A stretch of 64,000 nucleotides of DNA from an uncultured Pseudomonadota bacterium (lineage in GTDB: Bacteria; Oederibacteriota; Muellerivitia; Muellerivitales; Muellerivitaceae). The notes under the pieces were generated by a model that worked only from the letters and a program-made list of their open reading frames with translations, was not told the origin of the DNA and did no database searches. The stretch lies in assembly GCA_963843375.1 (NCBI GenBank), contig CAWJKT010000006.1, positions 256,001 to 320,000 on the forward strand, in the 5' to 3' direction. Shown piece by piece: positions 1 through 64,000 of the stretch. The number at the start of each line of letters is the position of its first letter. Within the stretch, counting starts at the first letter, position 1. The translations under genes and the position numbers were made by a program.

Positions 1-2
1 TC

Positions 3-1709
3 GGCATAGCCCCCTATCCCCGTAAAGGTACAAGGCTCCGACCCATAAGGGAATGGCATGTTCAAGCTTACGCCGCCGGATAGGGTGATGCTTTTTCCAC
101 TCCCCAAACTGGAAAAACAATATCCCGCGGTGGCGGAGCCTCCGGCGGAGGCGAAACCGTAAAACTGATAATAATCGCCTACGTGAGGATTGTTGTTAAA
201 GGGGGAGTCGCCGATGGGATACCCCACCCCGCTGGCCCCGTAAATGATCCCGACATCATAGCTGGTGGCCGTGGTGTCGGTGATGACCACGGAGTTGGTT
301 ACGCTTTGGGCGTAAACCGAATTATATTCGTTCCCGTTAAAACCAGCGGCGACCACCCAAACCAACTGGTGGGTGCTGTTGACAGGGTACGTGGTCGTAT
401 TTATGTTGACGCCCAAGGTCACGGGGTCGCCATAGGAATTAATACCGTCATTAAGGTTTATCGGCTGGTTGTTTGGATTCCCGACCGAGCAGGAAACCGG
501 CACGGAATTGATATAGGTGACCGGATCGCTTGTGGTGGGCGTGGCCGAAGTGCTGGCGTTGCCTCCCACGTCATAGAAAGCCACCAAGTCAAAAGAGGGA
601 ATATTGCCGTTGGAATTAAGGAGGGACACGCTGAATTTACCCGGATTACTGGGGACGGTCGATGAGGTAATCAGGGTTCCATAGTTGGTTCCCGACTCGT
701 AAGCAAGGACGTGTATCCGGTTCGTACTGCTGACCGCATAACCATCGCTGAGGTTGTCGGTGAAGGTCACACCCCCCCCAACGCCTTGCGCGACGCTGCT
801 GTCCCCGAAATTGATATTGCCCAAATTATAGGTACCGGCGGTAAAAGTGGACCCCTGGGCCGGAATGCCGCCCTGCGTATTGGAATTTGAGCCGTTCCAG
901 TTGACATCCGTATAGGGCTCTCCAGGGAATGGACCCGCCTGGTCCACCAACCCGAGGTTTCCGGTCCTGCCGTTAAAGTCGTAATTGGCCAGGATGTAGT
1001 AGGTACCCGGGGAAGCCAGCGTCACGCTGAAGGAACCGCCGTTAGAGGTCACCGTCGTGGCCGCCGCGATGCTCACGCCGCTATTGCCGGCGATGTAGCT
1101 GCTGTTGTTATAGACCTCAATCCCAATCGCATCGGTGGAGTTCACTCCCGGGCTTGAGGCGAAACTGCCGGTGTAGGAGACACTGCCGCTTAATATCACT
1201 CCCGTGATCGTGGCAGTTACGGTGGCAGTTGGAGTCCCAGTGGGAGTCTTGGTCAGGGTGTACTGGCTAGTCGGGGTGGGGGTACCCGTTTGGGTGGGTG
1301 TGCCGGAATTAGTCGGCGTACTCGTAATCGTATAGGTCGCTGTGATGGTAGGAGTATTGGTAATCGTGGGGGTTGGAGTCGTGGTGGCGCTGTTGGTGGG
1401 AGTTCCGGAATTAGTAGGAGTGGCACTATTGGTCGGCGAGTTGGTAATCGTGTAGGTATCCGTCGTGGTGGCGGTGTTGCTGGGAGTGCTGGTAGGGGTC
1501 ACCGTGGCGGTGTTGGTCGGGGTCTGGGAGAAGGTCGGTGTACAAGTGTGTCCCGAACCGTCCGTACAGACGGTGTTGGTAACTGTGAAGGTAAAGGTGT
1601 TGGTGGGAGCGGCAGGGCTGGAAGGGCTGCTGCTTTTTGAGGGACATCCGATAGTTAAAAAAACAACTCCAATTAAAAGTGAAAATATTCCTATGATGCG
1701 AAGTTTCAT
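3..1709 (-). CDS. Secreted Thr/Pro-rich lipoprotein with beta-rich C-terminal domains (runs off left edge; absent from ORF track)
   Basis: Manual translation: MKLRIIGIFSLLIGVVFLTIGC (signal + lipobox-like Cys), long TPTNT/TPT linker, then Gly/Ser/Asn/Tyr-rich region; no stop before position 1; GAGG RBS upstream. Confidence 0.8.
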   Translation of the reverse strand, partial: MKLRIIGIFSLLIGVVFLTIGCPSKSSSPSSPAAPTNTFTFTVTNTVCTDGSGHTCTPTFSQTPTNTATVTPTSTPSNTATTTDTYTITNSPTNSATPTNSGTPTNSATTTPTPTITNTPTITATYTITSTPTNSGTPTQTGTPTPTSQYTLTKTPTGTPTATVTATITGVILSGSVSYTGSFASSPGVNSTDAIGIEVYNNSSYIAGNSGVSIAAATTVTSNGGSFSVTLASPGTYYILANYDFNGRTGNLGLVDQAGPFPGEPYTDVNWNGSNSNTQGGIPAQGSTFTAGTYNLGNINFGDSSVAQGVGGGVTFTDNLSDGYAVSSTNRIHVLAYESGTNYGTLITSSTVPSNPGKFSVSLLNSNGNIPSFDLVAFYDVGGNASTSATPTTSDPVTYINSVPVSCSVGNPNNQPINLNDGINSYGDPVTLGVNINTTTYPVNSTHQLVWVVAAGFNGNEYNSVYAQSVTNSVVITDTTATSYDVGIIYGASGVGYPIGDSPFNNNPHVGDYYQFYGFASAGGSATAGYCFSSLGSGKSITLSGGVSLNMPFPYGSEPCTFTGIGGYA

Positions 1710-1864
1710 TGAAATAACCTCAAATCGATATGGGGCGTTGGGAGGGGTGGGAGAAACTGTTTAACTAAAAAATTTTAGTTTGACCGTGAGCCGTAGGCAA
1801 CATAATAAATAACAGATAAAATTACACTTTTAATGTTAAATTTAAGTAAAAAAGGTTTTTAGTT

Positions 1865-1890
1865 GTCCCATGCACCTCCCCGTCGTGGAT
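1865..1890. repeat. 26-bp inter-module site, hybrid copy (GTCCCATGCACC-TC-CCCGTCGTGGAT)
   Basis: Right arm 11/12 to consensus, central TC and terminal GTCC at exact spacing; 29 bp beyond stop of the 1920 gene. Confidence 0.7.
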
Positions 1891-1919
1891 CGCGAAATCG
1901 ATTCTCTATCCCAATCCCC

Positions 1920-4619
1920 TTAAGGGGTGATTAAAAATTTGCCCCGCTGCAATACCATTTGGCCGTTCTGAATCACGTAATAGTAAATTCCAGGTGAGAC
2001 GGTCGATCCTTGCTGGTTCTTCGCCCCGACCCATTCGGTGGGGTCTCCCGACTGGCTGATACTGTTGACCAGTTCGCCCGAAAGGGTGTAAATGAAAACC
2101 TGCGCACCTGCGGGCAGGCAGCTGATTCTCAGAGAATGGTTCAAGGCCCAATGGGGGCTGTAAGGGTCAGGCCAGACATGAATGGCACAGGGAGGCGTCG
2201 AAGTTGGTGTAACAGAAGAAGTGGTGGTAAACGTGGCGGTCAAGGTGATGGTAGCCGTTATGGTCGGGCTGTTGGTAGGAGTGTTTGTGGGGGTCTGCGT
2301 CACCGTGGGGGTAACAGTATTCGTTGGTGACAGAGTCGACGGGGGAGTGACAGTTGGCGTGGAGGTAGCTAAGGCAAATTTGGTGACGAAAGCGTCGCCG
2401 AAGCCCCCCGTATCCCCGATAACGGTTTGATAGGCACCGGCCGTGATTGGGAAATTGGCAGAAGTCGTCATGCCGGTAATGTAAAGCCCTCCCGAACCAT
2501 CCATGGCCAAGCCTTGCCCATATTCAACGGAGCTTCCCCCTAAATAAGTGGAATAAAGAAGATTCGTGCCGGTCGGGTTCAATTCAAAGAGAAACGCATC
2601 CTGCGAACCCCCCAGGGCGGTTTGGAAAGCCCCCGGGGTGGTTGGGAAATTGGGGGAGGCGGTCCATCCCGAAACGAAGGCGTCTCCACTGGAATCCACC
2701 GCCAAGCCATACGCATATTCCGCGACGGTACCGCCAAGATAAGTGGAATATGCCAGGGAGGCTCCACCAGCGTTCAATTTAGTCACGACCGCATTTTCAC
2801 CCTTTTGAACCGTTTGATAGGCTCCGGAAGTTATGGGGTAGTTCGTCGCGTCGGTGGAGCCGCCCACATAGGCATTACCGGCTGAGTCCACCGTGATCAC
2901 TCCCCCGTAATTGTTGCCGTTCCCCGCAAGGTAAGTGGAGTACACCAACCCGCTCCCCGAAGGATTCAACTCGGTTACCATGATATCGGAGGCCCCGGTG
3001 ACGTAATTGGGTTGGAACGAGCCTGGGGTGGTGGGAAAACCGCCCAGGGTGTAGCCCACGACATAGGCATCATCAGCCGGGTCCAGGGCGATCCCGAACC
3101 CATCGGAGACATCGGTCCCGTTCAGGTAAGTGGAATAGACCAAGCCGGTTCCGTTGGGGTTCACCTTGGTGATGAAGAGGCCCGAGAGGGGTGGTGCGAC
3201 GGTTTCATAAGCCCCGGATGTAGTTGGAAAGTTTGGCGAGCTGACATCGCCTTCCACATAAGCGTTGCCCCCGGCGTCAACCGCGATGCCGGTCCCTTCA
3301 TCGTTCTGGGATCCTCCCAGGTAAGAGGAATAGACCAGGGCCGAACCCGTAGGATTGAGTTTGGTGACAAAAGCGTCATAATCCCCTCCCACGGCCGACT
3401 GGAAGGCACCCGGAGTGGTCGGGTAATTGGTGGTACCGGTGAAACCGGTGACATAGGCGTTCCCGCCTCCGTCCAAGGCGATGGCGGAGCCCTCGTTGAC
3501 GGGTCCGCCCAAGGTTGTACCGGGGTCCGCGATGGTCCCCCCTAAAAAGGTGGAATAGACCAGAGCGGTCCCGGTGGGGTTCAACTTCGTCACGAACGCG
3601 TTGAAACCAGCGATCGTATTCTGGAAAGCGCCAGCCGTGATCGGGAAATTGGTGGAGTCGGAATAACCCACGATATATGCATTCCCCCCGGCATCCACCG
3701 CGATGCCCGTGCCCTCTTCCTGGCGGATTCCCCCCAGAAATGTGGAATAGGCCAGCACAGGATCGATGACCAGAGGCTGGGTGCGATCGTAAGTTCCCAC
3801 CCGGAACCCGATGATGCCCTTTCCCACAAGGGCGTATCTTCCATTCACGATCATCCTCCGGCCAGCCAGATCCTGATAGGCCACCGGCGCCTTGAAGACC
3901 GCCGCCCCCTGACCCCTTCCTAAATATAGGTCCCCCTTACCGTCCAGATGAATCCCCCGGGGACCGCTATAGGCCAGCCGGATCTGCCCCGGGTCGGCGC
4001 CCGGTTTTAAGACAAAGTCATACTCCAGCCGGCCTTGCCGCCCGTAATAGACCATGTCGATGCCGGTATAAACGTCCTTGGCCACGACACGACTATATTG
4101 GGGGATGTTCGAATGCCATTTTTTGGGGTCGTTACCGAGGAAATAGTTGCTGTGGCCGAGGAGTTTTTGATCCCCTTCCCAGGAAGCCCGGGGATCAGCT
4201 CCTTTGAGCCCCAGCCAAACCGTTTGGTGAGAACGGGGCGAAGGCTTGGTACTTGGAAGTTTCGGCGAATACCATACATGGGTCTCTTTCCTTCCCAGCC
4301 CCTCGGGCCCTACCCATGACAAGAAGGCTCCTGTTTCGGTCAGAAAAAGAGTGTAACCCGATCCCCGAGCCAGGAACTTGACCTTTGAGTCGGCCTGCCC
4401 CTCGTTGGGTTCGAAAGCCAAGGGCAGAAGGCCGAAGGTGTTTTTAAGGTCAATCAGGGATGGATCATGAGGAAAAAATCGGGAAGGCACGCCGTGGAAT
4501 ATCCTCTGGAAGAAGTTCCGGACAGGAACCGGCGACCGATAGACGAAAAAACCAATCACCAAGACGAAAAGAAGGGGCCCCATGGCCAAACTGACCGGTC
4601 GAAAAAGACACCACTTCAT
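1920..4619 (-). CDS. SBBP-repeat beta-propeller protein with N-terminal beta domain, Thr/Pro linker and FlgD-Ig/CTD-like C-terminus
   Basis: Repeats 'LVYSTYLGG..D.G.GIAVD..GNAYV.G.T.S.NFPTT.GAFQ'; 'FEPNEGQ' and 'LEYDF' N-terminal motifs; C-terminal 'YTLSGELV...W...SPGIYYY'; ATG at 4619 after GGAGGG. Confidence 0.8.
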   Translation of the reverse strand: MKWCLFRPVSLAMGPLLFVLVIGFFVYRSPVPVRNFFQRIFHGVPSRFFPHDPSLIDLKNTFGLLPLAFEPNEGQADSKVKFLARGSGYTLFLTETGAFLSWVGPEGLGRKETHVWYSPKLPSTKPSPRSHQTVWLGLKGADPRASWEGDQKLLGHSNYFLGNDPKKWHSNIPQYSRVVAKDVYTGIDMVYYGRQGRLEYDFVLKPGADPGQIRLAYSGPRGIHLDGKGDLYLGRGQGAAVFKAPVAYQDLAGRRMIVNGRYALVGKGIIGFRVGTYDRTQPLVIDPVLAYSTFLGGIRQEEGTGIAVDAGGNAYIVGYSDSTNFPITAGAFQNTIAGFNAFVTKLNPTGTALVYSTFLGGTIADPGTTLGGPVNEGSAIALDGGGNAYVTGFTGTTNYPTTPGAFQSAVGGDYDAFVTKLNPTGSALVYSSYLGGSQNDEGTGIAVDAGGNAYVEGDVSSPNFPTTSGAYETVAPPLSGLFITKVNPNGTGLVYSTYLNGTDVSDGFGIALDPADDAYVVGYTLGGFPTTPGSFQPNYVTGASDIMVTELNPSGSGLVYSTYLAGNGNNYGGVITVDSAGNAYVGGSTDATNYPITSGAYQTVQKGENAVVTKLNAGGASLAYSTYLGGTVAEYAYGLAVDSSGDAFVSGWTASPNFPTTPGAFQTALGGSQDAFLFELNPTGTNLLYSTYLGGSSVEYGQGLAMDGSGGLYITGMTTSANFPITAGAYQTVIGDTGGFGDAFVTKFALATSTPTVTPPSTLSPTNTVTPTVTQTPTNTPTNSPTITATITLTATFTTTSSVTPTSTPPCAIHVWPDPYSPHWALNHSLRISCLPAGAQVFIYTLSGELVNSISQSGDPTEWVGAKNQQGSTVSPGIYYYVIQNGQMVLQRGKFLITP

Positions 4620-4825
4620 ATGCCCTCCCAATAAAAACCCCCGCGATCAAGCCTTTGGGTCCAGACGAAGAGGGGTCCATAAGTCTTCTAAATACAAAAC
4701 CAATTAATATGGATTTTATCACCAAACCGCAGCCCTCTTGATAAAAGCAGGTCACTTTTTCCGCTTTTTTGGAACAGGTCAGGTTTGAATTTCATGTTGA
4801 ATAGCGTTTTATTTTAATTATTTAG

Positions 4826-5266
4826 TCAGCTCACCTTTTTTCTATTTCGAGGCTTAAACCCATATCTTATTGCCACTTCAAGTACATCAATGTTTATATC
4901 TTTCAGCGTTTTGAACTTAATGCAATATCCGCTCACACTCACCTTGCCGAGTTTTTTTCCGTATGTTCTGGCTAAATATTTCTTATCCTTGATACCAAGT
5001 ATATAGACAGAGATTCCGGTTTTGTTTGCACTGATACCAATTCGATAAAACTCTCTGGTTTTTCCTCCCGCATATTTTATGGTTTGAAACCCATATCCTA
5101 TATTAGGATTAGAAATAATTTTATTCTCGCTGTTTTTACCGCCCAAGAACCATAATTTACACGCTGGCATTACTTGAAGAATGATGCGGTGCAACGCTTG
5201 CATGTCGCTGTGTTTTGGTTCAGGTTGGCTACTAATATACTTTTTGATTTGTTTTTGAACGTTCAT
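4826..5266 (-). CDS. DUF1801 (YdhG-like) domain protein
   Basis: 'KKYISSQPEPK...LHRII...NIGYG...GKLGKVSVSGYCIKFK' pattern; visibly AT-rich relative to neighbours. Confidence 0.7.
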   Translation of the reverse strand: MNVQKQIKKYISSQPEPKHSDMQALHRIILQVMPACKLWFLGGKNSENKIISNPNIGYGFQTIKYAGGKTREFYRIGISANKTGISVYILGIKDKKYLARTYGKKLGKVSVSGYCIKFKTLKDINIDVLEVAIRYGFKPRNRKKVS

Positions 5267-5362
5267 ATAAATCCGGGATTCCCCAGATGACTTCTCCCTA
5301 CAACATCGCCGGTTAATTTGTTCCTCATTTAATTCCCCTCCTTCCCCCTGCTTCCTTTACTT

Positions 5363-5386
5363 GTCCAATCTTGGTCCCCGTCGGAC
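5363..5386. repeat. Degenerate inter-module site (GTCCAATCTTGG-TC-CCCGTC--GGAC)
   Basis: Variant left arm GTCCAATC.., central TC, right arm with 2-bp deletion; flanked TT/AA. Confidence 0.6.
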
Positions 5387-5454
5387 AATTATTCCTGGGA
5401 ATCTCGCCGCCCTCACAACAACTTGTCTGGGGAATGATCAACAAGTTGGCCGCC

Positions 5455-6039
5455 TTAGGCTCCAATAGTACCTGTCTTAACTTTTCCGGCCCGCTTGTAA
5501 TTGGCAAAGATCACTCCGGTTGGCGTTACCATACTCTCGGTTAATGTAAATGCCGCCGGAATCGCGCCACCGTCAAACAACTTTTTTCCTTTACCAAGGG
5601 TCAACGGGCAGATCCTGAGCCAGAGTTCGTCCACTAAATCATTCTTCAGTAGAAGTTGAATGAGCTCACCACTGCCGTGAACTTGAATGTCAGGACCTTT
5701 TGAATTTTTGAGCTTTTTGATATCCGCTGAGCTTTTGATAAAAACTGAGTTTTTCCAATCCGACTTTTTCAGGGTCTTGGACAGGACATACTTTGTCCCT
5801 TCATTGATGCCTGGCCAAAAGTCTGAATGTTTAGGCCAATAGGGGGCCCAACTCTCAAACGTTTTTCTGCCCAAAAGATAATCCGCGGGTTTCGAAAGTT
5901 GTTCCTGGACCTTCTTCCTCCCAACTTCGGTAATATAAGGCGCAATCCAACCGCCATATTTGAAACCGCCTGATTTATCTTGCCCAGCTTGCATAACTCC
6001 ATCTAATGTAATAGCTGATAAGACGATAATTTTTCTCAT
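5455..6039 (-). CDS. Dihydrofolate reductase-like (RibD C-terminal family) protein
   Basis: 'ITLDGVMQA', 'LLGRKTFE', 'VHGSGELIQLLLKNDLVDEL', 'GKGKKLF'; ATG at 6039 after GGAGG. Confidence 0.85.
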   Translation of the reverse strand: MRKIIVLSAITLDGVMQAGQDKSGGFKYGGWIAPYITEVGRKKVQEQLSKPADYLLGRKTFESWAPYWPKHSDFWPGINEGTKYVLSKTLKKSDWKNSVFIKSSADIKKLKNSKGPDIQVHGSGELIQLLLKNDLVDELWLRICPLTLGKGKKLFDGGAIPAAFTLTESMVTPTGVIFANYKRAGKVKTGTIGA

Positions 6040-6116
6040 GTAATCGCCCCCTCCAAAGTTCAATTGTTAAATAAAATTCCAAACACAAACTGCGACATTT
6101 TAATTAATATTCTTTT

Positions 6117-6142
6117 GTCCACGATGGGTCCTCGTCAATGAC
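6117..6142. repeat. 26-bp inter-module site (GTCCACGATGGG-TC-CTCGTCAATGAC)
   Basis: Left arm 11/12 to consensus, right arm divergent; TT/AA extension. Confidence 0.75.
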
Positions 6143-6247
6143 AACTTCATTGTTCATTAAGTCTTCACTAACGTGCGAAACGCAAAAACCCGCATAGTGT
6201 GCAAAGGAGCCTTGATCTAAGTCGATAGCATCAATCCCGCCCCATCG

Positions 6248-6664
6248 TCAAAGCAGCCCACGATGGCCTCGATAGTCCGAATTTTTATCAAGTCCACGCT
6301 CTTGGATGACTTTCCCGGCCGCAGCTAACGCCGTCGCAACAGCCGGAAATCCCACATAAGGCAGCGCCTGAACCAGGGCCTCTTCGATTTCATCGAGGGT
6401 GAGGCCATTGTTGAGAGCAATATTCATGTGGATCGCGAACTCATTTGGCTGCCTCAAGGCGATCATGACGGCCATCGACACCAGACTGCGCGCTTTCCGA
6501 TCCAAGCCCGGCCGAGTCCAGATTTCGCCGAAGGCCTGATCAATTGCAAATCTCGCAACCATTGAGCCAAACGTGCCTGATTCGGCGGATGCCAATAGTC
6601 GCTCCGAAGTTTCTTCGCCCATTAATTCGACTATGATTTTTTCACCTGCTTCTCTTCGTTCCAT
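6248..6664 (-). CDS. Carboxymuconolactone decarboxylase (CMD/AhpD-like) family protein
   Basis: 'FGEIWTRPGLDRKARSLV...HMNIALNNGLT..EIEE...YVGFPA'. Confidence 0.85.
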   Translation of the reverse strand: MERREAGEKIIVELMGEETSERLLASAESGTFGSMVARFAIDQAFGEIWTRPGLDRKARSLVSMAVMIALRQPNEFAIHMNIALNNGLTLDEIEEALVQALPYVGFPAVATALAAAGKVIQERGLDKNSDYRGHRGLL

Positions 6665-6721
6665 AACCACCCCCCAAGTTTGTTCCATCGATCAAATTAT
6701 TACTATAAATAGGAACGCCCC

Positions 6722-6747
6722 GTCCACGACGGGTTCCCGCCGTGGAC
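6722..6747. repeat. 26-bp inter-module site (GTCCACGACGGG-TT-CCCGCCGTGGAC) within a 42-bp hairpin 6714-6755
   Basis: Near-perfect palindrome extended by AACGCCC/GGGCGTT. Confidence 0.9.
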
Positions 6748-6868
6748 AGGGCGTTTCGCCCGCTTGACCATAAAATTATTTTAATTTATTTGAAACAACT
6801 TTTTGGCAAGATTTGAAAGGTTCAAAACGCGTTAAGTTTAAACGGGGATGAAAAAAAGCCGGGCAACA

Positions 6869-8224
6869 TCATCCCGGCAGGGGCTTGGTGACGAGCGTCG
6901 AGAGATAGTCCCTTAACGCGTCCAATTCCTCCGGTGTGCCCACGATCTGCGGCATATAGGCGTGGTAGGGGGAATCAGGCTTGTCCTCGTGTAGTATTTT
7001 CAAAAGACTTCCGATGGCTTCCTTGTCCCTTCCGGCCAAAAGCTGGTTTATGGGCCGGTAGCCGTCCACGGTGTGGCAGGACATGCATTGGCCCCGGAAC
7101 ATGGCCTCGCCCACCGCCAAATGCGGGTCCCCTCCCTCCCTCACCCAGGAGGAATGGGTCAAAAAGCCGTCGTTGTTGAATTTGTCCACCGACTTCAGGC
7201 GAACCCCGTTGGAGAACATGTGCCCCACGATGATGTAGGGCTTGCGAAGCATTTCCCGCACATATTCGGAGGAGGCGGTGGCGCAGAGCCCCAATAGCAA
7301 TATGGCCATGGCGTGGCCCGGGCGGAAGTCGTTTGGCGAGCGCCAAGCGAAGAAATAAACCACCCCCACCACCGTAACTGAGGTCATCAGGATGACTAGG
7401 ACCATTCGGGTCACCTGGGTGAACATTCCCTTGCCCATGGTGGCGATGCCCAGTTCCAAAAGGCCCCTCTGGGATTCGGGAATCTGGTGGAGGAACCATA
7501 GCAAAAGAAAGGGCATGCTGAAAAAAAGCGGCAGAAGCCATTGGGCGCTCCAATGCACCAGTTCGGCCCGCAAGGCGGCATCCTCATGGCCCATGCGGCT
7601 GTAGGAAACCAATGCCCAAACCCCCGCAAGGGAAAAGCAGACCCCCATGCGGAGAAAGAGGCTGGGCCAATAGGTGGGGTTAAAGAAAGCCTCCCAAAAG
7701 CGGCTGGACTCCTGCCCCGTGCCGGCCACCGAAAGCCATGCGGCCCCAGGAGTCAGCTTGAAAGTAAGGATGCCGTTGATGATGATAAGAGTGAAAAGAG
7801 AGGAAACCGCGTAAAGAAGCCCCACTTTCAAGTGCAGTTCGTCGGAAATGCGGCCCCAGGTGTAGTAATAGACCGCCACGGTGCTGAGCTCCACGATGAA
7901 GAAAACCCACTCAATGGCCCAACCGAAGACGAAGTTGTGGATGAGGGTGCTAGTGGCCTCGGGCGCGGCCAGGCCGATGGCGAACCAGATGCCCACCCCC
8001 GAAACCGTACCGAAAACGCCCGTCACGAGCAGGAAGAAGCGCGAGTGTGCCTGGATGATCTTAAGCCAGTCCAACCGGCCGTCCTTGAGGGCCTTGCGTT
8101 CGGCGAAATAAAGGTAGATGCCCCCGCCCACGGCGAACTGGGAAATCATCACGTGGAAGATGGCGATCATGCCGATCACCCATCCGCTGCCGGTGAAGGG
8201 GACGACCCAGAAGGGATAGTTCAT
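6869..8224 (-). CDS. Cytochrome bd subunit I (CydA)-like oxidoreductase with C-terminal c-type heme domain
   Basis: 'AIFHVMISQFAVGGG', 'GTVSGVGIWF', 'WAIEWVFF', 'EYVREMLRKPY' CydA-like motifs; CMSCH heme-c motif; no long Q-loop apparent. Confidence 0.8.
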   Translation of the reverse strand: MNYPFWVVPFTGSGWVIGMIAIFHVMISQFAVGGGIYLYFAERKALKDGRLDWLKIIQAHSRFFLLVTGVFGTVSGVGIWFAIGLAAPEATSTLIHNFVFGWAIEWVFFIVELSTVAVYYYTWGRISDELHLKVGLLYAVSSLFTLIIINGILTFKLTPGAAWLSVAGTGQESSRFWEAFFNPTYWPSLFLRMGVCFSLAGVWALVSYSRMGHEDAALRAELVHWSAQWLLPLFFSMPFLLLWFLHQIPESQRGLLELGIATMGKGMFTQVTRMVLVILMTSVTVVGVVYFFAWRSPNDFRPGHAMAILLLGLCATASSEYVREMLRKPYIIVGHMFSNGVRLKSVDKFNNDGFLTHSSWVREGGDPHLAVGEAMFRGQCMSCHTVDGYRPINQLLAGRDKEAIGSLLKILHEDKPDSPYHAYMPQIVGTPEELDALRDYLSTLVTKPLPG

Positions 8225-8241
8225 TTTTTAAAATCTCCTTT

Positions 8242-9312
8242 TCAAACGCCCAGGTAGCCCCAGACGGTCAACCCCGCCAGGAGCCCCAGGACCAGAAGGC
8301 CGAAATAGGTGGCGTTTTTCCCCCGTCGGCCCGAATTGGAAACGGGGTCATAGAGGGGGACGAGGAACCACAACACCAATCCTAGGGTGAAAAGCACGAG
8401 CCCCAGGCTTTCCCCCATTTCTCCCGGAAAAAGCTTCCCGAAAACCTTGAGCACCTGAAAGGAACTCATGAAATACCATTCGGGATGGATTCCAGGGGGG
8501 GCGGACTTAAGTAAATCAGCCTGGTCACCCAGTTCCCAGGGAAAGAGGGCGGCGAAAAGGGTAAGCAGGTTGAGGGTGATGAGCCACATGGCCAGATCCT
8601 GCATCATGAAGTTGGGAAAAAAGGGGATGCTTTTGCGCTTGGACGGCTGGACCGATACCTCGGACGGCGGCAGGGCGTTGCCGTGCTTCTGCACCAGCCA
8701 GAGGTGAAAGGCCAGGAGGGGAATGAAAATGGCGGGCATGACCACCACGTGCAGGGCGAAAAAACGCTGGACCGTGGTGGCCGTCACGTCCGAACCGCCC
8801 CGGACGATGCTCGAAATCTGGTGACCGATTAGGGGGAAATGGGTGGGAATATCCAGCCCCACCTTGGTGGCGAAAAGGGCTAGCTCGTTCATGGGCAAAA
8901 GATAGCCGCTGAAGCCCCAGACCATGGTGAGGATGAGGAGGAAAATACCGCTCCACCAACCGAATTCCCGGGGACTGCGGTAGGCCTTCATGAAAAAGAC
9001 CGAGAACATGTGGACGAAAATTGCCAGCACCATCAGATTGGCGGCCCAGGAATGAGTGGAGCGGATGAGCCAGCCGAAATTAATCTCGTAACTGATTTGC
9101 CGCACCGACTCATAGGCCGAGGGGCCAGGCTGGTAATAGATGAGCAAAAGCACGCCCGTAACCCCCTGGACGAGGAAGAGGAAAAGCGAGATGCCGCCCC
9201 AGTAATACCAGAAGGAGTGCTTGTGCTGGGGCACGGTCTTGTGGCTGGCGAATTCGATGATCTCGCTTAGGCCGAGGCGCTCGTCGACCCAGTTGTAGAT
9301 TTTCTTGTTCAT
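8242..9312 (-). CDS. Cytochrome b (bc-type complex, b6 + subunit IV fused)
   Basis: Heme His pairs in 'RSTHSW...FVHM' and 'FALH...AFHL'; PEWY motif. Confidence 0.92.
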   Translation of the reverse strand: MNKKIYNWVDERLGLSEIIEFASHKTVPQHKHSFWYYWGGISLFLFLVQGVTGVLLLIYYQPGPSAYESVRQISYEINFGWLIRSTHSWAANLMVLAIFVHMFSVFFMKAYRSPREFGWWSGIFLLILTMVWGFSGYLLPMNELALFATKVGLDIPTHFPLIGHQISSIVRGGSDVTATTVQRFFALHVVVMPAIFIPLLAFHLWLVQKHGNALPPSEVSVQPSKRKSIPFFPNFMMQDLAMWLITLNLLTLFAALFPWELGDQADLLKSAPPGIHPEWYFMSSFQVLKVFGKLFPGEMGESLGLVLFTLGLVLWFLVPLYDPVSNSGRRGKNATYFGLLVLGLLAGLTVWGYLGV

Positions 9313-9322
9313 TCTCTTTTTC

Positions 9323-9778
9323 CTAAGTTCTGGATACGGCCACGCCGCCGGGTACCACTTTGGCCACGTAAAGGGTTAAGGGCCGGGGCGGGGGCCCGCT
9401 GATGTTTTTTCCTGTTTGGGCGTCGTATTCGCCGCCGTGGCAATTGCAATGGATGACGTTGCGGACCGGCAAATATTCCACCGTGCAGCCCAGGTGGGTA
9501 CAGACCGCGTCCATGGCCACCCAATTTCCGTCCTCATGGTGGATGAGGAGCGAGGGCCGGGAACCGAAGCTGAACATCAGGACACTCCCTTTTGGGAGGT
9601 TTTCCGCGTCCTTCAAAGTGACCTCGGTGACTGTGGACATGCCCGCTTCCTTCTCGGCGGGCGAGGTGAGATAGCGGTAGACCGGATAGCCGATGGCTGC
9701 CCCGTAGCAGGCCCCCACGCCTAGGACCGCCACCTTCACGAACTCGCGGCGGGTGATGGGCATCTTCGGATCAGTCAT
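9323..9778 (-). CDS. Rieske 2Fe-2S protein
   Basis: Tat-like 'TRREF', CTHLGC and CNCHGGEYD boxes, 'GPPPRPL'. Confidence 0.93.
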   Translation of the reverse strand: MTDPKMPITRREFVKVAVLGVGACYGAAIGYPVYRYLTSPAEKEAGMSTVTEVTLKDAENLPKGSVLMFSFGSRPSLLIHHEDGNWVAMDAVCTHLGCTVEYLPVRNVIHCNCHGGEYDAQTGKNISGPPPRPLTLYVAKVVPGGVAVSRT

Positions 9779-10883
9779 GACTCCCTCCTTCGAGGATGGG
9801 TTTTGAACGCATCAGCACGGAGATCAGCCAGGCTAGGGCCCCGATACCGAGGACGAAAACCCAAAGGAAGGTCACCACCACCAACCAGTTGGTGACGACA
9901 GGCTGGCTCCAAACGTCAAAGCCCTTGTGGGCCAGGGTCACATCACGGATGCCGTCCCGGAGGATAACCCAATTGGCCACAGCCAAAAGAGCCATCAGCG
10001 CGGCCACATAACCGGCGGCAGGACCCCGGGGTTTTTTCACCACGGTCCAAAGCCCAAAAAGCAGAATCACCAAAGCCAATGGGTAATAGGTAAAGGAAAC
10101 CATGCTGTAAAAGCCATTGGCGGAAAGTCCTGAACTCACAAAATCCGGCTGGTTGGAAATGATGAGGTAATAGGTGACGGCCTGTAGGAGTATGCCCAAG
10201 ACGGCCATTTTCCCCCCCAGGCCCGACAGGTAAAGCTTGAGAGGTTCCTGGACGCTCTTGCGGCCCGCGATCCAGACCATCCAGAAACCGGACACCCAAA
10301 GGGCGCCGCAAAGCATGAAGAGCCAGCGGGGGTTCAGGGTAGGGTCGTAGGGTGGTATTTGATTTCCCAAGGGAGCGGCGGAATACATGTCGCGCCAAAC
10401 CTCCGGCTTGAGCATGAGTGCCATGTTGGTGGATAAAATGCGGGAGATGATCCCGGCCAAAAACAGAGAAGCAAATCCCTTGAACCATGGCTTTTTCCCT
10501 GCGGCCACCCCATCCGAAAAACCGTAGAGCAGCCAATAACATGCCATCAGCAGGAGGATCACAGAAAACCAGAAGAAACCGATCAGCACATTGGCGGTAT
10601 AGAGAGCCGGACCGTAGAGCACCTGGGCAAAGAGGAGCGGCGGGATACCCAGGTTGATGACGTAGGTCATGACAATGGGAAGTCTTTTAGCTAAGGCTTT
10701 TGCCGCCTCCTGCCGCTGGGCGTTGGAGGAACCGAGGAGATTGAGCAGGATGGCTGTCAGGAGTCCACCCAGGAACATCTTCACCGCAATGAAGTGGAGG
10801 CTGAGGGTAAGGACGTCCAACCCCTTGAATAGCCAGACAGGCGCGGGCAGAGGGATGGGGTCGGTCCAGGGAAAAAGGTTCAT
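9771..10883 (-). CDS. Polytopic membrane protein, probable second (CydA'-like) subunit of the bd-like oxidase
   Basis: About nine hydrophobic segments; 'TLSLHF', 'INLGIPPLLFAQVLYG'; overlaps Rieske start; first gene of operon. Confidence 0.6.
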   Translation of the reverse strand: MNLFPWTDPIPLPAPVWLFKGLDVLTLSLHFIAVKMFLGGLLTAILLNLLGSSNAQRQEAAKALAKRLPIVMTYVINLGIPPLLFAQVLYGPALYTANVLIGFFWFSVILLLMACYWLLYGFSDGVAAGKKPWFKGFASLFLAGIISRILSTNMALMLKPEVWRDMYSAAPLGNQIPPYDPTLNPRWLFMLCGALWVSGFWMVWIAGRKSVQEPLKLYLSGLGGKMAVLGILLQAVTYYLIISNQPDFVSSGLSANGFYSMVSFTYYPLALVILLFGLWTVVKKPRGPAAGYVAALMALLAVANWVILRDGIRDVTLAHKGFDVWSQPVVTNWLVVVTFLWVFVLGIGALAWLISVLMRSKPILEGGSHD

Positions 10884-10979
10884 GGAATAAGGCGCTCCAT
10901 TTTTTGACGAAAACCCTGCAAGCTTTCCCCCCGATTGCGCGGAATGCACCAAAGGTTATTTCATGTGTACTTTTTGTTC

Positions 10980-10995
10980 TATGATCAAAATCATA
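10980..10995. promoter_or_regulatory. Crp/Fnr-like palindrome TATGAT-CAAA-ATCATA
   Basis: Perfect 6-4-6 inverted repeat resembling TTGAT-N4-ATCAA, ~100 bp upstream of the respiratory operon. Confidence 0.5.
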
Positions 10996-11097
10996 TTGGA
11001 CAGATATTCACCCTGCCCATGGGCGAAAGCAAGAGGCAAGACGGATTTAGATAGCCGGATTAAAAATAAATCTTGTTGATATTTTAGTAGTGTGGTT

Positions 11098-11123
11098 GTC
11101 CACGACGGGTCCCCGCCGTGGAC
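11098..11123. repeat. 26-bp inter-module site (GTCCACGACGGG-TC-CCCGCCGTGGAC)
   Basis: Near-perfect palindrome extended by GTT/AAC (11095-11126); 44 bp beyond stop of the 11168 gene. Confidence 0.92.
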
Positions 11124-11167
11124 AACTGATTCATTTTAAGATGGTTGATATTGGCTGGGTTTTATTG

Positions 11168-11731
11168 TCAGCCATCGATGACTTTTAAGCTTTTCAACTG
11201 GCGCAGTATCCGCATGTCCTCGGCCATATCCCCGATTTTTTCGGCCCATCGGCGAAGGTACTTTTTATCGAGGAACGGTCCTTGCCGGGCCACAATGGCT
11301 TCGACGTCCGCCAAATCTTTTGTCCTTCCAGGAATCAATTTTAAAAGGATTAAATCTTCCGGCGAAGGCATGGGAACCATCCGCCCAAAAAGCTTTAACG
11401 AAACCTTTCGGCTCAAGGCGGAACGCTCCAATTCAGTGGAGGCGATAATCACGTCCACAGGGACCTTCCGAAAAGCGATGGTAAACGCCCCTCTGGTCTT
11501 TGCGCCATAAATGGCTTTTTGAGGATTGACTTGAAATTTTTTGCCTGCTTTTTTAAGGAAGGCGGGCAAACCCGCCTTCTCGATGAATAAAATAAGGTCG
11601 ATATCCTGGGTCATTCGCGGCTGGCCCGAGGCCAAAACCGCCAATCCACCGATCAACAGATAATCCGCTTTGGTTTCTTTGAGAAGGGAAATCAGCTCGT
11701 GGAAGGCCGACTCAATGGGATTGGTGGACAT
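11168..11731 (-). CDS. Nucleotidyltransferase-fold protein (DUF6036/AbiEii-like)
   Basis: 'YLLIGGLAV...GQPRMTQDIDL', 'VDV', 'SPEDLILLKL..GRTKDLADV'. Confidence 0.8.
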   Translation of the reverse strand: MSTNPIESAFHELISLLKETKADYLLIGGLAVLASGQPRMTQDIDLILFIEKAGLPAFLKKAGKKFQVNPQKAIYGAKTRGAFTIAFRKVPVDVIIASTELERSALSRKVSLKLFGRMVPMPSPEDLILLKLIPGRTKDLADVEAIVARQGPFLDKKYLRRWAEKIGDMAEDMRILRQLKSLKVIDG

Positions 11732-11927
11732 AAAAGGAAAGCGCCATGGGCTTATCGTGTCGCAAATTGGGTTTTTTCGCGTTGAAGGCGGCCCGAATCA
11801 GGTTTTCCCCCATGCGAATACTTTCCTTCAACGAAAGCTTTCGCAGGGAAGACCGGTTTTCTTTTTCGCTGTATTTCTTGAATCTTTTGGGGTTCTTAAC
11901 CATGGTTGAATTCATTGTAGGGGGCAT
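11712..11927 (-). CDS. Small basic protein, putative partner/antitoxin of the nucleotidyltransferase
   Basis: Overlaps start of the NTase gene; 71 aa basic; typical bicistron arrangement; start uncertain. Confidence 0.55.
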   Translation of the reverse strand: MPPTMNSTMVKNPKRFKKYSEKENRSSLRKLSLKESIRMGENLIRAAFNAKKPNLRHDKPMALSFYVHQSH

Positions 11928-12037
11928 TCACGGCAGGTTCAACGTGTATTGGTCCGTCTTGAAATTTCCATCCCTGTGGTTTAAGCCTTTCTAGGGTAAA
12001 AATTGGACCCACTATCATTTTCGCCGTCCAATACACT

Positions 12038-12063
12038 GTCCACGACGGGTCCCCGTCGTGGAC
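12038..12063. repeat. 26-bp inter-module site, perfect copy (GTCCACGACGGG-TC-CCCGTCGTGGAC)
   Basis: Perfect 12-bp arms plus CT/AG extension (12036-12065); 27 bp beyond the GH43 stop. Confidence 0.93.
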
Positions 12064-12090
12064 AGGTTATATTTTTAATCTTGATCCAAT

Positions 12091-14194
12091 TTACTTTTGG
12101 CGCATGATCTCGATGGCGCAGACCTTGGCGTTATGGACCGAGGAAACGAATCGTAGATGGATCATCCCATCCGCGTCCGGGCTGGATGTCCGGGAAGCTT
12201 TTATCGACAGCCTTGTCGAAGGCCCCCGCCTCCTTGAGGATATCGAAATGGGCGAGAACCTTTTTCCCGTTGATGAGAATATCAAATACCCTATCGCCTT
12301 CTTTCTTCACGTTGGTCTCGGCGAACCTCAAATGAACCTGGTACTTACCCGGTAACACCGGAAGGGAATAACTGAAATCCCTCCCGTTGCGTTCGAATTG
12401 ATATAGTTCCTGCGTCCGGGTTCCAGCGATGGAATCCCAACAACGGGCCACATCCCCATCGGAATAGCCAATATCCGACGACCAGTACAAACCATCCTTG
12501 TCCCGGAATTCTTCCCAGCCGGTTCGGATGCGCCAATGGTCCGTGGGGGCCAGGGGTATGGGATTGGGCTGCGGCGAGAGGGACACTTGTTCTGGGACGA
12601 CCCCGGGTAGCATTTCGAACCAGTCGAAGTCCGCGTAATTCTCGGATTCCTTGCCGTTGGCCGTGGCATAGAGGCCGACCACTGTTCCGGTAAAGCCGCC
12701 AGCCTTCTCCCGGGAAAGATCGGCGGACGGGCAAGCCGCGAGGTTGTTCCAGGTCTTACCGTCGTTGGACCAGGCGAATTGGTACCGGTCTTCGGTGCCG
12801 GAAATCTCCAGTTGGACTTTGCCCGATTTCATCGGTTCTTGGGCAATCATATATTCCCGGTTTTTAATCCGGTTCCGTACGAATAGCCGGGTTTCCCCGC
12901 CGAACCGCCCCAAGCCAACCTCATAATGGTTATCCTCGTTGGCCCGCACACAAAGACCCGCCTCCTCGCCGTCTTGCAGTGGATTAAATTCCATCTCGGT
13001 ACGGGCGCTAAAACGGAACGAGGTCTGGCGCCGGCCCACGAAAGCGGGATCTTCAAAAATGGTGTTCAGGCTGTCCTTGGTCGCCCGGATTCGGAGATAT
13101 CCTTTCCGTTCCGTCAGGGAGAAATTTTCCGGGTCAAAATTTCGGATATGCAGCCACTCAGGGCCCAACTGGGAGCCGGTAAAAAGGGTCCTCGGTTGGG
13201 GAGCCTCCACGGCGAACAGCTTTAACTTTGGTGCTTCCATTTCCAGGGCAACATGGTGGTTTTTACCCGCCACTGGCCAACCATCCAGTGTCCATTGGAC
13301 AGGCGTGAGAAAGGTTTCCCGGCCCAGCACCGACATGCCGCCCTGGGGCCGGGTTCCGAGGAAAACTAGCCACCAGGTTCCGTCAGGAGCGTCAATTAAG
13401 TCGGCGTGTCCCGCGCATTGGATGGGGCTTTGGGGATCGTCGCGTTGGGTGAGGATGGGATTATGGGGGCAGGACTCAAAAGGGCCCCAAGGGCTGCTGC
13501 TCCGGGCCGCGACTTCTTGATGATAACTTCCGGTTCCACCCGTGGCGCTGATGAGATAGTACATCCCTTTGATCTTGTACATGTGCGGGCCCTCATTCCA
13601 TTCGCCCTGGTATTCCCAAGCCTTCTTGAAGGGTGTTTTCAGCTTCAGGCTGGACGGGTCTAATTCGGCCTGCGCGATGCCGTTCCCATTGTCGGCCCCG
13701 GCATGGTCGTAATAGATCTTCCCGTCGTCGTCAAAGAACATGGAACCGTCGATCCCGTAATCGTTCAGCCAGACCGGCTCCGACCAGGGGCCCGCCGGGT
13801 CCTTGGCGGTGACGATGAAATTTCCCCCTCCGCTGACGTTGTCGCAGGTCAGGTAAAAAGTCCCCTTCCAGTAGCGAAGGGTTGGCGCGTATAGGCCGCC
13901 CCGGTCCGACGCCCCTTGGAGGGGCAACTGGCTGGGGCGGTTCAGGGCATTTCCGATGAATTCCCAATGGACTAGGTCACGGCTGTGGTAGATAGGAAGG
14001 CCGGGGAAATACTCGAAGGTGGAATTGGTGAGGTAAAAGTCCTCCCCTACCCGGCAGATGCTGGGATCGGGATGGAAACCGGTCAGGATGGGATTCTTGA
14101 AGGTTTTTAACATGGTCTTGGCGTCCGCCTTATCCACCATCCCCGAAAACCACAGGGAGATGGCCATGATTGGACCCAAAAATCTAAAGCGCAT
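12091..14194 (-). CDS. GH43 beta-xylosidase/arabinofuranosidase with C-terminal malectin domain (1-bp frameshift near 12180)
   Basis: 'NPILTGFHPDPSICRVGEDFY', 'WNEGPH', 'GHADL', 'GFTG'; malectin 'LHFAE/FDILING'-type motifs continue as 'DGMIHLRF...NAKVCAIEI' in the 12091..12285 frame; ATG 14194 after GGAGG. Confidence 0.88.
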
Positions 14195-14298
14195 GAGGCC
14201 TCCTTTGGGACTGGGTCGTTTGATTATAGACCAGGGATAAGGTGGTTGAGAAAAAACGATTTGGGAACAGGAGTTGGATTGGACAGCGGTTATTAATT

Positions 14299-14324
14299 GT
14301 CCACGATGGGTCCCCGTCGCGGAC
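14299..14324. repeat. 26-bp inter-module site (GTCCACGATGGG-TC-CCCGTCGCGGAC)
   Basis: Each arm 11/12 to consensus; TT/AA extension; 34 bp beyond the DUF202 stop. Confidence 0.9.
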
Positions 14325-14358
14325 AAAGCCCGAACCTCGATTTTCCCATTCGGCCCGG

Positions 14359-14754
14359 CTAATTATTCACGAGAAGATAAACCGCCATTACGAGGCCAAT
14401 GAGACCCAGTCCCAAGGCAATTCCGATTCCCAAATAGGATGGTTTGATCTCGGGGGTTTCTCCCAGTTTAAGAAAGGAAACAAAGCGCACATAGTCGGCA
14501 ACGACCAACCCTTGAACCAGGACCCCCGTTAAAACCAAAAGTGTTCCAAACCACATAGACCATCCCGAGTGTCCGGGCAAGGAGTTATCAACCCGCCCTT
14601 GAATCATGCGCAGGAACAAGCTGAAACGGGCAACGACGAAACCGAAACCCATCAGGGCCAAACCGGTCCTGATCCAAGCCAGGAAGGTTCGTTCCTTCGC
14701 CCAAAAAATTCGAGGATCGACATTTTTAAACTGGTTTTTGGTGGATGTTTTCAT
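14359..14754 (-). CDS. DUF202 / YidH family membrane protein
   Basis: 'DPRIFWAKERTFLAWIRTGLALMGFGFVVARF'. Confidence 0.88.
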   Translation of the reverse strand: MKTSTKNQFKNVDPRIFWAKERTFLAWIRTGLALMGFGFVVARFSLFLRMIQGRVDNSLPGHSGWSMWFGTLLVLTGVLVQGLVVADYVRFVSFLKLGETPEIKPSYLGIGIALGLGLIGLVMAVYLLVNN

Positions 14755-14796
14755 GTTGGATATTTTCGCCTGTCGATAATTAAAAAGTGCCCTGTA

Positions 14797-14988
14797 TTAA
14801 CCCCAAACATTTAAGATCGTCTGTGCCTTCGTCCAATCCGGATCCCCGCCGTGGGCAAAATCAGCCGCCTTATTTGTTTTTTTGTCTTCGTCGATCTTGA
14901 GGATTTCCCTGACCTTTTCCATGAAATCCGGTTTCAACCCCTGGTAATGTCCCGAGACGTCGATATTCCCGGTACCCGGGAACTCCAA
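14797..14988 (-). pseudogene. Possible relic of a tyrosine recombinase C-terminus
   Basis: 'PGTGNIDVSGHYQGLKPDF' has the spacing of the LGH-x8-Y-xxLxPD box II with His replaced; in-frame stop just upstream; lies next to the tRNA. Confidence 0.25.
14831..14856. repeat. 26-bp site, tRNA-proximal hybrid copy (GTCCAATCCGGA-TC-CCCGCCGTGGGC)
   Basis: Right arm 11/12 to the 11098 copy; left arm of the GTCCAATC class seen at 5363; exact 12-2-12 spacing. Confidence 0.7.
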
Positions 14989-15285
14989 TCCATCAAGACA
15001 ATAATTGGAAAAACGTTAAAAGCCCATCTTTTTTTAGGCAGGATTCGTTCCTCTTTAGCTCCAACTCTCCCTTTTCGGTTTATTTTCGGGTTATTTAAAA
15101 TCTTCAACTCCATTTTACTCCTCAAAATCCTTTCTGAGCCCTACCCAAAAACTGGTCAAAATAAAGTCAAGGTGCCTTTAAAAAAAATAAAAAGAGGCCG
15201 GTTAAGCATCGCCCCCGGGAAGATCAAAAGGCTAGTCGGTTTTAACCGGTTTTTGCCGCCCTTGCCTGCCTCTAACTGCCACAAC

Positions 15286-15327
15286 AAAAAAACCTCCACC
15301 GAAAAAACATAACGAGTGGAGGCTTTT
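15286..15327 (-). terminator. Intrinsic terminator downstream of tRNA-Thr
   Basis: CCTCCAC/GTGGAGG stem followed by T-tract on minus strand. Confidence 0.6.
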
Positions 15328-15396
15328 AAAATGCGCTAGGGACAATGATTTATTCGACTTTTACTACGTTTCCTTTGACAGACAAAATGGAAAAAA

Positions 15397-15472
15397 TGGA
15401 GCTGGGGACCGGGATCGGACCGGCGACCTGCTGTTTACGAAACAGCTGCTCTACCAACTGAGCTACCCCAGC
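15397..15472 (-). tRNA. tRNA-Thr(CGT), CCA encoded
   Basis: GCTGGGG/CCCCAGC acceptor stem, TAGCTCAGTTGGTAGAGC D-arm, GCTGT-TTCGTAA-ACAGC anticodon arm, 3' TCCA. Confidence 0.96.
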
Positions 15473-15534
15473 CTTTCAAAAGAACAAGAGGAGGCAAAGT
15501 TTACTCATCGTCATGACCATCGTCAATCGAGAAT

Positions 15535-15570
15535 AAAAAAATCCCCGGATTTCAAAAGAAACCCGGGGAT
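15535..15570 (-). terminator. Intrinsic terminator after the CBM protein gene
   Basis: ATCCCCGG/CCGGGGAT stem then T7 on minus strand. Confidence 0.75.
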
Positions 15571-15597
15571 CAGGGTAAACCGGACTTTTAAAAAACG

Positions 15598-16728
15598 TTA
15601 CTTGGCGATCATGTTATCCACGGCAAAAGTTATTTTCCCGACCGTCTTGGGCTGGATATTGAATGTCGCTATCTTGCTGAAATCCTCTGGCGCTCCCTTT
15701 TTCGCATCGGGAGGCGTGTAATAAGGATCCAATTTGAAATCGCTGATGGAAACCGTTACGGTCTCCCATTTGCCGCCCGTGGTCGCCGGCGTATCCGCGA
15801 CATATTGATTATTGTTATTGTCCTTCAAAGCCAATCCCAAAACGATCGAGTCTTTTGAATAAATCATCATACTGATAGTTTTGAGCCCCGTGAGGTTCGC
15901 GCCTTTCCAATCAGGTCCACCCGCTCGGCACCACATTCCACAATAACCACCCTGCTTCAATTCGTAGGAAACGGAAAGGTATTGCTGGCCTTTCTTATTG
16001 GGATTGTCTTTAGCCGTAAAAGTAAAGGTGGATCCCTGGCTGTCCTGGAAGGTTCCTGCGTTTTTAGGGTCGGTAACACCGGTACAATCGAGAATTGCCG
16101 TAGCTGTTCCTGTAGAAGCAGAACTACTAGCAGGAGCGGCGGAAGAAACCATGCCGGCTGTTCCAGCGGAAGAAGATGCCGAGGCCGTCCCCGCGGTTTC
16201 CACGGTGCCAATTAAAACAATCCCCGAACCCGCCGTCTGGGGGGAGAAATTCAAATTTCCCACTTTGCTTAAATCCATCGGATGGCCGGCGATCGCATCT
16301 GGCGGAGTGTAATAAGGATCCTTCGCGAAGGACGATAAGTTAACCGTCACCAGAGTCCAATCAGCGGAAGGAATTTGAACCTTCGTGATGTATTGAACAT
16401 TAAAAGCATCCTTAATGGCGATTTGGAGGTCCCCAGGAAGAGTTGATTTGGCCATGAATTTCAGGGAAGCAGCCTTGGATAAATCCCAAGCGCCGCCGGT
16501 ATAAACTCCAACATAGCCGTTAGCTACCAAGCTATAGGTCATCTTGAGGGCTTTGTCGGAACCTTTGGGACCGGCATCATAAGTGAAATCTATCTTGGAT
16601 CCGTTACTGTCCTGATAGGTCCCTGCCATACCGGCTTGGACGGAAGTCCAATCCTGGACCACATCCGCGAAAGCGGCGGAAACTTGCAGCAAAAAACCCG
16701 CCATCAATAAACCCAGAAATCTTTTCAT
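15598..16728 (-). CDS. Secreted protein with two tandem CBM11/CIA30-like carbohydrate-binding domains
   Basis: Signal peptide; internal duplication 'GT(Y/F)QDS.GS...KD..N.QY...W..VTV..S.F..DPYYTPPDA' joined by Ala/Ser linker. Confidence 0.65.
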   Translation of the reverse strand: MKRFLGLLMAGFLLQVSAAFADVVQDWTSVQAGMAGTYQDSNGSKIDFTYDAGPKGSDKALKMTYSLVANGYVGVYTGGAWDLSKAASLKFMAKSTLPGDLQIAIKDAFNVQYITKVQIPSADWTLVTVNLSSFAKDPYYTPPDAIAGHPMDLSKVGNLNFSPQTAGSGIVLIGTVETAGTASASSSAGTAGMVSSAAPASSSASTGTATAILDCTGVTDPKNAGTFQDSQGSTFTFTAKDNPNKKGQQYLSVSYELKQGGYCGMWCRAGGPDWKGANLTGLKTISMMIYSKDSIVLGLALKDNNNNQYVADTPATTGGKWETVTVSISDFKLDPYYTPPDAKKGAPEDFSKIATFNIQPKTVGKITFAVDNMIAK

Positions 16729-16763
16729 CTTGTTTCTCCTTCGAATTTTTCGATTTCCTGCGA

Positions 16764-16946
16764 TTAAAACTTATCTTCAATTAACCCCAAAAACGTCAAC
16801 TCCACCACAACCCAAATCGCTGCATAAACAATGAAGGTTGAAATTTCATGGCGAACACTCCAACCCACATAACTGAAAAGTGAAAAAATCGAATAATTCA
16901 AAAACCAAAGAATCAGTGCCAATCGCGGAAGGCTAAAATTTTTCAT
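16764..16946 (-). CDS. Small hydrophobic hypothetical protein
   Basis: 60 aa, two hydrophobic segments, AGGAG RBS upstream. Confidence 0.45.
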   Translation of the reverse strand: MKNFSLPRLALILWFLNYSIFSLFSYVGWSVRHEISTFIVYAAIWVVVELTFLGLIEDKF

Positions 16947-16980
16947 CGGATGTCTCCTGAAATATCGCGGACCTTTTCAA

Positions 16981-17589
16981 TTAGGGAACAGCGATAGATT
17001 TTAAGCTAGACCTCAAAATTTCTTCAACTGTTGATTTCTCACCCAGCACATGAATAGCGGCCAAAACTGCCCGGCGTGATTCCGCCAGCGAATATCCTAA
17101 AGTCATCATCGCCTGAATCGCGTCGGTAATGTTCTTAGTTTCAACGTTAAAAACGCTTTCCGGGGATAATACTCCCCCACCCATCAATTTAGTTACCTTA
17201 TCTTTCAGTTCCAAAACGACATGTTGAGCCGTTTTTTGTCCGATCCCGGGGATGGATTTGAGTGTGGCTAAATCATTTTGGAGAATCGCCCGATAGAAAG
17301 CCTCGGAATTAAAAGCCGAAAGAATATTCATCGCCGCCCTTGGTCCAATACCGGAAACGGACAAGGCCAATAGAAAAGCCTGTTTTTCAGAGTCCTTTAA
17401 AAACCCGAAAAGCTGGAGCACATCTTCCCGGACATGAAGATAAGTTTTCAAAAGAACATTTTGACCGACCGGAGGAAGGGATTGCAAAGTTTTCTGTGAT
17501 ACGAAAAGTTCGTATCCTACTCCGTTAACATCCATCTCCACCCGGTCAGGAAACTTCTCGGTCAAGACGCCTTGCAAAAAAGCAATCAT
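16981..17589 (-). CDS. ruvA: Holliday junction DNA-binding protein RuvA
   Basis: 'MIAFLQG', 'VNGVGYE', 'VREDVLQLFGF', HhH 'VSGIGP' and 'IPGIGQKTA'. Confidence 0.96.
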   Translation of the reverse strand: MIAFLQGVLTEKFPDRVEMDVNGVGYELFVSQKTLQSLPPVGQNVLLKTYLHVREDVLQLFGFLKDSEKQAFLLALSVSGIGPRAAMNILSAFNSEAFYRAILQNDLATLKSIPGIGQKTAQHVVLELKDKVTKLMGGGVLSPESVFNVETKNITDAIQAMMTLGYSLAESRRAVLAAIHVLGEKSTVEEILRSSLKSIAVP

Positions 17590-17634
17590 TACCCCTCCGA
17601 AGATCGTCGGGAGTTAAAATTCGCCTTTAGGCGA

Positions 17635-18204
17635 TTAGTCTTCCAGGAATTTAAGGTGAACCAGGATATGCAGGAGTTCCTCGACCTGGGTCAGTGCCGG
17701 AGCTTCCTTGTTTTGAGTGGCCGCATACCAGAAAGAAATGATGTTTTGATCGAGCCAAATGCCTTTAGTCTCGAAATCCTCATCGATCACCAGGGCTTTA
17801 TAATAATGTTCGTCGAGTTCGTTATCAGAAATGGGGCTTTTCAAACCGGAGGATCGAAGCTTGATGTGTTCCTTGGCCTGGTTGAAATATTTCTGGTCAT
17901 CCTCGTTCAAGTTCTCGAAAACAACCTGGGCCGCTTCTCGGTCAATCGCCTCCAGGATGCTCTTATCAATCCAGACACCCATGGATTCCTCATCCCAAAG
18001 ATACTCATGACCCTGGTGCTCCATAATGGTCATGGGTTGACTGCTATCGGGACTGATTTTTTCCGATTTTCCCTTGTTGACGGTATCCTTCGAAAAATCT
18101 TCGGCTGTAACGTTGAATTTCTCATCAGCGGGATAGCCGCACTCTGGACAATACCGGGCGTTTTCAAAAAGTTTGTTGCGGCAATTTTTGCATTTCATGG
18201 ACAT
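17635..18204 (-). CDS. Hypothetical protein with N-terminal zinc ribbon
   Basis: 'CKNC...ARYCPECG'; acidic C-terminus. Confidence 0.65.
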   Translation of the reverse strand: MSMKCKNCRNKLFENARYCPECGYPADEKFNVTAEDFSKDTVNKGKSEKISPDSSQPMTIMEHQGHEYLWDEESMGVWIDKSILEAIDREAAQVVFENLNEDDQKYFNQAKEHIKLRSSGLKSPISDNELDEHYYKALVIDEDFETKGIWLDQNIISFWYAATQNKEAPALTQVEELLHILVHLKFLED

Positions 18205-18211
18205 AAATCTC

Positions 18212-18784
18212 CTATCGTTTCAAAATCATTGTTCTGGCGACCGGATTGCGGGAAAGCTTTTTAATCGCCTCCGACAAACGAGTCCCCGAACATTGCGCAT
18301 GCGTGATGGCGATAGCCAAAGCATCCGCCGTATCGTCAGGTTTCGGGACCTCTGTCAGTCCCAACAACAACTTCACCATCTTTTGAATCTGCTCCTTGTC
18401 CGCGCCGCCAAAACCAGCCACCGCCTGTTTCACTTCAACCGGCTTGTATTCGTAAACCGGAAGACCGGCCAAACCACAGGCCAAAAGAGCCACTCCCCTT
18501 GCCTGCCCCACAACAATGGCCGTTTTTACGTTACGGGAAAAAAACAACTCTTCCATTGCGACCACTTCAGGTTTTACTTTTTTTAAAACTTTCTGCATCT
18601 TTTTGAAAATCTCAGCCAGTCTTTGTTCCAAAGGCTGATGGGCTTCGGTGGTCAAAGTTCCAGAGACCAAAGCCTTCATTTGGCTTCCCTGCTGAACCAC
18701 CGCTCCATAACCCATTCGGGCTAGTCCCGGGTCAATTCCCAGAATCACTCTTTTCCCGGCTTGCGGAAAATTATTATCTTTCAA
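18212..18784 (-). CDS. ruvC: Holliday junction resolvase RuvC (start uncertain)
   Basis: 'ILGIDPGLARMGYG', 'VGQARGV', 'ADKEQIQKMV', 'DDTADALAIAITH'. Confidence 0.96.
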   Translation of the reverse strand: MKDNNFPQAGKRVILGIDPGLARMGYGAVVQQGSQMKALVSGTLTTEAHQPLEQRLAEIFKKMQKVLKKVKPEVVAMEELFFSRNVKTAIVVGQARGVALLACGLAGLPVYEYKPVEVKQAVAGFGGADKEQIQKMVKLLLGLTEVPKPDDTADALAIAITHAQCSGTRLSEAIKKLSRNPVARTMILKR

Positions 18785-19523
18785 GCTTCGCCATGATTTC
18801 GTCGCTCACCTCGAAATTCGCGTATACGTTTTGGACGTCGTCATGCTCATCCAAGGCATCATAAAGTTTAAAAACCGACTCCGCTTTTTTCTCGTCCAGG
18901 GGTACGGTGGTCTTGGGAATCATGGTCACTTCCGCGCTTTCGGGAGTGATTTTCCTGTCTTCCAGGGCCTTTTTCACTTTATCAAAGGCCTCTTGCGGGG
19001 TGATGATCTCATAGACATCCGCTTTATCGGTCTTTAAATCTTCCGCCCCCGCGTCCAAAACCAAACCCATAAGTTCATCTTCCCCGATTGTTTCCTTTTT
19101 AAGGATAATCAGGCCTTTTTTATCGAAAAGAAAACTGACCGATCCCGATTCCCCCATGTTTCCGTTATATTTTGAAAAAACCGAGCGGATATCGGCCGCC
19201 GTGCGGTTACGGTTATCGGATACGGCCTCCACCAATATCGCCACTCCCGCGGGACCATAGCCTTCATAAAGCATCTCCTCCAGAGCAGCTCCAGCTTCAG
19301 CGCCCGTGCCCTTATTGATTGCCCTTTTGATGGTGTCTGCGGGCATGCTGACTTCCCTGGCTTTTAAAAGAATTGTCCGCAACCGGAGATTCGTATCCGG
19401 ATCGCCCCCACTCTTGGCCGCCAACTGGATTTCCTTGGACAAACGGGAAAAGACCTGGCCGCGCTTCTGGTCCAGCGCGCCTTTATATCTTTTGACTTTC
19501 GCCCATTTACTGTGGCCGCTCAT
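18774..19523 (-). CDS. yebC: YebC/PmpR family protein
   Basis: 'MSGHSKW', 'YEGYGPAGVA', 'DNRNRT', 'DDVQNVYAN'. Confidence 0.96.
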   Translation of the reverse strand: MSGHSKWAKVKRYKGALDQKRGQVFSRLSKEIQLAAKSGGDPDTNLRLRTILLKAREVSMPADTIKRAINKGTGAEAGAALEEMLYEGYGPAGVAILVEAVSDNRNRTAADIRSVFSKYNGNMGESGSVSFLFDKKGLIILKKETIGEDELMGLVLDAGAEDLKTDKADVYEIITPQEAFDKVKKALEDRKITPESAEVTMIPKTTVPLDEKKAESVFKLYDALDEHDDVQNVYANFEVSDEIMAKLER

Positions 19524-19780
19524 GTATTGATCCCATTAAGTGAAAAATTTTTATGATATTTTTCGTTTTTAGCTTTTTAGTGGTCGTAAGTAATTTCATC
19601 GGCCTGAAAAACAAAGGGTTTTCGGCCGTAAATTTTGCCCTAAAACGACAAAAGGCCGTTTTCTTGAAAAGCGCCTCAAGAAAACGAACCTTTGTTGAAA
19701 GAAATTATAACTGATGTTAAGACGCCAAGGCTAGAAAAAACCAGCCTTCTTTCCAAGAAAGTCCTGATATTTCAAGTGAA

Positions 19781-21526
19781 TTAATTCGGATTTTTTAATG
19801 GAAGTTCTTTTTCGTCCGGCAAGAATCCGGCTAAAAGAAGAACCAGGGGAGCATTCCAATTGATGGCCACTTCGTTGGAGGAATAGGAACCTTGTTCATC
19901 CAGATAGGATCGGGCCGGAGGCCCCGGGGGCAATTGGCGAAGCACCGGATCACCCGGATGTTGATTGGGCCCGCCCGCCAAAAGACCGGGCCAGGGCTGG
20001 GGCAGCCCCAAAGCCGCGCTTGGACGGTGGTGGGGATGCAAGACCGAATGGGTTCCCAATTGGGTTACAAAACAAAGGGCGAAGGTATTGCGCCCAAACA
20101 AGTAATGCAGATTTTCCAAGGCGGTGGAAAGATAATCGGGATTCGGCTTGATGCGGTTGGCCGCCAAAAGCATCACGCCAAAATTGGCGGCTACAGCGTT
20201 GGAACCCCAAATATAATTTTCAGCCCGAAGGCTGTGGTGATAACCCACTTTACGGGAGGCTTCCACCACCCTATCGGCGGCATTCAGGGTTTGTTCCCTG
20301 ATATCCGCGATTGTTTTGGCATCAGCATCAACACGATCTGAATAAGCATAATCCCACAGTCCCAGATTGGACACCGAACCCCAGGCCTGGGGCCAAAGAT
20401 CGGATATCGAAAAGTTTTTATAATTTTCAACGAAGTAGCGTCCATATTCCGCTTTACCAGTTAGACGAAAGAGTTCTGCCGAAGCCCAAAGGAGTTCGTC
20501 TCCACAATCACTGTCTATGTAACCCCCGGTGGAAACCCCTGGAGGGTTTGAAAAGGTGACGTTGGGATGGGCCGTCAACCAATTCCAAGCTTTTTCCGAA
20601 GCTTCCTGGCATTGCTTTGCATATTGAGGAAGAAAAGGTTTGTAGATTCGGGACGCCATCGCCATAACGGCCGAGAAATCGCCTGTTGCCCCGGAACTTT
20701 TATAGGGCTCTTTGCCCGTGCCGATTATATAGCGTGTTCCGCCGTCATCTTTCTCCGGAGCGACGAACCCACAGAACTTCTCCGTCGTCAACTTGTGCCA
20801 AACACCGCCGTCCCCGTCTTGCATGGTCAACATCCAATCCAGGTTCCATTTGATCTCATTGAGTATGTCGGGCAAACCGTTTCCGGATTCAGGAATATCC
20901 AGTCGAATGGCGCCGATCTTCTGCGGATACCATTCATAAGCCCAAAGCAGGGTTCCACAAGAGATCCCCGAATTCACCACGTACTTGCCGTAATCCCCCG
21001 CGTCATGCCAGCCCTTAGTCGCGTCCTTTTTCCCGTTTTTGCCCGAGGAAAGATGAAAGACCCCATCTTCGGTATGACAGGCTTCATGATGATATTGGGG
21101 AAACCTGGGACTCAGGTCGACTTTGATGCCGCATCGTTGGCCATAATAGGAACGCATACAAAGGTAATAGGCGTCGGAATAAACATCCGGTGCCGAGTGG
21201 AAATGAAAACTCTCCCCCACCCCTGGAACCGTGATATAGAACTCACCCATTTCTTGAAGACCGGAAAAATCAGCCTCACGCAGGGTATCGCCTGAGTCCG
21301 GATCATGGACGGGTGGGCTTAGCAGTCCCTTAAAGGCAATGGAATGGTCCAAAGCACGGCGCACCTGGAAGGAGCCATTGGCTTTGGCAGATGTAATGAA
21401 AGCGCTTTTGGGTTGGGAGGGTAGATATCCAACTTGATCCACTTTAATGTCCAAGGTTGGATCGGCGACAACCCGGACGGTCAGCAGGACCGCCGGCAAA
21501 AAAAGAAAAACAACAATCTTTTTCAA
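19781..21526 (-). CDS. GH9 endoglucanase with N-terminal Ig-like domain
   Basis: 'VDQVGYLP', 'GWHDAGDYGKY', 'HPHHR', 'YSSNEVAINWNA'; signal peptide. Confidence 0.92.
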   Translation of the reverse strand: MKKIVVFLFLPAVLLTVRVVADPTLDIKVDQVGYLPSQPKSAFITSAKANGSFQVRRALDHSIAFKGLLSPPVHDPDSGDTLREADFSGLQEMGEFYITVPGVGESFHFHSAPDVYSDAYYLCMRSYYGQRCGIKVDLSPRFPQYHHEACHTEDGVFHLSSGKNGKKDATKGWHDAGDYGKYVVNSGISCGTLLWAYEWYPQKIGAIRLDIPESGNGLPDILNEIKWNLDWMLTMQDGDGGVWHKLTTEKFCGFVAPEKDDGGTRYIIGTGKEPYKSSGATGDFSAVMAMASRIYKPFLPQYAKQCQEASEKAWNWLTAHPNVTFSNPPGVSTGGYIDSDCGDELLWASAELFRLTGKAEYGRYFVENYKNFSISDLWPQAWGSVSNLGLWDYAYSDRVDADAKTIADIREQTLNAADRVVEASRKVGYHHSLRAENYIWGSNAVAANFGVMLLAANRIKPNPDYLSTALENLHYLFGRNTFALCFVTQLGTHSVLHPHHRPSAALGLPQPWPGLLAGGPNQHPGDPVLRQLPPGPPARSYLDEQGSYSSNEVAINWNAPLVLLLAGFLPDEKELPLKNPN

Positions 21527-21545
21527 ATCATCCTTTGATTCGCGA

Positions 21546-22793
21546 TTAATCTTCAGCCGTGATTTTTAAAATTACTTTTTTTCCAAAACGCAAAAGGAGT
21601 GAATCGCCGCGATTCATTTGAATAGAATCGTTAATATTGAGGATCCTTTCCTCTGCGCCATTGAGTCCTAAACTGACAGCTTTTTCCTCAAGTTTCCTTT
21701 TGGCTTCGCTTCGGGATTTAACCAAACCCAGTTGAACCAGAAAATCAGGGCTTAAACGAACGCCTATTTTTAACTTCACTTGTTTATGTTCAACATCCGA
21801 ACCCGTTGTTCGTCTATTTTCAAAATAATTCCAAGCTTCCTTTGCTTTTTCCGCGGAATGAAATCGTTTAGTAATTTCATCGGCTAATTCTAATTTCGCA
21901 TTTTTGGGGTTGTATTCCATCTTTTCAGCCTTGGCCCTTTTAGATTTCCATTCATCGGAATTCCCATCGGATAAAAGGTCATAATATTTCCACATCAATT
22001 CATCCGAAATGCTCATGATTTTCCCGAACATTTCCCTTGGTTCATCCGTCACTCCCACGTAATTCCCAAGGCTTTTGGACATTTTCTTGACCCCGTCCAA
22101 CCCTTCAAGTATAGGCACGCTGATTATGACCTCAGGTTTTTGGCCCGCCTCTTCCTGCAAAGCCCGGCCCACCAAGCAATTGAATTTCTGGTCGGTCCCG
22201 CACATTTCCACATCGGATTGGAGTACCACCGAGTCATAACCCTGGATGAGGGGATAAAGTAGTTCGTGAAGACCGATGGGTTTTTGTTCCTTCATTCGGT
22301 TGGTGAAATCGTCCCGTTCCAGAATGCGGGCCACCGTATACCGGGAAGCCAAACGAATGACATCCTCGAAACTCATGGGCCTGCACCATTCGCTGTTATA
22401 ACGAATTTCGACCTTGGCCGGATCCTTATCCAGCACTTTGAAGACCTGTTCCATATAGGTCTTGGCGTTGGCTTCCACTTCATCGCGGGTCAAAGGTTTT
22501 CGAGTGGCCGACTTGCCGGTGGGATCGCCAATCATGGCGGTGAAATCGCCAATCAGGAACTGCACCTTGTGACCCAGGTCCTGGAACTGGCGAAGTTTGC
22601 GCAAAACAACCGTATGTCCCAGGTGTATATCCGGAGCCGAAGGATCGGCGCCCCATTTCACCTTCAGAGGCTTGCCTTCTTTATACGAATCCTTAAGTTT
22701 ATCCAAAAGCTCATGACGAGAAATCACTTCAGCGGTTCCATGCGAAAGTTCTTCCAGTTGTTGCTCGGGAGTTTTGGGGAAATGCGTTTTCAT
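21546..22793 (-). CDS. tyrS: Tyrosine--tRNA ligase
   Basis: '[13 protein letters not shown]', 'YPLIQGYD', 'GTDQKFN', KMSKS. Confidence 0.96.
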
Positions 22794-22888
22794 AGGGGCA
22801 ATATCATAACAAAAGTGTTTTGAACGGGCTGTTGAAAAAGGAGGCTGGTGGCTATAATGAGCCCCTTCGAAAACCCAATCCAAGAGGA

Positions 22889-25117
22889 ATGATCTTGCCG
22901 ATCGAAAAAATCGAAAAAGCCAACCGGCCTTTTCTCACTTTTTTAAAGGTCGCCTTCGCCATCTGTTTCGCCCTAGCCGGCATTGGCATTGGCTGCCTTT
23001 ACGCCCAATTACAGGATCTTCCGGATATTAAGCTTCTTCAAACCACCAGTCCCTCTCAGGCCACCCGTATCTATGATATCAACGGCGAGGTGATCAGCCA
23101 GCTTTGGCTGGAACAGCGGACACTGGTATCCCTCGACAAGATCCCCCTCACCCTCCAAGACGCCCTCATCGCCATCGAGGACGACCGCTTTTACCGTCAT
23201 ATCGGCATCGACCCCATCGGCATCGCCCGCGCCTTCATCCAGAATATCCGTCATGCGGGCCAAAAGGTGGAAGGCGGAAGCACCCTGACCCAGCAGCTGG
23301 CCCGCAATCTTTTCCTGACCCATGAAAAAACTTTCACCCGGAAAATTCGCGAAGCCCTTCTAGCCCTTCAGATCGAGCGAAACTATTCGAAGAAAGAAAT
23401 CCTGGAGATGTACATGAACCAGATTTACTTCGGAGAAGGCGCCTATGGGGTGGAGTCGGCGGCCCGGAGCTATTTCGGGAAACACGTGGAGGAATTGACC
23501 CTTCCCGAATGCGCCATGGTGGCAAGCCTTCCCAAAGCCCCTAACGATTACGATCCTTACAAGCATCCCCTGGAGGCCCTGAGCCGCCGCAACTTGGTTT
23601 TAAACGCCATGGCCGAACACGGCTTTATCAGCCCCCAAGACGCCATTGACGCCAAAAACGTTCCGATTGAACTCAAAAAAATCGAGGTTCAAAACGCTCC
23701 TTATTTCGTGGAATACGTCCGCCAGCAATTAGAAGCCCGTTATGGAACCAACGCGGTTTATAAGGGCGGCCTTTCGGTTTATACCACCCTCGACCTAAAA
23801 ATGCAGGAAGCCGCCCAACAGGCTCTTTCCCGGGGCGTGGAAAACGCCGAGATTGTCGCTCGCAAGAACCGCTTGACCAACATCCCCGTGGACCAGCCTA
23901 TCCAGGGAGCGCTTTTGGCCATGGACCCCCATACGGGCGCCATTCGCGCCATGATCGGGGGAATCGACTTCCGCAAGAGCGTCTTTAATCGCGCCATCCA
24001 GGCCCGTCGCCAGCCCGGGTCGGCTTTCAAACCCTTTATCTACACCGCAGCCATTGAAAACGGCTATACCATGGCCGATGTATTTTTGGATTCTCCGGTG
24101 GTTTACCCGGATCCTATTACGGGCCAGCCCTGGCGGCCCACGAATTTCTCGGGTAAATTCAAGGGCCCCACAACCCTCCATACGGCTCTTATGTATTCCA
24201 TCAACGTTGTCACCATCAAGCTCCTGGAAAAGCTTGGAATTCAACCCGTCGTCAGCGTGGCCCGCCGCTTGGGGATAACCACCCCCATCAAGCCCAACCT
24301 TACTTTAGGTTTGGGCACCTCGGAAGTGAATTTGGAAGAAATGGTGCAGGCTTTCTCGGTTTTTGACAACCAGGGTGTAAGGGTGGAACCTTTTGGTATT
24401 TTGAGCGTCAAGGATTCTTCCGACCATGTCCTGGAAAACAACGCCCCCATAGCCCAGGAAGTTTTGGACCCGCAAGTGGCTTATATCATGACCAATACCA
24501 TGCGCGACGTCATCGACCAGGGAACGGGCCGCATCATCCGTCGATTGGGTTTCACCTATCCCGCCGCCGGCAAAACCGGAACCACGAACGACAACGTGGA
24601 TGCCTGGTTTATCGGCTTTACGCCCAGCCTGGCTTGCGGTGTTTGGATCGGCTATGACGAACGACAAAGTCTTGGTAAAAAGCAGACGGGAGGGGAGGCC
24701 GCGGCTCCTATTTGGGCGGAATTCATGAAAGCCGCCACGGAAGGGAAACCCGCGGAGGATTTCCAGCCTCCTAAAGGTTCCGAAGACGAATTCGTCCATA
24801 AGAAAATATGCCTGGACTCGGGGCTTTTAGCCACGGCCTTCTGTCCGCGCACCCGGGATGAGATTTTCAAGAAAGAGACTGCCCCTACCAAGTTTTGCAA
24901 TCTCCACTCGGGTTCCGGCGAAACGTCGCCCGGAATGGACGAAACGGGAAATAGCAACGCTCCCGCCCAACCTGGCGGCGACATCCTGGAAATGGGAGGC
25001 CCGGCGGTGGTCAAAACGGCTCCGACAACCGAATCCACCCCGGGCGAGGAAGAGGAACAGGGGCGGAAAAGAAACCCGCCAATGAACCAGGAAGCCTACC
25101 CGGACGAGGGCTTTTAA
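22889..25117 (+). CDS. Class A penicillin-binding protein (PBP1A)
   Basis: Transglycosylase 'EDDRF', '[12 protein letters not shown]', 'RKIRE'; transpeptidase SAFK, SIN, KTG. Confidence 0.93.
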
Positions 25118-25155
25118 ACTTCCAGTCAAAAAATTCGGACTCGATAAAAAAATTT

Positions 25156-25914
25156 TTATTCGACGATTTTATATTTTTTCCGGATTTCCGGCTCCGGTAA
25201 GGCGTTATAGTGCCACCATTCGTGGGATAGTTGGATGAATCCCGCTTGAGTCATGACATTCCTCAAAATCAATCGGTTTTCCATTTGCCGCCGGGTCAGC
25301 TTCCCTTCCTTCAAAAACTTCTCTTCTAATTTCGGCTCCGAGAGCTCGGAAAAAGAATCAAACCCCGTGCCCATGTCGATTTCTTTTCCCTTTTCATCCA
25401 AAAGACTTAAATCCACCGCCATACCATAATTGTGGGGGGAGCCAATTTCCGCGTTGGCCACATATTTTCGCTTCGGGGTATCCTTCACCCGGTTCCACAT
25501 AACCCACTGGACGGAATGGGGCCTCAGGGCGTCGAAAACAATGAAGGACCATCCGGGTTTTTCCTTCCTTAAAAGTTCTGTGGCCTTTTTAAATTTAAGG
25601 GCGGCATCCTTGTGGAGGAACGCCTTGTTGAAATCCCCATACATGTTGATTCCCATGAAATTATCCGTGGTGGCATATTTCAAGGAAATGACGTTGCCGG
25701 GAAGTGTTGAAAGATCGACATAATCCGGATTGTGTTCGAGCTTGTTCAAGGAATCCGCCGGTGAACTATGTTTTAAAGGCTCTTTGAATCCCATAACGGG
25801 ATCGGCCAAGACAGTTGAAGCGAAGAATATAAGCGCGAGAACAAAGAACTGGATTCCGGCCCTGGTTCCTATCACGATCCGGCCGCTAAGCGGACGTTCC
25901 TTTGATCTGGTCAA
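25156..25914 (-). CDS. ddpX: D-Ala-D-Ala dipeptidase (M15D, VanX/DdpX family)
   Basis: 'FDALRP', 'SPHNYGMAVDLSL', 'DMGTGFD', 'EWWHY'. Confidence 0.85.
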   Translation of the reverse strand: MTRSKERPLSGRIVIGTRAGIQFFVLALIFFASTVLADPVMGFKEPLKHSSPADSLNKLEHNPDYVDLSTLPGNVISLKYATTDNFMGINMYGDFNKAFLHKDAALKFKKATELLRKEKPGWSFIVFDALRPHSVQWVMWNRVKDTPKRKYVANAEIGSPHNYGMAVDLSLLDEKGKEIDMGTGFDSFSELSEPKLEEKFLKEGKLTRRQMENRLILRNVMTQAGFIQLSHEWWHYNALPEPEIRKKYKIVE

Positions 25915-26389
25915 CCGCCAGACGCAGGACAGGCCTTAAAACATCCATTGAATCCTTAATAGCGGTGGGGGAGCCCGGCATGTTGAGGAGCAGGGTCTTT
26001 CCCCTTATTCCCGCCACCCCCCGGGTCAAGGCCACCAACGGGGTCTTTTCGTAGGCTTTATTACGGATAAGCTCGGATAACCCCGGAATCCACTTCTCAC
26101 AAACCTGGTACATGGCCTCCGGTACCCGATCCTTGGGTTGAACCCCGATCCCATCCACGGTAAAGATTAGGTCGATTGTCCCGCTGTCAGCGGTCTGGAC
26201 CAAGTGGGCGGCTAGGGACTGCTCGTCGTCCCCCAGCGCCTGGCGGATCACTACTTCCCATCCCATTTTCAGACAAGAGGCGTTGAGATTGTCCCCGGCC
26301 TCGTCTTTGGCGCCCCCAGTAGACGTATTTCTCTCCAACAGTGAACAAAGCGACTTGGATGGGCATAAATCTCCTTGGAAATTCACCAA
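25886..26389 (-). CDS. MogA/MoaB-like molybdopterin-binding domain protein (divergent)
   Basis: 'DLIFTVDGIG..PKDRVPEA', 'RGVAGIRGKTLLLNMPGSP'. Confidence 0.75.
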   Translation of the reverse strand: MVNFQGDLCPSKSLCSLLERNTSTGGAKDEAGDNLNASCLKMGWEVVIRQALGDDEQSLAAHLVQTADSGTIDLIFTVDGIGVQPKDRVPEAMYQVCEKWIPGLSELIRNKAYEKTPLVALTRGVAGIRGKTLLLNMPGSPTAIKDSMDVLRPVLRLAVDQIKGTSA

Positions 26390-26475
26390 TAAAAACCGGG
26401 TGATGAATTTGTTTCGTAGGGATTTTAATTCGGAAATAGGATTTTTACAGCGGTGGAATGAATTATTTTCTCGAA

Positions 26476-28474
26476 TTAATGTTGACTACCGTTGCCCAGG
26501 TCGTCGGTGGGAGGCAGATCCAAATCTTTGGGAGGCGCCACATCCGCGTCTTTCAGTGGCGGCAATGCCAGGCTGGAATCACTGGATGAGTTGGAGGGTG
26601 TGGGATTGCCGGTGGCCGGGCTGTTATTGGAACCAGTGGCCGTGGAGGGGCTGGAAAGATCCGGTCCCAAATCCAAGGGAGGAGCCTGCATGCCGTCGAT
26701 ATCCCCGCCGACTCCATTCAAGGATTGAAGCGCTTTTTGTTGATCCTCCGCGCTAACCGTCGGCGCCGCAGTGGGTTGGGGGGTAACCGGAGCCGGCTGG
26801 ACAACTGGGGCGGCTGGAGGCGGAACCATGTTGTTATCGGTGGTGCTGGCCGGGACCGGCGGCACCGGAGGAACGGATGCCGAGGGCGGATTCGGGGCTG
26901 CGGTGGTTGCGGTTGAAGAAACAGCGGCCGGAGGAGGTGTTATTTGCTCGGTTAAATCCGGCGGCGGTGGAACGCTAGGCGCTGGGGGAGGATTTGGGCT
27001 TGCGGTGGTTGTGGAAGCAGTGGAAGCTGGAGAAGTAGAATTGACAATATCCGGGGGAGCGATGACGTCCACTGAAGGTGGAGCGGGTGGGGTTGTCGAA
27101 TTAGCCGTTGAAGAAGGAACTTCAGGAGGAGGAGCAGCCGCGTTCCCTGCCACCGGCGGCGGTGGAAGCGTAACATCCGAATTGGGCAAAGACGGTGGAG
27201 CCGAAACCTCTGGCGGCGCTGGAACGGATGGCGCGGTTGAGGAAACAGCGGCAGGCGGCTCGGGAACGGGGGGTGACGAGGGAACTGGAGTTGGAACGGA
27301 AGGTTCAGAAGCAACGGGAGGATTCGATGGGGCCGCAACCGACGGGCTCTCAGCGGAGGGGGATGGCACGACCGCAGCTTCCTCCGCCACGTTTCCTTGA
27401 TCCGGGGGCAGATTAGCTAAGGGTTTTAAAGTATGTGGAGCAGCCGGCAATTCTTTTACTTTAGCGATCTGTGTCCCGGCGGGGGACTCGGGCTCGGTGG
27501 TTTCCGCAGCCTCCGGAGCAGGTTCGGCGGCCTCCGGGGCGGCTTGTTCGGCGGGTGGAGCGGAAACTTCAGCAGGGGGAGCTTCGACGGCCGCGGACGA
27601 TGGAGCCGGTTGTTTTTGTGGATTTTGGCGGGCCAAGGCCTCCTGCTTCTCCTTTTTTTCCTGTGTCTTGAGGGCCATTTCCATTTGCTTGGTAATCAGG
27701 GGCAACTGGGTCCGGACATAAATCCGAAGAACTTCTTTCAGGGATTTCAAGGGTTTCAGGCTCACCGACCCCTGGATTTTGGCTTGGACTGTTTTCTCGT
27801 CGGAATTTCCCCAATAATTATCTCCGAGCTTGCGCCGCCGGGGTGTTATTGACGACTTCCTTATCGTTATCATGGATGCTGTTGTTGGTGAAATCAAAAT
27901 CCGTAAAGTTCTTCAGGTAAAGCCCATAGGTATTTTCAGTAATTGTGTTGAATTCCAGGACCGCCTTGACTTGGCCATCCAATACGACCCCGGTGGCATT
28001 CCCGTAAATTTTGCCGTTTTCCACACTTGCGGTCGTAGCCCCGCGCAAATAAAGTCCGCTTCCCTTGGTCATTTCAAACCATTGCAAATGCAGTTGTGAG
28101 TCTTGGACCAGGAAAACACCGCTGAGGATGCGGACATTGGTCATGTCGGCTGTAGCGCCATTGATAAAGAGCTCGCTTTGGAGCCCTCCCTGAATCATTC
28201 CAAATATCGCCGGTGCCGCCGCCGAACCCTCGACGTCCAGGGTCCCATCCACTTCCAAGGCCGCGGGGCCCTGAAAATCAACTCTTACTCCGGGGCCGAC
28301 ATGCAAGGTCGCGCCTTTTGCCACGACCACCCTGCCTTGGATCAAATAGGGACTGCCCGAAGCATCCCATTGCGTGTCCGTGGTAATGAAAGCAGGGACA
28401 TTGGTGGAAGCAAAACCAGAGATGGAAAGGGTTGAAAAAACGAGGAAGAGCGGTAAATAAATCTTGTGTTTCAT
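26476..28474 (-). CDS. Secreted right-handed beta-helix protein with very long Pro/Ala/Ser-rich tail (frameshift near 27835 joins 27818..28474 and 26476..27897)
   Basis: 'DTQWDASGSPY...ATLHVGPGVRV' and 'NTITENTYGLYL' continue in another frame as 'GDNYWG', the usual end of such domains. Confidence 0.65.
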
Positions 28475-28829
28475 AAAGTGGCTTACAACCTCATGAAATT
28501 ATTTTTCTAACAACAATCGATACCTGATATTTTTTGGAAGAGTCGTAAAGTCCCGTTACTATAACACAAAACGTTATTGGATAAATGACAAAGACAATAT
28601 CCGAAAGAAAGACTTGGGGACCGTTGCCAAGATGGTGAAAAGGTATTTTTCAGCCTCTTGTCCACGGCCACGGGTTTGAACGTGCCACTTAAAATACGGT
28701 TTTTTTGCGCATGGCGCCGTTCACAATCAGGAAAAAGTCCCTATTCCGGACTTTTAAACATCCAATAAAAGCATTGGGTATGGAATAAAAAAGGGGCGGA
28801 AGTTTCCTTCCATCCCTCTTCAAAGTGTT

Positions 28830-31610
28830 TTATTTCGAGGAATATTCCTTCCCCTTACCTGAATGCCGGATAGCGGCCTGAGCTGCGGCCAAACGGGCGA
28901 TCGGCACACGATAAGGGGAGCAGGAGACGTAATTTAATCCTACGATATGGCAGAACTCAACGGAATTGGGATCCCCGCCGTGTTCCCCGCATATACCAAC
29001 CTTGAGTTTGGGCTTCACGGAACGGCCCTTTTCCACGCCCATCCGGACCAATTGGCCGACGCCATTGCGGTCCAGAACCTGGAATGGATCCTTCTCGTAA
29101 ATCCCGTTGTCTTGGTAATAACGAATAATCTTCGCGGTGTCATCCCGGGAAAATCCGAAGGTGGTCTGGGTGAGATCATTGGTGCCAAAACTGAAGAAAT
29201 CGGCTTCTTCGGCGATCTTATCCGCCGTGACCGCCGCCCTGGGCAGTTCAATCATGGTTCCAATCAGGTATTCCAACTTGACCCCGTACTTCTTGATGGT
29301 CTCATCGGCTATCTTGATGACGATGGCCTTTTGGTTTTTCAATTCAGCCGTGTCACCCACCAGTGGAATCATGATTTCGGGAATGATCTTCTCTCCCTTT
29401 TTCACCATCTCACAAGCCGCGCTAATGACGGCTTCGGTTTGCATTTCCGTGATTTCGGGGTAAGTGATGCCCAAACGGCAGCCCCGGTGCCCCAGCATGG
29501 GATTGAATTCGTGCAGTTCCTCCACACGGTGAAGGAGTTTCTTGGCCTTGTGCAAATCCGAGCCCTCTTCCTTGACCAGTTCCAGGGCTTTTTTGATCAT
29601 GTCATTGGAAGTCGAATTCTTACCCGAGGCTTCCATCCGAGCGATTTCCACCATCAGCTCTTCCCGCTTGGGCAGGAATTCATGAAGCGGCGGATCCAGG
29701 AACCGCACGGTCACCGGATAGCCTTCCATGGCCTCGAAGAGGCCCAGGAAGTCTGACTTTTGCATCGGCAAAAGCTTCTTTAAGGCTTCCCGGCGGGAAG
29801 CTTCGTCGGTGGCCAGAATCATGGCCTGCATATAGGGAAGACGGTCTTCGGCGAAAAACATATGTTCGGTTCGGCACAGGCCGATACCTTCAGCGCCAAA
29901 TTGACGGGCGACGATGGCGTCCCGGGGAATATCCGCGTTGGCACGTACCTTCAGGGTGCGAGCCGCATCCGCCCAGCTCATCAGGGTGGCAAAGTCGCCG
30001 GAAAGTTCCGCTTCCATCGTAGGTACTTTGCCGTTAATCACTTCCCCGGTGGAACCGTTCAGCGAAATCCAGTCGCCTTCTCCCACCGTGACGCTTCCAA
30101 CCGAGAATTTCCGGCCGTGTTCGTCGACTTTGATCGATTCGCAGCCTGCCACGCAGGTCTTGCCCATGCCGCGGGCCACGACGGCCGCATGGGAGGTCAT
30201 TCCGCCGCGGGCGGTGAGGATGCCTTCCGCCGCGTCCATTCCGTGGATGTCATCAGGGGATGTTTCCAGGCGGACCAGGATGACCTTCTTGCCCGCTTCT
30301 TTCCATTCCACCGCCACATCGGCTGTGAAAACGGCTTGGCCGGTGGCCGCTCCGGGCGAGGCCGGCAAGCCCTTGGTAATGACGTCCTTCTTGGCTTTGG
30401 GATCAAACACCGGATGGAGCAATTGGTCCAATTGAATGGGTTCCACCCTCTGGAGGGCTTCTTCCTTGGTGATGAGCTTTTCGCCCACCAAATCAATGGC
30501 GATCTTCACGGCCGCCGCCGCCGTGCGCTTACCGGTGCGGGTTTGCAGCATGAAAAGCTTGTTTTTCTCGATCGTGAACTCGAAATCCTGGATGTCACGA
30601 TAATGTTTTTCCAGCTTCTTGGTGGTATCGTAAAGCTGCTTGTAAACCTTGGGCATGTCCTTTTCCAGGTTCGAAATCGGGAGCGGTGTGCGAACACCGG
30701 CCACCACGTCCTCGCCCTGGGCGTTCAGCAAATACTCGCCGTAGAACTTCTTTTCGCCGGTCGCCGGATTACGCGTGAATCCCACTCCCGTGCCCGAATC
30801 ATCACCCATGTTTCCGAACACCATGGACTGCACATTGACGGCCGTTCCAATATTGTGGGGAATATCGTTTTGCTTGCGGTAATAAATGGCCCGGTCGTTC
30901 ATCCAGGAACGGAACACGGCGTCACGGGCTCCCCGTAATTGGGCCATGACATCCTGGGGAAAGTCCTTGCCGGTTTTCTCCTTGATGAGTTTCTTGAATT
31001 GATCAACCATTTCCTTTAAATCGGAGGCCGACAACTCGGTGTCAAGCTTTACGCCCTTTTCTTCCTTCATGTGGCCGATCACGTGTTCAAAAACTTCCTT
31101 GCCCATTTCCATGACCACGTTGCCGTACATTTGGATGAACCGGCGGTAGGAATCCCAGGCAAAACGCTCGTTATTGGTGGAAGCCACCAAACCTTTGATA
31201 GTCTCGTCATTGAGCCCCAAGTTGAGGATGGTGTCCATCATGCCGGGCATGGAAAACTTGGCGCCGGAACGAACCGAAACCAGGAGTGGATTGTTGCGGT
31301 CCCCAAATTTCTTGCTCAAGGCCTTTTCCAAACGGGCCAAATGAACCTGCATTTCCTTGTCGATGGATTCCGGAACCTTTTTGCCGCTTTCATAATAAAT
31401 CCGGCAGGTTTCGGTCGTGATCGTGAAGCCCGGGGGAACGGGAACACCCGCATTGGTCATTTCGGCTAGGCCAGCTCCCTTACCGCCCAGTTCCGCTTTC
31501 ATGGTTCCTTCGCCTTCGGCCTTTCCGTTTCCAAAAAAATAAACGAATTTTTTGGACTTGGCGCTTCCCTTGGACTTCGCGGGCGACTTTTTCTTGGCGG
31601 CTTTCGGCAT
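28830..31610 (-). CDS. ppdK: Pyruvate, phosphate dikinase
   Basis: 'LGGKGAGLAEM', 'GGMTSHAAVVAR', 'GIGLCRTEHMF', 'ICGEHGGDP'. Confidence 0.98.
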   Translation of the reverse strand: MPKAAKKKSPAKSKGSAKSKKFVYFFGNGKAEGEGTMKAELGGKGAGLAEMTNAGVPVPPGFTITTETCRIYYESGKKVPESIDKEMQVHLARLEKALSKKFGDRNNPLLVSVRSGAKFSMPGMMDTILNLGLNDETIKGLVASTNNERFAWDSYRRFIQMYGNVVMEMGKEVFEHVIGHMKEEKGVKLDTELSASDLKEMVDQFKKLIKEKTGKDFPQDVMAQLRGARDAVFRSWMNDRAIYYRKQNDIPHNIGTAVNVQSMVFGNMGDDSGTGVGFTRNPATGEKKFYGEYLLNAQGEDVVAGVRTPLPISNLEKDMPKVYKQLYDTTKKLEKHYRDIQDFEFTIEKNKLFMLQTRTGKRTAAAAVKIAIDLVGEKLITKEEALQRVEPIQLDQLLHPVFDPKAKKDVITKGLPASPGAATGQAVFTADVAVEWKEAGKKVILVRLETSPDDIHGMDAAEGILTARGGMTSHAAVVARGMGKTCVAGCESIKVDEHGRKFSVGSVTVGEGDWISLNGSTGEVINGKVPTMEAELSGDFATLMSWADAARTLKVRANADIPRDAIVARQFGAEGIGLCRTEHMFFAEDRLPYMQAMILATDEASRREALKKLLPMQKSDFLGLFEAMEGYPVTVRFLDPPLHEFLPKREELMVEIARMEASGKNSTSNDMIKKALELVKEEGSDLHKAKKLLHRVEELHEFNPMLGHRGCRLGITYPEITEMQTEAVISAACEMVKKGEKIIPEIMIPLVGDTAELKNQKAIVIKIADETIKKYGVKLEYLIGTMIELPRAAVTADKIAEEADFFSFGTNDLTQTTFGFSRDDTAKIIRYYQDNGIYEKDPFQVLDRNGVGQLVRMGVEKGRSVKPKLKVGICGEHGGDPNSVEFCHIVGLNYVSCSPYRVPIARLAAAQAAIRHSGKGKEYSSK

Positions 31611-31833
31611 TTGTACCCTCCTAAAAATGGTTAAACAGGAATATTGTCAAAAACATCGGGGCGTCCGGACCCGCGACTCAAAGGTTTTTCACAAAAGGCC
31701 CGGAAAGGGGGCTTATTGTAGCAAACCCCCTTTTGAATGCAACGAAAGCACTAAAAATAAGGAACGTACAAAACAAGGAAATTTTAGGGGTTTACAGCCT
31801 TATGGGTGCTTAACGGGATGGATGGACGGGAGT

Positions 31834-33918
31834 TTAAGAGGCATAGACCAGTTTTCTGAAATCGCAAAGAATCAAAAGAAGGTCGGCGGTCTGGCGAAGA
31901 AGGGCCAGCCGGTTGTTGCGGATCTTCGCGTTTTTATCCATCACCATCACCTTCTCAAAAAAGTCATGGATAGGTTGGACCAGGGTTTCCAAGTGGCCCA
32001 TGATATCTTCATAATAACTTTCACTTCGGCGGTCGGTATTTTCAATCAGTTCTTTAGCGAACTGGACTTTTTCAAAGAGATCCTTCTCTTCCTCGAATTT
32101 CAATAGGGCTTTGGACAGCTTATCCGAAACTTTCTTTTCAGGCAGGATCCGCAGGACACGGCCCGCCGCGGTGGCCAATTTCTGGAAATCGCCGTCCATC
32201 TTGTTATTTTGGATCGTTTCAGCTTTGGCCACCACTTCAATCAGGGAAGCCGTCTGCGTGGCCGTGGCGGCATTGATAACATCATAGGAAAGACCTTTCG
32301 TTTCCAAAACGGTTTGAAGCCTCGTTTTAAGGAATTCAAGAATATCCTTGCCTTCGTTCGGCTTGGTTTTACCCCCATATTGTTTTTGGACCGTCTGAAT
32401 CAGTTCCTCCAAGGAAACCGCGTAATGGTTTTCCAGGATAATTTGAAGAACACCCAACGCCTGACGCCGAAGCGCAAAGGGATCTTGAGAGCCGCTGGGG
32501 ATAAGTCCCGCTTTGAAACATCCCACGATGGTATCCAGTTTATCCGCCATGCTTAAAAGGGCGGCCGGGCCCGAGGCGGGCAGCTTGTCTCCTGAAAAAC
32601 GGGGGTAATAATGGAATTGGATGGCTTCCCCGACCTCGGGTCTGCCCTGCTTGGCGGCGTAAATCCCTCCCATAACACCCTGCAGACTGTTGAATTCTTT
32701 TTCGCGGATGATGTTCGTGGCCAGGTCGGCCTTGCACAGAAGTGCCGCTTCCTCCGCGTCCTTAACTTTTTCTTTCGACAAACCGCAAAGGGGTCCGAGT
32801 TTTTTGACCAGGGATGCCAGCCTTACCGATTTATCGGCCATGGTTCCCATGCCTTCCAGCCAGGTAATTCCGGAAAGCTTATCCCCCCAGGCTTGGAGGG
32901 GAAGCTTCATATCTTCCGCCACGAAGAATTTGGCATCTTCCAGACGGGCCTTAAGGGTGGACTCGTTGGACCGGATCACAACCGACTTGTCCCGGGGAGT
33001 GCCGTTGATGACGCTTATAAAATAAGGAGCCAGGTTTCCCTGGGAATCGCGGACCGCGAAATACTTCTGGTGTTCCCGCATGGCCGTCACAATGACTTGT
33101 TCAGGCAGGTCCAAATACTGGGGGTCGAAAGAACCCATGACGACGTCGGGGGATTCGATTAAATTGTTCACATCATCCAAGAGCTCGGGATCGGGAATAA
33201 CCGTGGTGTTTTTCTCCGCAGCCGCCTGCTGAATCTTGTTCCAAATGGATTGCCGGCGCTCGTCGGGCGCCGCAATGACGCCGCCCTGTCTTAAAACTTC
33301 CAGGTAATCGCTGGCTTCAACCACGTCCAAGGGTCCTTGTTTCAGGGCCCTCAAACCTCTTGTTTCCCGGCTGCTGTAAAGCCCCGCGATTTCAAAGGGA
33401 ATCACAGCCCTGGAAAAGACCGAACAAATCCACCGGATAGGCCGGGCGAAGAGGAAATCTCCGTTACCCCAGCGCTGGACTTTGGGGAACCGGATTTTCT
33501 TGATCACTTCGGGAAAAACCTCGGCCATGATCTCGGAAGTAAGCCGTCCGCCGCCCTTCTTGATAGCCACCACTACCTCGCCCTTGGGAGTCATTTTTCG
33601 TTTTAAAGAGGCCGCGGAAACACCCTGGGCCTTGGCAAAACCCTCGCCCGCCCGGGTCGGCAGGCCGTGCTCGTCGAAAGCCACCGATACCAGCGGACCC
33701 GTGACTTCCTTGCTCGAATCCTGCTGCATTTCGGGCAACCCCTTGAAGAAAAGGGTCAGCCGCCGGGGCGTGTAATAGGTATAGAGATGCTGATAGGAAA
33801 TGCGGTGGTCACGCAAGGAAGCTTCCGCCGCCGCAACCATCTGATCGATGGCCGGGCGGATATAGGAGGAAGGGAGTTCCTCGCATCCAATCTCAAGTAC
33901 GGCGTCCTTCAGGATCAT
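31834..33918 (-). CDS. glyS: Glycine--tRNA ligase beta subunit
   Basis: 'LEIGCEELP', 'TPRRL', 'FARPIRW', 'SGSQDPFALRR', 'IRNNRLALL'. Confidence 0.95.
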   Translation of the reverse strand: MILKDAVLEIGCEELPSSYIRPAIDQMVAAAEASLRDHRISYQHLYTYYTPRRLTLFFKGLPEMQQDSSKEVTGPLVSVAFDEHGLPTRAGEGFAKAQGVSAASLKRKMTPKGEVVVAIKKGGGRLTSEIMAEVFPEVIKKIRFPKVQRWGNGDFLFARPIRWICSVFSRAVIPFEIAGLYSSRETRGLRALKQGPLDVVEASDYLEVLRQGGVIAAPDERRQSIWNKIQQAAAEKNTTVIPDPELLDDVNNLIESPDVVMGSFDPQYLDLPEQVIVTAMREHQKYFAVRDSQGNLAPYFISVINGTPRDKSVVIRSNESTLKARLEDAKFFVAEDMKLPLQAWGDKLSGITWLEGMGTMADKSVRLASLVKKLGPLCGLSKEKVKDAEEAALLCKADLATNIIREKEFNSLQGVMGGIYAAKQGRPEVGEAIQFHYYPRFSGDKLPASGPAALLSMADKLDTIVGCFKAGLIPSGSQDPFALRRQALGVLQIILENHYAVSLEELIQTVQKQYGGKTKPNEGKDILEFLKTRLQTVLETKGLSYDVINAATATQTASLIEVVAKAETIQNNKMDGDFQKLATAAGRVLRILPEKKVSDKLSKALLKFEEEKDLFEKVQFAKELIENTDRRSESYYEDIMGHLETLVQPIHDFFEKVMVMDKNAKIRNNRLALLRQTADLLLILCDFRKLVYAS

Positions 33919-33946
33919 CCAAAACCCCAATTCTTAATTTTGAATC

Positions 33947-34830
33947 CTAAGATTTACGAATTAGCGGAAATCCCAGTTCTTCCCTTTCTTTCACGTAAGC
34001 CGTGGCAACCGCCCTGGCCATTCCCCGAACCCTGGCAATGTAATTCGTGCGTTCAGCCACCGATATGGCCCCTCGGGCATCCAACAAGATTGAAGGTATG
34101 GGACGCCTTGATGACGTAATCATAAGCCGGGGCGGTTAGTTGGAGTTCCAAAAGGCGCCGCACTTCGCCTTCATAATCCTTGAAATGCCTCAGGAGCATT
34201 TTGGTATTGGCGTGCTCGAAATTGAAAGCCGAGAACTGTTTTTCGCTTTGAAGGAAAATATCCCGGTAAGTAATACCCTTGCCGCCATAATTCAAATCCC
34301 AGACGCTGTCCACGCCCTGGATGACGGTGGCGATACGCTCAAGCCCGAAGGTGATTTCCCCGGAAACGGGCTTCAGTTCCAAGCCCGCCGGTCGTCTGGA
34401 AAAAGGTGAACTGGGTGATCTCAATGCCGTCCATCCAGACCTGCCAGCCCAAACCGGAAGCCCCCAGGGTGGGCGATTCCCAATCGTCCTCCACGAAACG
34501 GATGTCATGCTCATCCTGACGGATGCCGATCTGTTCAAGACTTTCCAGGTAAAGCTCCACCATGTTTTCAGGCGAAGGTTTCAGGATGATCTGGTACTGG
34601 TAGTAATGCTGCATGCGGTTGGGGTTTTCGCCGTAACGGCCGTCCTTGGGCCGGCGGCAGGGGTCCACATAGGCCACGTGGTAAGGTTCGGGGCCCAAGA
34701 CACGGAAGAAAGTGGCGGGATTGAAGGTGCCGGCTCCCTTTTCCAGGTCGTAAGGCTGTTGGACGACGCAACCCTGGTGGCTCCAATATTGGTTAAGGGT
34801 AAAGATGAGTTCCTGAAATGAAAGCGCCAT
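33947..34830 (-). CDS. glyQ: Glycine--tRNA ligase alpha subunit (apparent frameshifts)
   Basis: '[10 protein letters not shown]', '[10 protein letters not shown]', then '[10 protein letters not shown]' and 'KASHTFN' in other frames; ends ..GFPLIRKS*. Confidence 0.93.
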
Positions 34831-34978
34831 TAGGGTCCTGTTACGGAAATCTGGGTCGGTTTGAAAAAAATACGGGATTTACACCTTATTCGCAAGCTAA
34901 AAACGGGATAAAAGAGGAGGTTTAAAATCATTTCAGCGGGTAAAAGGGCCGGTCCGGGTAAATCGTGGGGCAAAAGGC

Positions 34979-35008
34979 AAAAAAAAAGCCCCCGAAAACT
35001 CGAGGGCT
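34979..35008 (-). terminator. Intrinsic terminator after the cold-shock gene
   Basis: AGCCC..GGGCT stem followed by T-tract on minus strand. Confidence 0.6.
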
Positions 35009-35029
35009 TAACAACCTTGGCTAAATCGT

Positions 35030-35230
35030 TTAGATCTTGCGGACGTTTTCAGCCTTCAGACCCTTCTGGCCTTGGGTGACTTCGAATTCAACGCGGTCCC
35101 CCTCGTTTAAAGTCTTGAAGCCATCGTTCTGAATGGACGAGTAATGCACGAATACATCCTCGCCGCCATCCTGGGAGATAAAACCAAAACCCTTTTCGTT
35201 CTTAAACCACTTCACGGTTCCTTGAGCCAT
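35030..35230 (-). CDS. Cold-shock protein
   Basis: 'GTVKWF..KGFGFI...DVFVHYS'. Confidence 0.96.
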
Positions 35231-35550
35231 TTCGACAACCTCTAAATAAAATTTTACTTCCTTCCGGGGATGGACCCTCAGAAGGCACTCATATTACTGA
35301 AAAGCCAACTTTTGAAAACTTTTTAATTTTTTCTGAATACGTTTTTAGAGGATTAAGAAACCGTTAAGGCGAGGAAAGAAAATTCCAGAAGAACGATGCC
35401 AACCACAAAGATCGTTCCCAAAATAAACCAGCCCCATCCGTCGGTTAAAGGCGCCCCCAAAGGGGTTTCTTAGCAGGCCAAACCTGGATGGCATCCCCGT
35501 TTTGGGGCTCCAATTGGTCCGGCCAGGCAGGATAGAGGCAATAGATTTTG

Positions 35551-35838
35551 TCATTGAAGATTTCGAGTTGGGAGCCCCTTCTTTTTGGGCGCTGAAGAGT
35601 TTTGGTTATCAACGTTGACTTGGAATAAGCCTCCGACTCGACAACCGGTTTTCAATTTTCCAATGTGGTTAAAAACAGCGGACACTTTGGCGTCCTTCCC
35701 GCCCTGGCCCGTGACCAAGGAGATCAATGGATAGGCCAGGAAAAGCACCGCTATAAAAAAGAAAACAATGGCTAAAACAACCCCCAATGATTTCACGACA
35801 ATAAAACGCAATAACGATTTCCAATTAAAAGAGGACAT
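35551..35838 (-). CDS. Hypothetical membrane-anchored protein (may continue into 35345..35554)
   Basis: N-terminal hydrophobic helix; no recognised motif. Confidence 0.4.
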   Translation of the reverse strand: MSSFNWKSLLRFIVVKSLGVVLAIVFFFIAVLFLAYPLISLVTGQGGKDAKVSAVFNHIGKLKTGCRVGGLFQVNVDNQNSSAPKKKGLPTRNLQ

Positions 35839-36000
35839 TCATAACCCCGCACTTGGGATGGGCAACGAAAGCGGATTTATTCTATAAGAGAAGGGCGAAA
35901 AGTTCCCACACTTTTTATTCAAGAATGGGTTGTGCCTTTTCCTTATTTTTTTGGACGGAAGGATTCGATTTTAACGATGCGGGAACCAGTCTAAAAAACT

Positions 36001-36567
36001 TTACATCATTCCCAATTGAAGCCGGGCGGCTTCGGTCATAAGGGATTGGTTCCAGGGGGGCTCGAAGGTGACTTCGACATAAGCTTCCTTGACCCCTTGG
36101 ATCCGGCTGAGCTTTTGCTCGATCTCGGTTTTCAGCACCGTGGACATGCCGCAACCCGGCGCAGTTAAGGTCATGACGACATCAACTTTTTTCCCGCCTT
36201 TCGGGTGGGAGCTGATCTTGCAGCTATAGATGAGTCCCAATTCAACGATATCCACCGGAATCTCGGGGTCGTAGCAGGTTTTGAGCTGAGTCCAAACGTC
36301 CTTTTCCACTTCCTTTTCGTCCCGTGGTGTTTCGTCGCCATATTCAATCTTGAATACCTTGGCTTCTGCGGGGATTTCCTTGCCCAACGCGTCCGCGTCG
36401 CGCCCATCAATACGCACCAATTGGCCGTTGTCCCTTTGAACGGTGAAACTGCCCCCTAAAGTTTGGGTGATATAAACCTTCTCATCCTTAAACAGCAGCG
36501 TTTCCGTTCCATAAGGGATGGTAATGGCCTTGGCGTCCTTGGTGACCGTCACTAGTTCTTGACTCAT
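36001..36567 (-). CDS. sufT: Fe-S cluster assembly protein SufT (DUF59/PaaD-like)
   Basis: 'TQTLGGSFTV', 'YDPEIPVDIVELGLIY', 'MTLTAPGCGM'; last gene of suf operon. Confidence 0.88.
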   Translation of the reverse strand: MSQELVTVTKDAKAITIPYGTETLLFKDEKVYITQTLGGSFTVQRDNGQLVRIDGRDADALGKEIPAEAKVFKIEYGDETPRDEKEVEKDVWTQLKTCYDPEIPVDIVELGLIYSCKISSHPKGGKKVDVVMTLTAPGCGMSTVLKTEIEQKLSRIQGVKEAYVEVTFEPPWNQSLMTEAARLQLGMM

Positions 36568-37028
36568 GGATCCACCCCGTCATCCGTGGATACCACGGAT
36601 TTCTCGTCATGAAGAGCCGCTTCCAGGGTGTGCCAGGCTAAACTGGCGCATTTGACACGGGCGGGATAATCCCGGACTCCCGCGAATACCTTTAGTTTAC
36701 CCAGGTCGGCCGGAACCTTTTCTTCCTTGCCCATGACCATGTCGTGGAACTGGTTGAAGATCTTCTCGGCCTCGGCGGTTTTCTTTCCCTTCAAGGCCAT
36801 CGTCATCATGGAAGCCGATGCCTTTGAAATGGCGCATCCCGAACCCTTGAATTTCAGGTCCTCAATAACGCCTTCACCGTTCACCTTAAGGTCCAAGGCA
36901 ATCTTGTCTCCACACAGGGGGTTAAAGCCATCCGCATGATGATTGGCATCGGATAAATCCCCGAAATTACGCGGATTTTTCTGGTGATCCAGAATTAAAT
37001 CCTGATAAAGATCGCTGAAATCGGACAT
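36564..37028 (-). CDS. sufU: SufU (NifU-like) sulfur-transfer protein
   Basis: 'LYQDLILDH', 'NPLCGD', 'GCAISKAS', 'RVKCA'. Confidence 0.93.
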   Translation of the reverse strand: MSDFSDLYQDLILDHQKNPRNFGDLSDANHHADGFNPLCGDKIALDLKVNGEGVIEDLKFKGSGCAISKASASMMTMALKGKKTAEAEKIFNQFHDMVMGKEEKVPADLGKLKVFAGVRDYPARVKCASLAWHTLEAALHDEKSVVSTDDGVDP

Positions 37029-38295
37029 TACTTAAAAACCTCCATGACTTTTCGCACCGCCTTGGCCAATAGGTCGATTTCATGACGGGTGTTATAAAGG
37101 GCGAAGGAAGCCCTGGCGGTGGCGGGGATTTGATATCGATCCATGACCGGTTGGGCGCAATGATGTCCAGCCCGGATGGCAACTCCCTGCCGGTCCAGGA
37201 TGGTGCCGATGTCGTGCGGATGAATTTCACCCAGGGTGAAGGAAAGCACGCCCGCTTTATGCCTGGCCGTTCCCACCAGCCGAAGGCCGGGAATTTCCTG
37301 GAGTTTTTGAGTCCCATAAACGAGCAAATCCCGTTCATGGGCGGAAATGGTATTCAGGCCGATCTTCGAAACATAATCCAGAGCCGAGCCCAGGCCAATG
37401 ACTCCGGCGATATGCGGCGTACCCGCCTCGAATTTGTGGGGCGGCTTCTTATAGGAGGTCTTCTCAAAGGTGACCGAGGAAATCATGTCTCCCCCACCCT
37501 GATAAGGCGGCATCGAATCCAAAAGGGAATACTTTCCGTACAATACCCCGATTCCCGTGGGTCCATAAATTTTATGTCCAGAGAAAACGTAAAAATCGCA
37601 ATCCAGTTGTTGAACATCAACCCCCTGATGCGGAACGGCCTGGGCCCCATCCACCAGCACCTTGACCCCTTTTTCGTGGGCCGTCTTGACGATTTCAGCG
37701 ATGGGATTAACCGTGCCCAAAGCGTTGGAAACATGGGTTAGGGCCAACAATTTGGTTTTAGGGGTGAAGAGTTTCCAAAGTTCCGCAAGGATCAATTCGC
37801 CCGCATCGTTGATGGGGGCCACCTTCAAAAGAGCGCCCTTTTCTTCGCAAAGCATCTGCCAGGGAACGATGTTGGAATGATGTTCCATGTGGGTCACGAT
37901 GATTTCGTCCGCCGGCCCCTATGTTTTTTCGGCCCCAGGTCTGGGCCACCAGATTGATTCCCTCCGTGGCGCCCCGGGTAAAGATGATTTCCCGGGAATC
38001 GGCGGCATTTAGGAATTTTTGAATTTTGATTCTTGCTCCTTCGTAAGCCGCGGTGGCCTTTTCGCTCAATAAATGCAGGCCCCGGTGAATATTGGAATTG
38101 TATTCGCGGTAATAATCGTCCAGGGCTTCGATGACCCAAAGGGGTTTTTGGGTGGTGGCGGCGTTATCCAAATAAACCAGCTGTTTCCCATGGACCTTTT
38201 CCTTGAGGATAGGAAAATCCTTGCGGATTTTTTCCACATTCAAAAGTCCGATTTCCGGTTTTATCTTTTTGTCGAGGGGGTGTCTTTGTTTTCAT
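37028..38295 (-). CDS. sufS: Cysteine desulfurase SufS (apparent frameshifts; start approximate)
   Basis: 'YLDNAATTQKP', 'EHHSN', 'SGHK', 'RAGHHCA'. Confidence 0.93.
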
Positions 38296-39605
38296 GTCTT
38301 TCCCTCCATCCATTCCCCGACCATCCGGCGAATAGGGGTTTAAGATAATCGTCGGAGAGCCGGTCCACCATTTCGCCCGCGAAAGCGTTGACCAGGGTGC
38401 GCTTGGCTTCTTCCCGATTGATCCCCCGGGATTGGAAATAAAAAAGGGCTTCCTGGTCCAACTGTCCCGTCGCCGAACCATGGGAACATTTCACGTCATC
38501 CGCGTAAATTTGGAGTTGAGGCTTGGAATAAGATCTCTGGCTTCCCTGGAAAGTTCCAGGTTTTTGTTGGACTGTCGGGCATCGGTCTTTTGGGCGTTTT
38601 CCCGCACCAGGACCCGGCCGTCAAAAATGGCGGTGGCCTTTTTATCCGCAACAGCCTTGAAGACTTGTTCGCTTTTACAGGAGGGCGAAAGATGGTCCAC
38701 GAAGGTGTGGATATCCAGGTTTTGCTTGCCGGTGGAAAGGGCCAAGCCTTCCAATAGGCACTCGGCCTTCTTCTCGGACAGGACCGTTTCCACTTCGCTG
38801 CGCCCACAGCGCCGCCCAGGGAAAAAATCCGGGATACCAGACGGCTGCCCTCATTTTGCTGGGCCGCCAAGACTCCGATGTGGTAAGCCAAGTCGCTTTC
38901 TTGTTGGATCTTGGTGTGTTCCAGGAAAGCGCCATGGGCAAGGGAAACTTTCGTGACGGCGTTGGTGAAATAAGGACTCAAATTATTGCCCCAATAATGC
39001 TCGATGACCTTCGCCTGGCAATCCTCTTCCATCAGGATAAGGTTGCGGATATGGGATTGGGTCGGCTTTGCCCGAATTACTGGAAAGGTAGACGACATGC
39101 AAGGGTCTTGAGGAGCTTTTCCCCGGGCGACATGCAGGAAAAGCCCGTCGGTGAAATAGGCGTAATTCAAGGCCACAAAGGGGTGGTTTTCCGGGGACAG
39201 AATATGCCCAAAGTAGCGTTTCAAGGGGCCGTCGGACAGGCTTTCGATAAGACTTCGAAGCTTGACCCCTAGGGGCGGTTCGCTCAGATGGGAAAGGGTC
39301 CTGGAGAAATGCCCGTTCACGAAAACCATCAAATCGGCCTTGTCGACGTCAAATCCGTCGGACTTTGAGCTCGGCGACCACCGCTTCCTTGGAAGGCTTG
39401 TCTGGCCGTCAGGTCAAAGGGAATCTGGTAAAAGGAATCCAACGGCGCGTATTTCCAAGATTCATCCGTCGAATCAGGAAATCCTTTCTTGTCAATAAGG
39501 GCCAAGGGCCTTCTCCCGGGTCTCTTGAATCCAGAAAGGGTCTTTGGTGAGGGCGGTCTTTTCCCAATCGGAAAAAGTCGCCAGATATGAATTTTTAACT
39601 TCCAT
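38261..39605 (-). CDS. sufD: Fe-S assembly protein SufD (several apparent frameshifts)
   Basis: Fragments 'VFVNG', 'FDGRVLV...QKTDARQSNKNL', 'CSHGSATGQLD..ALFY..SRGI'. Confidence 0.85.
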
Positions 39606-39610
39606 GGCGT

Positions 39611-40384
39611 TCATCCGATGGCCGCTTCTTTCTTTTCGATTCCGGTAATCCAGCCATAGCCCTTTTCTTCCAATTCCAGGGCCAGTTCCTTGCCGCCCGA
39701 CTTCACGATGCGGCCCTGGGCCAAAACATGGACCTTGTCCGGAACGATGTAATCCAATAGACGCTGGTAATGGGTCACCAAAAGGAAGGACCGGTCTTTG
39801 TTCTTGAGGGCGTTAACCCCGTCGGCCACCACTTTCAAAGCGTCGATATCCAGTCCCGAATCGGTCTCGTCCAAAATCGCCAGTTTGGGTTCCAAGACCG
39901 CCATCTGGAGAATCTCATTCTTCTTCTTTTCGCCGCCCGAAAAGCCCTCGTTCACCGCGCGTTGCAGCATGGTCTCGTCCATCTTGAGGGGTTTCAGTTT
40001 GGCCTTCACCAGGTCGAGAAAGTCCATGGCGTCCAGTTCTTCCATGCCCTTGGACTTGCGGATGGCGTTCAAAGCCGCTTTCAGGAAATAGGTATTGTTC
40101 ACTCCGGGGATTTCCACCGGATATTGGAAAGCCAGGAATACTCCGGCCCGGGCCCTGTCTTCCGGCGATAGGGCAAGGAGGTCTTTCCCCTCAAAGAGGA
40201 CTTCCCCGCCGGTGATTTGATAACCTTCCCGGCCCGCCAAGACGTGGGCCAGGGTGCTTTTACCCGAACCGTTGGGCCCCATGATGGCGTGCACTTCTCC
40301 GGGCTTCACCGTCAGGTTGATCCCCTTGAGAATTTCCTTTTCTTCAACTCTTGCTTGCAGGTTTTTGATTTCTAACATTTTCAT
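39611..40384 (-). CDS. sufC: Fe-S assembly ATPase SufC
   Basis: 'GPNGSGKST', '[10 protein letters not shown]', 'GFSGGEKK', 'DETDSGLD'. Confidence 0.97.
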
Positions 40385-40433
40385 TCCTTATATTTTGATC
40401 CGTGTCCCTCCAATCGGCGGTTGCTTGATTCCT

Positions 40434-41879
40434 TTATCCCACACTTCCTTCCAGACTGACGCCCAAGAGTTTCTGCGCTTCCACCGCGAATTCCATGGGA
40501 AGTTTGCGGAAAACTTCCTTGCAGAAACCCATTCACGATAAGGTTCACCGCGTCCTCGCTGGAAAGGCCCCGCTGGCGGCAGTAAAAAACCTGGTCCTCG
40601 CTGATCTTGGAGGTGGAAGCCTCATGGCCCACCTTGGAGCTGTTGTTCTTCACTTCGATATAAGGCACCGTATGGGCCCCGCACTTGTCACCCATGAGAA
40701 GCGAGTCGCACTGGGTGTAGTTTTGGGCGTTCTCGGCCGCCGGCTGGATGCGCACCAGGCCCCGGTAGGTGTTTTGCCCGTGGCCCGCCGAAATTCCCTT
40801 GGAAATGATGGTGCTTTTGGTGTTTTTTCCCACGTGGATCATCTTGGTGCCCGTATCGGCCTGCTGGTAATTGTTGGCCACCGCCACCGAGTAGAATTCG
40901 CCCACCGAATTGTCCCCCTGCAGGATACAACTGGGGTATTTCCAGGTGATGGCCGAGCCCGTTTCCACCTGGGTCCAGGAAATTTTGGAATTACCCCCCG
41001 GCAGGCTCCGCGCTTGGTGACGAAGTTGTAGACCCCGCCCTTCCCGTTTTGTCGCCCGGATACCAGTTTTGAACGGTGGAATATTTGATCTCGGCGTTGT
41101 CCAAGGCGATCAGTTCCACCACCGCCGCGTGCAATTGGTTTTCGTCCCGCATGGGGGCCGTGCAACCCTCCAGGTAGCTGACATAGGCGCCCGCGTCGGC
41201 GATCAGGAGCGTGCGTTCGAACTGACCCGTCTTGGCCGCGTTGATGCGGAAATAAGTGGAAAGTTCCATGGGGCAGCGGACACCCTTGGGCACATAGCAG
41301 AAGGACCCGTCGGTAAAGACCGCGCTGTTCAAGGCCGCGAAAAAGTTGTCGTTATAAGGCACCACCGTACCCAGATATTTTTGAACCAGTTCCGGATGTT
41401 CCTGTACCGCCTCCGAAAAGGAGCAGAAGATGATTCCCAACTCACCCAGTTTTTTCTTGAAGGTTGTTCCCACCGAGACGCTGTCCATGACCGCGTCCAC
41501 CGCCACCCCGGCCAGAACTTCCCTTTCCTGCAAGGGGCACTCCAAGCTTGTCGAACATCTTGAGGATCTCCGGGTCCACCTCGTTGAGGCTCTTGGGCCC
41601 CTGCTTGGGGGCGGAGTAATAAATGATGTCCTGGTAGTTGATGGCGGGGTAATGGACATTCTGCCAATCGGGCTCCTTCATTTTGGTCCAATGCCGATAG
41701 CACTTCAGGCGCCATTCCAAAAGAAAGGGCGGCTCATTTTTTTTCTTGGAAATGAAACGGATGATGTCTTCGTTCAAGCCCGGCGGGGCCGAATCCGCTT
41801 CGATATCGGTGATAAACCCATATTTATATTCTTCCTGGGTGACCTTCTCGACGGGTAATTCTTGTGTTTTAGGTTTCAT
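40434..41879 (-). CDS. sufB: Fe-S assembly protein SufB (apparent frameshifts)
   Basis: 'YKYGF', 'GQFERTL', 'YLEGCTAP', 'ADTGTKM', 'HEASTS', ends LEGSVG*. Confidence 0.95.
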
Positions 41880-41889
41880 TTCTTTTTCC

Positions 41890-42393
41890 TCAGGACTTTG
41901 GAGCTTCAACAACCCGGTGGGCCGCTGGAACAAAAGCATGTGATGTTTTTTGGCTGATCCATTTTTCCATTTCCGGTTCGGTCGCCACCAAATCGGAAAG
42001 TTTGCACTTCATCAGATAACTGGTCATAGCCAGGGAAAGGCCGGTCCAAAGGGATCGGATAGAACAATCCAAGGTATGGATACAGGTTTCATGCTCCCGG
42101 GAAGGCGATGAGCAATATTCCTCGCGTGAGAAAAATTTGCCTCCCAAAGCCTCCAAGACTTCGTTGACGTTAATATCCTGGGGAGCCTTGGAAAGCTGGT
42201 AACCTCCGCTTTGGCCTCTTAGACTTTGGACCAATCCACCCTTTCGAAGTATCCCCATGATCTTGGCCACGTGGGCGGGAGTCAGGTCCTCTTTTTGGGA
42301 TAATTCCATAATGGTGGTGGTCCCTTTGGCGCCCTTCTTGGCCATTTGCAACATACAGCGAAGGCCATATTCCTCCGTGGACGAGAACTTCAT
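41890..42393 (-). CDS. Rrf2 family (IscR-like) transcriptional regulator
   Basis: 'EEYGLR', 'GLVQSLRGQSGGYQL', three Cys in C-x9-C-x5-C; heads the suf operon. Confidence 0.92.
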   Translation of the reverse strand: MKFSSTEEYGLRCMLQMAKKGAKGTTTIMELSQKEDLTPAHVAKIMGILRKGGLVQSLRGQSGGYQLSKAPQDINVNEVLEALGGKFFSREEYCSSPSREHETCIHTLDCSIRSLWTGLSLAMTSYLMKCKLSDLVATEPEMEKWISQKTSHAFVPAAHRVVEAPKS

Positions 42394-42442
42394 TTCCATC
42401 TCCTTAAATTCAAGCAAAACCCTTAACAACTTCACTTTGCGC

Positions 42443-42466
42443 AATCTTGACAAGAAAGTCAAGTAT
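42443..42466 (-). promoter_or_regulatory. IscR/Rrf2-type operator (CTTGAC-N6-GTCAAG)
   Basis: Minus strand ATACTTGACTTTCTTGTCAAGATT fits the IscR type-1 half-site ATASYYGACT and contains a TTGAC -35-like element. Confidence 0.7.
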
Positions 42467-42542
42467 AGGCAAAACTCCTTTCAAATCAAGCTTTTTTGAT
42501 TTTTGAGTGGTTTCTAGCCGACATTTTCGCCAAGAGGGGCTT

Positions 42543-42731
42543 TTAGGAATGCCAATGTTCTGAAATAAATTGGGTTATTTCCTCAATTAAGGGGCGAACA
42601 TTTAGGACGATCAAATCCCAGATAAAAGTCAAAACAAAAAGAACTTCGTGGGGATAACAACAAATGACAACCAAAATAATGGCGATAAAAATCGATAGCA
42701 CCCATTTCCAGCTGCCTTCGGAGGCGATCAT
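42543..42731 (-). CDS. Small membrane hypothetical protein
   Basis: ATGA overlap with gluconokinase stop; hydrophobic. Confidence 0.5.
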   Translation of the reverse strand: MIASEGSWKWVLSIFIAIILVVICCYPHEVLFVLTFIWDLIVLNVRPLIEEITQFISEHWHS

Positions 42732-43216
42732 GAGATTCCTTTCAATGCTTCAACCAGTTGCTTCACGATAGTATCGGGTTCTTTTCGAATATCAACCAGC
42801 AGAGCGTTTGAAGGTTCTTCTAAGGCCTCCATCTGGCTTTCCAACAATTGGGGTCCGGCAAAATGATCTTTTCGGCCTTGAAGCCTCTGTCGCAAGACCT
42901 CTTTATCCCCTTTCAAGTAAACCCATTGAACGGCAAGGCCTTCGGACAATTGATCCCGGTATTTTTGTTTCAAGGCGGAACAGGCTAAAAAAGTCCGGGA
43001 GTTTTCCGCGTCCCAAATTTTCATCTCGTCGTGAAGAATTTGAAGCCAGGAAATCCGATCCTCGTCGGTCAGGGGGATTCCGCAACCCATCTTCTCCCGA
43101 TTAGCCGGGGAATGGTAGTTGTCCGCGTCATAAAAAGGCCCCTTCAAGTCCTGGGCTAATTTACGTCCAATGGTTGTTTTCCCGGATCCCGAAACCCCCA
43201 TCAGAATGACGATCAT
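42728..43216 (-). CDS. gntK: Gluconokinase (GntK/IdnK type)
   Basis: 'MGVSGSGKTT', 'GIPLTDEDR', 'ACSALK..YRD', 'LLESQ..LEEP'. Confidence 0.92.
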   Translation of the reverse strand: MIVILMGVSGSGKTTIGRKLAQDLKGPFYDADNYHSPANREKMGCGIPLTDEDRISWLQILHDEMKIWDAENSRTFLACSALKQKYRDQLSEGLAVQWVYLKGDKEVLRQRLQGRKDHFAGPQLLESQMEALEEPSNALLVDIRKEPDTIVKQLVEALKGIS

Positions 43217-43977
43217 GACCGCACGGGAATGACTTTAAGATAGTACTCCACCGTCTTGAAGGGCCTTTCAATCGTGCGTTCCAAATATTGGAGGACGACG
43301 AGGAAGAGTTCCCTCAAAAAAACCGGCTTCAACTTCAATATATGGACTTTCTCAAGGGACAGGCTTTTCAATTTTTTCAGGACTTCCAATCCCGATGGCG
43401 AAATTTTCAAACTCAGCGGGCCCGAGGGGCAGCAGCTTTCGCACAAGGCCCCGCCTCGGTGGGGTATGAGATAAACTTTTTTTCTTTCCAGGGATGATTC
43501 GCATTCGGCGCAAGAAGACAATTCCAGGGGATAACCGGAACATTCGAGAAACTTGACGCAAAAAGCGGTCAAGAATAGCTCCTGGGAAACGGATTTTTCC
43601 CTCATGGCGGCCAAAGTTTCTTTTAACAATGTATAAACCTCGGGGTTTGGCTCGGTATCGTGGATCGCTTGAATCAAAATATCCGCCAGCAGCTGTAAGG
43701 CCGTGATTCCCGCCAGGTCCTTTTTTAACTCCGCGTAGCCGTTCAAAAGCTTTGCCTGACCCAGCACGTAAAGATCCCCCGATGCCCTCTTATGGAGCGA
43801 GAAACTGGATTCGGTGAACAGTTCCAACGCGGAAGTCAATTTACTCTTAGGCTTGCGGACTCCCTTGACAATGGCCCGCACCCGCCCCAGTTGAAGCGTA
43901 TAAAGTTGGGCGATCTTGTCGGCTTCGGCATAGGGATGAGCGGAGAGGACAAAACCACGGACGGGAATCGACTGCAC
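43213..43977 (-). CDS. recO: DNA repair protein RecO
   Basis: 'YAEADKI...GRVRAIVKGVRKPKSK'; C-terminal CxxC..CxxC zinc finger. Confidence 0.92.
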   Translation of the reverse strand: MQSIPVRGFVLSAHPYAEADKIAQLYTLQLGRVRAIVKGVRKPKSKLTSALELFTESSFSLHKRASGDLYVLGQAKLLNGYAELKKDLAGITALQLLADILIQAIHDTEPNPEVYTLLKETLAAMREKSVSQELFLTAFCVKFLECSGYPLELSSCAECESSLERKKVYLIPHRGGALCESCCPSGPLSLKISPSGLEVLKKLKSLSLEKVHILKLKPVFLRELFLVVLQYLERTIERPFKTVEYYLKVIPVRS

Positions 43978-44943
43978 TTAGGACATTTCCTCTTCCAAAA
44001 GATAAGCCGTCGACAGGGCGGGCATATAACTCATGAACAAAACGGTCAAACTGACGGCGGCGACAAGGTCTACCAGGTCAAAAAAGAATCCGATATAAGG
44101 AAGGTGTCCCATCAGTTCCAGGAAAAAGCGCAGAACAAAGCTTACGATGGCGTAAACCAGGAAAGCCACCGTGAGCCCGATACCGATACGCCACCGCCCC
44201 TCCCGGAATCTTCGGCCCGCTTCCCACAGGGAATCCCACGCGGTTTTCGAGGCCCCCGACCAGCCCAGCCCGCCTTCATTGGTCCTGGTAATTTCAGCCT
44301 TCCAAAGGAAAATAAAGGCCCCGAAAGCCATGAAAAAAAGACAACTTATGAGGATCATTGGAATTCCAACCAATATAAGGAGGATTCCAATCCAAGGAGA
44401 ATGGACCAATAAAACGCCCAGAATGACCGCCACGATAGCGATAAAAATGAGTATCCCCAGGATCAAGGCAAGGGTGATCATCAAAAGCAGGCTTTGCAAG
44501 AACAGGATGGGAAGGAGGAACTTCGCCCCGTTCTTAAAAAACTCCCTAAGGGAGAATTTTTCGCCGTTCCGAAAGTACTGCCAGAAAGTTCGATAAACGC
44601 CGCCGTCGGAGAACGCCGAAAGAAGGCTCCACCAAAGCAGATAAAGGGCCACGACCCCCAGAAAAATCAAAATCCAATTGGCGTTTAAAAAATAAGACGC
44701 CGCGTCCGAACCCACCGAGGTCCAGTCAAAATTCTTCGGGTCCTTGAAGCCATCTTCCATCTGGGACCAGTCCTGTTGAAGAAAGGGCCCCACCAGCAGA
44801 AGGACGCAAAAAAACAAAGTGACATATTGGAGAATAATAAAACCAAGTTGAACCGGGAAAAGCGGCCAGAGCGAGAAACAAGTCTTCCATGCCGAGCTAA
44901 AACAGTCGGAATGGGGGGGGTAAATTTTCTCTTTTGGCACCAA
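43978..44943 (-). CDS. Polytopic membrane protein of unknown function
   Basis: About six hydrophobic segments; in-operon spacing. Confidence 0.7.
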   Translation of the reverse strand: MVPKEKIYPPHSDCFSSAWKTCFSLWPLFPVQLGFIILQYVTLFFCVLLLVGPFLQQDWSQMEDGFKDPKNFDWTSVGSDAASYFLNANWILIFLGVVALYLLWWSLLSAFSDGGVYRTFWQYFRNGEKFSLREFFKNGAKFLLPILFLQSLLLMITLALILGILIFIAIVAVILGVLLVHSPWIGILLILVGIPMILISCLFFMAFGAFIFLWKAEITRTNEGGLGWSGASKTAWDSLWEAGRRFREGRWRIGIGLTVAFLVYAIVSFVLRFFLELMGHLPYIGFFFDLVDLVAAVSLTVLFMSYMPALSTAYLLEEEMS

Positions 44944-44954
44944 GACTCCCGGAA

Positions 44955-45455
44955 TTAACGGTAATTGTTGAACTGGAGGGCCACCTTGATATCGGTCGCC
45001 GATTTTAACAACTGCATGGCCCCCTGAAGGTCGTCCTTGGATTTCCCCGAAATTCTCACCTTTTCATCAACTATGGAAGCCTGAACCTTCAGTTTGGAAT
45101 CCTTGATCCGCTTGACGATGTCCTTGCAGTCTTCCATCGGCATCCCGCTGATAATCTTCACCTTTTGGTTCACCGTGCCGCTGAAGGCCGCATCGGCTTT
45201 TTGAAAGTCCAAGGCCTTGGGGGATATATTGCGTTTAATGAATTTTCCTTTGAGAACGTCCACCACCGCCCGAAGCCGGTTCTCATCGTCCGAAACGATC
45301 TCCAATTCCTTGGCAGCCTTGTTGAGCGTGACCTTACTGATGCTTCCCTTGAAGTCGTAACGCTGGGTAATTTCCTTCATGGACTGGTTGACCGCGTTGT
45401 CCACTTCCTGCAGGTCGACCTCCGAAACCACGTCAAAGGAGTAGGTATCAGCCAT
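44955..45455 (-). CDS. yajQ: YajQ family nucleotide/c-di-GMP-binding protein
   Basis: 'SFDVVSEVDLQEVDNAVNQ', 'RYDFKG', 'GKSKDDLQ', 'QFNNYR'. Confidence 0.95.
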   Translation of the reverse strand: MADTYSFDVVSEVDLQEVDNAVNQSMKEITQRYDFKGSISKVTLNKAAKELEIVSDDENRLRAVVDVLKGKFIKRNISPKALDFQKADAAFSGTVNQKVKIISGMPMEDCKDIVKRIKDSKLKVQASIVDEKVRISGKSKDDLQGAMQLLKSATDIKVALQFNNYR

Positions 45456-45500
45456 GGACGGCCCCCTTCATTTTTGAGTTTTGAATTTGTAATTGGGTTA

Positions 45501-46388
45501 TTATGTCCCGCTATCCGCGTCATCCGAACCGCCTGAGCCTGGCGGCAATTGTATCTCCACGACTTGTCCGGTGGTTCCCAATATTCCCAGCGGCTTTCCA
45601 TTGAATTGGACCTGCACGCCGCCGGCGTTCCCCAGCTTGAGTTTGAAACTTTTTAAAGCCTTATAGGTCTTGGTCTCGCCCTGGTCCAAATCCACTTCCG
45701 AGGTGGATTGGCCGTCATCCATCGTGACTAAAACCCAGGACTTATCCAGTCCCTTCAAGATAAGGTGCTGGTATTTGTCTCCCACCTCGACGGGCTGATC
45801 AGCGGGTGTTTGGGCCGTTGTCGTCGCGGACGGGGTGCTGCTCCATTTAATTTTAGATAAAAACCGCGATCCGTAAAACAGCATTGTTCCTAAAAGGAGG
45901 ACTATCACCAGCCCCAAACCCGCGCGGCCAGCCCATGCCCCCCATTTACCTCGCCGCGAGGCCGAAGCCCTTTGGCGCATGACCGAGGGTTCATGCTGGA
46001 TAGGTTCGGCATATCCTTCGTCCAGCATCTCCAAGTTAAGGGGACTTTCTTCGGTGTCTTGACGGCGAAATACGGGGGGCCGATCCAGCGTGGGGCGCCA
46101 TCCCAGGTTTTTCTCCAATTCCGCCTCGGCGTTTTTCGGTTCGATCCGGATTTCTACCGGCTGTATCTCAGCGTTGAACTGCCGTGTCAATACCATGGGG
46201 TCCATTCCGACCACTTTGGCATAGGCGCGGATGAACCCTTTGGCATAGGTATGCGAAGGAAATATATCGAACCGGTTCTCCTCGAGGGCTTCCAAATATT
46301 TAATCGGAATCTTGGTGCGTTCGGAGACGGTTTCGAGCTTGATTTTCCGGGATTCCCGTGCGGCTTTAAGTTCCGATCCAATGTGCAT
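45501..46388 (-). CDS. rodZ: RodZ-like protein (HTH, TM, DUF4115)
   Basis: 'GSELKAARE...YLEALE...YAKGFIRAYA'; C-terminal 'LGNAGGV...NGK'. Confidence 0.85.
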   Translation of the reverse strand: MHIGSELKAARESRKIKLETVSERTKIPIKYLEALEENRFDIFPSHTYAKGFIRAYAKVVGMDPMVLTRQFNAEIQPVEIRIEPKNAEAELEKNLGWRPTLDRPPVFRRQDTEESPLNLEMLDEGYAEPIQHEPSVMRQRASASRRGKWGAWAGRAGLGLVIVLLLGTMLFYGSRFLSKIKWSSTPSATTTAQTPADQPVEVGDKYQHLILKGLDKSWVLVTMDDGQSTSEVDLDQGETKTYKALKSFKLKLGNAGGVQVQFNGKPLGILGTTGQVVEIQLPPGSGGSDDADSGT

Positions 46389-47047
46389 TAAAAAACCGCC
46401 CCTTCCACGACTTGAGCGTCCTTGGGCGGGGTGAATAGGAACAGGCTGTCCTGCAATCCGCTGTTAAAAGAAATATTTGAAAAATCAGCCTTTGTCGTCA
46501 TGGCTGGCGTCTCCACTTCCATCCGAAAGGGCCACCAATCCTTCTTGTGGATATAGACCTTCATTTTGTCGAAACCGGAATCCTCGACCAGGGGAATAAA
46601 AAGCAATCCGACCTGGCTGTCCGAATTCTCAATGATAGAAACCCGGCTGATACGGATGTACTTTTTCAGTTCTTTCCCCACTCCCAGGTAAATCGGCGCG
46701 TTGGCGCTTTGGCCCTTTCCGGTATGTTGTTGATAGACCATCTTCTGGGCCGGTTGGTACATTTGCACCAGGTCCCCCTGCGCGTAAAGATACTGTTCGG
46801 AGGGCTGGGTGTAATGGACATAGATCATGTCCGGGGACTTGATCTTCACCTTTCCCGTCAACTTTTGCTGGGTACCGGACAGGGAATCCTTCATCTCCAT
46901 CTTCAGGTCCATCTGGACATCCTGGATGGCGGACTGGGCCTGCTCGACATTCTGTGAGACCTGATCCACCGACAAGTCTTTGGCTGAATCCGCCCAAAGT
47001 AAGGATGAAAACACGAGAAAAAACAAGGCAATCAAAAGGCCTTTCAT
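46388..47047 (-). CDS. lolA: Outer-membrane lipoprotein carrier LolA family
   Basis: Signal peptide, 'GKVKIKSP...Y..PSEQ', 'LFLFTPPKDAQV'; follows ftsK. Confidence 0.75.
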   Translation of the reverse strand: MKGLLIALFFLVFSSLLWADSAKDLSVDQVSQNVEQAQSAIQDVQMDLKMEMKDSLSGTQQKLTGKVKIKSPDMIYVHYTQPSEQYLYAQGDLVQMYQPAQKMVYQQHTGKGQSANAPIYLGVGKELKKYIRISRVSIIENSDSQVGLLFIPLVEDSGFDKMKVYIHKKDWWPFRMEVETPAMTTKADFSNISFNSGLQDSLFLFTPPKDAQVVEGAVF

Positions 47048-47081
47048 TTCAGCCGCCGACCTCCAGCCATCCGGTGTCTTT

Positions 47082-49532
47082 TTAATCAATTTTTTCATCC
47101 AGAGTTTCCTCACCCTCATCCTCCAAAGGTCCGCCCGAACCACCCGGAATTTGAACAAGTATCTTCCGGGGTTTGTTGCCATCGGCGGGACCCACTACCC
47201 CCCGCAATTCCATATCATCCAGAAGCCGGGCCGCCCGGCTATAACCCACCTTCAGGCGCCTTTGAAGCAGGGAAGTGGAAGCCTGTTTGGCTCTGATAAC
47301 AATTTCCATCGCCTGGTCGTAAAGTTCGTCCTCGGAAGCTTCCGTGACGGCATCCCTGGAGGATTTAGCCTCGGACAAGTCCGCGGTGTATTGGGGCCCG
47401 CCCTGGGAGGTCCAAAAATCCACCAAACGCTCGATTTCTTCCAACGTAACATAGGCCCCCTGTAGCCGCAAGGGTTTGGGAGCGCCCGAGGGAAGGTAAA
47501 GCATGTCCCCCCGGCCCAAAAGCGCTTCCGCCCCGTTCATATCCAGAATAGTGCGGGAGTCGACTTTGGAGAAAACCTGGAAGGCAATGCGGGCCGGGAA
47601 GTTGGCCTTGATGATCCCGGTGATGACCTCCACACTGGGCCTTTGGGTGGCCAGCACAAGGTGGATGCCCACCGCCCGGGCCATTTGGGCCAGCCGGGTA
47701 ATGGAATCTTCCACCTGGTCCTTGGCCACCATCATCAGGTCCGCCAGTTCATCCACAAATACCACAATGTAATACATGGGAAGTACTTCGGTTTCTCCCG
47801 CTTCTCTTTTTTGAAGCAGCTTACCGTTATAGCTGTCGATGTCGCGCGCGCCGATGTGGGCCAGCATTTCGTACCGTTCTTCCATTTCCCGCACCAGCCA
47901 CTTTAAGGCGAAGTGGGCTTCCTTCGGATCGTTGACCACCGGCAGGGCCAAATGGGGCAAGCCTTTGTAAATACTCATTTCCACCCTCTTGGGATCAATC
48001 AAAACCATGCGTAATCGTTCGGGGTCATATTTGAAAATCAAACTCGCGATGAGAGTGTTCACGCAGACGCTTTTTCCCGAACCCGTGGAACCGGCGATCA
48101 GAACATGCGGCATTTCCTTGATGCTGGCGAAAGCCGTTTCCCCGGCTATATCGCAACCCAAAGCCACCAGTAATTGTTTGGAGGAGGAAAGAAAGGCTTC
48201 TTGGGCGATGAGTTCCTTCAAGGTCACGATCCGGCCCTTGAGGTTCGGCACCTCAATCCCGACCGTCGCCTTGCCCGGAATGGGCGCGACCACCCGGACT
48301 TGGCCGCATTTCAAGGCTAGGGCCAGATCGTCGGCCAGGGAAGCGATCCGGTTGATCTTCACCCCGGCGGCCAGTTGGATTTCATACTGGGTCACGGTCG
48401 GCCCGGGATTGACCCCCACCACATTGGCGTCCACCCCAAAATTGGTCAGGCTTTCCTTGATCGTGCGGCTGATGCCCTCGAAGTTATCCATGGGCTTATC
48501 CTTGGAATCGTCCAAGGTCTTCAGGATGTGGGCCGGCGGCAATTGCCATTGACGAACGATGCGGGCGGGTTTCTTTTCTTCTTCCGCCTCTTCCTCTTCC
48601 TCAACCATTTCGATACTGGCCGCTTCCATTTTTTGTTTCAAGGTCATGGGATCTCCCCCCTTGGCCTCGGCCATGGCGGCGGCAACCACATCTTCCTCTG
48701 GCGTGTAGGGCAGACGGGATTCTTCGGCCTCACCGGTAAAAAGGGCCCTGGATTTAACCGCTGATCTTGAGGGTTTTAAGGTTTTCGCCGCCGTTGGAAT
48801 GGAGGCCACTTCCGGGGCAGTAGAGGGGTCCGGGGATACCCTTTTTCCCCTGGGTTCTTCGGAAACCCCTTTATCGCCTCTGTCCAGCTTTTTGCGGGCT
48901 TCATCCCCTATCTTTTTTTCCCTTTGGCGGTCCTTCCAATCCGAGAAAGTCTTCAAGACTTTCTCATGGATCAATACGAAAGCTTCGAAACCATTCTCTT
49001 GGAACCAACCCGTTCCCTTTTGAAAGCCCTCGATAAAACTCTTCGCGGCCTTGACCAGGTGTTCTTCTTTTTCCAGAAGCCAGGCCGCCAACACGAGGGT
49101 AATCAGGGAAATAATGACGGTTCCCGGCCGGCTGAAAATCGCCTCCATCTGGTCCCCCACCTTTATCCCCAGCCAACCGCTCCATTCAACCCCTTCACGC
49201 ATTTGGGAGGCGGAAAACATTTGAGAATTGGGCCAAATAACCCGGGTCATGGCGTCCAGGGAAACCAAGGACAAAATCAGTCCCAATAACTTAAGACCAG
49301 GTTCCACCAGGGGTTGATTGCGATAGCGGCTATAAGCGAAACGGGCCAGGAAAAAGGGAACCAGACAAGCCCAAAAGCCAAAACCAAAATAAAGTAAATA
49401 GGCAAGATCCGAGCCCGCCTCACCTAAAATATCCCGATTCGCGCCCGTGGGGATGAGGGAAAGCCCGATTAGGAGGCTTAGACTTCCGGTAAGAAAAACC
49501 ACCAGAAAATGGTGGCGTTTTTTTTCAGCCAT
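47082..49532 (-). CDS. ftsK: DNA translocase FtsK
   Basis: N-terminal TMs, 'PHVLIAGSTGSGKS', 'DELADLM', 'ATQRPSV', gamma domain 'LQRRLKVGYSRAAR'. Confidence 0.97.
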   Translation of the reverse strand: MAEKKRHHFLVVFLTGSLSLLIGLSLIPTGANRDILGEAGSDLAYLLYFGFGFWACLVPFFLARFAYSRYRNQPLVEPGLKLLGLILSLVSLDAMTRVIWPNSQMFSASQMREGVEWSGWLGIKVGDQMEAIFSRPGTVIISLITLVLAAWLLEKEEHLVKAAKSFIEGFQKGTGWFQENGFEAFVLIHEKVLKTFSDWKDRQREKKIGDEARKKLDRGDKGVSEEPRGKRVSPDPSTAPEVASIPTAAKTLKPSRSAVKSRALFTGEAEESRLPYTPEEDVVAAAMAEAKGGDPMTLKQKMEAASIEMVEEEEEAEEEKKPARIVRQWQLPPAHILKTLDDSKDKPMDNFEGISRTIKESLTNFGVDANVVGVNPGPTVTQYEIQLAAGVKINRIASLADDLALALKCGQVRVVAPIPGKATVGIEVPNLKGRIVTLKELIAQEAFLSSSKQLLVALGCDIAGETAFASIKEMPHVLIAGSTGSGKSVCVNTLIASLIFKYDPERLRMVLIDPKRVEMSIYKGLPHLALPVVNDPKEAHFALKWLVREMEERYEMLAHIGARDIDSYNGKLLQKREAGETEVLPMYYIVVFVDELADLMMVAKDQVEDSITRLAQMARAVGIHLVLATQRPSVEVITGIIKANFPARIAFQVFSKVDSRTILDMNGAEALLGRGDMLYLPSGAPKPLRLQGAYVTLEEIERLVDFWTSQGGPQYTADLSEAKSSRDAVTEASEDELYDQAMEIVIRAKQASTSLLQRRLKVGYSRAARLLDDMELRGVVGPADGNKPRKILVQIPGGSGGPLEDEGEETLDEKID

Positions 49533-49652
49533 CAGGAATTTGACCTGGCCGTGCGGAAAATAGCCCGGGGATTAGTGAGGTTGGTTAAAAGGGTGAATGG
49601 ATTCATCTCGGAATCAAAGTATAACTTAGGAAACGGAAAATTTTGAAAATAA

Positions 49653-50633
49653 ATGTTTCCCGTTTCAATTCGGGCCTCTTGTAAAATAGGCTTCTCTCAA
49701 AGGCTATTTCCCGGAGACCTCTTGTTTCTTAACATTGCCTACAATGTCATCTTCCCCATTTTTCTCGTCCTGGCCCTGGGCTACCTGCTTGCGAAAAACT
49801 TCAAGTTGGATCTGGGTTCCCTTTCCAAACTCAACTTTTATATTTTCATCCCCGTTTTCATGTTTTACAGCCTTCTGATTTTCAAACCCGGCGCCAAGGA
49901 AATGGCCGACACGATCCTTTTCAACATTCTCTTGGCTTGCGCTACCTTCTTGGCCATGGCGGCCTTGACCCGCTGGCTGAAATTTTCCCCCGACCTGGCC
50001 GCCGCCTCCACCTTGGGCGTCATCATCTTCAACTCCGCCAATTACGGTATCCCCGTGGTGCAACTGGCTTACCAGGGGAAAGGGGTGGCTATCCAGGTGA
50101 TCACCATCACGGCCATGAACGTCCTGACCTACACCTTTGGCATCCTTATCGCGGGGGGCTGGAGCCAGTGGCGCAAGGGGCTTAATATCATCTTAAGACT
50201 GCCGATTCTTTACGCCTTGGCCGCGGCCTTGCTGATCCGGGCGATGAACTTTCAATTGCCCTCCCCTCTGATGACCCCTTTGGAATGGACATCGCAAGGC
50301 ATGTTGCCCATTGCCCTTCTCACCCTGGGGGCCCAGTTGGGGCAGGGAGGCATTTCCTTGAAACACTCAAGGGAAATCTGGATAGCCGTCTCTGCCCGCC
50401 TGCTTTTTTGTCCGCTATTGGCTTTTGGCCTGATTCATCTGTTGGGCATTCAGGGAATGCTGGCCCGGGTTCTCTTTGTTTCCAGTTCCTTCCCCACGGC
50501 CGTCGCCACGGTCCTTTTTGCCATTGAATATGATAAGGAACCCGCTTTCACGGCAGACCTCGTTTTCCTGACAACCCTCTTCTCCGCGATCACGGTTACG
50601 GGCGCAATCAGCCTATCGGCGACTCTTTTTTAG
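49653..50633 (+). CDS. AEC (auxin efflux carrier) family transporter (start uncertain)
   Basis: 'NSANYGIP', 'PIALLTLGAQL', 'FPTAV'; about ten TM segments. Confidence 0.85.
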   Translation: MFPVSIRASCKIGFSQRLFPGDLLFLNIAYNVIFPIFLVLALGYLLAKNFKLDLGSLSKLNFYIFIPVFMFYSLLIFKPGAKEMADTILFNILLACATFLAMAALTRWLKFSPDLAAASTLGVIIFNSANYGIPVVQLAYQGKGVAIQVITITAMNVLTYTFGILIAGGWSQWRKGLNIILRLPILYALAAALLIRAMNFQLPSPLMTPLEWTSQGMLPIALLTLGAQLGQGGISLKHSREIWIAVSARLLFCPLLAFGLIHLLGIQGMLARVLFVSSSFPTAVATVLFAIEYDKEPAFTADLVFLTTLFSAITVTGAISLSATLF

Positions 50634-50641
50634 GAGAGAGC

Positions 50642-50770
50642 ATGAAGCGAAAGACGACCAAGCCTAAAAATAATTCCAAAAACAAGAAAAACCTTTGGAA
50701 AAATCCCTCTTATAGAAACATGATCAACCCCTACGAAAGCAAATACCCTCAGGCGAAAAAGAAAAAATGA
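50642..50770 (+). CDS. 42-aa Lys/Asn-rich peptide coupled to the GH2 gene
   Basis: AGGAG RBS, ATG at 50642, TGA overlapping the next ATG (ATGA). Confidence 0.4.
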   Translation: MKRKTTKPKNNSKNKKNLWKNPSYRNMINPYESKYPQAKKKK

Positions 50771-52497
50771 TCTATCCCCAATCTAACCTTTACCGCCGGG
50801 TTCAAAGCTTATCGGGTTCCTGGGATTTCAAGGAAGACCCCCCGGATCAGGGTCTGAAAAGAGGCTGGTTCCGGGGGCTGGCTCAAGGACGAACCATCCG
50901 CGTACCCGCCAGTTGGAATGAGGTATTCCCCGATTTGTTCAATTATCTGGGTCCCGCCTGGTACCAGAAGTATTTTCCATGGCGTCAGCGGAATAAAAAA
51001 ACCTTTTTAAGGTTTGATTCCATCAATTACTTTTCTCAAGTCTGGCTCAACGGCGTCCCATTGGGCTCCCACGAGGGGGGGCATCTTCCTTTCGTGTTTG
51101 AAGTTACCCCCCACTTGAAGAAAACAAACAACCGCTTGGTGGTCCGGGTGGAGGGTCTTTTAAAACCGGAAAGGGTGCCTCCGGGCAATGTGGTCTTCGA
51201 TCCCAAAGACGCCTTTGCCAACAGCTTCAACCCGCCCGCTTCCTTTGATTTCTTCCCCTATTGCGGAATTCAACGGCCTGTGATGTTGTTTACCACCCCC
51301 GAGGAATCCATCCAAGAGGTTTCTCTTACCACGGATATCCAGGGTAAAAGCGGGAAGGTCCAGGTTAGGGTTGGGACGAACGCCGCGAAAGACGCCGCCC
51401 TCCATGTATCGCTGAGAGGTTTCGGATGGACGACTTCCGCGGGAAGCCCGTTGGGCTCCGGTTCATCGGAAATCCTCCTGACCGTTCCGGAAGCTAAACT
51501 TTGGGCGCCCGGCTCACCCAACCTTTATGGTTTAAAATTGGAACTTAAGAGGAATGGCCAAACGGTGGATCAAATAAAAATGCCGGTTGGCATCCGGACT
51601 ATTTCAACCAAGGGAACCCGCCTTCTGCTCAACGGGAAACCCGTCTTCCTAAAAGGCTTTGGCCGCCACGAGGATTATCCCGGAACCGGCCGCTATCTGC
51701 CGGCGGCCGCGCTCAAAAAAGATTACGCAAATTTAAAATGGATTCACGCCAACTCTTTTAGGACAAGTCATTACCCCTATAGCGATCAGGACTTGGAAAT
51801 GGCCGACCGGTTGGGCTTTCTCGTCATAGATGAGACTCCCGCCGTGGGATTATTCTTCAAAAAAGAAGGTCTTAAGAAACGCCTCCAGCTTTGCCGCCAG
51901 TACACCCGGGAAATGGTGGAACGCGACAAGAACCACCCCAGCGTGGTGATGTGGAGCCTGGCCAATGAACCCCATTCCAAACGTCCGGGTGCCGTGGCCT
52001 TTTTTAAAAACCTAACCCAGCTGGCCCGAAGTTTGGACCCAACCCGCCCCGTAACACTTGTCAGCTATCTGGGAGCCGCCGAGGAATCTTTTAAGTTTCT
52101 CGACGCGGTTTGCGTAAACCGCTATTTCGGCTGGTACAGTGAACCAGGAGATTTGGACAAGGCGATCCCGCGACTTTCCAAGGATTTGGACGCCATCCAC
52201 CGAAAATTCAAGAAGCCGTTGCTGGTGACTGAATTCGGCGCGGATGCCATTCCTGGAAGCCACGCCCATCCACCCGCGATGTTCAGTGAAGAATACCAGT
52301 TGGACATGATTAAAAGGTACCTGACGGTCATTGGTCAAAAGGCCTATATTTCCGGAGCCCATGTTTGGAACCTGAATGATTTTAGAACAGCCCAGGCCAC
52401 TCACCGGCCCAACGGCATGAACTACAAAGGAGTCTTCACCCGGGGCCGAAAACCCAAGCTCGCCGCACAAACCTTGCGAAAGCTTTGGGCCAAATAA
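50767..52497 (+). CDS. uidA: GH2 beta-glucuronidase
   Basis: 'VPASWN', 'GFGRHED', 'NSFRTSHYPY', 'WSLANEP', 'TEFGAD', NxKG motif (NYKG). Confidence 0.88.
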   Translation: MIYPQSNLYRRVQSLSGSWDFKEDPPDQGLKRGWFRGLAQGRTIRVPASWNEVFPDLFNYLGPAWYQKYFPWRQRNKKTFLRFDSINYFSQVWLNGVPLGSHEGGHLPFVFEVTPHLKKTNNRLVVRVEGLLKPERVPPGNVVFDPKDAFANSFNPPASFDFFPYCGIQRPVMLFTTPEESIQEVSLTTDIQGKSGKVQVRVGTNAAKDAALHVSLRGFGWTTSAGSPLGSGSSEILLTVPEAKLWAPGSPNLYGLKLELKRNGQTVDQIKMPVGIRTISTKGTRLLLNGKPVFLKGFGRHEDYPGTGRYLPAAALKKDYANLKWIHANSFRTSHYPYSDQDLEMADRLGFLVIDETPAVGLFFKKEGLKKRLQLCRQYTREMVERDKNHPSVVMWSLANEPHSKRPGAVAFFKNLTQLARSLDPTRPVTLVSYLGAAEESFKFLDAVCVNRYFGWYSEPGDLDKAIPRLSKDLDAIHRKFKKPLLVTEFGADAIPGSHAHPPAMFSEEYQLDMIKRYLTVIGQKAYISGAHVWNLNDFRTAQATHRPNGMNYKGVFTRGRKPKLAAQTLRKLWAK

Positions 52498-52536
52498 AAC
52501 GCTCAAGACAAATAAACCAAACCGTACGAGGACTTT

Positions 52537-53370
52537 ATGAAACAATTCAAAATCTTCCTTATTCCAGTCATTCTGGCTTATTTAACTATTGTCGGTCTTT
52601 TCGTCGCCTTTCAAAACCGTTTGGTTTTCCATCCGGTTCCTTTAAATGGCGCCACCCCGGCCAAATTCGGACTGAAAAACTACAAGGATGTTTCCTTTCC
52701 TTCATTCGACGGGGTCACCCTGACGGGTTGGTGGATCGAACATCCCCGAAACGAAGATCCCCGCCCCGTCCTTCTTTATTGCCATGGCAACGCGGATTGC
52801 CTTTCCCAATTAGCCCAAGTCTCCAAGATTTTCTACGATTTCGGTTTTGACGCACTGATCTTTGATTACCGCTGTTATGGCGGAAGCGATAAAGCGCCTT
52901 TAAGTGAAAAAGCCGTGGACGGAGATGCCTTGGCCGCCTATCAATGGCTGAAAGCCAGGGGGATTCCTGAAAATAAAATGATCATTTGGGGTCATTCATT
53001 GGGATCTTCCATCGCCGCGCAACTGGTCACTCAAACCCACCCGGCCGGCTTAATTCTAGAGGGGGCTTTCCCCTCCATTTACGCGGTCAGCCGCCAGCGC
53101 TATCCCTGGCTATTGGTGTTTCCCTTCATGATTTGGGACAAGTTCGAGACCGGAAAATACGTGACTGAGCGGACCTGTCCCTTGCTGGACACGCACGCCG
53201 AAAAAGACACGATTATTCCCATTGAGTTGGGCCGGAAAGTTTTCGAGGACGCGTCGAACCCCAAGCAATGGCTGGTCATCAAGGGGATCAATCACAACGA
53301 CTTCCCCAGCGTCGCCTATCAATACCTGAAACCCATTCAGGATTTTGTTTCGCTATGCCTGAAGCCTTGA
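52537..53370 (+). CDS. Alpha/beta hydrolase
   Basis: 'HGNA', 'DYRCYGGS', GHSLG nucleophile, C-terminal 'HND'. Confidence 0.9.
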   Translation: MKQFKIFLIPVILAYLTIVGLFVAFQNRLVFHPVPLNGATPAKFGLKNYKDVSFPSFDGVTLTGWWIEHPRNEDPRPVLLYCHGNADCLSQLAQVSKIFYDFGFDALIFDYRCYGGSDKAPLSEKAVDGDALAAYQWLKARGIPENKMIIWGHSLGSSIAAQLVTQTHPAGLILEGAFPSIYAVSRQRYPWLLVFPFMIWDKFETGKYVTERTCPLLDTHAEKDTIIPIELGRKVFEDASNPKQWLVIKGINHNDFPSVAYQYLKPIQDFVSLCLKP

Positions 53371-53951
53371 TACATCCCTAAATGGGCCCTTTTCTTCCGG
53401 TCGATGTTTTCCAGGGTATGAATCAGGTGTTTTTGGATAAAAGAATCCAGGGTCATATCAGCCTGACCCGCTAATTCGGGGGTTCCTACGCAAAAAAGCC
53501 CCGCGGCCTTGGCCGCCTGAACCCCCAAAATGTCCGTTTCCAATGCCACCGCCCGAACGGGTTTTACCCCCATCATGTCCAGGGATAATAAGTGCAACTC
53601 GGTTTTGGGCTTCAGTTCGGTCACATCCTCGAAACAACGGATGTTATCGAAGTCTTCGGCAAGGTTCATTCGATGAAGCTCATCAACCACCTGGGTCTGT
53701 TTCCGATTGGAGGTAAGAACCAGGCGGACTTCAAAACCCCGCAGGAGACGAAAACAAAGTTTCAAGGCGGCCAAGGGCGTCTCTTCGGGAAAATCGTCCT
53801 TGTTGTAATTCTGGTTGCGGGAATCCCGGATCACCCAGTCGAAATCGAAGAGGAGGGCCTTGGTCAGCCAGAAGCTTTCGGGAACCATTCCGGCGAAGGG
53901 AGTCCCCCGGGGATTGTTGATGTCGGAAGGACCGAAATTAATGGGACTCAT
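53337..53951 (-). CDS. HAD-superfamily hydrolase-like protein
   Basis: 'LLFDFD', 'LTSN', 'KPK', 'GVQAAKAAGL'. Confidence 0.75.
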   Translation of the reverse strand: MSPINFGPSDINNPRGTPFAGMVPESFWLTKALLFDFDWVIRDSRNQNYNKDDFPEETPLAALKLCFRLLRGFEVRLVLTSNRKQTQVVDELHRMNLAEDFDNIRCFEDVTELKPKTELHLLSLDMMGVKPVRAVALETDILGVQAAKAAGLFCVGTPELAGQADMTLDSFIQKHLIHTLENIDRKKRAHLGMYQGFRHSETKS

Positions 53952-53956
53952 AAAGC

Positions 53957-55415
53957 TTAAGCGTCTAACTTTTTCTTGAGAATCTCATTCACCATTTTGG
54001 GGTTGGACTTTCCTTGGGTCGCTTGCATGACCTTGCCGACGAGAAAACCAATTACTCCTTGTTTTCCGCCTTTGTAATCGGCCACCACCGCGGGGTTTTC
54101 GGCCAAAACTTTTTCCACAGCGCCCTCGATGGCCTTGGGATCGGACACCTGGGCCATCCCACGGGACTTCACGATCTCGGCGGGCGAAACGCCCAGATCA
54201 AACATCTCGGCGAAAACTTCCTTAGCTTGTTTGCTGTTGATCGTTCCGGCCTCAATGATGTCCACCAATTCGCAAAGCTTCTTTTGATCAAACTTGAGAT
54301 CCTTGAGTTCTTTTTCCTGCTCCTTCATCTTGGCAGCCATATCTCCCATAATCCAGTTGGCGAGTCCCTTGGGGTTCTTGGTATGTTTGGCCCCTTCTTC
54401 AAACCAATGGGCCAATTCCTGGTCGGAAGTTAAAACTCCGCCATCGTAGTGGCTCAAACCATATTGGGAAACAAACCGTGCCCTTTTAGCCGAAGGCAGT
54501 TCGGGCAGGTTTTTCCTGATTTTTTGGACATAATCCTCGCTGAGGATGATGGGAACTAAATCGGGCTCAGGGAAATAACGATAATCATGCGCTTCTTCCT
54601 TGGAACGCATGGTCTTGGTTTTGTTTTCGGTAACATCCCAAAGCCGGGACTCCTGAACAATCCTTTCGCCTTTATCCAGCAGGGCGGCCTGGCGCTTGAT
54701 CTCGTATTCGATGGCCTGTTTGGCGAATTTGAAGCTGTTCATGTTCTTGATTTCGGTGCGGGTTCCGAACTTTTCGGTTCCCTTCGGACGAATCGAGACG
54801 TTGGCGTCGCAGCGAAGCGACCCCTCTTCCATGTTGCAGTCGGAGACATCGATATAAAGGAGGATATTCTTCAAAGCGGTCAGGTAGGCATAAGCCTCAT
54901 CCGCGCTTCGAATATCAGGTTCGGAGACAATCTCCACCAGCGGAATGCCCCCCCGGTTGTAATCGGCCAACGAATAATCGGAGGAATCCAAGCGTCCCGC
55001 CTTGCCGCCCGCATGCACCAACTTTCCCGCATCCTCTTCCAAATGGGCCCGGGTAACCCCGATTCTTTTGGAGCCTTCTTTGGTAACGATGTCCAAATAA
55101 CCGCCATAGTTCAGCGGCTTGTCATATTGGGAAATCTGGTAGGCCTTGGGAAGATCGGGATAGTAATAGTTCTTGCGATCCATCTTGGCGTATTTGGCGA
55201 TGGTGCAATTAAGGGCCAAGCCGATCTTCACGGCATATTCCACGGCCTTCTCGTTCATGACCGGCAAGGTCCCTGGCAAACCCAGACAAACAGGACAAAC
55301 CTGGGTGTTGGCTTCGTTGCCGAAGGTTGTCTTGCAGCCACAAAAGAGTTTCGTCGCGGTTTTAAGCTCGCAATGAACCTCTAAGCCAATGACTGGTTCA
55401 TATTCCAGTGGCCAT
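53957..55415 (-). CDS. gatB: Asp/Glu-tRNA amidotransferase subunit B (1-bp frameshift just after start)
   Basis: 'EPVIGLEVH', 'RKNYYYPDLPK', 'HLEEDAGK', 'YRYFPEPDL'. Confidence 0.97.
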
Positions 55416-56888
55416 TTAATCCTCCCTCAAGGTCGGTTTTTCCTTATGCCATGGCGTGGCCTGCTCATAGGCATAAGCCGTCCTAAGTAAGGTGGCCTCG
55501 TCAAAAGCCTTGCCGATCAACTGTAACCCGATGGGTAATTCGCTCTTCGACATCCCGCAAGGCACCGACAATCCCGGTAATCCGGTAATATTAATGGAGA
55601 CGGTAAAAACGTCCTCTAAATACATGGAAAGAGGGTCGCCGGTTTTCTCCCCGAAACGGAAAGCCGGGTTAGGGGCGGTTGGCGTAGCGATCACATCCAC
55701 CTTCTCAAAGGCCTTATCGTAATCCTGTTTGATGAGACGACGAACCTTGAGGGCTTTCAAGTAATAGGCATCGTAATAGCCCGAGGAGAGGGCATAAGTG
55801 CCCAGCATGATGCGACGCTTTACTTCCGGGCCGAAACCAGCGGCGCGGGTTTTGGAATACATTTCCAGGATGTTCTCGCCCGGTTCCCTTAAACCATAAC
55901 GAACCCCGTCATAACGAGCCAGGTTGGAAGAAGCTTCAGAAGGGGCTAATACATAATAAGCGGCTAACCCATAGGGAGAGGCCGGCAAGGATACTTCCAC
56001 AATTTCCGCCCCCAGGCTTTGCAATTGAGCGATGGCGTCTTTTACGGCCACGGAAACTTCCCGGTTAAGGCCCTCGGGAAAGAATTCTTTAGGAATACCG
56101 ATCCGCAAACCCTTGACGGATTTCTTCATCTCCGCCACGTAATCGGGGGCGGGAAGATTGGCCGAGGTGGAATCCTTCGGGTCATGGCCCGCGATGACAT
56201 TCATCATGATGGCGCAATCCTCGACGTCCTTGGAGAAGGGACCAATTTGGTCAAGGGAGGAGGCGAAGGCAATAAGTCCATAACGGGAAACCCGGCCATA
56301 GGTCGGCTTGAGCCCCACGATACCGCAAAGGGCGGCGGGCTGTCGGATTGAACCACCCGTATCCGAGCCCAAGGAAGCGAAAGCTTGATCAGCGCAAACA
56401 CTGGCGGCAGAGCCGCCCGAGGAACCGCCGGGTACGCAATTAAGGTTCCAAGGATTCTTGGTTTTCTTATAAAAGGAAGTTTCTGTGGATGAACCCATGG
56501 CAAACTCATCCATGTTGGTTTTACCCACGCTAACCGCCCCCGCGCCATAAAGTCTTTCCACAACCGTCGCGTTATAAGGAGGCTTGAAGTTTTCAAGCAT
56601 GCGGGAAGCGCAAGTGGTTCGAATACCTTTGGTGCAAAGAAGATCCTTGATGGCCACCGGCACACCGGTTAAAGGGGTGATGTCCAAACCAATCGCCAAG
56701 CGCTTATCCGCTTCAGCCGCCTGTTTTAAGGCCTCATCCCGGGTGATGGTAATGAAGGATTGAACCTTTGGCTCAATTGACTCTAGGTAGTCCATAGTCG
56801 CCTTGGTCAACTCAACCGAGGAAACTTTTTTGGCTTTCAGTTCCGCGGAGACTTCATGGATAGTTTTTTCGATCAATTCGTTTTTCAT
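55416..56888 (-). CDS. gatA: Asp/Glu-tRNA amidotransferase subunit A
   Basis: 'PGGSSGGS', '[11 protein letters not shown]', 'EVKRRIMLG'. Confidence 0.98.
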
Positions 56889-56929
56889 TTGTACCTTATT
56901 TTTTTGAAGTTATTTCCGAAGGGCAGCTA

Positions 56930-57214
56930 TTACATGATCTTAGGGACCTTAAAGTGTCCAGACTGAACTTCCGGCCCATTGGAAAGCACTTCTTGTTGGG
57001 TCAAGGAAGGCTGCACTTCATCGGCGCGGAAGACGTTCTTCACATCCAAGGGATGGGTCAGAGGTTCCACATTGGAGGTATCCAGCTTATTTAATTGCTC
57101 GACATATTCGAGGATATTGGCTAATTGCTGGGTGTATTTCCCCACTTCCTGGTCGGTCACTTCCAGACGGGCCAGTTTAGCGACATATTGAACGTCTTTT
57201 TCGGATAAGGCCAC
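56930..57214 (-). CDS. gatC: Asp/Glu-tRNA amidotransferase subunit C
   Basis: 'VAKLARL', 'DTSNVEP', 'FKVPKI'. Confidence 0.95.
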   Translation of the reverse strand: MALSEKDVQYVAKLARLEVTDQEVGKYTQQLANILEYVEQLNKLDTSNVEPLTHPLDVKNVFRADEVQPSLTQQEVLSNGPEVQSGHFKVPKIM

Positions 57215-57312
57215 GGTACGCTCCCCGCTTAATTAAATCCGGGCAACCAAAAGGCTTAAAAGAGCCGATAGTTTGCCAGAATCAACCGGCCTTTTCCAGC
57301 GAGGAAAAGGGG

Positions 57313-58026
57313 TTAAGCTTTGAGCAAGTGGGCCTTAAAGAACCCCAAGGTCATGGCCCAGGCCGTGGCGGCGGAAGCCGGGTGATAGGCGGGCCGGTCG
57401 TCACAATTGAAAGCATGTGCAGCCTCGGAGAATTCGGCCTGGATAAAATCCTTTTTGGCGCCCCTTAAGACATTGGCCAGTTCCATGAGTTTTTCCGGGG
57501 GGGAACTCTGGTCTTTTCCGCCCCAAAGAAGAAGAAGCGGAGCCTTTTGTTCCGGCGCCAGATCGAAGCTCTGCATGATCCGGCTACCGTAAAAGGAAAC
57601 GGCGGCTTTCAGGGGCAAGCGGCTGTTGGCCGTAAAAGAAGTGGAACCCCCCATGCAAAAGCCCACGCAGCCGATGGCGTCGGATTTGAGTTCTCCCCTC
57701 AGCCAATCATAGGTGGCTTGAGTGTCCGCCAGGGTTGCCTCCTTGGTGACGGCGTTAAAATGGGGCATGATGGATGAAAAGTCATTATTGGTGGGATAGT
57801 TGATTTCACTGCCCGGCGCTAAAGTTCGGTGGAAAAGTTCCGGCGCGACCGCCAAATACCCCTCCCGGGCTACCCTCCGGGCGACTTCCTTGATATGACC
57901 GTTAACACCAAAGGCTTCCTGGAAAACCATGATGCCCGCCTTGGGGGAGTTTTCCGGCCTCACCACGAAAGCTTGCATCTGGGTGCCGTCGCCGATATGA
58001 AGTTGAACCGTCGATTCCTGAATCAT
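57313..58026 (-). CDS. Dienelactone hydrolase family protein
   Basis: 'QEAFGVN', GFCMGG, 'HAF'. Confidence 0.92.
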   Translation of the reverse strand: MIQESTVQLHIGDGTQMQAFVVRPENSPKAGIMVFQEAFGVNGHIKEVARRVAREGYLAVAPELFHRTLAPGSEINYPTNNDFSSIMPHFNAVTKEATLADTQATYDWLRGELKSDAIGCVGFCMGGSTSFTANSRLPLKAAVSFYGSRIMQSFDLAPEQKAPLLLLWGGKDQSSPPEKLMELANVLRGAKKDFIQAEFSEAAHAFNCDDRPAYHPASAATAWAMTLGFFKAHLLKA

Positions 58027-58056
58027 TCCAACCTCCTTAAAAAATTCAATTGAAAT

Positions 58057-60269
58057 CTATTCCACTTTCTCCAAGTTCGCCATCTTCGCCAAAAGCTGTT
58101 TCTTGCCATGGTTGGGGAATGACACCGTGACTTTCAAGTTCTCGCCCGAGCCCGTTAAAGCCAAAACCATTCCCTTGCCGAACTTTTTATGACTAACCGT
58201 CTCGCCCAAAGCGTAGGGGGCCATGACCGGTTCATCGTCCCACTCCGGGTCCTTAAGCTCGTCGAATTCCTTTTTCTTAGCATCCCGAACCTCATAAAGA
58301 CCACCCTGGGTAGCCACAATCGAAGCGGCCTTGCCGGTAACCTGAATCATATCCTTTGGAATTTCAGAAAGAAAGCGGGAAGGCGCGCGCCATTGGGGGG
58401 TTCCGTAAACATAGCGGCAGGCCGCGCCGGTGAGATAGAGAATGTCCATGGCCCGTGTCATGCCCACATAACAAAGCCTTCGCTCTTCTTGCACATCGTC
58501 GTCTTCTTCAATGGAATTGTTATGAGGAAATAAACCCTCTTCTAAACCGGTGATAAAAACGATGGGAAATTCCAGACCTTTGGCGTTATGCATAGTCATC
58601 AAGGTTACGCAGTTCTTTTTATCTTGCAGCTTGTCAATGTCCGCCACCAGGGACACCTGATCTAAGTAACCTTCAAGGGTCGGCTTTTCAACACTTTTTT
58701 CATAGTCCACTACCGAGTTCACTAATTCCTTCAGGTTCTCAGCTCGCATCTTGGATTCAATCGTGTCATCGTTAGCCAAATCCGTTAAATAACCTGATCG
58801 TTCAAGAACCTTTTTCACGAATTCTCCAGGAGATACCGAATCTTTTTCAGCGATGAGCCCATCCACCATGGATACGAAACTGGCCAGGGCCTGGGTGGCT
58901 TTCTTGGGAAATTCCCCGCCTAAAGCCGCTTTGCGGGAAGCGTCCAGCAGGGTCATATCCAGGCTTTTGGCGGTCTCTTCTAATTTCGCCACGGTGCCGC
59001 TTCCGATGCCACGGATGGGCACATTAATCATACGGCGCAGTGAAACCGAATCTTTCGGGTTCACCAGCACATGGAAATAGGCCAACATGTCTTTGACTTC
59101 CTTGCGGTCATAAAACTTGAGGCCTCCCACGATGATATAAGGAATGTTATGGCGGCGACAGGCGTCTTCCAGGACCCGGGATTGGGCGTTGGTGCGGTAA
59201 AGGATCGCCACACTCCGGAAAGACCGGCCCGGTTCTCCCAATCTTTCGTAAATAGTTTTTAGTACAAATTCCGCCTCATCCTTGTCATCCTCGGCCTGGT
59301 AATAAGTGGGAGTTTCCCCCATTTCCCGGAGGGAAAAAAGCTCCTTTTCCTTGCGTTGGGAGTTGTTGCGGATAACCGCTTGGGCCGCCTGAATAACGGA
59401 CCGGGTGGAACGGTAATTTTGCTGTAATTTGAAGAGCTTGGCCCCCGGAAAATCCTGTTCGAATCGCAGGATATTGCGGATGTCCGCTCCCCGCCAACCA
59501 TAAATGGACTGATCCGGATCCCCGACGACATAAAGATTATTTAAAGGATGGGCGATTGCCGAAATGAGTTGGTATTGGGCCATATTGATGTCTTGGTATT
59601 CGTCCACCTGGATATATTCAAACCTCTTACGGTAGCTTTCCAGGATATCCGGATACTGCTTCATCAAGAGAACCGCATTGAAAAGAAGATCGTCGAAATC
59701 CATGGCGTTGTTTTCTTTGAGCTTGGTCTGGTACCGGGGATAGATTTGGGCCACCTTTTCCTGGAAGAAGCCCGCCATCAGTTCCTCGTATTCCTTGGGA
59801 TTCTTCAGCTCGTTCTTAGCCGCACTGATATGAGAATGCACGGCGTAAGGGTGTACCTGTTTCTCATCCCATTTAAGATCCCAAAGACATTCCTTGATCA
59901 GGGCCTTTTGGTCCGAGTCGTCGTAGATCGTAAACCCCGGCTGATATCCCAGTTTATCGGCGTGGAGTTTGAGGATCGAAAGGCAGAGCCGGTGGAAGGT
60001 GCCGATAAAAAGTTCCCGGACCTTTTGATGTCCAGCCAGGTTGGCTACCCGGTCTTTCATTTCCTGTGCCGCCTTGTTGGTGAAGGTAACTGCCAGGATA
60101 CGAAAGGGAGATACATGCAGTTCATCCATCAATCGAAGAATCCGGTAGGTGATGACACGGGTTTTACCCGACCCCGCCCCGCCAAAATAAGGGCTGGCCC
60201 AGCGTTATGGACAACCGCTTCGCGTTGTTCTTCGTTTAAATCCTGATAAGTGCGTTTCATGAATTCCAT
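58057..60269 (-). CDS. pcrA: ATP-dependent DNA helicase PcrA/UvrD (frameshift in Walker A near 60180)
   Basis: 'LNEEQREAV..LAG/AGSGKTRV', 'TFTNKAA', 'DEYQD', 'GDPDQSIY', 'EERRLCYVGMTRA'. Confidence 0.95.
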
Positions 60270-60766
60270 TAAGATAAGGTTTTAAAGCTTATGGTCATTG
60301 CGAGGAATGGAGCAAAAATTTTATAAAGATTGCGGCCAAAATAAAAAATCCCACTCCCTTTCAGGGCGGGATTTGGGGATTGTCGTATAAAAAGGAGGTT
60401 AAATGCTACTAGGCCTTTTTCCACGTAATGGCGGATGATTTTACGGATTTCCTCGTCCGCCACAATAAATTGAAGTCCGAACATGCCCTCGCTGGCCCAA
60501 GCAAGCTTGGAGTAAACATCCATCATTTTATTTTTTTGAACTTGGAAATTGAGTTTGAAGATTTTGGAGGAGGAAGGTGACATCTCCACTTCCAAGCGGA
60601 TGCCTCCTTCGCTAACATCCTTAGCCTTGACTTTGATGGGGGTTCCCTGCACTTCAAAAACATTCCCCGATTTGGATTCCACCACATTATGTAATGTGAC
60701 GGTTTCTTGAAATTTTGCCCGGGAATGTTTCCTGCGTTCACTTTTGGGCTGGTTAGCTTGGCTCAT
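60269..60766 (-). CDS. PilZ domain protein (true 3' end may be near 60408)
   Basis: 'ERRKHSR' (RxxxR) and 'DVSEGG' (DxSxxG). Confidence 0.8.
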   Translation of the reverse strand: MSQANQPKSERRKHSRAKFQETVTLHNVVESKSGNVFEVQGTPIKVKAKDVSEGGIRLEVEMSPSSSKIFKLNFQVQKNKMMDVYSKLAWASEGMFGLQFIVADEEIRKIIRHYVEKGLVAFNLLFIRQSPNPALKGSGIFYFGRNLYKIFAPFLAMTISFKTLS

Positions 60767-60921
60767 TAAATCCCCTCGCAAACCCAGTTAAACGGTAAAG
60801 CTATAAAACGAATAATAGCTCATTTTAGTTTTAATGGTAATCGATTTTTATTGGCAAATTTAACTAAAAAGGATTTTATTTTTTTGAAAGCGTTTCCTCG
60901 AAAAAGATAACAAAAGCCCAC

Positions 60922-63024
60922 TTATTTATAAAGTTCAATATAAAACGCCCCAGGAACCCAAGAAATAAGCATGTTGTTTTTTGCCCATTTGACTGGAACC
61001 TTACCTTTAAGAATCTCTCCTTGGGCGTCCAAGGCCCGCGCTTTTACTTTGGCGTCCTTTTGAAAACGGAAAATGGTGATTTTAGCCTGTAGCGGTTCCA
61101 CTAAAACGGGACCCGTCCCGGTTGAAATGAGTTTCGTCTTTGCCGCGTTATAAACCTGGCCTGTGTTTTCCATCCGGGTCACCCCCGTGAGAAGCATATG
61201 ATCCGATGCCCAAAGATTGGTCTTGGTTAATGAAATGAGGGAAAGAGATTCAAATAAATTGGGCGATTCCACCTGCCATACGGGACTCGCGATTTTCCGG
61301 TGTCCCACAAAACCGATGACGGCTTGGAATCGTGGACTGGAAACCTGAATCACCCCGACATTTCCCTGCCAATGAATTTGTTCGGTATCGGAAATGATGG
61401 ATTGGGTCTTATTAACCACCTTAGCCTTCAAGAGACCCGTGGGATCGGTTTTAAATTTCCCCCCATCGGGTTCAGTCCCTGAGCGATGAGCCAGAGAGGT
61501 TAAAAGGTTTCCATCGTTTTTAAGGACAAAAAACCTTCCTTCTTTCAAATCGCCCCGCAAAAAAGCAAGAGCCGCTATAGGCCATTGGGCTGATAATACG
61601 GGCTTATTATTCATTTCATCGCCAAGTGTAATGGCATTTTCATCATAGGATCCTGAAAGGGACATTCCCAGGGAAGCCTGCCAACCCTGGAAACCGGCAT
61701 AAGCGGACATTAACAGAGGGACCTCCCCTAGATATTCATTCGGCCATCCAGCAGTCCACTGAACTTCATACCCGGTTCCAAAGGTTCTAGAGGAAATCAA
61801 TTGAGCTGGCAGACTTTTTTCCGGCGCCATCACCATGGGATTATCGTTGAAAGTGACTGGTTGTTCGCCGGCGGATGAAACCGAGTCCCAACTAACACTG
61901 GCGGATTTTAAGTTTATGGACGATAGAACCGCCGGATCATTTAAAAGGGCATCAGGCAAGACTTGTTTGTCCTGGCCCAGGATATGTGTATAAATGCCTT
62001 TGGTTTTAAATTGGTTTATCAGGCTTTGAAGGCGATCGACCATGTCTAAAACCGACTTGTCCGGAAGATTCACCGAAACCTCGTTACACCCATAGCGGGC
62101 GAATTGACTGGCAAGTTGGGAAAATTGTCCATCGCTGAAGGTCCACCAGTCGCCCCCAAGACGGCTTCCCCAAAATCGGGCCGATGTCCCATCGTCAAAA
62201 ACAAGAGTTTGACCTTCGCTTTTCAAGTTGCCGTGTTTTCCCGCCGGGCCATCCAATAGAAAGCTCATATCCACGGCTGTTCCTGCTGAGGAGCCAGTTA
62301 AGAGCCCGGCAGAAATCCAACCAGTCGTATCGGTAACAAAGGTTTTCTCCGGTTTGGGTGAAATTGTAGAAACCGGGAGTTCGGTGTCGGAAGCTGTGAT
62401 GGCGAAAAGAATGGGAACCGGCATTTTGTTTTGAGATTTGAAAAGGATCGTTTGGATTGGAACATCAGGCCGGGGGTTCTTCCAGGGAAAAAGAGAAAGA
62501 CCCATGTCGGCATTTTTATACTTGTGCCACCAAGCTAAAAAACTAGCTGAAGTATCGTCCGCTCCGGAGAAATTGGCCAATTCAACCCCGACATGCAATG
62601 GAACGACGGTCACTTGCCCGTCATCATAAATCACATCATATTCAGCTACGGTAATATTGGAGGCCGTTCCGCCCCAACGGCAGGAGTGAAGGAAATAAAG
62701 CGTGTCCACCTTGAGATGTCCAACGGGCAGGGCTACCGCCTCAGGAAATGTGGGCTTTCGCCTTCCCTTTAGGACGATAAATGAATTCCCCTGATTTTGC
62801 GTCCAATCCAATAGTTGGAAAGGAATCCCGCGAAAAGTCTGCGGACCCTGGGGAATATTAGCAAACCCTTCTTTTTCTTTTAGGTCATCGCTCCCTGGAA
62901 CCGTTCCATCAAAAGATTGCGAAGGCCCCATGTTGGCCGCTTTTGAAAGATCAATAAAAATGGGCGCGGCCCAGGATGTCCCGTAAGTTAGAAGAACCAG
63001 GCAAAAAAACAGCGTTCGCTGCAT
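60922..63024 (-). CDS. Secreted carbohydrate-related protein (beta-sandwich domain plus shortened glycoside-hydrolase-like region)
   Basis: Signal peptide; 'FRGIPF', 'LYFLH', 'WKNPRPD..I..I'; 'SFLLDGPAGKHG...ARFWG'; 'LLTGVTRMEN...PVLVEP'. Confidence 0.55.
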   Translation of the reverse strand: MQRTLFFCLVLLTYGTSWAAPIFIDLSKAANMGPSQSFDGTVPGSDDLKEKEGFANIPQGPQTFRGIPFQLLDWTQNQGNSFIVLKGRRKPTFPEAVALPVGHLKVDTLYFLHSCRWGGTASNITVAEYDVIYDDGQVTVVPLHVGVELANFSGADDTSASFLAWWHKYKNADMGLSLFPWKNPRPDVPIQTILFKSQNKMPVPILFAITASDTELPVSTISPKPEKTFVTDTTGWISAGLLTGSSAGTAVDMSFLLDGPAGKHGNLKSEGQTLVFDDGTSARFWGSRLGGDWWTFSDGQFSQLASQFARYGCNEVSVNLPDKSVLDMVDRLQSLINQFKTKGIYTHILGQDKQVLPDALLNDPAVLSSINLKSASVSWDSVSSAGEQPVTFNDNPMVMAPEKSLPAQLISSRTFGTGYEVQWTAGWPNEYLGEVPLLMSAYAGFQGWQASLGMSLSGSYDENAITLGDEMNNKPVLSAQWPIAALAFLRGDLKEGRFFVLKNDGNLLTSLAHRSGTEPDGGKFKTDPTGLLKAKVVNKTQSIISDTEQIHWQGNVGVIQVSSPRFQAVIGFVGHRKIASPVWQVESPNLFESLSLISLTKTNLWASDHMLLTGVTRMENTGQVYNAAKTKLISTGTGPVLVEPLQAKITIFRFQKDAKVKARALDAQGEILKGKVPVKWAKNNMLISWVPGAFYIELYK

Positions 63025-63031
63025 GGCGGCG

Positions 63032-63760
63032 TTACTGCTTCTTATAACGATAATACTTGGTAATTATGGCGTCGGCTTCCTCGGGCTTGTCCACCACGTG
63101 AAACAAGTCAAGGTCGCCCTTGTCGATATAACTGCGGTTGCCCAGAATCGTGTTCTTGATCCATTCGACCCCGCCTTTCCAGAATTCCCTGTTCATGAGA
63201 ATGATGGGAATGGGATCGATTTTTTTCGTCTGGACGAGGGTCAAGACCTCGAAAAACTCGTCCATGGTGCCGAAACCACCCGGCATCACGATGACCGCCG
63301 AGGTATAGCGCAGGAACATAACCTTACGGATAAAAAAATAATGGAAGTTCACCGGCAGGTTAATGTAGGGATTGGGTTTTTGTTCAAAAGGAAGTTCGAT
63401 ATTACAGCCCACCGAACGACCACCCGCCTCGTGGGCGCCCAGGTTTGCCCCTTCCATTACGCCCGGTCCCCCTCCCGTAATGATAGAGAATCCCTTCTTC
63501 GACAGGCGGTAAGCAATCTTTCGAGCCAACTGATAATCCGCGGCGTTCTGGAGAGTTCGGGCCGAACCGAAAATCGTGACTGCGGGCCGAATATTCCGAA
63601 GTGCCTCGAAACCTTCGACGAACTCGGACATGATACGAAACATCCGCCAGGTGTCTTGTTCCTTGAAATCATTGGCAATAAACGGATTTCCCGAGGCTCC
63701 GTTTTTAGGCCGAGCGATGGAGCGTTTTTCGACTAATTTTTTGGGTTTTTTGGCAGGCAT
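63032..63760 (-). CDS. LOG family (TIGR00730) nucleotide phosphoribohydrolase
   Basis: 'IFGSAR', 'TGGGPGVME', 'PGGFGTMDEFFE'. Confidence 0.92.
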   Translation of the reverse strand: MPAKKPKKLVEKRSIARPKNGASGNPFIANDFKEQDTWRMFRIMSEFVEGFEALRNIRPAVTIFGSARTLQNAADYQLARKIAYRLSKKGFSIITGGGPGVMEGANLGAHEAGGRSVGCNIELPFEQKPNPYINLPVNFHYFFIRKVMFLRYTSAVIVMPGGFGTMDEFFEVLTLVQTKKIDPIPIILMNREFWKGGVEWIKNTILGNRSYIDKGDLDLFHVVDKPEEADAIITKYYRYKKQ

Positions 63761-63778
63761 GGTTCCTCTTTCAAAAGA

Positions 63779-64000
63779 TCAGGCAATAACAGATTCCTGT
63801 TTATCTTCAAAAGCGTCTTTGATCCTTTTGGCATGATCCGTGATCAAAGGCGGCAGTTGCCGGACATTAAAATATTTTATCTCGCTGGTTTCCTCGCTCG
63901 GCGTCAACGATCCTCCCGTGACCCGGCAAAGAAATGAAACCCGAACCGTATGCCATTCCGGCCCCTGCGCAATATGGAGCGAACCCTCCTTATCGGAATA
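63779..64000 (-). CDS. NUDIX hydrolase C-terminal part (partial)
   Basis: Manual translation '..HTVRVSFLCRVTGGSLTPSEETSEIKYF...LPPL..DH..RI.DA*'. Confidence 0.65.
   Translation of the reverse strand, partial: YSDKEGSLHIAQGPEWHTVRVSFLCRVTGGSLTPSEETSEIKYFNVRQLPPLITDHAKRIKDAFEDKQESVIA

Follow-up and report, generated by a model that had tools for sequence, protein, structure and literature searches.

The region at 1865-14856 of the window, the 64,000-nucleotide stretch of DNA analysed here, is probably a recombinase-less array of mobile gene cassettes that is served in trans by a serine recombinase of about 277 amino acids acting at its 26-bp sites. The sites are most likely crossover sites of this enzyme. 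The gene packets appear to be swappable, every one closed by the same 26-base palindrome, in what would be integron-like behaviour; neither the sites nor the small serine recombinase that adjoins their counterparts elsewhere is related to the components of integrons. What is new is a conserved ~277-aa serine recombinase that adjoins the sites and has catalytic and recombinase domains without a zinc ribbon, and we found no description of such a system in the literature.

The array spans C6:253,915-271,390 (17.5 kb), of which about 2.1 kb lies to the left of the window. The features of the array, with genes assigned by Pfam, the neighbouring tRNA gene and the recombinase gene are as follows.

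1865..1890, minus strand: decayed site closing the SBBP cassette, in gene sense ATCCACGACGGGGA then GGTGCATGGGAC; left half good (1 mismatch), right half unrelated
1920..4745, minus strand: cassette of a 903-aa DUF7948/SBBP beta-propeller protein with a weak CHU_C tail, plus about 110 nt 5' of the start codon
4826..5266, minus strand: DUF1801-like gene, 146 aa, without a downstream site of its own
5363..5388, minus strand: decayed site; right half a variant "B-type", left arm with an apparent 2-base deletion
5455..6063, minus strand: cassette gene for a RibD_C-domain reductase, 202 aa
6117..6142, minus strand: decayed site with only one half recognisable (1 mismatch), the opposite half to that of site 1865
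6248..6688, minus strand: cassette gene of the carboxymuconolactone decarboxylase family (CMD), 146 aa
6722..6747, minus strand: full site with centre AA/TT, inside a longer 42-nt palindrome (-39.4 kcal/mol)
6869..10952, minus strand: four-gene module between two sites (393-aa unknown, Rieske protein of 151 aa, cytochrome b of 356 aa, 451-aa protein with a cytochrome bd subunit I-like N-terminus)
11098..11123, minus strand: full site, 1 mismatch
11124..12037, minus strand: cassette of a DUF6036/AbiEii-like nucleotidyltransferase, 187 aa (gene 11168-11731)
12038..12063, minus strand: perfect site, in gene sense GTCCACGACGGG-GA-CCCGTCGTGGAC
12131..14298, minus strand: cassette of a GH43 beta-xylosidase-like protein with a malectin domain, whose true start is probably further in because the called ORF runs into the next site
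14299..14324, minus strand: full site, 2 mismatches
14359..14754, minus strand: cassette gene for a DUF202 membrane protein, 131 aa
14831..14856, minus strand: upstream-most (first) site of the array, decayed, GCCCACGGCGGG-GA-TCCGGATTGGAC, with a B-type right half; the variant half (GTCCAATCCGGA) is joined to a half with 2 mismatches
15397..15472, minus strand: tRNA-Thr(cgt), at the right-hand end of the DNA missing from a same-genus genome
G000:C9:137160-138005: short serine recombinase, the copy of the source genome (G000), on a different contig from the window array

In its full form the cassette site is TT-GTCCACGACGGG-GA-CCCGTCGTGGAC-AA (26 bp, 12-2-12, double-stranded). The cassette array of the original prediction is confirmed, with four strong and four decayed copies of this palindrome in the window. 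At up to 3 mismatches the 26-mer matches at 6722, 11098, 12038 and 14299; as had been claimed, there is no other match in the 64 kb, and 100 shuffles gave none at all. The copies at 1865, 5363, 6117 and 14831 are decayed, that at 5363 having been read directly from the sequence. An asymmetric centre in the same orientation had been reported for all eight copies, and TC is indeed found on the plus strand in seven of them, but site 6722 has TT. Seven sites follow a minus-strand ORF, with 29, 66, 105, 121, 44, 67 and 34 nt between its stop codon and the site according to the ORF table, in agreement with the 27-121 bp given earlier; the eighth, 14831, precedes the first cassette. By Pfam, the genes between the sites have no relation to each other, again as stated. 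A terminator U-tract on the coding strand, said to be lacking throughout, is absent from seven of the eight sites, the other being terminator-like, and reading of the site sequences bears out the absence of the RYYYAAC/GTTRRRY boxes of attC. Capture of whole operons, also proposed, has a single instance, the four-gene module at 6869..10952.

The host is an uncultured soil bacterium, and its named relatives carry the label candidate division FCPU426. Sites are strongly clustered in its genome: when counted at no more than 2 mismatches to a 17-mer core, 53 of 65 (82%) fall in 7 clusters that cover 77.6 kb, or 1.92% of 4.05 Mb, with almost uniform orientation inside them. A reversed-core control at up to 3 mismatches gave 14 raw matches versus 96 sites. 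Of 24 further genomes in the family, 21 have the core, spaced 0.5-2 kb; it is kept over more than 13 genera, and 16 genomes of other families have 0-2 matches each. In a set of 347 sites, the closest ORF upstream shares the strand of its site in 298 of 323 cases, and the median stop-to-site distance is 24 nt. The cargo of the arrays (Pfam, 166 array ORFs) includes many toxin-antitoxin pairs, GNATs, a glyoxalase and small oxidoreductases.

Cassettes are gained, lost and re-assorted as units, with breakpoints at the sites. In the congener G001 the flanks of the locus are collinear with those of G000, and about 122 bp stand in place of the 17.5-kb array. Of the inter-site segments of G001, 37 of 52 have no DNA match in G000, and 8 matching segments sit in arrays elsewhere, with homology that stops at the site edges. 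Modules of the window recur in other genomes singly, in different arrays or contexts, and cassettes share 80-87% identity with their counterparts in other genera, versus 67-75% for flanking core DNA. The SBBP cassette is 88% identical to G001:C2:420224-423118, in a G001-specific array at a different locus, where it is accompanied by the same hybrid site as at 1865 and homology halts at the outer edge of that site. The whole site-to-site stretch of the nucleotidyltransferase cassette (11095-12064) is 82% identical to G005:C44:2516-3476 of another genus, with different neighbours, and the GH43 cassette shows 87% identity to genomes of genus g12 versus 80% to the congener (with a half-site in G022 and without a site in G012). 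The RibD_C reductase cassette is present in G042:C26 as two inverted copies with sites on both sides, the CMD gene is 85% identical to a copy in G005:C70, and the DUF1801-like and DUF202 genes share 82-83% and 81-83% identity with copies in two other genera and in other genera, respectively. The four-gene module has no DNA match in G001, and its homologues in G002, G046 and G009 (69-78%) are without sites in the DNA fetched.

These comparisons support the predicted system that captures and stacks gene modules, with the array missing from the G001 locus, modules found beside other neighbours and homology ending at sites. Two tests had been named with that prediction, REP-like dispersal over the genome and identical gene order in relatives, and neither pattern was seen. 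Of the proposed capture at a tRNA-adjacent locus, the capture is supported but the tRNA is not a property of the system, as none of 7 other genomes has an array at tRNA-Thr(cgt) and most arrays lie away from tRNA genes; the tRNA is not part of the mechanism and its adjacency is incidental. Assembled contigs of public runs showed neither excised circles nor empty sites nor polymorphic junctions. Apparent joints at sites in these contigs were rejected as repeat artefacts because they had fewer than 31 letters on one side.

The 12-2-12 geometry, which had been likened to that of serine-recombinase sites, gains support from a serine recombinase gene that adjoins such sites. A protein search returned nine copies from 7 genomes, of which 5 are intact genes and 4 are fragments. 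All nine have a site just past the 3' end, 9-41 nt from the stop codon in the five intact genes, and are convergent with the cassettes; none of five long-form relatives has a site in its locus. Further cases of recombinase and site (L265, L238, L083 and L129) are not independent, since their DNA was fetched for holding a site. The short protein joins a resolvase-type catalytic domain to the "recombinase domain" of large serine recombinases (Pfam Resolvase at 13-159, Recombinase at 187-271) and is without the zinc-ribbon and coiled-coil part, while its long relatives also have Zn_ribbon_recom at 286-337. The five intact orthologues share 68-86% identity, the motif YVRVSSKEQ and a common end point, and in a protein collection all 19 clusters at no less than 74% identity are 275-283 aa long and lack the zinc-ribbon family. 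A 12-bp half-site would suit a protein with the recombinase domain only.

The platform beside the recombinase gene of G001 suggests how cassettes might enter. On the recombinase strand it reads GTCCCCTAGGGG-TC-CCCATCGTGGAC, then a cassette, a standard site, another cassette and finally GTCCATGACGGG-TC-CCCCAAGGGGAC. Its outermost two halves make up a near-palindrome (11/12) with the two cassettes between them, an arrangement as expected if cassettes entered a 12-2-12 site beside the gene by exchange at its centre. Hybrid half-sites switch at the centre, although the breakpoint can be placed only within about 3 bp because GGG/CCC border the centre in every half-site type. We infer that a unit of a short leader, one gene (at times two, or an operon) and a 26-bp 12-2-12 site is moved by the ~277-aa enzyme as follows: a recombinase dimer would bind every site, two sites would pair, all four strands would be cut at the asymmetric central GA/TC, and half-sites would be exchanged and then rejoined. 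As the sites of an array share one orientation, two of them could excise the intervening DNA as a circle with one site, which could insert again at any site. Co-oriented cassettes would accumulate in this way, with hybrid half-sites left at the ends of arrays. Several findings count against the serine-recombinase reading: a clean pair of hybrid end-sites is absent from the window array, the empty G001 locus has no recognisable site, the site beside the recombinase of G000 is itself interrupted, and an intact short recombinase is present in only 5 of 31 family genomes, so that most arrays stand without the enzyme. The SBBP cassette carries its unrelated right half in two genomes, which a strict centre-exchange model does not predict.

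Alternatively, the recombinase could serve as integrase to a mobile element for which the sites are only targets. It is unlikely, though worth weighing, that a different enzyme uses the cassette boundaries (a tyrosine recombinase that reads a 34-bp form as 13-8-13, GGTTGTCCACGAC-GGGGACCC-GTCGTGGACAACC, or a host Xer-like system) and that the short serine recombinase belongs to an element with ArdC- and RadC-like genes landing on abundant sites, just as IS1111-type elements and group IIC introns use attC as a landing place. Mobile-element genes do lie 5' of the recombinase gene, ArdC-like in G042 and G045, the latter also with RadC and a toxin-antitoxin pair, and a PRiA4_ORF3 gene in G000. A group II intron splits the site adjoining the recombinase in G000, so the sites do attract other elements. 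The enzyme is missing from most array-bearing genomes, with no Resolvase-family match in several array-rich, 98-99% complete ones (G010, G005), the 8-bp centre GGGGACCC has the degree of conservation required of a tyrosine-recombinase overlap region (in part because of how the sites were searched for), and every genome has several tyrosine integrases of about 370 aa. However, these integrases adjoin tRNA genes, like ordinary island integrases, and no tyrosine recombinase adjoins the arrays in G000, G001 or 70 metagenome stretches (75 of 156 large ORFs of the stretches scanned). A Xer/dif system is opposed by G017, a 97% complete family genome in which no site was found. Moreover, the G001 platform has cassettes within a palindrome of the recombinase flank, not an element within a cassette site, and G001, G022 and G042 showed no second junction for any putative element.

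It is distinctly improbable that the sites are REP- or terminator-like palindromes travelling with accessory genes, whose modules are swapped by homologous or short-homology recombination between 26-34-bp repeats without a dedicated recombinase; T4-type phages are said to exchange modules at promoter/stem-loop seams. Identical repeats of this length could allow rare RecA-dependent exchange, the recombinase is not near most arrays, and the four full window sites form strong hairpins that follow closely on stop codons (-18 to -39 kcal/mol, z -3.1 to -7.8). However, the two of the four decayed sites that were folded, 1865 and 14831, fold no better than shuffles (z 0.6 and 0.2). The site seems to work as double-stranded sequence rather than as a fold, for sequence and not pairing is conserved: its stem has no covariation, only 902 of the 1384 cells of the inner 4 bp show Watson-Crick pairing (35% of inner-stem cells unpaired), and wobble pairs have no strand bias (73 versus 100). 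Clustering of the copies, the missing U-tracts, the same 17-mer across genera, the centre switch of hybrid half-sites, the lack of a RAYT gene above cut-off and the constant link of a conserved recombinase gene to a site also argue against repeat homology. An ordinary integron remnant (CALIN) with unusually short attC sites is scarcely credible: co-orientation, typical cassette cargo and the lack of a recombinase near most arrays would fit, but no integron integrase reached the cut-off in 31 family genomes (best 84.5 bits versus 265) and the 26-34-bp site, with no strand-specific structural signature, has GTT on its 5' side and AAC on its 3' side, the reverse of attC.

Known systems that invite comparison include sedentary chromosomal integrons and CALINs (IntegronFinder, PMC4889954), and the staphylococcal cassette chromosome (SCC) elements and composite islands, with the large serine recombinases CcrAB/CcrC at rlmH (PMC13739063, bioRxiv 10.1101/336396). 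SCC likewise combines a serine recombinase with tandem build-up of elements, short direct repeats as borders and some elements without their own recombinase; its elements have tens of kb, many genes and one target in one gene, whereas the units here have 0.5-4 kb and many loci, and its recombinases are full-length, with the zinc-ribbon and coiled-coil that our enzyme lacks. The dif modules of Acinetobacter plasmids, bordered by pdif sites and served by XerC/XerD, are similar (PMC6449649, PMC13141974), being small accessory modules with border sites of about 28 bp, no dedicated recombinase beside them and shuffling between replicons, but they are plasmid-borne and rely on Xer tyrosine recombinases and dif-like sequences in alternating orientation. 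The site described here is missing from one 97% complete family genome and so is not the family's dif.

The hix/gix sites of the Hin/Gin invertases are 26-bp 12-2-12 sites with an asymmetric central dinucleotide, used by a serine recombinase, and this geometry recurs here with a candidate enzyme of that class. Invertases carry a helix-turn-helix at the C-terminus, depend on an enhancer and Fis and perform inversion only, whereas here the DNA-binding part is a "recombinase domain" and the sites are direct repeats that border cargo. REP/BIME elements are also GC-rich palindromes of about 26 bp directly 3' of genes, but they are dispersed genome-wide and linked to a RAYT gene, while the present copies are concentrated and mark cassette breakpoints. 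Integrons and CALINs, which depend on the tyrosine recombinase IntI with attC and attI, are alike in their co-oriented, mostly single-gene cassettes each closed by a recombination site, a cargo in which toxin-antitoxin pairs and acetyltransferases abound, a very high turnover among close relatives, numerous arrays that lack a recombinase gene and a group II intron in a site; here, too, one platform has cassettes in a site beside the recombinase gene. They differ in that attC is a structured site of 55-140 nt, whereas here IntI was not found, a serine recombinase encoded at the downstream end of the array and convergent with the cassettes is the candidate enzyme, and a 26-bp, sequence-conserved double-strand palindrome, common to the whole family, closes the cassettes of many arrays per genome.

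The 26-mer GTCCACGACGGG-TC-CCCGTCGTGGAC lies at window positions 6722, 11098, 12038 and 14299 and, at up to three mismatches, nowhere else in the 64-kb window; no match was obtained in 100 shuffles. In the sense of the genes the site reads GTCCACGACGGG-GA-CCCGTCGTGGAC. Decayed copies, each retaining one recognisable half and the centre, lie at 1865, 5363, 6117 and 14831. The original prediction had described eight palindrome copies, seven of them past stop codons, and no full copy in the rest of the window, and this description held, with four full sites, four decayed ones and stop-to-site distances of 29–121 nt. It had also described the genes between the sites as unrelated and co-oriented, and indeed all of them are on the minus strand and their Pfam families differ:

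Features of the window array and its flank (proteins by Pfam)
Window array, minus strand: DUF7948/SBBP propeller protein
Window array, minus strand: DUF1801 protein
Window array, minus strand: RibD_C reductase
Window array, minus strand: CMD-family protein
Window array, minus strand: cytochrome b/Rieske four-gene module
Window array, minus strand: DUF6036 nucleotidyltransferase (NTase)
12131–14298, minus strand: GH43 glycoside hydrolase
Window array, minus strand: DUF202 protein
15397–15472: tRNA-Thr(cgt)

Among the 46 tRNA genes of the window's own genome (G000), tRNA-Thr(cgt) alone matches the variant "B-type" right half found at 5363 and 14831 together with the centre (15/17 positions, in 12-2-12 register, GTCCGATCCCGG-TC-CCC), the match and the array's sites being on opposite strands. 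The match may be fortuitous or mark a pseudo-site, or it may hint at where the variant halves came from.

Across the G000 assembly (4.05 Mb, 32 contigs, 80% complete), 39 places fall within three mismatches of the 26-mer, against none for a reversed-pattern control. The 17-mer core GTCCACGACGGGGACCC, at up to two mismatches, finds 65 sites, 53 of which form seven clusters of almost uniform internal orientation, totalling 77.6 kb or 1.92% of the genome. Of 24 further genomes of the family, 21 carry the core at up to one mismatch; they represent more than 13 genera and have up to 100 copies per genome, usually spaced 0.5–2 kb apart on one strand; 16 genomes of other families have 0–2 hits each. 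In named public genomes, multi-copy loci occur, among the matches listed, only in MAGs labelled 'candidate division FCPU426', and single matches in high-GC genomes look like chance. A metagenome scan gave at least 137 stretches, many with long regular arrays, and 70 loci were analysed after two overlapping duplicates (L203, L204) had been left out.

Comparison with the same-genus genome G001 (99% complete) revealed extensive turnover. Collinearity between the two genomes breaks off at C6:253,915 and resumes at C6:271,391, where tRNA-Thr has its 3' end; in place of the whole 17.5-kb array G001 has about 122 bp. Gene order at the tRNA-Thr locus, the comparison proposed in the original prediction, is therefore not identical between the congeners. 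The SBBP module (1867–4742) is 88% identical to a segment within a G001-specific array, which separates the orthologues of genes that adjoin each other in G000, and the homology stops at the outer edge of the site. The RibD_C, GH43 and DUF202 genes have 75–80% matches at other places in G001, and no DNA match was found there for the cytochrome module or the NTase, CMD and DUF1801 genes. Of the inter-site segments in G001 arrays, 37 of 52 have no G000 DNA match of at least 200 bp; eight do match site-bounded G000 segments, but in different arrays with different neighbours, and two cassettes adjacent in G000 are on separate contigs in G001.

The NTase cassette (11095–12064) is 82% identical, site to site, in G005, a genome of a different genus, where the DNA outside both sites is unrelated. 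Since copies of cassettes in other genera are 80–87% identical, compared with 67–75% for the flanking tRNA-ruvA stretch in those genera, this pattern points to the exchange of cassettes between genera. The GH43 gene is 87% identical to its counterparts in genus g12 but only 80% to that of the congener G001. In G012 (C4:1254372-1256459) it has a core-like context and no site, in G022 (C51:130-2174) only a left half-site lies downstream, and in G000 it has full sites; these three states are possibly a snapshot of a core gene turning into a cassette. Contigs from the public sequencing runs X1–X3 carry about 35 consistent base differences in the GH43 cassette (12206–14122), with neighbouring cassettes matching exactly, and could represent a second allele or a paralogue in the same communities. 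Two copies of the RibD_C cassette, 79–80% identical to window 5383–6064, lie on a single contig (L183, G042:C26:135001-144686) in two arrays of opposite orientation, the arrangement that an inversion or inverted duplication between sites would give.

Eight of ten public runs contain at least part of the window stretch, all as contigs, and the contigs of the four runs compared contain no recombination product. Apparent skips from 11125 to 12037 and from 12064 to 14298 carry no weight because the 28–29 letters on one side are the repeat itself, and loose contig ends at sites show merely that a site has many contexts. The proposal that modules, including whole operons, are captured and stacked at a tRNA-adjacent locus stands in part: turnover is cassette-wise with breakpoints at the sites, and the whole operon is one instance, no second cytochrome operon having been found as a cassette. 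The locus itself is no family hot spot, with an array in none of the seven other genomes that extend 3.7–12 kb past tRNA-Thr(cgt) (another two loci, at about 160 bp, were too short to count).

A Pfam survey of 166 ORFs in eight array regions of G000 found many toxin-antitoxin pairs (Phd/PIN, YafQ/RelB, HigBA, MazF, VapBC), GNAT acetyltransferases and nucleotidyltransferases, together with a glyoxalase, aldo-keto reductases, and CMD, RibD_C, YCII and DoxX proteins. Judged by these families, the cargo is typical of chromosomal integrons.

The anatomy of the site was derived from 347 copies compiled from the G000 genome, the G001 arrays and the 70 metagenome loci, which give the consensus TT-GTCCACGACGGGGACCC-NNNN-TGGAC-AA. 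The nearest upstream ORF is on the same strand as the site in 298 of 323 cases; the median distance is 24 nt from stop codon to site and 72 nt from site to the following start codon. When the selection of sites put no constraint on the inner arm positions, CGAC predominated in the inner four bases on the left, and the mirror positions on the right were variable (GTCG, ATCG, TTCG, GCAT, GGAT, GGAG). As the inner pairs are Watson-Crick in just 902 of 1384 cells, and as the sense strand has 73 G-T wobbles against 100 A-C pairs, which would wobble on the other strand, there is no sign of selection on the fold of one strand, and an attC-like strand-specific fold was rejected.

The four full window sites fold strongly as RNA (−18 to −39 kcal/mol), and the two decayed sites folded, 1865 and 14831, do not fold above shuffles. 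Intrinsic terminators have a U-tract after a GC-rich hairpin on the coding strand. The original prediction that the sites lack such a tract was largely borne out, as a terminator-like tail was called on the coding strand at one of the eight window sites and calls totalled 20, compared with 23.8 in shuffles; the sites do not match such terminators. The one site so called, 6722, sits within a longer 42-nt perfect-stem palindrome (6714–6755, AACGCCC...GGGCGTT; −39.4 kcal/mol). Apart from the tRNA, an Rfam scan of window 1–17000 (E ≤ 1) gave nothing but three chance hits below threshold. Taken together, the wobble, folding, terminator and Rfam results suggest that the repeat looks like a double-stranded protein-recognition site rather than an RNA or single-strand structure.

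A candidate protein that could recognise such a site is a short serine recombinase of about 277 aa. Resolvase-domain matches were found in 12 of 31 family genomes, including open frames of about 280 aa adjoining known sites. The intact short gene is patchily distributed, occurring in five of the 31 (G000, G001, G022, G042 and G045, from four genera), with orthologues that are 68–86% identical and share a common end position; the G000 copy is at C9:137160-138005. Its catalytic domain (PF00239, Resolvase) occupies residues 13–159, model positions 1–144 of 145, and the motif YVRVSSKEQ is kept in all five orthologues. PF07508 (Recombinase) follows at residues 187–271, and the protein ends at 275–281 aa. 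After the catalytic domain Pfam shows just this Recombinase domain, and the helix-turn-helix of resolvases and invertases was not found. PF13408 (Zn_ribbon_recom), which occupies positions 286–337 in the long relatives, is missing from all 19 close clusters. The nearest long relatives are 507–515 aa and 50–57% identical. In a large protein collection, the 19 clusters of at least 74% identity are all 275–283 aa long, after which identity falls to 61% or less, and on this distribution the short form is a real family and not a random truncation.

Searching 99 genomes of the phylum by protein yielded nine copies in which the 3' end is visible; five are intact and four are fragments, and they come from seven genomes. 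A site lies just past the 3' end in all nine, with the recombinase convergent with the cassette genes; the gap from stop codon to site is 9–41 nt in the five intact genes, and in the G046 fragment the position of the stop was inferred. None of the five loci of long-form relatives holds a site, and viral contigs yielded just one long-form relative (523 aa), without sites. Four further cases of recombinase plus site are not independent, because they come from DNA fetched for holding a site. The array edges of the 70 metagenome loci have no recurring protein family, and the 75 Pfam-scanned ORFs among 156 of at least 255 aa include no tyrosine or serine recombinase, only one IS3-like and one IS110-like gene; tblastn found one short recombinase (L265) among the other ORFs.

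A distinct type of half-site (GTTCCTTTTGGG, GTTCACTTTGGG, GTCCCCTAGGGG) faces the recombinase gene and in several genomes is preceded by a 17-bp perfect palindrome. At C6:48,664 in G000 (L152, C6:48,600-49,742), reading by eye identified about 40 nt left over from the 3' end of the gene, together with the 17-bp palindrome, a proximal-type site and, adjoining them, an IS30-like transposase gene; the remnant, palindrome and site indicate that another G000 array once had its own recombinase. The site adjoining the intact G000 gene is split by a group II intron (C9:135156-137125; L156:3156-5125; 5' end GTGCG, 3' end ...CTAC) with a reverse transcriptase/maturase ORF at C9:135607-136983, which recalls the attC-targeting group IIC introns of integrons.

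The platform beside the recombinase of G001 suggests how cassettes may enter. On the recombinase strand it reads GTCCCCTAGGGG-TC-CCCATCGTGGAC, cassette, standard site, cassette, GTCCATGACGGG-TC-CCCCAAGGGGAC. The outer halves mirror each other at 11 of 12 positions, so that two cassettes seem to have been taken up into a 12-2-12 palindrome next to the gene through an exchange at the central TC or immediately beside it. The position of the crossover is resolved only to within about 3 bp, and in two genomes the SBBP cassette retains an odd right half. Members of the serine recombinase superfamily make a double-strand cut at a central dinucleotide of the site and exchange half-sites, and polarity arises from an asymmetric centre. 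In large serine integrases, as described in PMC3783163, the recombinase and zinc-ribbon domains together span a 25-bp half-site, with the zinc ribbon on base pairs 16–24 or 11–19 and a coiled coil enforcing directionality. From that domain coverage we infer that a protein with the recombinase domain only would need a half-site of about 12 bp, matching the observed size, and would be without directionality control, which would suit reversible excision and insertion.

Alternatively, the short recombinase may belong, as integrase, to an element for which the sites are only a target. ArdC-like genes lie beside it in G042 and G045, with RadC also in G045, and a PRiA4_ORF3 gene lies beside it in G000. 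If the recombinase does serve the cassettes, the 277-aa enzyme would have shed the zinc-ribbon and coiled-coil module, and hence directionality control, while holding a 12-2-12 entry site directly past its own stop codon. It would move single-gene cassettes bearing one 26-bp site each: direct-repeat sites would release a cassette as a circle with one site, re-entry of the circle at any site would build co-oriented stacks, and imperfect targets would, on entry, turn into hybrid sites of the kind present at 1865, 5363, 6117 and 14831. Recombinase-less arrays would be seeded at many chromosomal loci and cassettes swapped between genera, and the window array would be one such array, served in trans by the enzyme from C9:137160-138005. 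We give even chances to the overall proposal of a self-contained integron analogue built from unrelated parts (277-aa recombinase, entry site, one-site cassettes) and family-wide in the uncultured phylum FCPU426.

Other known systems account less well for the arrays. Integrons and CALINs are marked by an IntI-type tyrosine integrase and by attC sites of 55–140 nt, R''(RYYYAAC)-L''...L'-R'(GTTRRRY), in which structure is kept rather than sequence and folding is strand-specific. The arrays are co-oriented and variable between relatives, as are the arrays of promoter-poor cassettes in integrons. The integron integrase model TIGR02249 has no match above its 265-bit cut-off in any of the 31 family genomes (best 84.5 bits), and the sites are 26–34 bp, sequence-conserved, reversed in the order of GTT and AAC, and without strand bias of wobbles, as the original prediction that they are not attC had anticipated. 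No tyrosine recombinase (14 in G000, 8 in G001) is at an array edge. Tyrosine integrases of about 370 aa have some seven paralogues per genome in the lineage and, as is usual for island integrases, adjoin tRNA genes. The integrase close to an array in G003 is an ordinary island integrase too, with tRNA-Asp about 10 kb off at the island's other end, and is 77% identical to a G000 copy abutting tRNA-Asp. G000 has seven of them (C6:226038-227246 and six other places), 58–77% identical to a G003 copy; the one checked is directly beside tRNA-Asp and syntenic in G001. A trio of recombinases beside one G012 array looks like a separate element.

A dif site for Xer recombination is conserved, one per chromosome, in every genome of a lineage; at up to three mismatches the site has no match in G017 (97% complete), three in G003 and one in G024, in agreement with the earlier view that it is not dif. 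REP sequences, which come with a Y1 transposase gene (RAYT) and lie scattered between core genes across the whole genome, do not match either, as PF01797 has no match above cut-off in G000 and the suggested check of clustering against dispersal came out as clustering.

If true, the proposal would add a second, independently evolved cassette-capture system, with a very small recombinase and a 26-bp target as a possible tool; the compact recombinase-and-site pair is directly testable in E. coli. The arrays show how genera of peat and soil bacteria pool and trade their accessory genes, among them toxin-antitoxin pairs, small enzymes and a glycoside hydrolase. The GH43 gene, which occurs site-less, with a half-site or with full sites, makes the origin of cassettes testable. 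To our knowledge, the phylum has no cultured member.

As far as we know, integrons, with a tyrosine recombinase and folded attC, are essentially the only established case of cassette capture by site-specific recombination, apart from staphylococcal cassette chromosomes, which act at a far larger scale. A literature search, mostly without subscription journals, found no paper on cassette arrays with this site and no zinc-ribbon-less serine recombinase tied to cassettes. The candidate enzyme shares the catalytic and recombinase domains of large serine recombinases but lacks their zinc-ribbon part, and it differs from resolvases and invertases in having no helix-turn-helix. Staphylococcal cassette chromosomes are the nearest case of serine-driven tandem accretion, but differ in scale, target and enzyme architecture. 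The system of the window operates in the manner of a chromosomal integron that has many arrays without an integrase, yet has neither of the two defining marks, IntI and attC; integron logic is here carried out with a simple 26-bp double-strand site and probably by a truncated serine recombinase.

Follow-up and report, generated by a model that had tools for sequence, protein, structure and literature searches.

Half-site inheritance at 28-bp repeats points to an integron-like cassette system in one FCPU426 family, with a short serine recombinase as its most likely enzyme

We have found that a 28-bp sequence repeated along the chromosome of an uncultured bacterium behaves as if its two halves belonged to different neighbours, and we put at about 0.72 the probability that an integron-like cassette system of one FCPU426 family recombines at these sites, with a 281-aa serine recombinase as the most likely enzyme. 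The site consists of two 13-bp arms around a TC core (13+TC+13), and its copies are co-oriented. At a threshold of at least 15 bits the host genome holds 87 copies, as against 0, 4 and 0 in three shuffled genomes; the site family is present in 27 of 31 genomes of the bacterial family and in 0 of 67 genomes of other orders, and viral contigs gave 0 matches. Left out of the collection were all 28 sites abutting one group II intron and 12 Actinomycetota matches, the single one inspected lying inside a coding gene. The host is a soil bacterium, and the family belongs to candidate division FCPU426.

All sites have the same length, fixed at 28 bp, and the same symmetry, with no compensatory covariation between the arms. 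The TC core is found in 775 of 809 sites, and the per-position comparison of copies that a preliminary description of this DNA had called for shows uneven divergence: positions 14-18 carry the consensus base in 97-98% of the 809 sites and left positions 7-10 in 54-69%, many of these sites having been gathered with a search pattern that fixes the right arm. The host genome alone has 2.66 mismatches per left arm versus 1.54 per right arm (n=85, p=9e-5). Positions 12-13 vary freely and are conserved no better than the arms, and the 6-bp centre is consensus in only 633 of 809 sites. Left-arm alleles recur and are linked (Cramer V 0.5-0.7 for positions 7-9), T at position 8 occurring in 42% of left arms versus 13% at the mirror position, and multi-base left-arm alleles are also swapped between cassettes that are 84-93% identical. 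Part of the left/right unevenness is position-specific tolerance in the left arm, and for that part no crossover is needed. Neighbouring right arms have variants in common slightly more often than expected (40 versus 29.6, P about 0.025, uncorrected). We rejected hairpin selection and quasi-palindrome correction, as complementary rare pairs (101 versus 84.5 expected) and non-complementary ones (118 versus 101.5) are enriched equally, and also a promoter within the site, there being no -10 peak at a fixed distance on either side.

Neighbouring sites are co-oriented in 543 cases versus 8 opposed, the units between them have a median length of 815 bp, and the longest ORF lies on the strand opposite to the site in 447 of 477 units. 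The cargo is integron-like, with toxin-antitoxin pairs, GNATs and reductases; two group II intron families target the site, and an Rfam search over 139 kb returned solely one tRNA and one intron domain.

In the window, the stretch of 64,000 nucleotides analysed here, the sites lie on the + strand and the units on the - strand. The site at 1864..1891 (20.7 bits, TC at 1877-1878) has a divergent left arm, its allele being of a recurrent type that ends in ACC, and, compared with the perfect copy at 12037-12064, matches at 6/13 positions on the left and 11/13 on the right. It is followed by a 3,498-bp unit (1879..5376) with a 903-aa DUF7948/SBBP beta-propeller protein (1920-4631) and a DUF1801-like gene (4826-5266), which may be two units whose dividing site was lost. 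The decayed site at 5362..5389 has a GTCCAAT-type left arm and a right arm short by 2 bp (8/13 matches on each side); its 10.2 bits fall within shuffled-genome noise (4-16 matches at 10 bits or more), and it is therefore accepted on position and orientation. A 754-bp unit (5377..6130) with a RibD_C/dihydrofolate-reductase-like gene (5455-6063; PF01872, E 1e-19) leads to the site at 6116..6143 (28.5 bits), where the left arm is near consensus (12/13) and the right arm divergent (9/13). Next come a 605-bp unit (6131..6735) with a carboxymuconolactone-decarboxylase-family gene (6248-6688; PF02627), a site at 6721..6748 that has a TT core and an inverted repeat 7 bp longer on each side, and a 4,376-bp unit (6736..11111) of four genes, for a cytochrome bd-I-like protein, a cytochrome b, a Rieske protein and an unknown membrane protein. 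The site at 11097..11124 (27/28 consensus) precedes a 940-bp unit (11112..12051) with a DUF6036 nucleotidyltransferase gene (11168-11731), alongside which a small partner gene is probably encoded. The site at 12037..12064 is a perfect 13+TC+13 copy identical to the consensus; the unit after it is a 2,261-bp one (12052..14312) encoding a GH43 xylosidase with a malectin domain, and in run X1 a different unit of ~620-650 bp stands there. The site at 14298..14325 (26/28 consensus) and a 532-bp unit (14313..14844) with a DUF202 membrane protein gene (14359-14754) lead to the array's final site, at 14830..14857 (33.5 bits), which has a GTCCAAT-type left arm (8/13 left, 11/13 right). This arm is a common recurring allele, not peculiar to the two window copies. 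The array lies on the 3' side of tRNA-Thr(CGT) (15397..15472, - strand), 540 bp off, with the core genes ruvA, ruvC and yebC next.

The preliminary description had singled out four of these sites as hybrids, and they are where it placed them, their 28-mers beginning one base earlier, at 1864, 5362, 6116 and 14830; GTCC at positions 2-5 and its fixed spacing to the TC at 14-15 hold in all four. It had called the right arm of site 1864 consensus, which is true of 11 of 13 bases and fails at the last two, and that of site 5362 kept, which has a 2-bp deletion and 8/13 matches. Folding of three of its sites together with 6116 was not notably above shuffles (z 0.9 to -1.5).

Evidence for the place of exchange comes from pairs of sites with a 60-bp flank at least 97% identical on one side only, one pair per cluster. 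Left arms were identical in 21 of 23 clusters with a common upstream flank and in 4 of 27 with a common downstream flank (Fisher p=7e-8), and right arms in 8 of 23 and 18 of 27, respectively (p=0.046), although the pairs depend on one another to some extent and some could be mimicked by chimeric assembly at 28-bp repeats. In partly redundant three-way comparisons, the site predicted from a left half and a right half was found in 11 of 13. Half-sites thus usually travel with the adjoining packet, and we therefore place DNA exchange at the site centre, as had been proposed: mismatches extend up to position 13 (3 clusters), are zero at 14-17 and resume at 18, so that homology between modules, followed into other genomes, stops at the centre. 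The narrower proposal of a crossover exactly at the TC is accommodated, the bracket including the TC without singling it out because positions 16-17 are almost invariant, and among the pairs compared no close one was informative within 14-17. A cut at 17|18 would also be compatible with the bracket. The right arm does not follow the cassette in every case: 9 of 27 differ, mostly at positions 19-20, despite a downstream flank at least 97% identical.

An empty/filled pair of loci (L308/L277) fits exactly, with a 524-bp unit and marked arms that remain with their neighbours, and an insertion in G022 joins sites that differ at both position 12 and position 13. Cassettes 100% identical occur in differing contexts, across genera too (388 bp in G022/G026, 975 bp in G001/G025), on contigs of 38-954 kb. 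Together with the flank statistics, these cassettes show that a cassette owns both of its arms. Arms do not covary within single sites (7 versus 7.5 expected, P=0.63) or single cassettes (10 versus 7.2, P=0.18), so every site is a hybrid, and the perfect palindromes are hybrid to the same degree as the odd-looking copies. Target-arm duplication was rejected, as it is contradicted by L277/L308 and sharing between neighbours is only weak; the pair C18:59734/C9:252486 was discarded as a case of cassette shuffling, both members sharing a group II intron end. None of the window's own sites has a flank partner at least 90% identical, site 5362 falling under the score cut-off used, and 0 of 74 metagenome loci have a circle-suggesting terminal repeat.

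The candidate enzyme is a 281-aa serine recombinase (G000:C9:137160-138005) with a resolvase catalytic domain (PF00239, E 4e-21), a recombinase domain (PF07508, E 3e-15) and a fold that matches serine integrases (Foldseek). Serine recombinases are the class that exchanges DNA over 2 bp. In six genomes the recombinase stop codon lies 8-36 bp from the array's first site (36 bp in G000, 34 in G001, 8 in G022, and 14 in G025, G018 and four G026 copies), the left arm of which is usually odd; four full-length relatives have no site nearby. The linkage to arrays is thus observed, and from it we infer that this is most likely the enzyme active on the sites. The short recombinases form a clade of 19 clusters (275-283 aa; SH-aLRT 99 in a quick tree) that all stop before the zinc ribbon and coiled coil, and PF13408 had no match in 3 of 3 genomes searched. 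Catalytic motifs are intact, the RVS and DR..R motifs are invariant in the clade, dN/dS is 0.08-0.16 (7 unsaturated of 10 pairs), and the nearest relatives are 510-529-aa enzymes ending in tRNA genes. An intact recombinase is found in only 5 of 31 family genomes, and PF07508 had no match in array-rich G005, G010, G016, G021 and G023 (89-99% complete). A conserved chromosomal position was rejected: upstream genes differ by genome, several having shared mobile-element-like genes.

In the mechanism that we propose, a cassette would run from one TC to the next, with the right arm by its gene's 3' end and the left arm by the 5' end. The enzyme would be a large serine recombinase cut back to its catalytic and recombinase domains, a dimer of which would bind both 13-bp arms, cut either side of the TC and exchange half-sites; two direct sites could then excise a circle, and a circle could be taken up at any site, in many cases probably at the one next to the recombinase gene. 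The recombinase domain contacts 13 bp (PMC3783163), and product sites are recombined by an integrase from which the coiled coil is missing (PMC5499577). To judge from known integrases, an enzyme deprived of zinc ribbon and coiled coil would no longer distinguish attP from attB, which would explain why there is no second site class; only one kind of site would be used, with co-orientation set by the asymmetric TC. Arrays distant from or without the enzyme, the window's included, would be worked in trans or be dormant stores. We consider it somewhat more probable than the reverse that this is a natural directionality-free serine recombinase, its zinc ribbon and coiled coil cut off a tRNA-targeting integrase, that recombines identical 28-bp sites in Cre/lox-like fashion and serves a family-wide, cross-genus cassette pool. 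On this same reading the integron would have been invented a second time and independently, orphan arrays and group II introns that seek its sites included, and lopsided arm decay would record the making of new cassettes.

The preliminary description had read the odd sites as attL/attR products formed between a palindromic site and a site of a second, different class, in a directional attP x attB system. The linked recurring left-arm alleles, the odd left arm of the enzyme-adjacent site and the descent of the short recombinase from directional enzymes would suit such a system, but a complementary right-arm class is absent, arms covary neither within sites nor within cassettes, all sites are equal in length and symmetry, and the domains that enforce attP/attB pairing are missing. 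Moreover, odd sites are not dead-end products, because every site type flanks identical cassettes in new contexts, and we regard this reading as very improbable. It is also hard to believe that the sites are repeats with a passive part, as REP-like hairpins, operators or intron targets, while cassettes are lost or reordered by homologous recombination or slippage, or assemblies jump from one repeat to another. Such events would fall in the longest identical stretch, from position 11 into the right arm, and could explain the discordance at 19-20; the slight excess of shared variants in neighbouring right arms and the targeting by introns also fit. They leave unexplained, however, the strict co-orientation, the one site per gene boundary, the cross-genus gain of identical cassettes and the fixed link to a recombinase; compensatory pairing is absent, odd sites fold poorly and there is no -10 signal.

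A tyrosine recombinase acting on an 11+6+11 site in the manner of dif modules, or single-strand exchange at 17|18 resolved by replication, is unlikely, if less so than the two readings above. The 28 bp can be divided in this way, the bracket takes in 17|18, heteroduplex could account for the discordant right arms, and pdif sites tolerate one spacer mismatch (PMC13141974). Of the 31 family genomes, 30 have a Xer-like gene, those that lack the serine enzyme among them, and the distance to a site is 1.5-3.5 kb for 4 of the 14 tyrosine recombinase genes. Yet immediately upstream of the Xer-like gene there is, at 12 of 12 loci, an AT-rich 11+6+11 palindrome of its own that does not resemble the cassette site (best score below -3 bits); positions 12-13 are conserved no better than the arms, and one exchange went through although both of these positions mismatched. 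Most of the tyrosine integrases nearby are enzymes of islands next to tRNAs, the nearest at 1,470 bp, no XerD exceeded the cut-off in 5 of 5 genomes, and no integron integrase did so (TIGR02249 best 47.5 versus 265 bits in G000, 80% complete). In the same genome there was no PF01548 (DEDD recombinase) match of the kind expected for IS110/bridge recombinases.

Returning to the proposed serine-recombinase cassette system, its likeness to integrons, sedentary chromosomal integrons and integrase-less attC clusters (CALINs) lies in an enzyme gene with an adjoining first site, a co-oriented, mostly single-gene cassette array, cargo rich in toxin-antitoxin pairs and acetyltransferases, and orphan arrays. 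An attC is a variable-length site that acts as a folded single strand. Our system differs in lacking IntI and, set against these features of attC, in a fixed 28-bp site with no hairpin covariation and central exchange; no Pc-like promoter at the enzyme could read the cassettes, because cassette genes point toward its 3' end. Group II introns occur in the sites of both systems (integron side: PMC3001079), here on the cassette-gene strand whereas IIC-attC introns are on the opposite one. With large serine recombinases (A118/LI, Bxb1, phiC31, SPbeta; CcrA/B, XisF) the short enzyme has in common its catalytic and recombinase domains, its fold and, probably, its central 2-bp geometry, but it is without zinc ribbon or coiled coil, falls far under the Ccr and XisF cut-offs (80 versus 900 bits), and has 13-bp rather than about 25-bp half-sites; its sites are of one type with dozens of copies, where the large enzymes have a single attP/attB pair. 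The pdif/dif modules of Acinetobacter plasmids (XerC/D) likewise have 28-bp sites that bound shuffled modules with a central crossover (PMC13141974); the sites here are GC-rich, unrelated in sequence, direct rather than alternating, constant at the centre and chromosomal, and the host has a dif-like site of another kind for its Xer-like enzyme.

A literature search, covering mostly papers outside subscription, found no description of the cassette system. Integrons are the textbook gene-capture platform and rely on an unusual single-strand tyrosine integrase. If our reading is true, cassette arrays arise by convergence, in a parallel system that is built on a double-strand serine enzyme and invisible to integron finders, and the first formation of cassettes can be studied in a second system, where the data are about 800 sites and a left/right asymmetry that calls for explanation. 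The 281-aa recombinase with its 28-bp symmetric site and 2-bp core would be useful as a compact tool, and the coiled-coil model of directionality could be put to a natural test with it. Lastly, we note a weak lead to an origin of the site from a tRNA end: of 44 aligned tRNAs, one (Asn) matches the half-site at 11 of 15 positions.

The four sites singled out in the preliminary description, at 1864, 5362, 6116 and 14830, are confirmed and belong to a series of eight 28-bp sites in one orientation, from 1864 to 14857, that stops 540 bp short of the 3' end of a tRNA-Thr. A perfect copy (12037-12064) consists of a 13-bp arm, TC and the 13-bp inverted arm; the site at 5362 is weak (10.2 bits), its right arm having a 2-bp deletion. 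A profile finds 87 copies of at least 15 bits in the 4.05-Mb genome (three shuffles give 0, 4 and 0), in arrays spread over five contigs. By pattern search the site occurs in 27 of 31 family genomes and in the one same-order genome, but in 0 of 67 others of the phylum; most named records carrying it are labelled candidate division FCPU426.

The suggestion that crossover occurs at the site centre is supported to within 4 bp. From 849 unique sites we removed 12 matches in Actinomycetota (the single one inspected falls inside a gene) and 28 abutting a group II intron, and 785 of the remaining 809 had the 60-bp flanks used to locate homology boundaries, with one pair taken per cluster, one flank at least 97% identical and the other unrelated. 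Where the upstream flank was common (23 clusters), left arms were identical in 21 and right arms in 8; where the downstream flank was common (27 clusters), left arms were identical in 4 and right arms in 18, the right arms differing in 9 despite the common flank. Because some of the pooled sites were gathered with a pattern whose right arm is fixed, we contrasted the two kinds of pair, which come partly from the same genomes, with each other rather than with a global background (Fisher, p = 7e-8 and 0.046). Mismatches extend from the left to position 13 in three clusters, begin on the right at position 18 and are absent at positions 14-17, and in the trio of loci L420, L427 and L480 a rare base at position 18 goes with the downstream DNA. 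In other genomes module homology ends within positions 14-17, although positions 16-17 scarcely vary, so that exchange exactly at the TC fits this bracket but is singled out by symmetry alone. One array exists in an empty form (L308) and a filled form (L277) that has an additional 524-bp unit; the marked arms keep the same neighbours in both. Whole cassettes, each running from one site's TC to the next, are 100% identical in different contexts, among them 388 bp in family genomes G022 and G026 and 975 bp in G001 and G025.

The further proposal, that the odd sites are attL/attR products of a palindrome and a second site class, is not supported. Degeneracy is higher in left than in right arms, and this holds in the unbiased own-genome set as well (2.66 versus 1.54 mismatches); left arms also have linked alleles at positions 7-9 and 12-13, and swap multi-base alleles between related cassettes. 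Since the pooled sites contain no right-arm class matching these alleles, and no covariation either between the arms of one site or between those that circularisation of a cassette would bring together, the odd sites are ordinary family members whose left arm comes from the upstream cassette; perfect copies are hybrids too.

In all the DNA analysed, neighbouring sites are co-oriented in 543 pairs versus 8 opposed, and units have a median length of 815 bp; among the 477 units of 200-2,500 bp, the longest ORF runs opposite to the site strand in 447. Many of the 78 cassette ORFs scanned are toxin-antitoxin genes, GNATs or reductases. We note an unusually large cargo at 6869-10952, a four-gene respiratory module (cytochrome bd-I-like, cytochrome b, Rieske and membrane protein) between two sites.

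We favour, at a probability of roughly 0.7, a serine-recombinase cassette system. The sole Recombinase-domain match in the genome is a 281-aa protein (contig C9, 137160-138005) whose gene ends 36 bp short of the C9 array's first site. Orthologues in G001, G022, G025 and G018 and four copies in G026 (three 5'-truncated) end 8-34 bp ahead of a site, and a broken copy in G028 also adjoins one; no site lies within 20 kb of four full-length relatives, which extend into tRNA genes or a tRNA end. In a quick tree of 49 rows, trimmed to 300 residues, 19 clusters (275-283 aa) group together on one side of a branch with support 99; none reaches the zinc ribbon, and the clade is under purifying selection. 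A structure model of the protein matches the SPbeta, Bxb1 and phiC31 integrases. The recombinase domain of a Listeria integrase has a contact area of 13 bp (PMC3783163), the arm length here, and loss of the coiled coil from an integrase allows product sites to recombine (PMC5499577). We infer that the 281-aa enzyme cuts the cassette sites. An intact short gene is present in only 5 of 31 family genomes, and five array-rich genomes lack a Recombinase domain; genes common upstream, which we take to be mobile-element-like, suggest that it rides a mobile element. The system works like an integron, its parts coming from a large serine recombinase, and by their membership tests it belongs with neither integrons, classical serine integrases nor dif modules. 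Literature searches returned no description of such a system in the portions of sources they covered. Upstream of the recombinase gene a 21-bp imperfect palindrome occurs twice (locus L020, ~8384-8404 and ~8084-8104), a possible operator. We also note that 5'-truncated recombinase ends with a first site head separate arrays in G026 (L062, L063, L064) and G018 (L067), which suggests that arrays spread when the platform is broken or copied.

A tyrosine recombinase of the Xer type could instead act on the site read as 11+6+11, which has dif geometry, and an Xer-like gene is present in 30 of 31 family genomes. That gene, however, is preceded in all 12 loci examined by an AT-rich 11+6+11 palindrome of its own, unlike the cassette site, in which positions 12 and 13 are conserved at 93% and 85% versus 98% at 14-17. 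The near-perfect palindrome, just upstream of this ~370-aa single-copy gene (upstream of C10:182366; L499-L510), resembles the pdif sites tabulated in PMC13141974. Gene and palindrome are probably a one-enzyme xer/dif system; the protein scores below the XerC, XerD, XerA and XerS cut-offs. IntI and IS110 enzymes were not found in the genome, which is 80% complete. Some events may also be due to passive recombination between repeats, which leaves both cross-genus cassette gain and the link to the serine recombinase unexplained. Three adjacent tyrosine recombinase genes (C8:95843-98242) presumably resemble a recombinase-in-trio element.

Some sites and slots are unusual. At 6714-6755, immediately following the cytochrome operon, a TT-core site carries an inverted repeat that is 7 bp longer on either side (z = -3.6); it may be a dead site that now serves as a terminator. 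At C9:261806 a perfect site has its core reversed in an otherwise uniform array while flanking genes keep the array direction, suggesting flipping of the centre alone. The tRNA-Asn(GTT) 3' end (T-arm and acceptor-stem end) matches half-site plus core at 11 of 15 bases, the best of 44 tRNAs, a faint lead to the site's origin; the enzyme's relatives end in tRNA genes. The GH43 cassette at 12184-14122 differs at many positions from sequencing runs X1, X3 and X5, in which neighbouring DNA is identical and a different allele occupies the slot. Judging from match tables, a 1,835-nt X1 contig matches 10880-12064 and continues into ~620 unlike bases and another site, and X3 and X5 are consistent with an additional unit ahead of the GH43 cassette.

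A 1.9-kb group II intron lies, on the cassette-gene strand, in the right arm of the recombinase-adjacent first C9 site (L020 ~5166-7107; C9:135166-137107). A second family is found one base beyond the left arm at 28 sites (for example L063 9759-11345 and C9:252514 onward), with full, internally deleted and remnant copies, one of which, in L425, is apparently interrupted by an ORF that we take from its N-terminus to be IS110-like.
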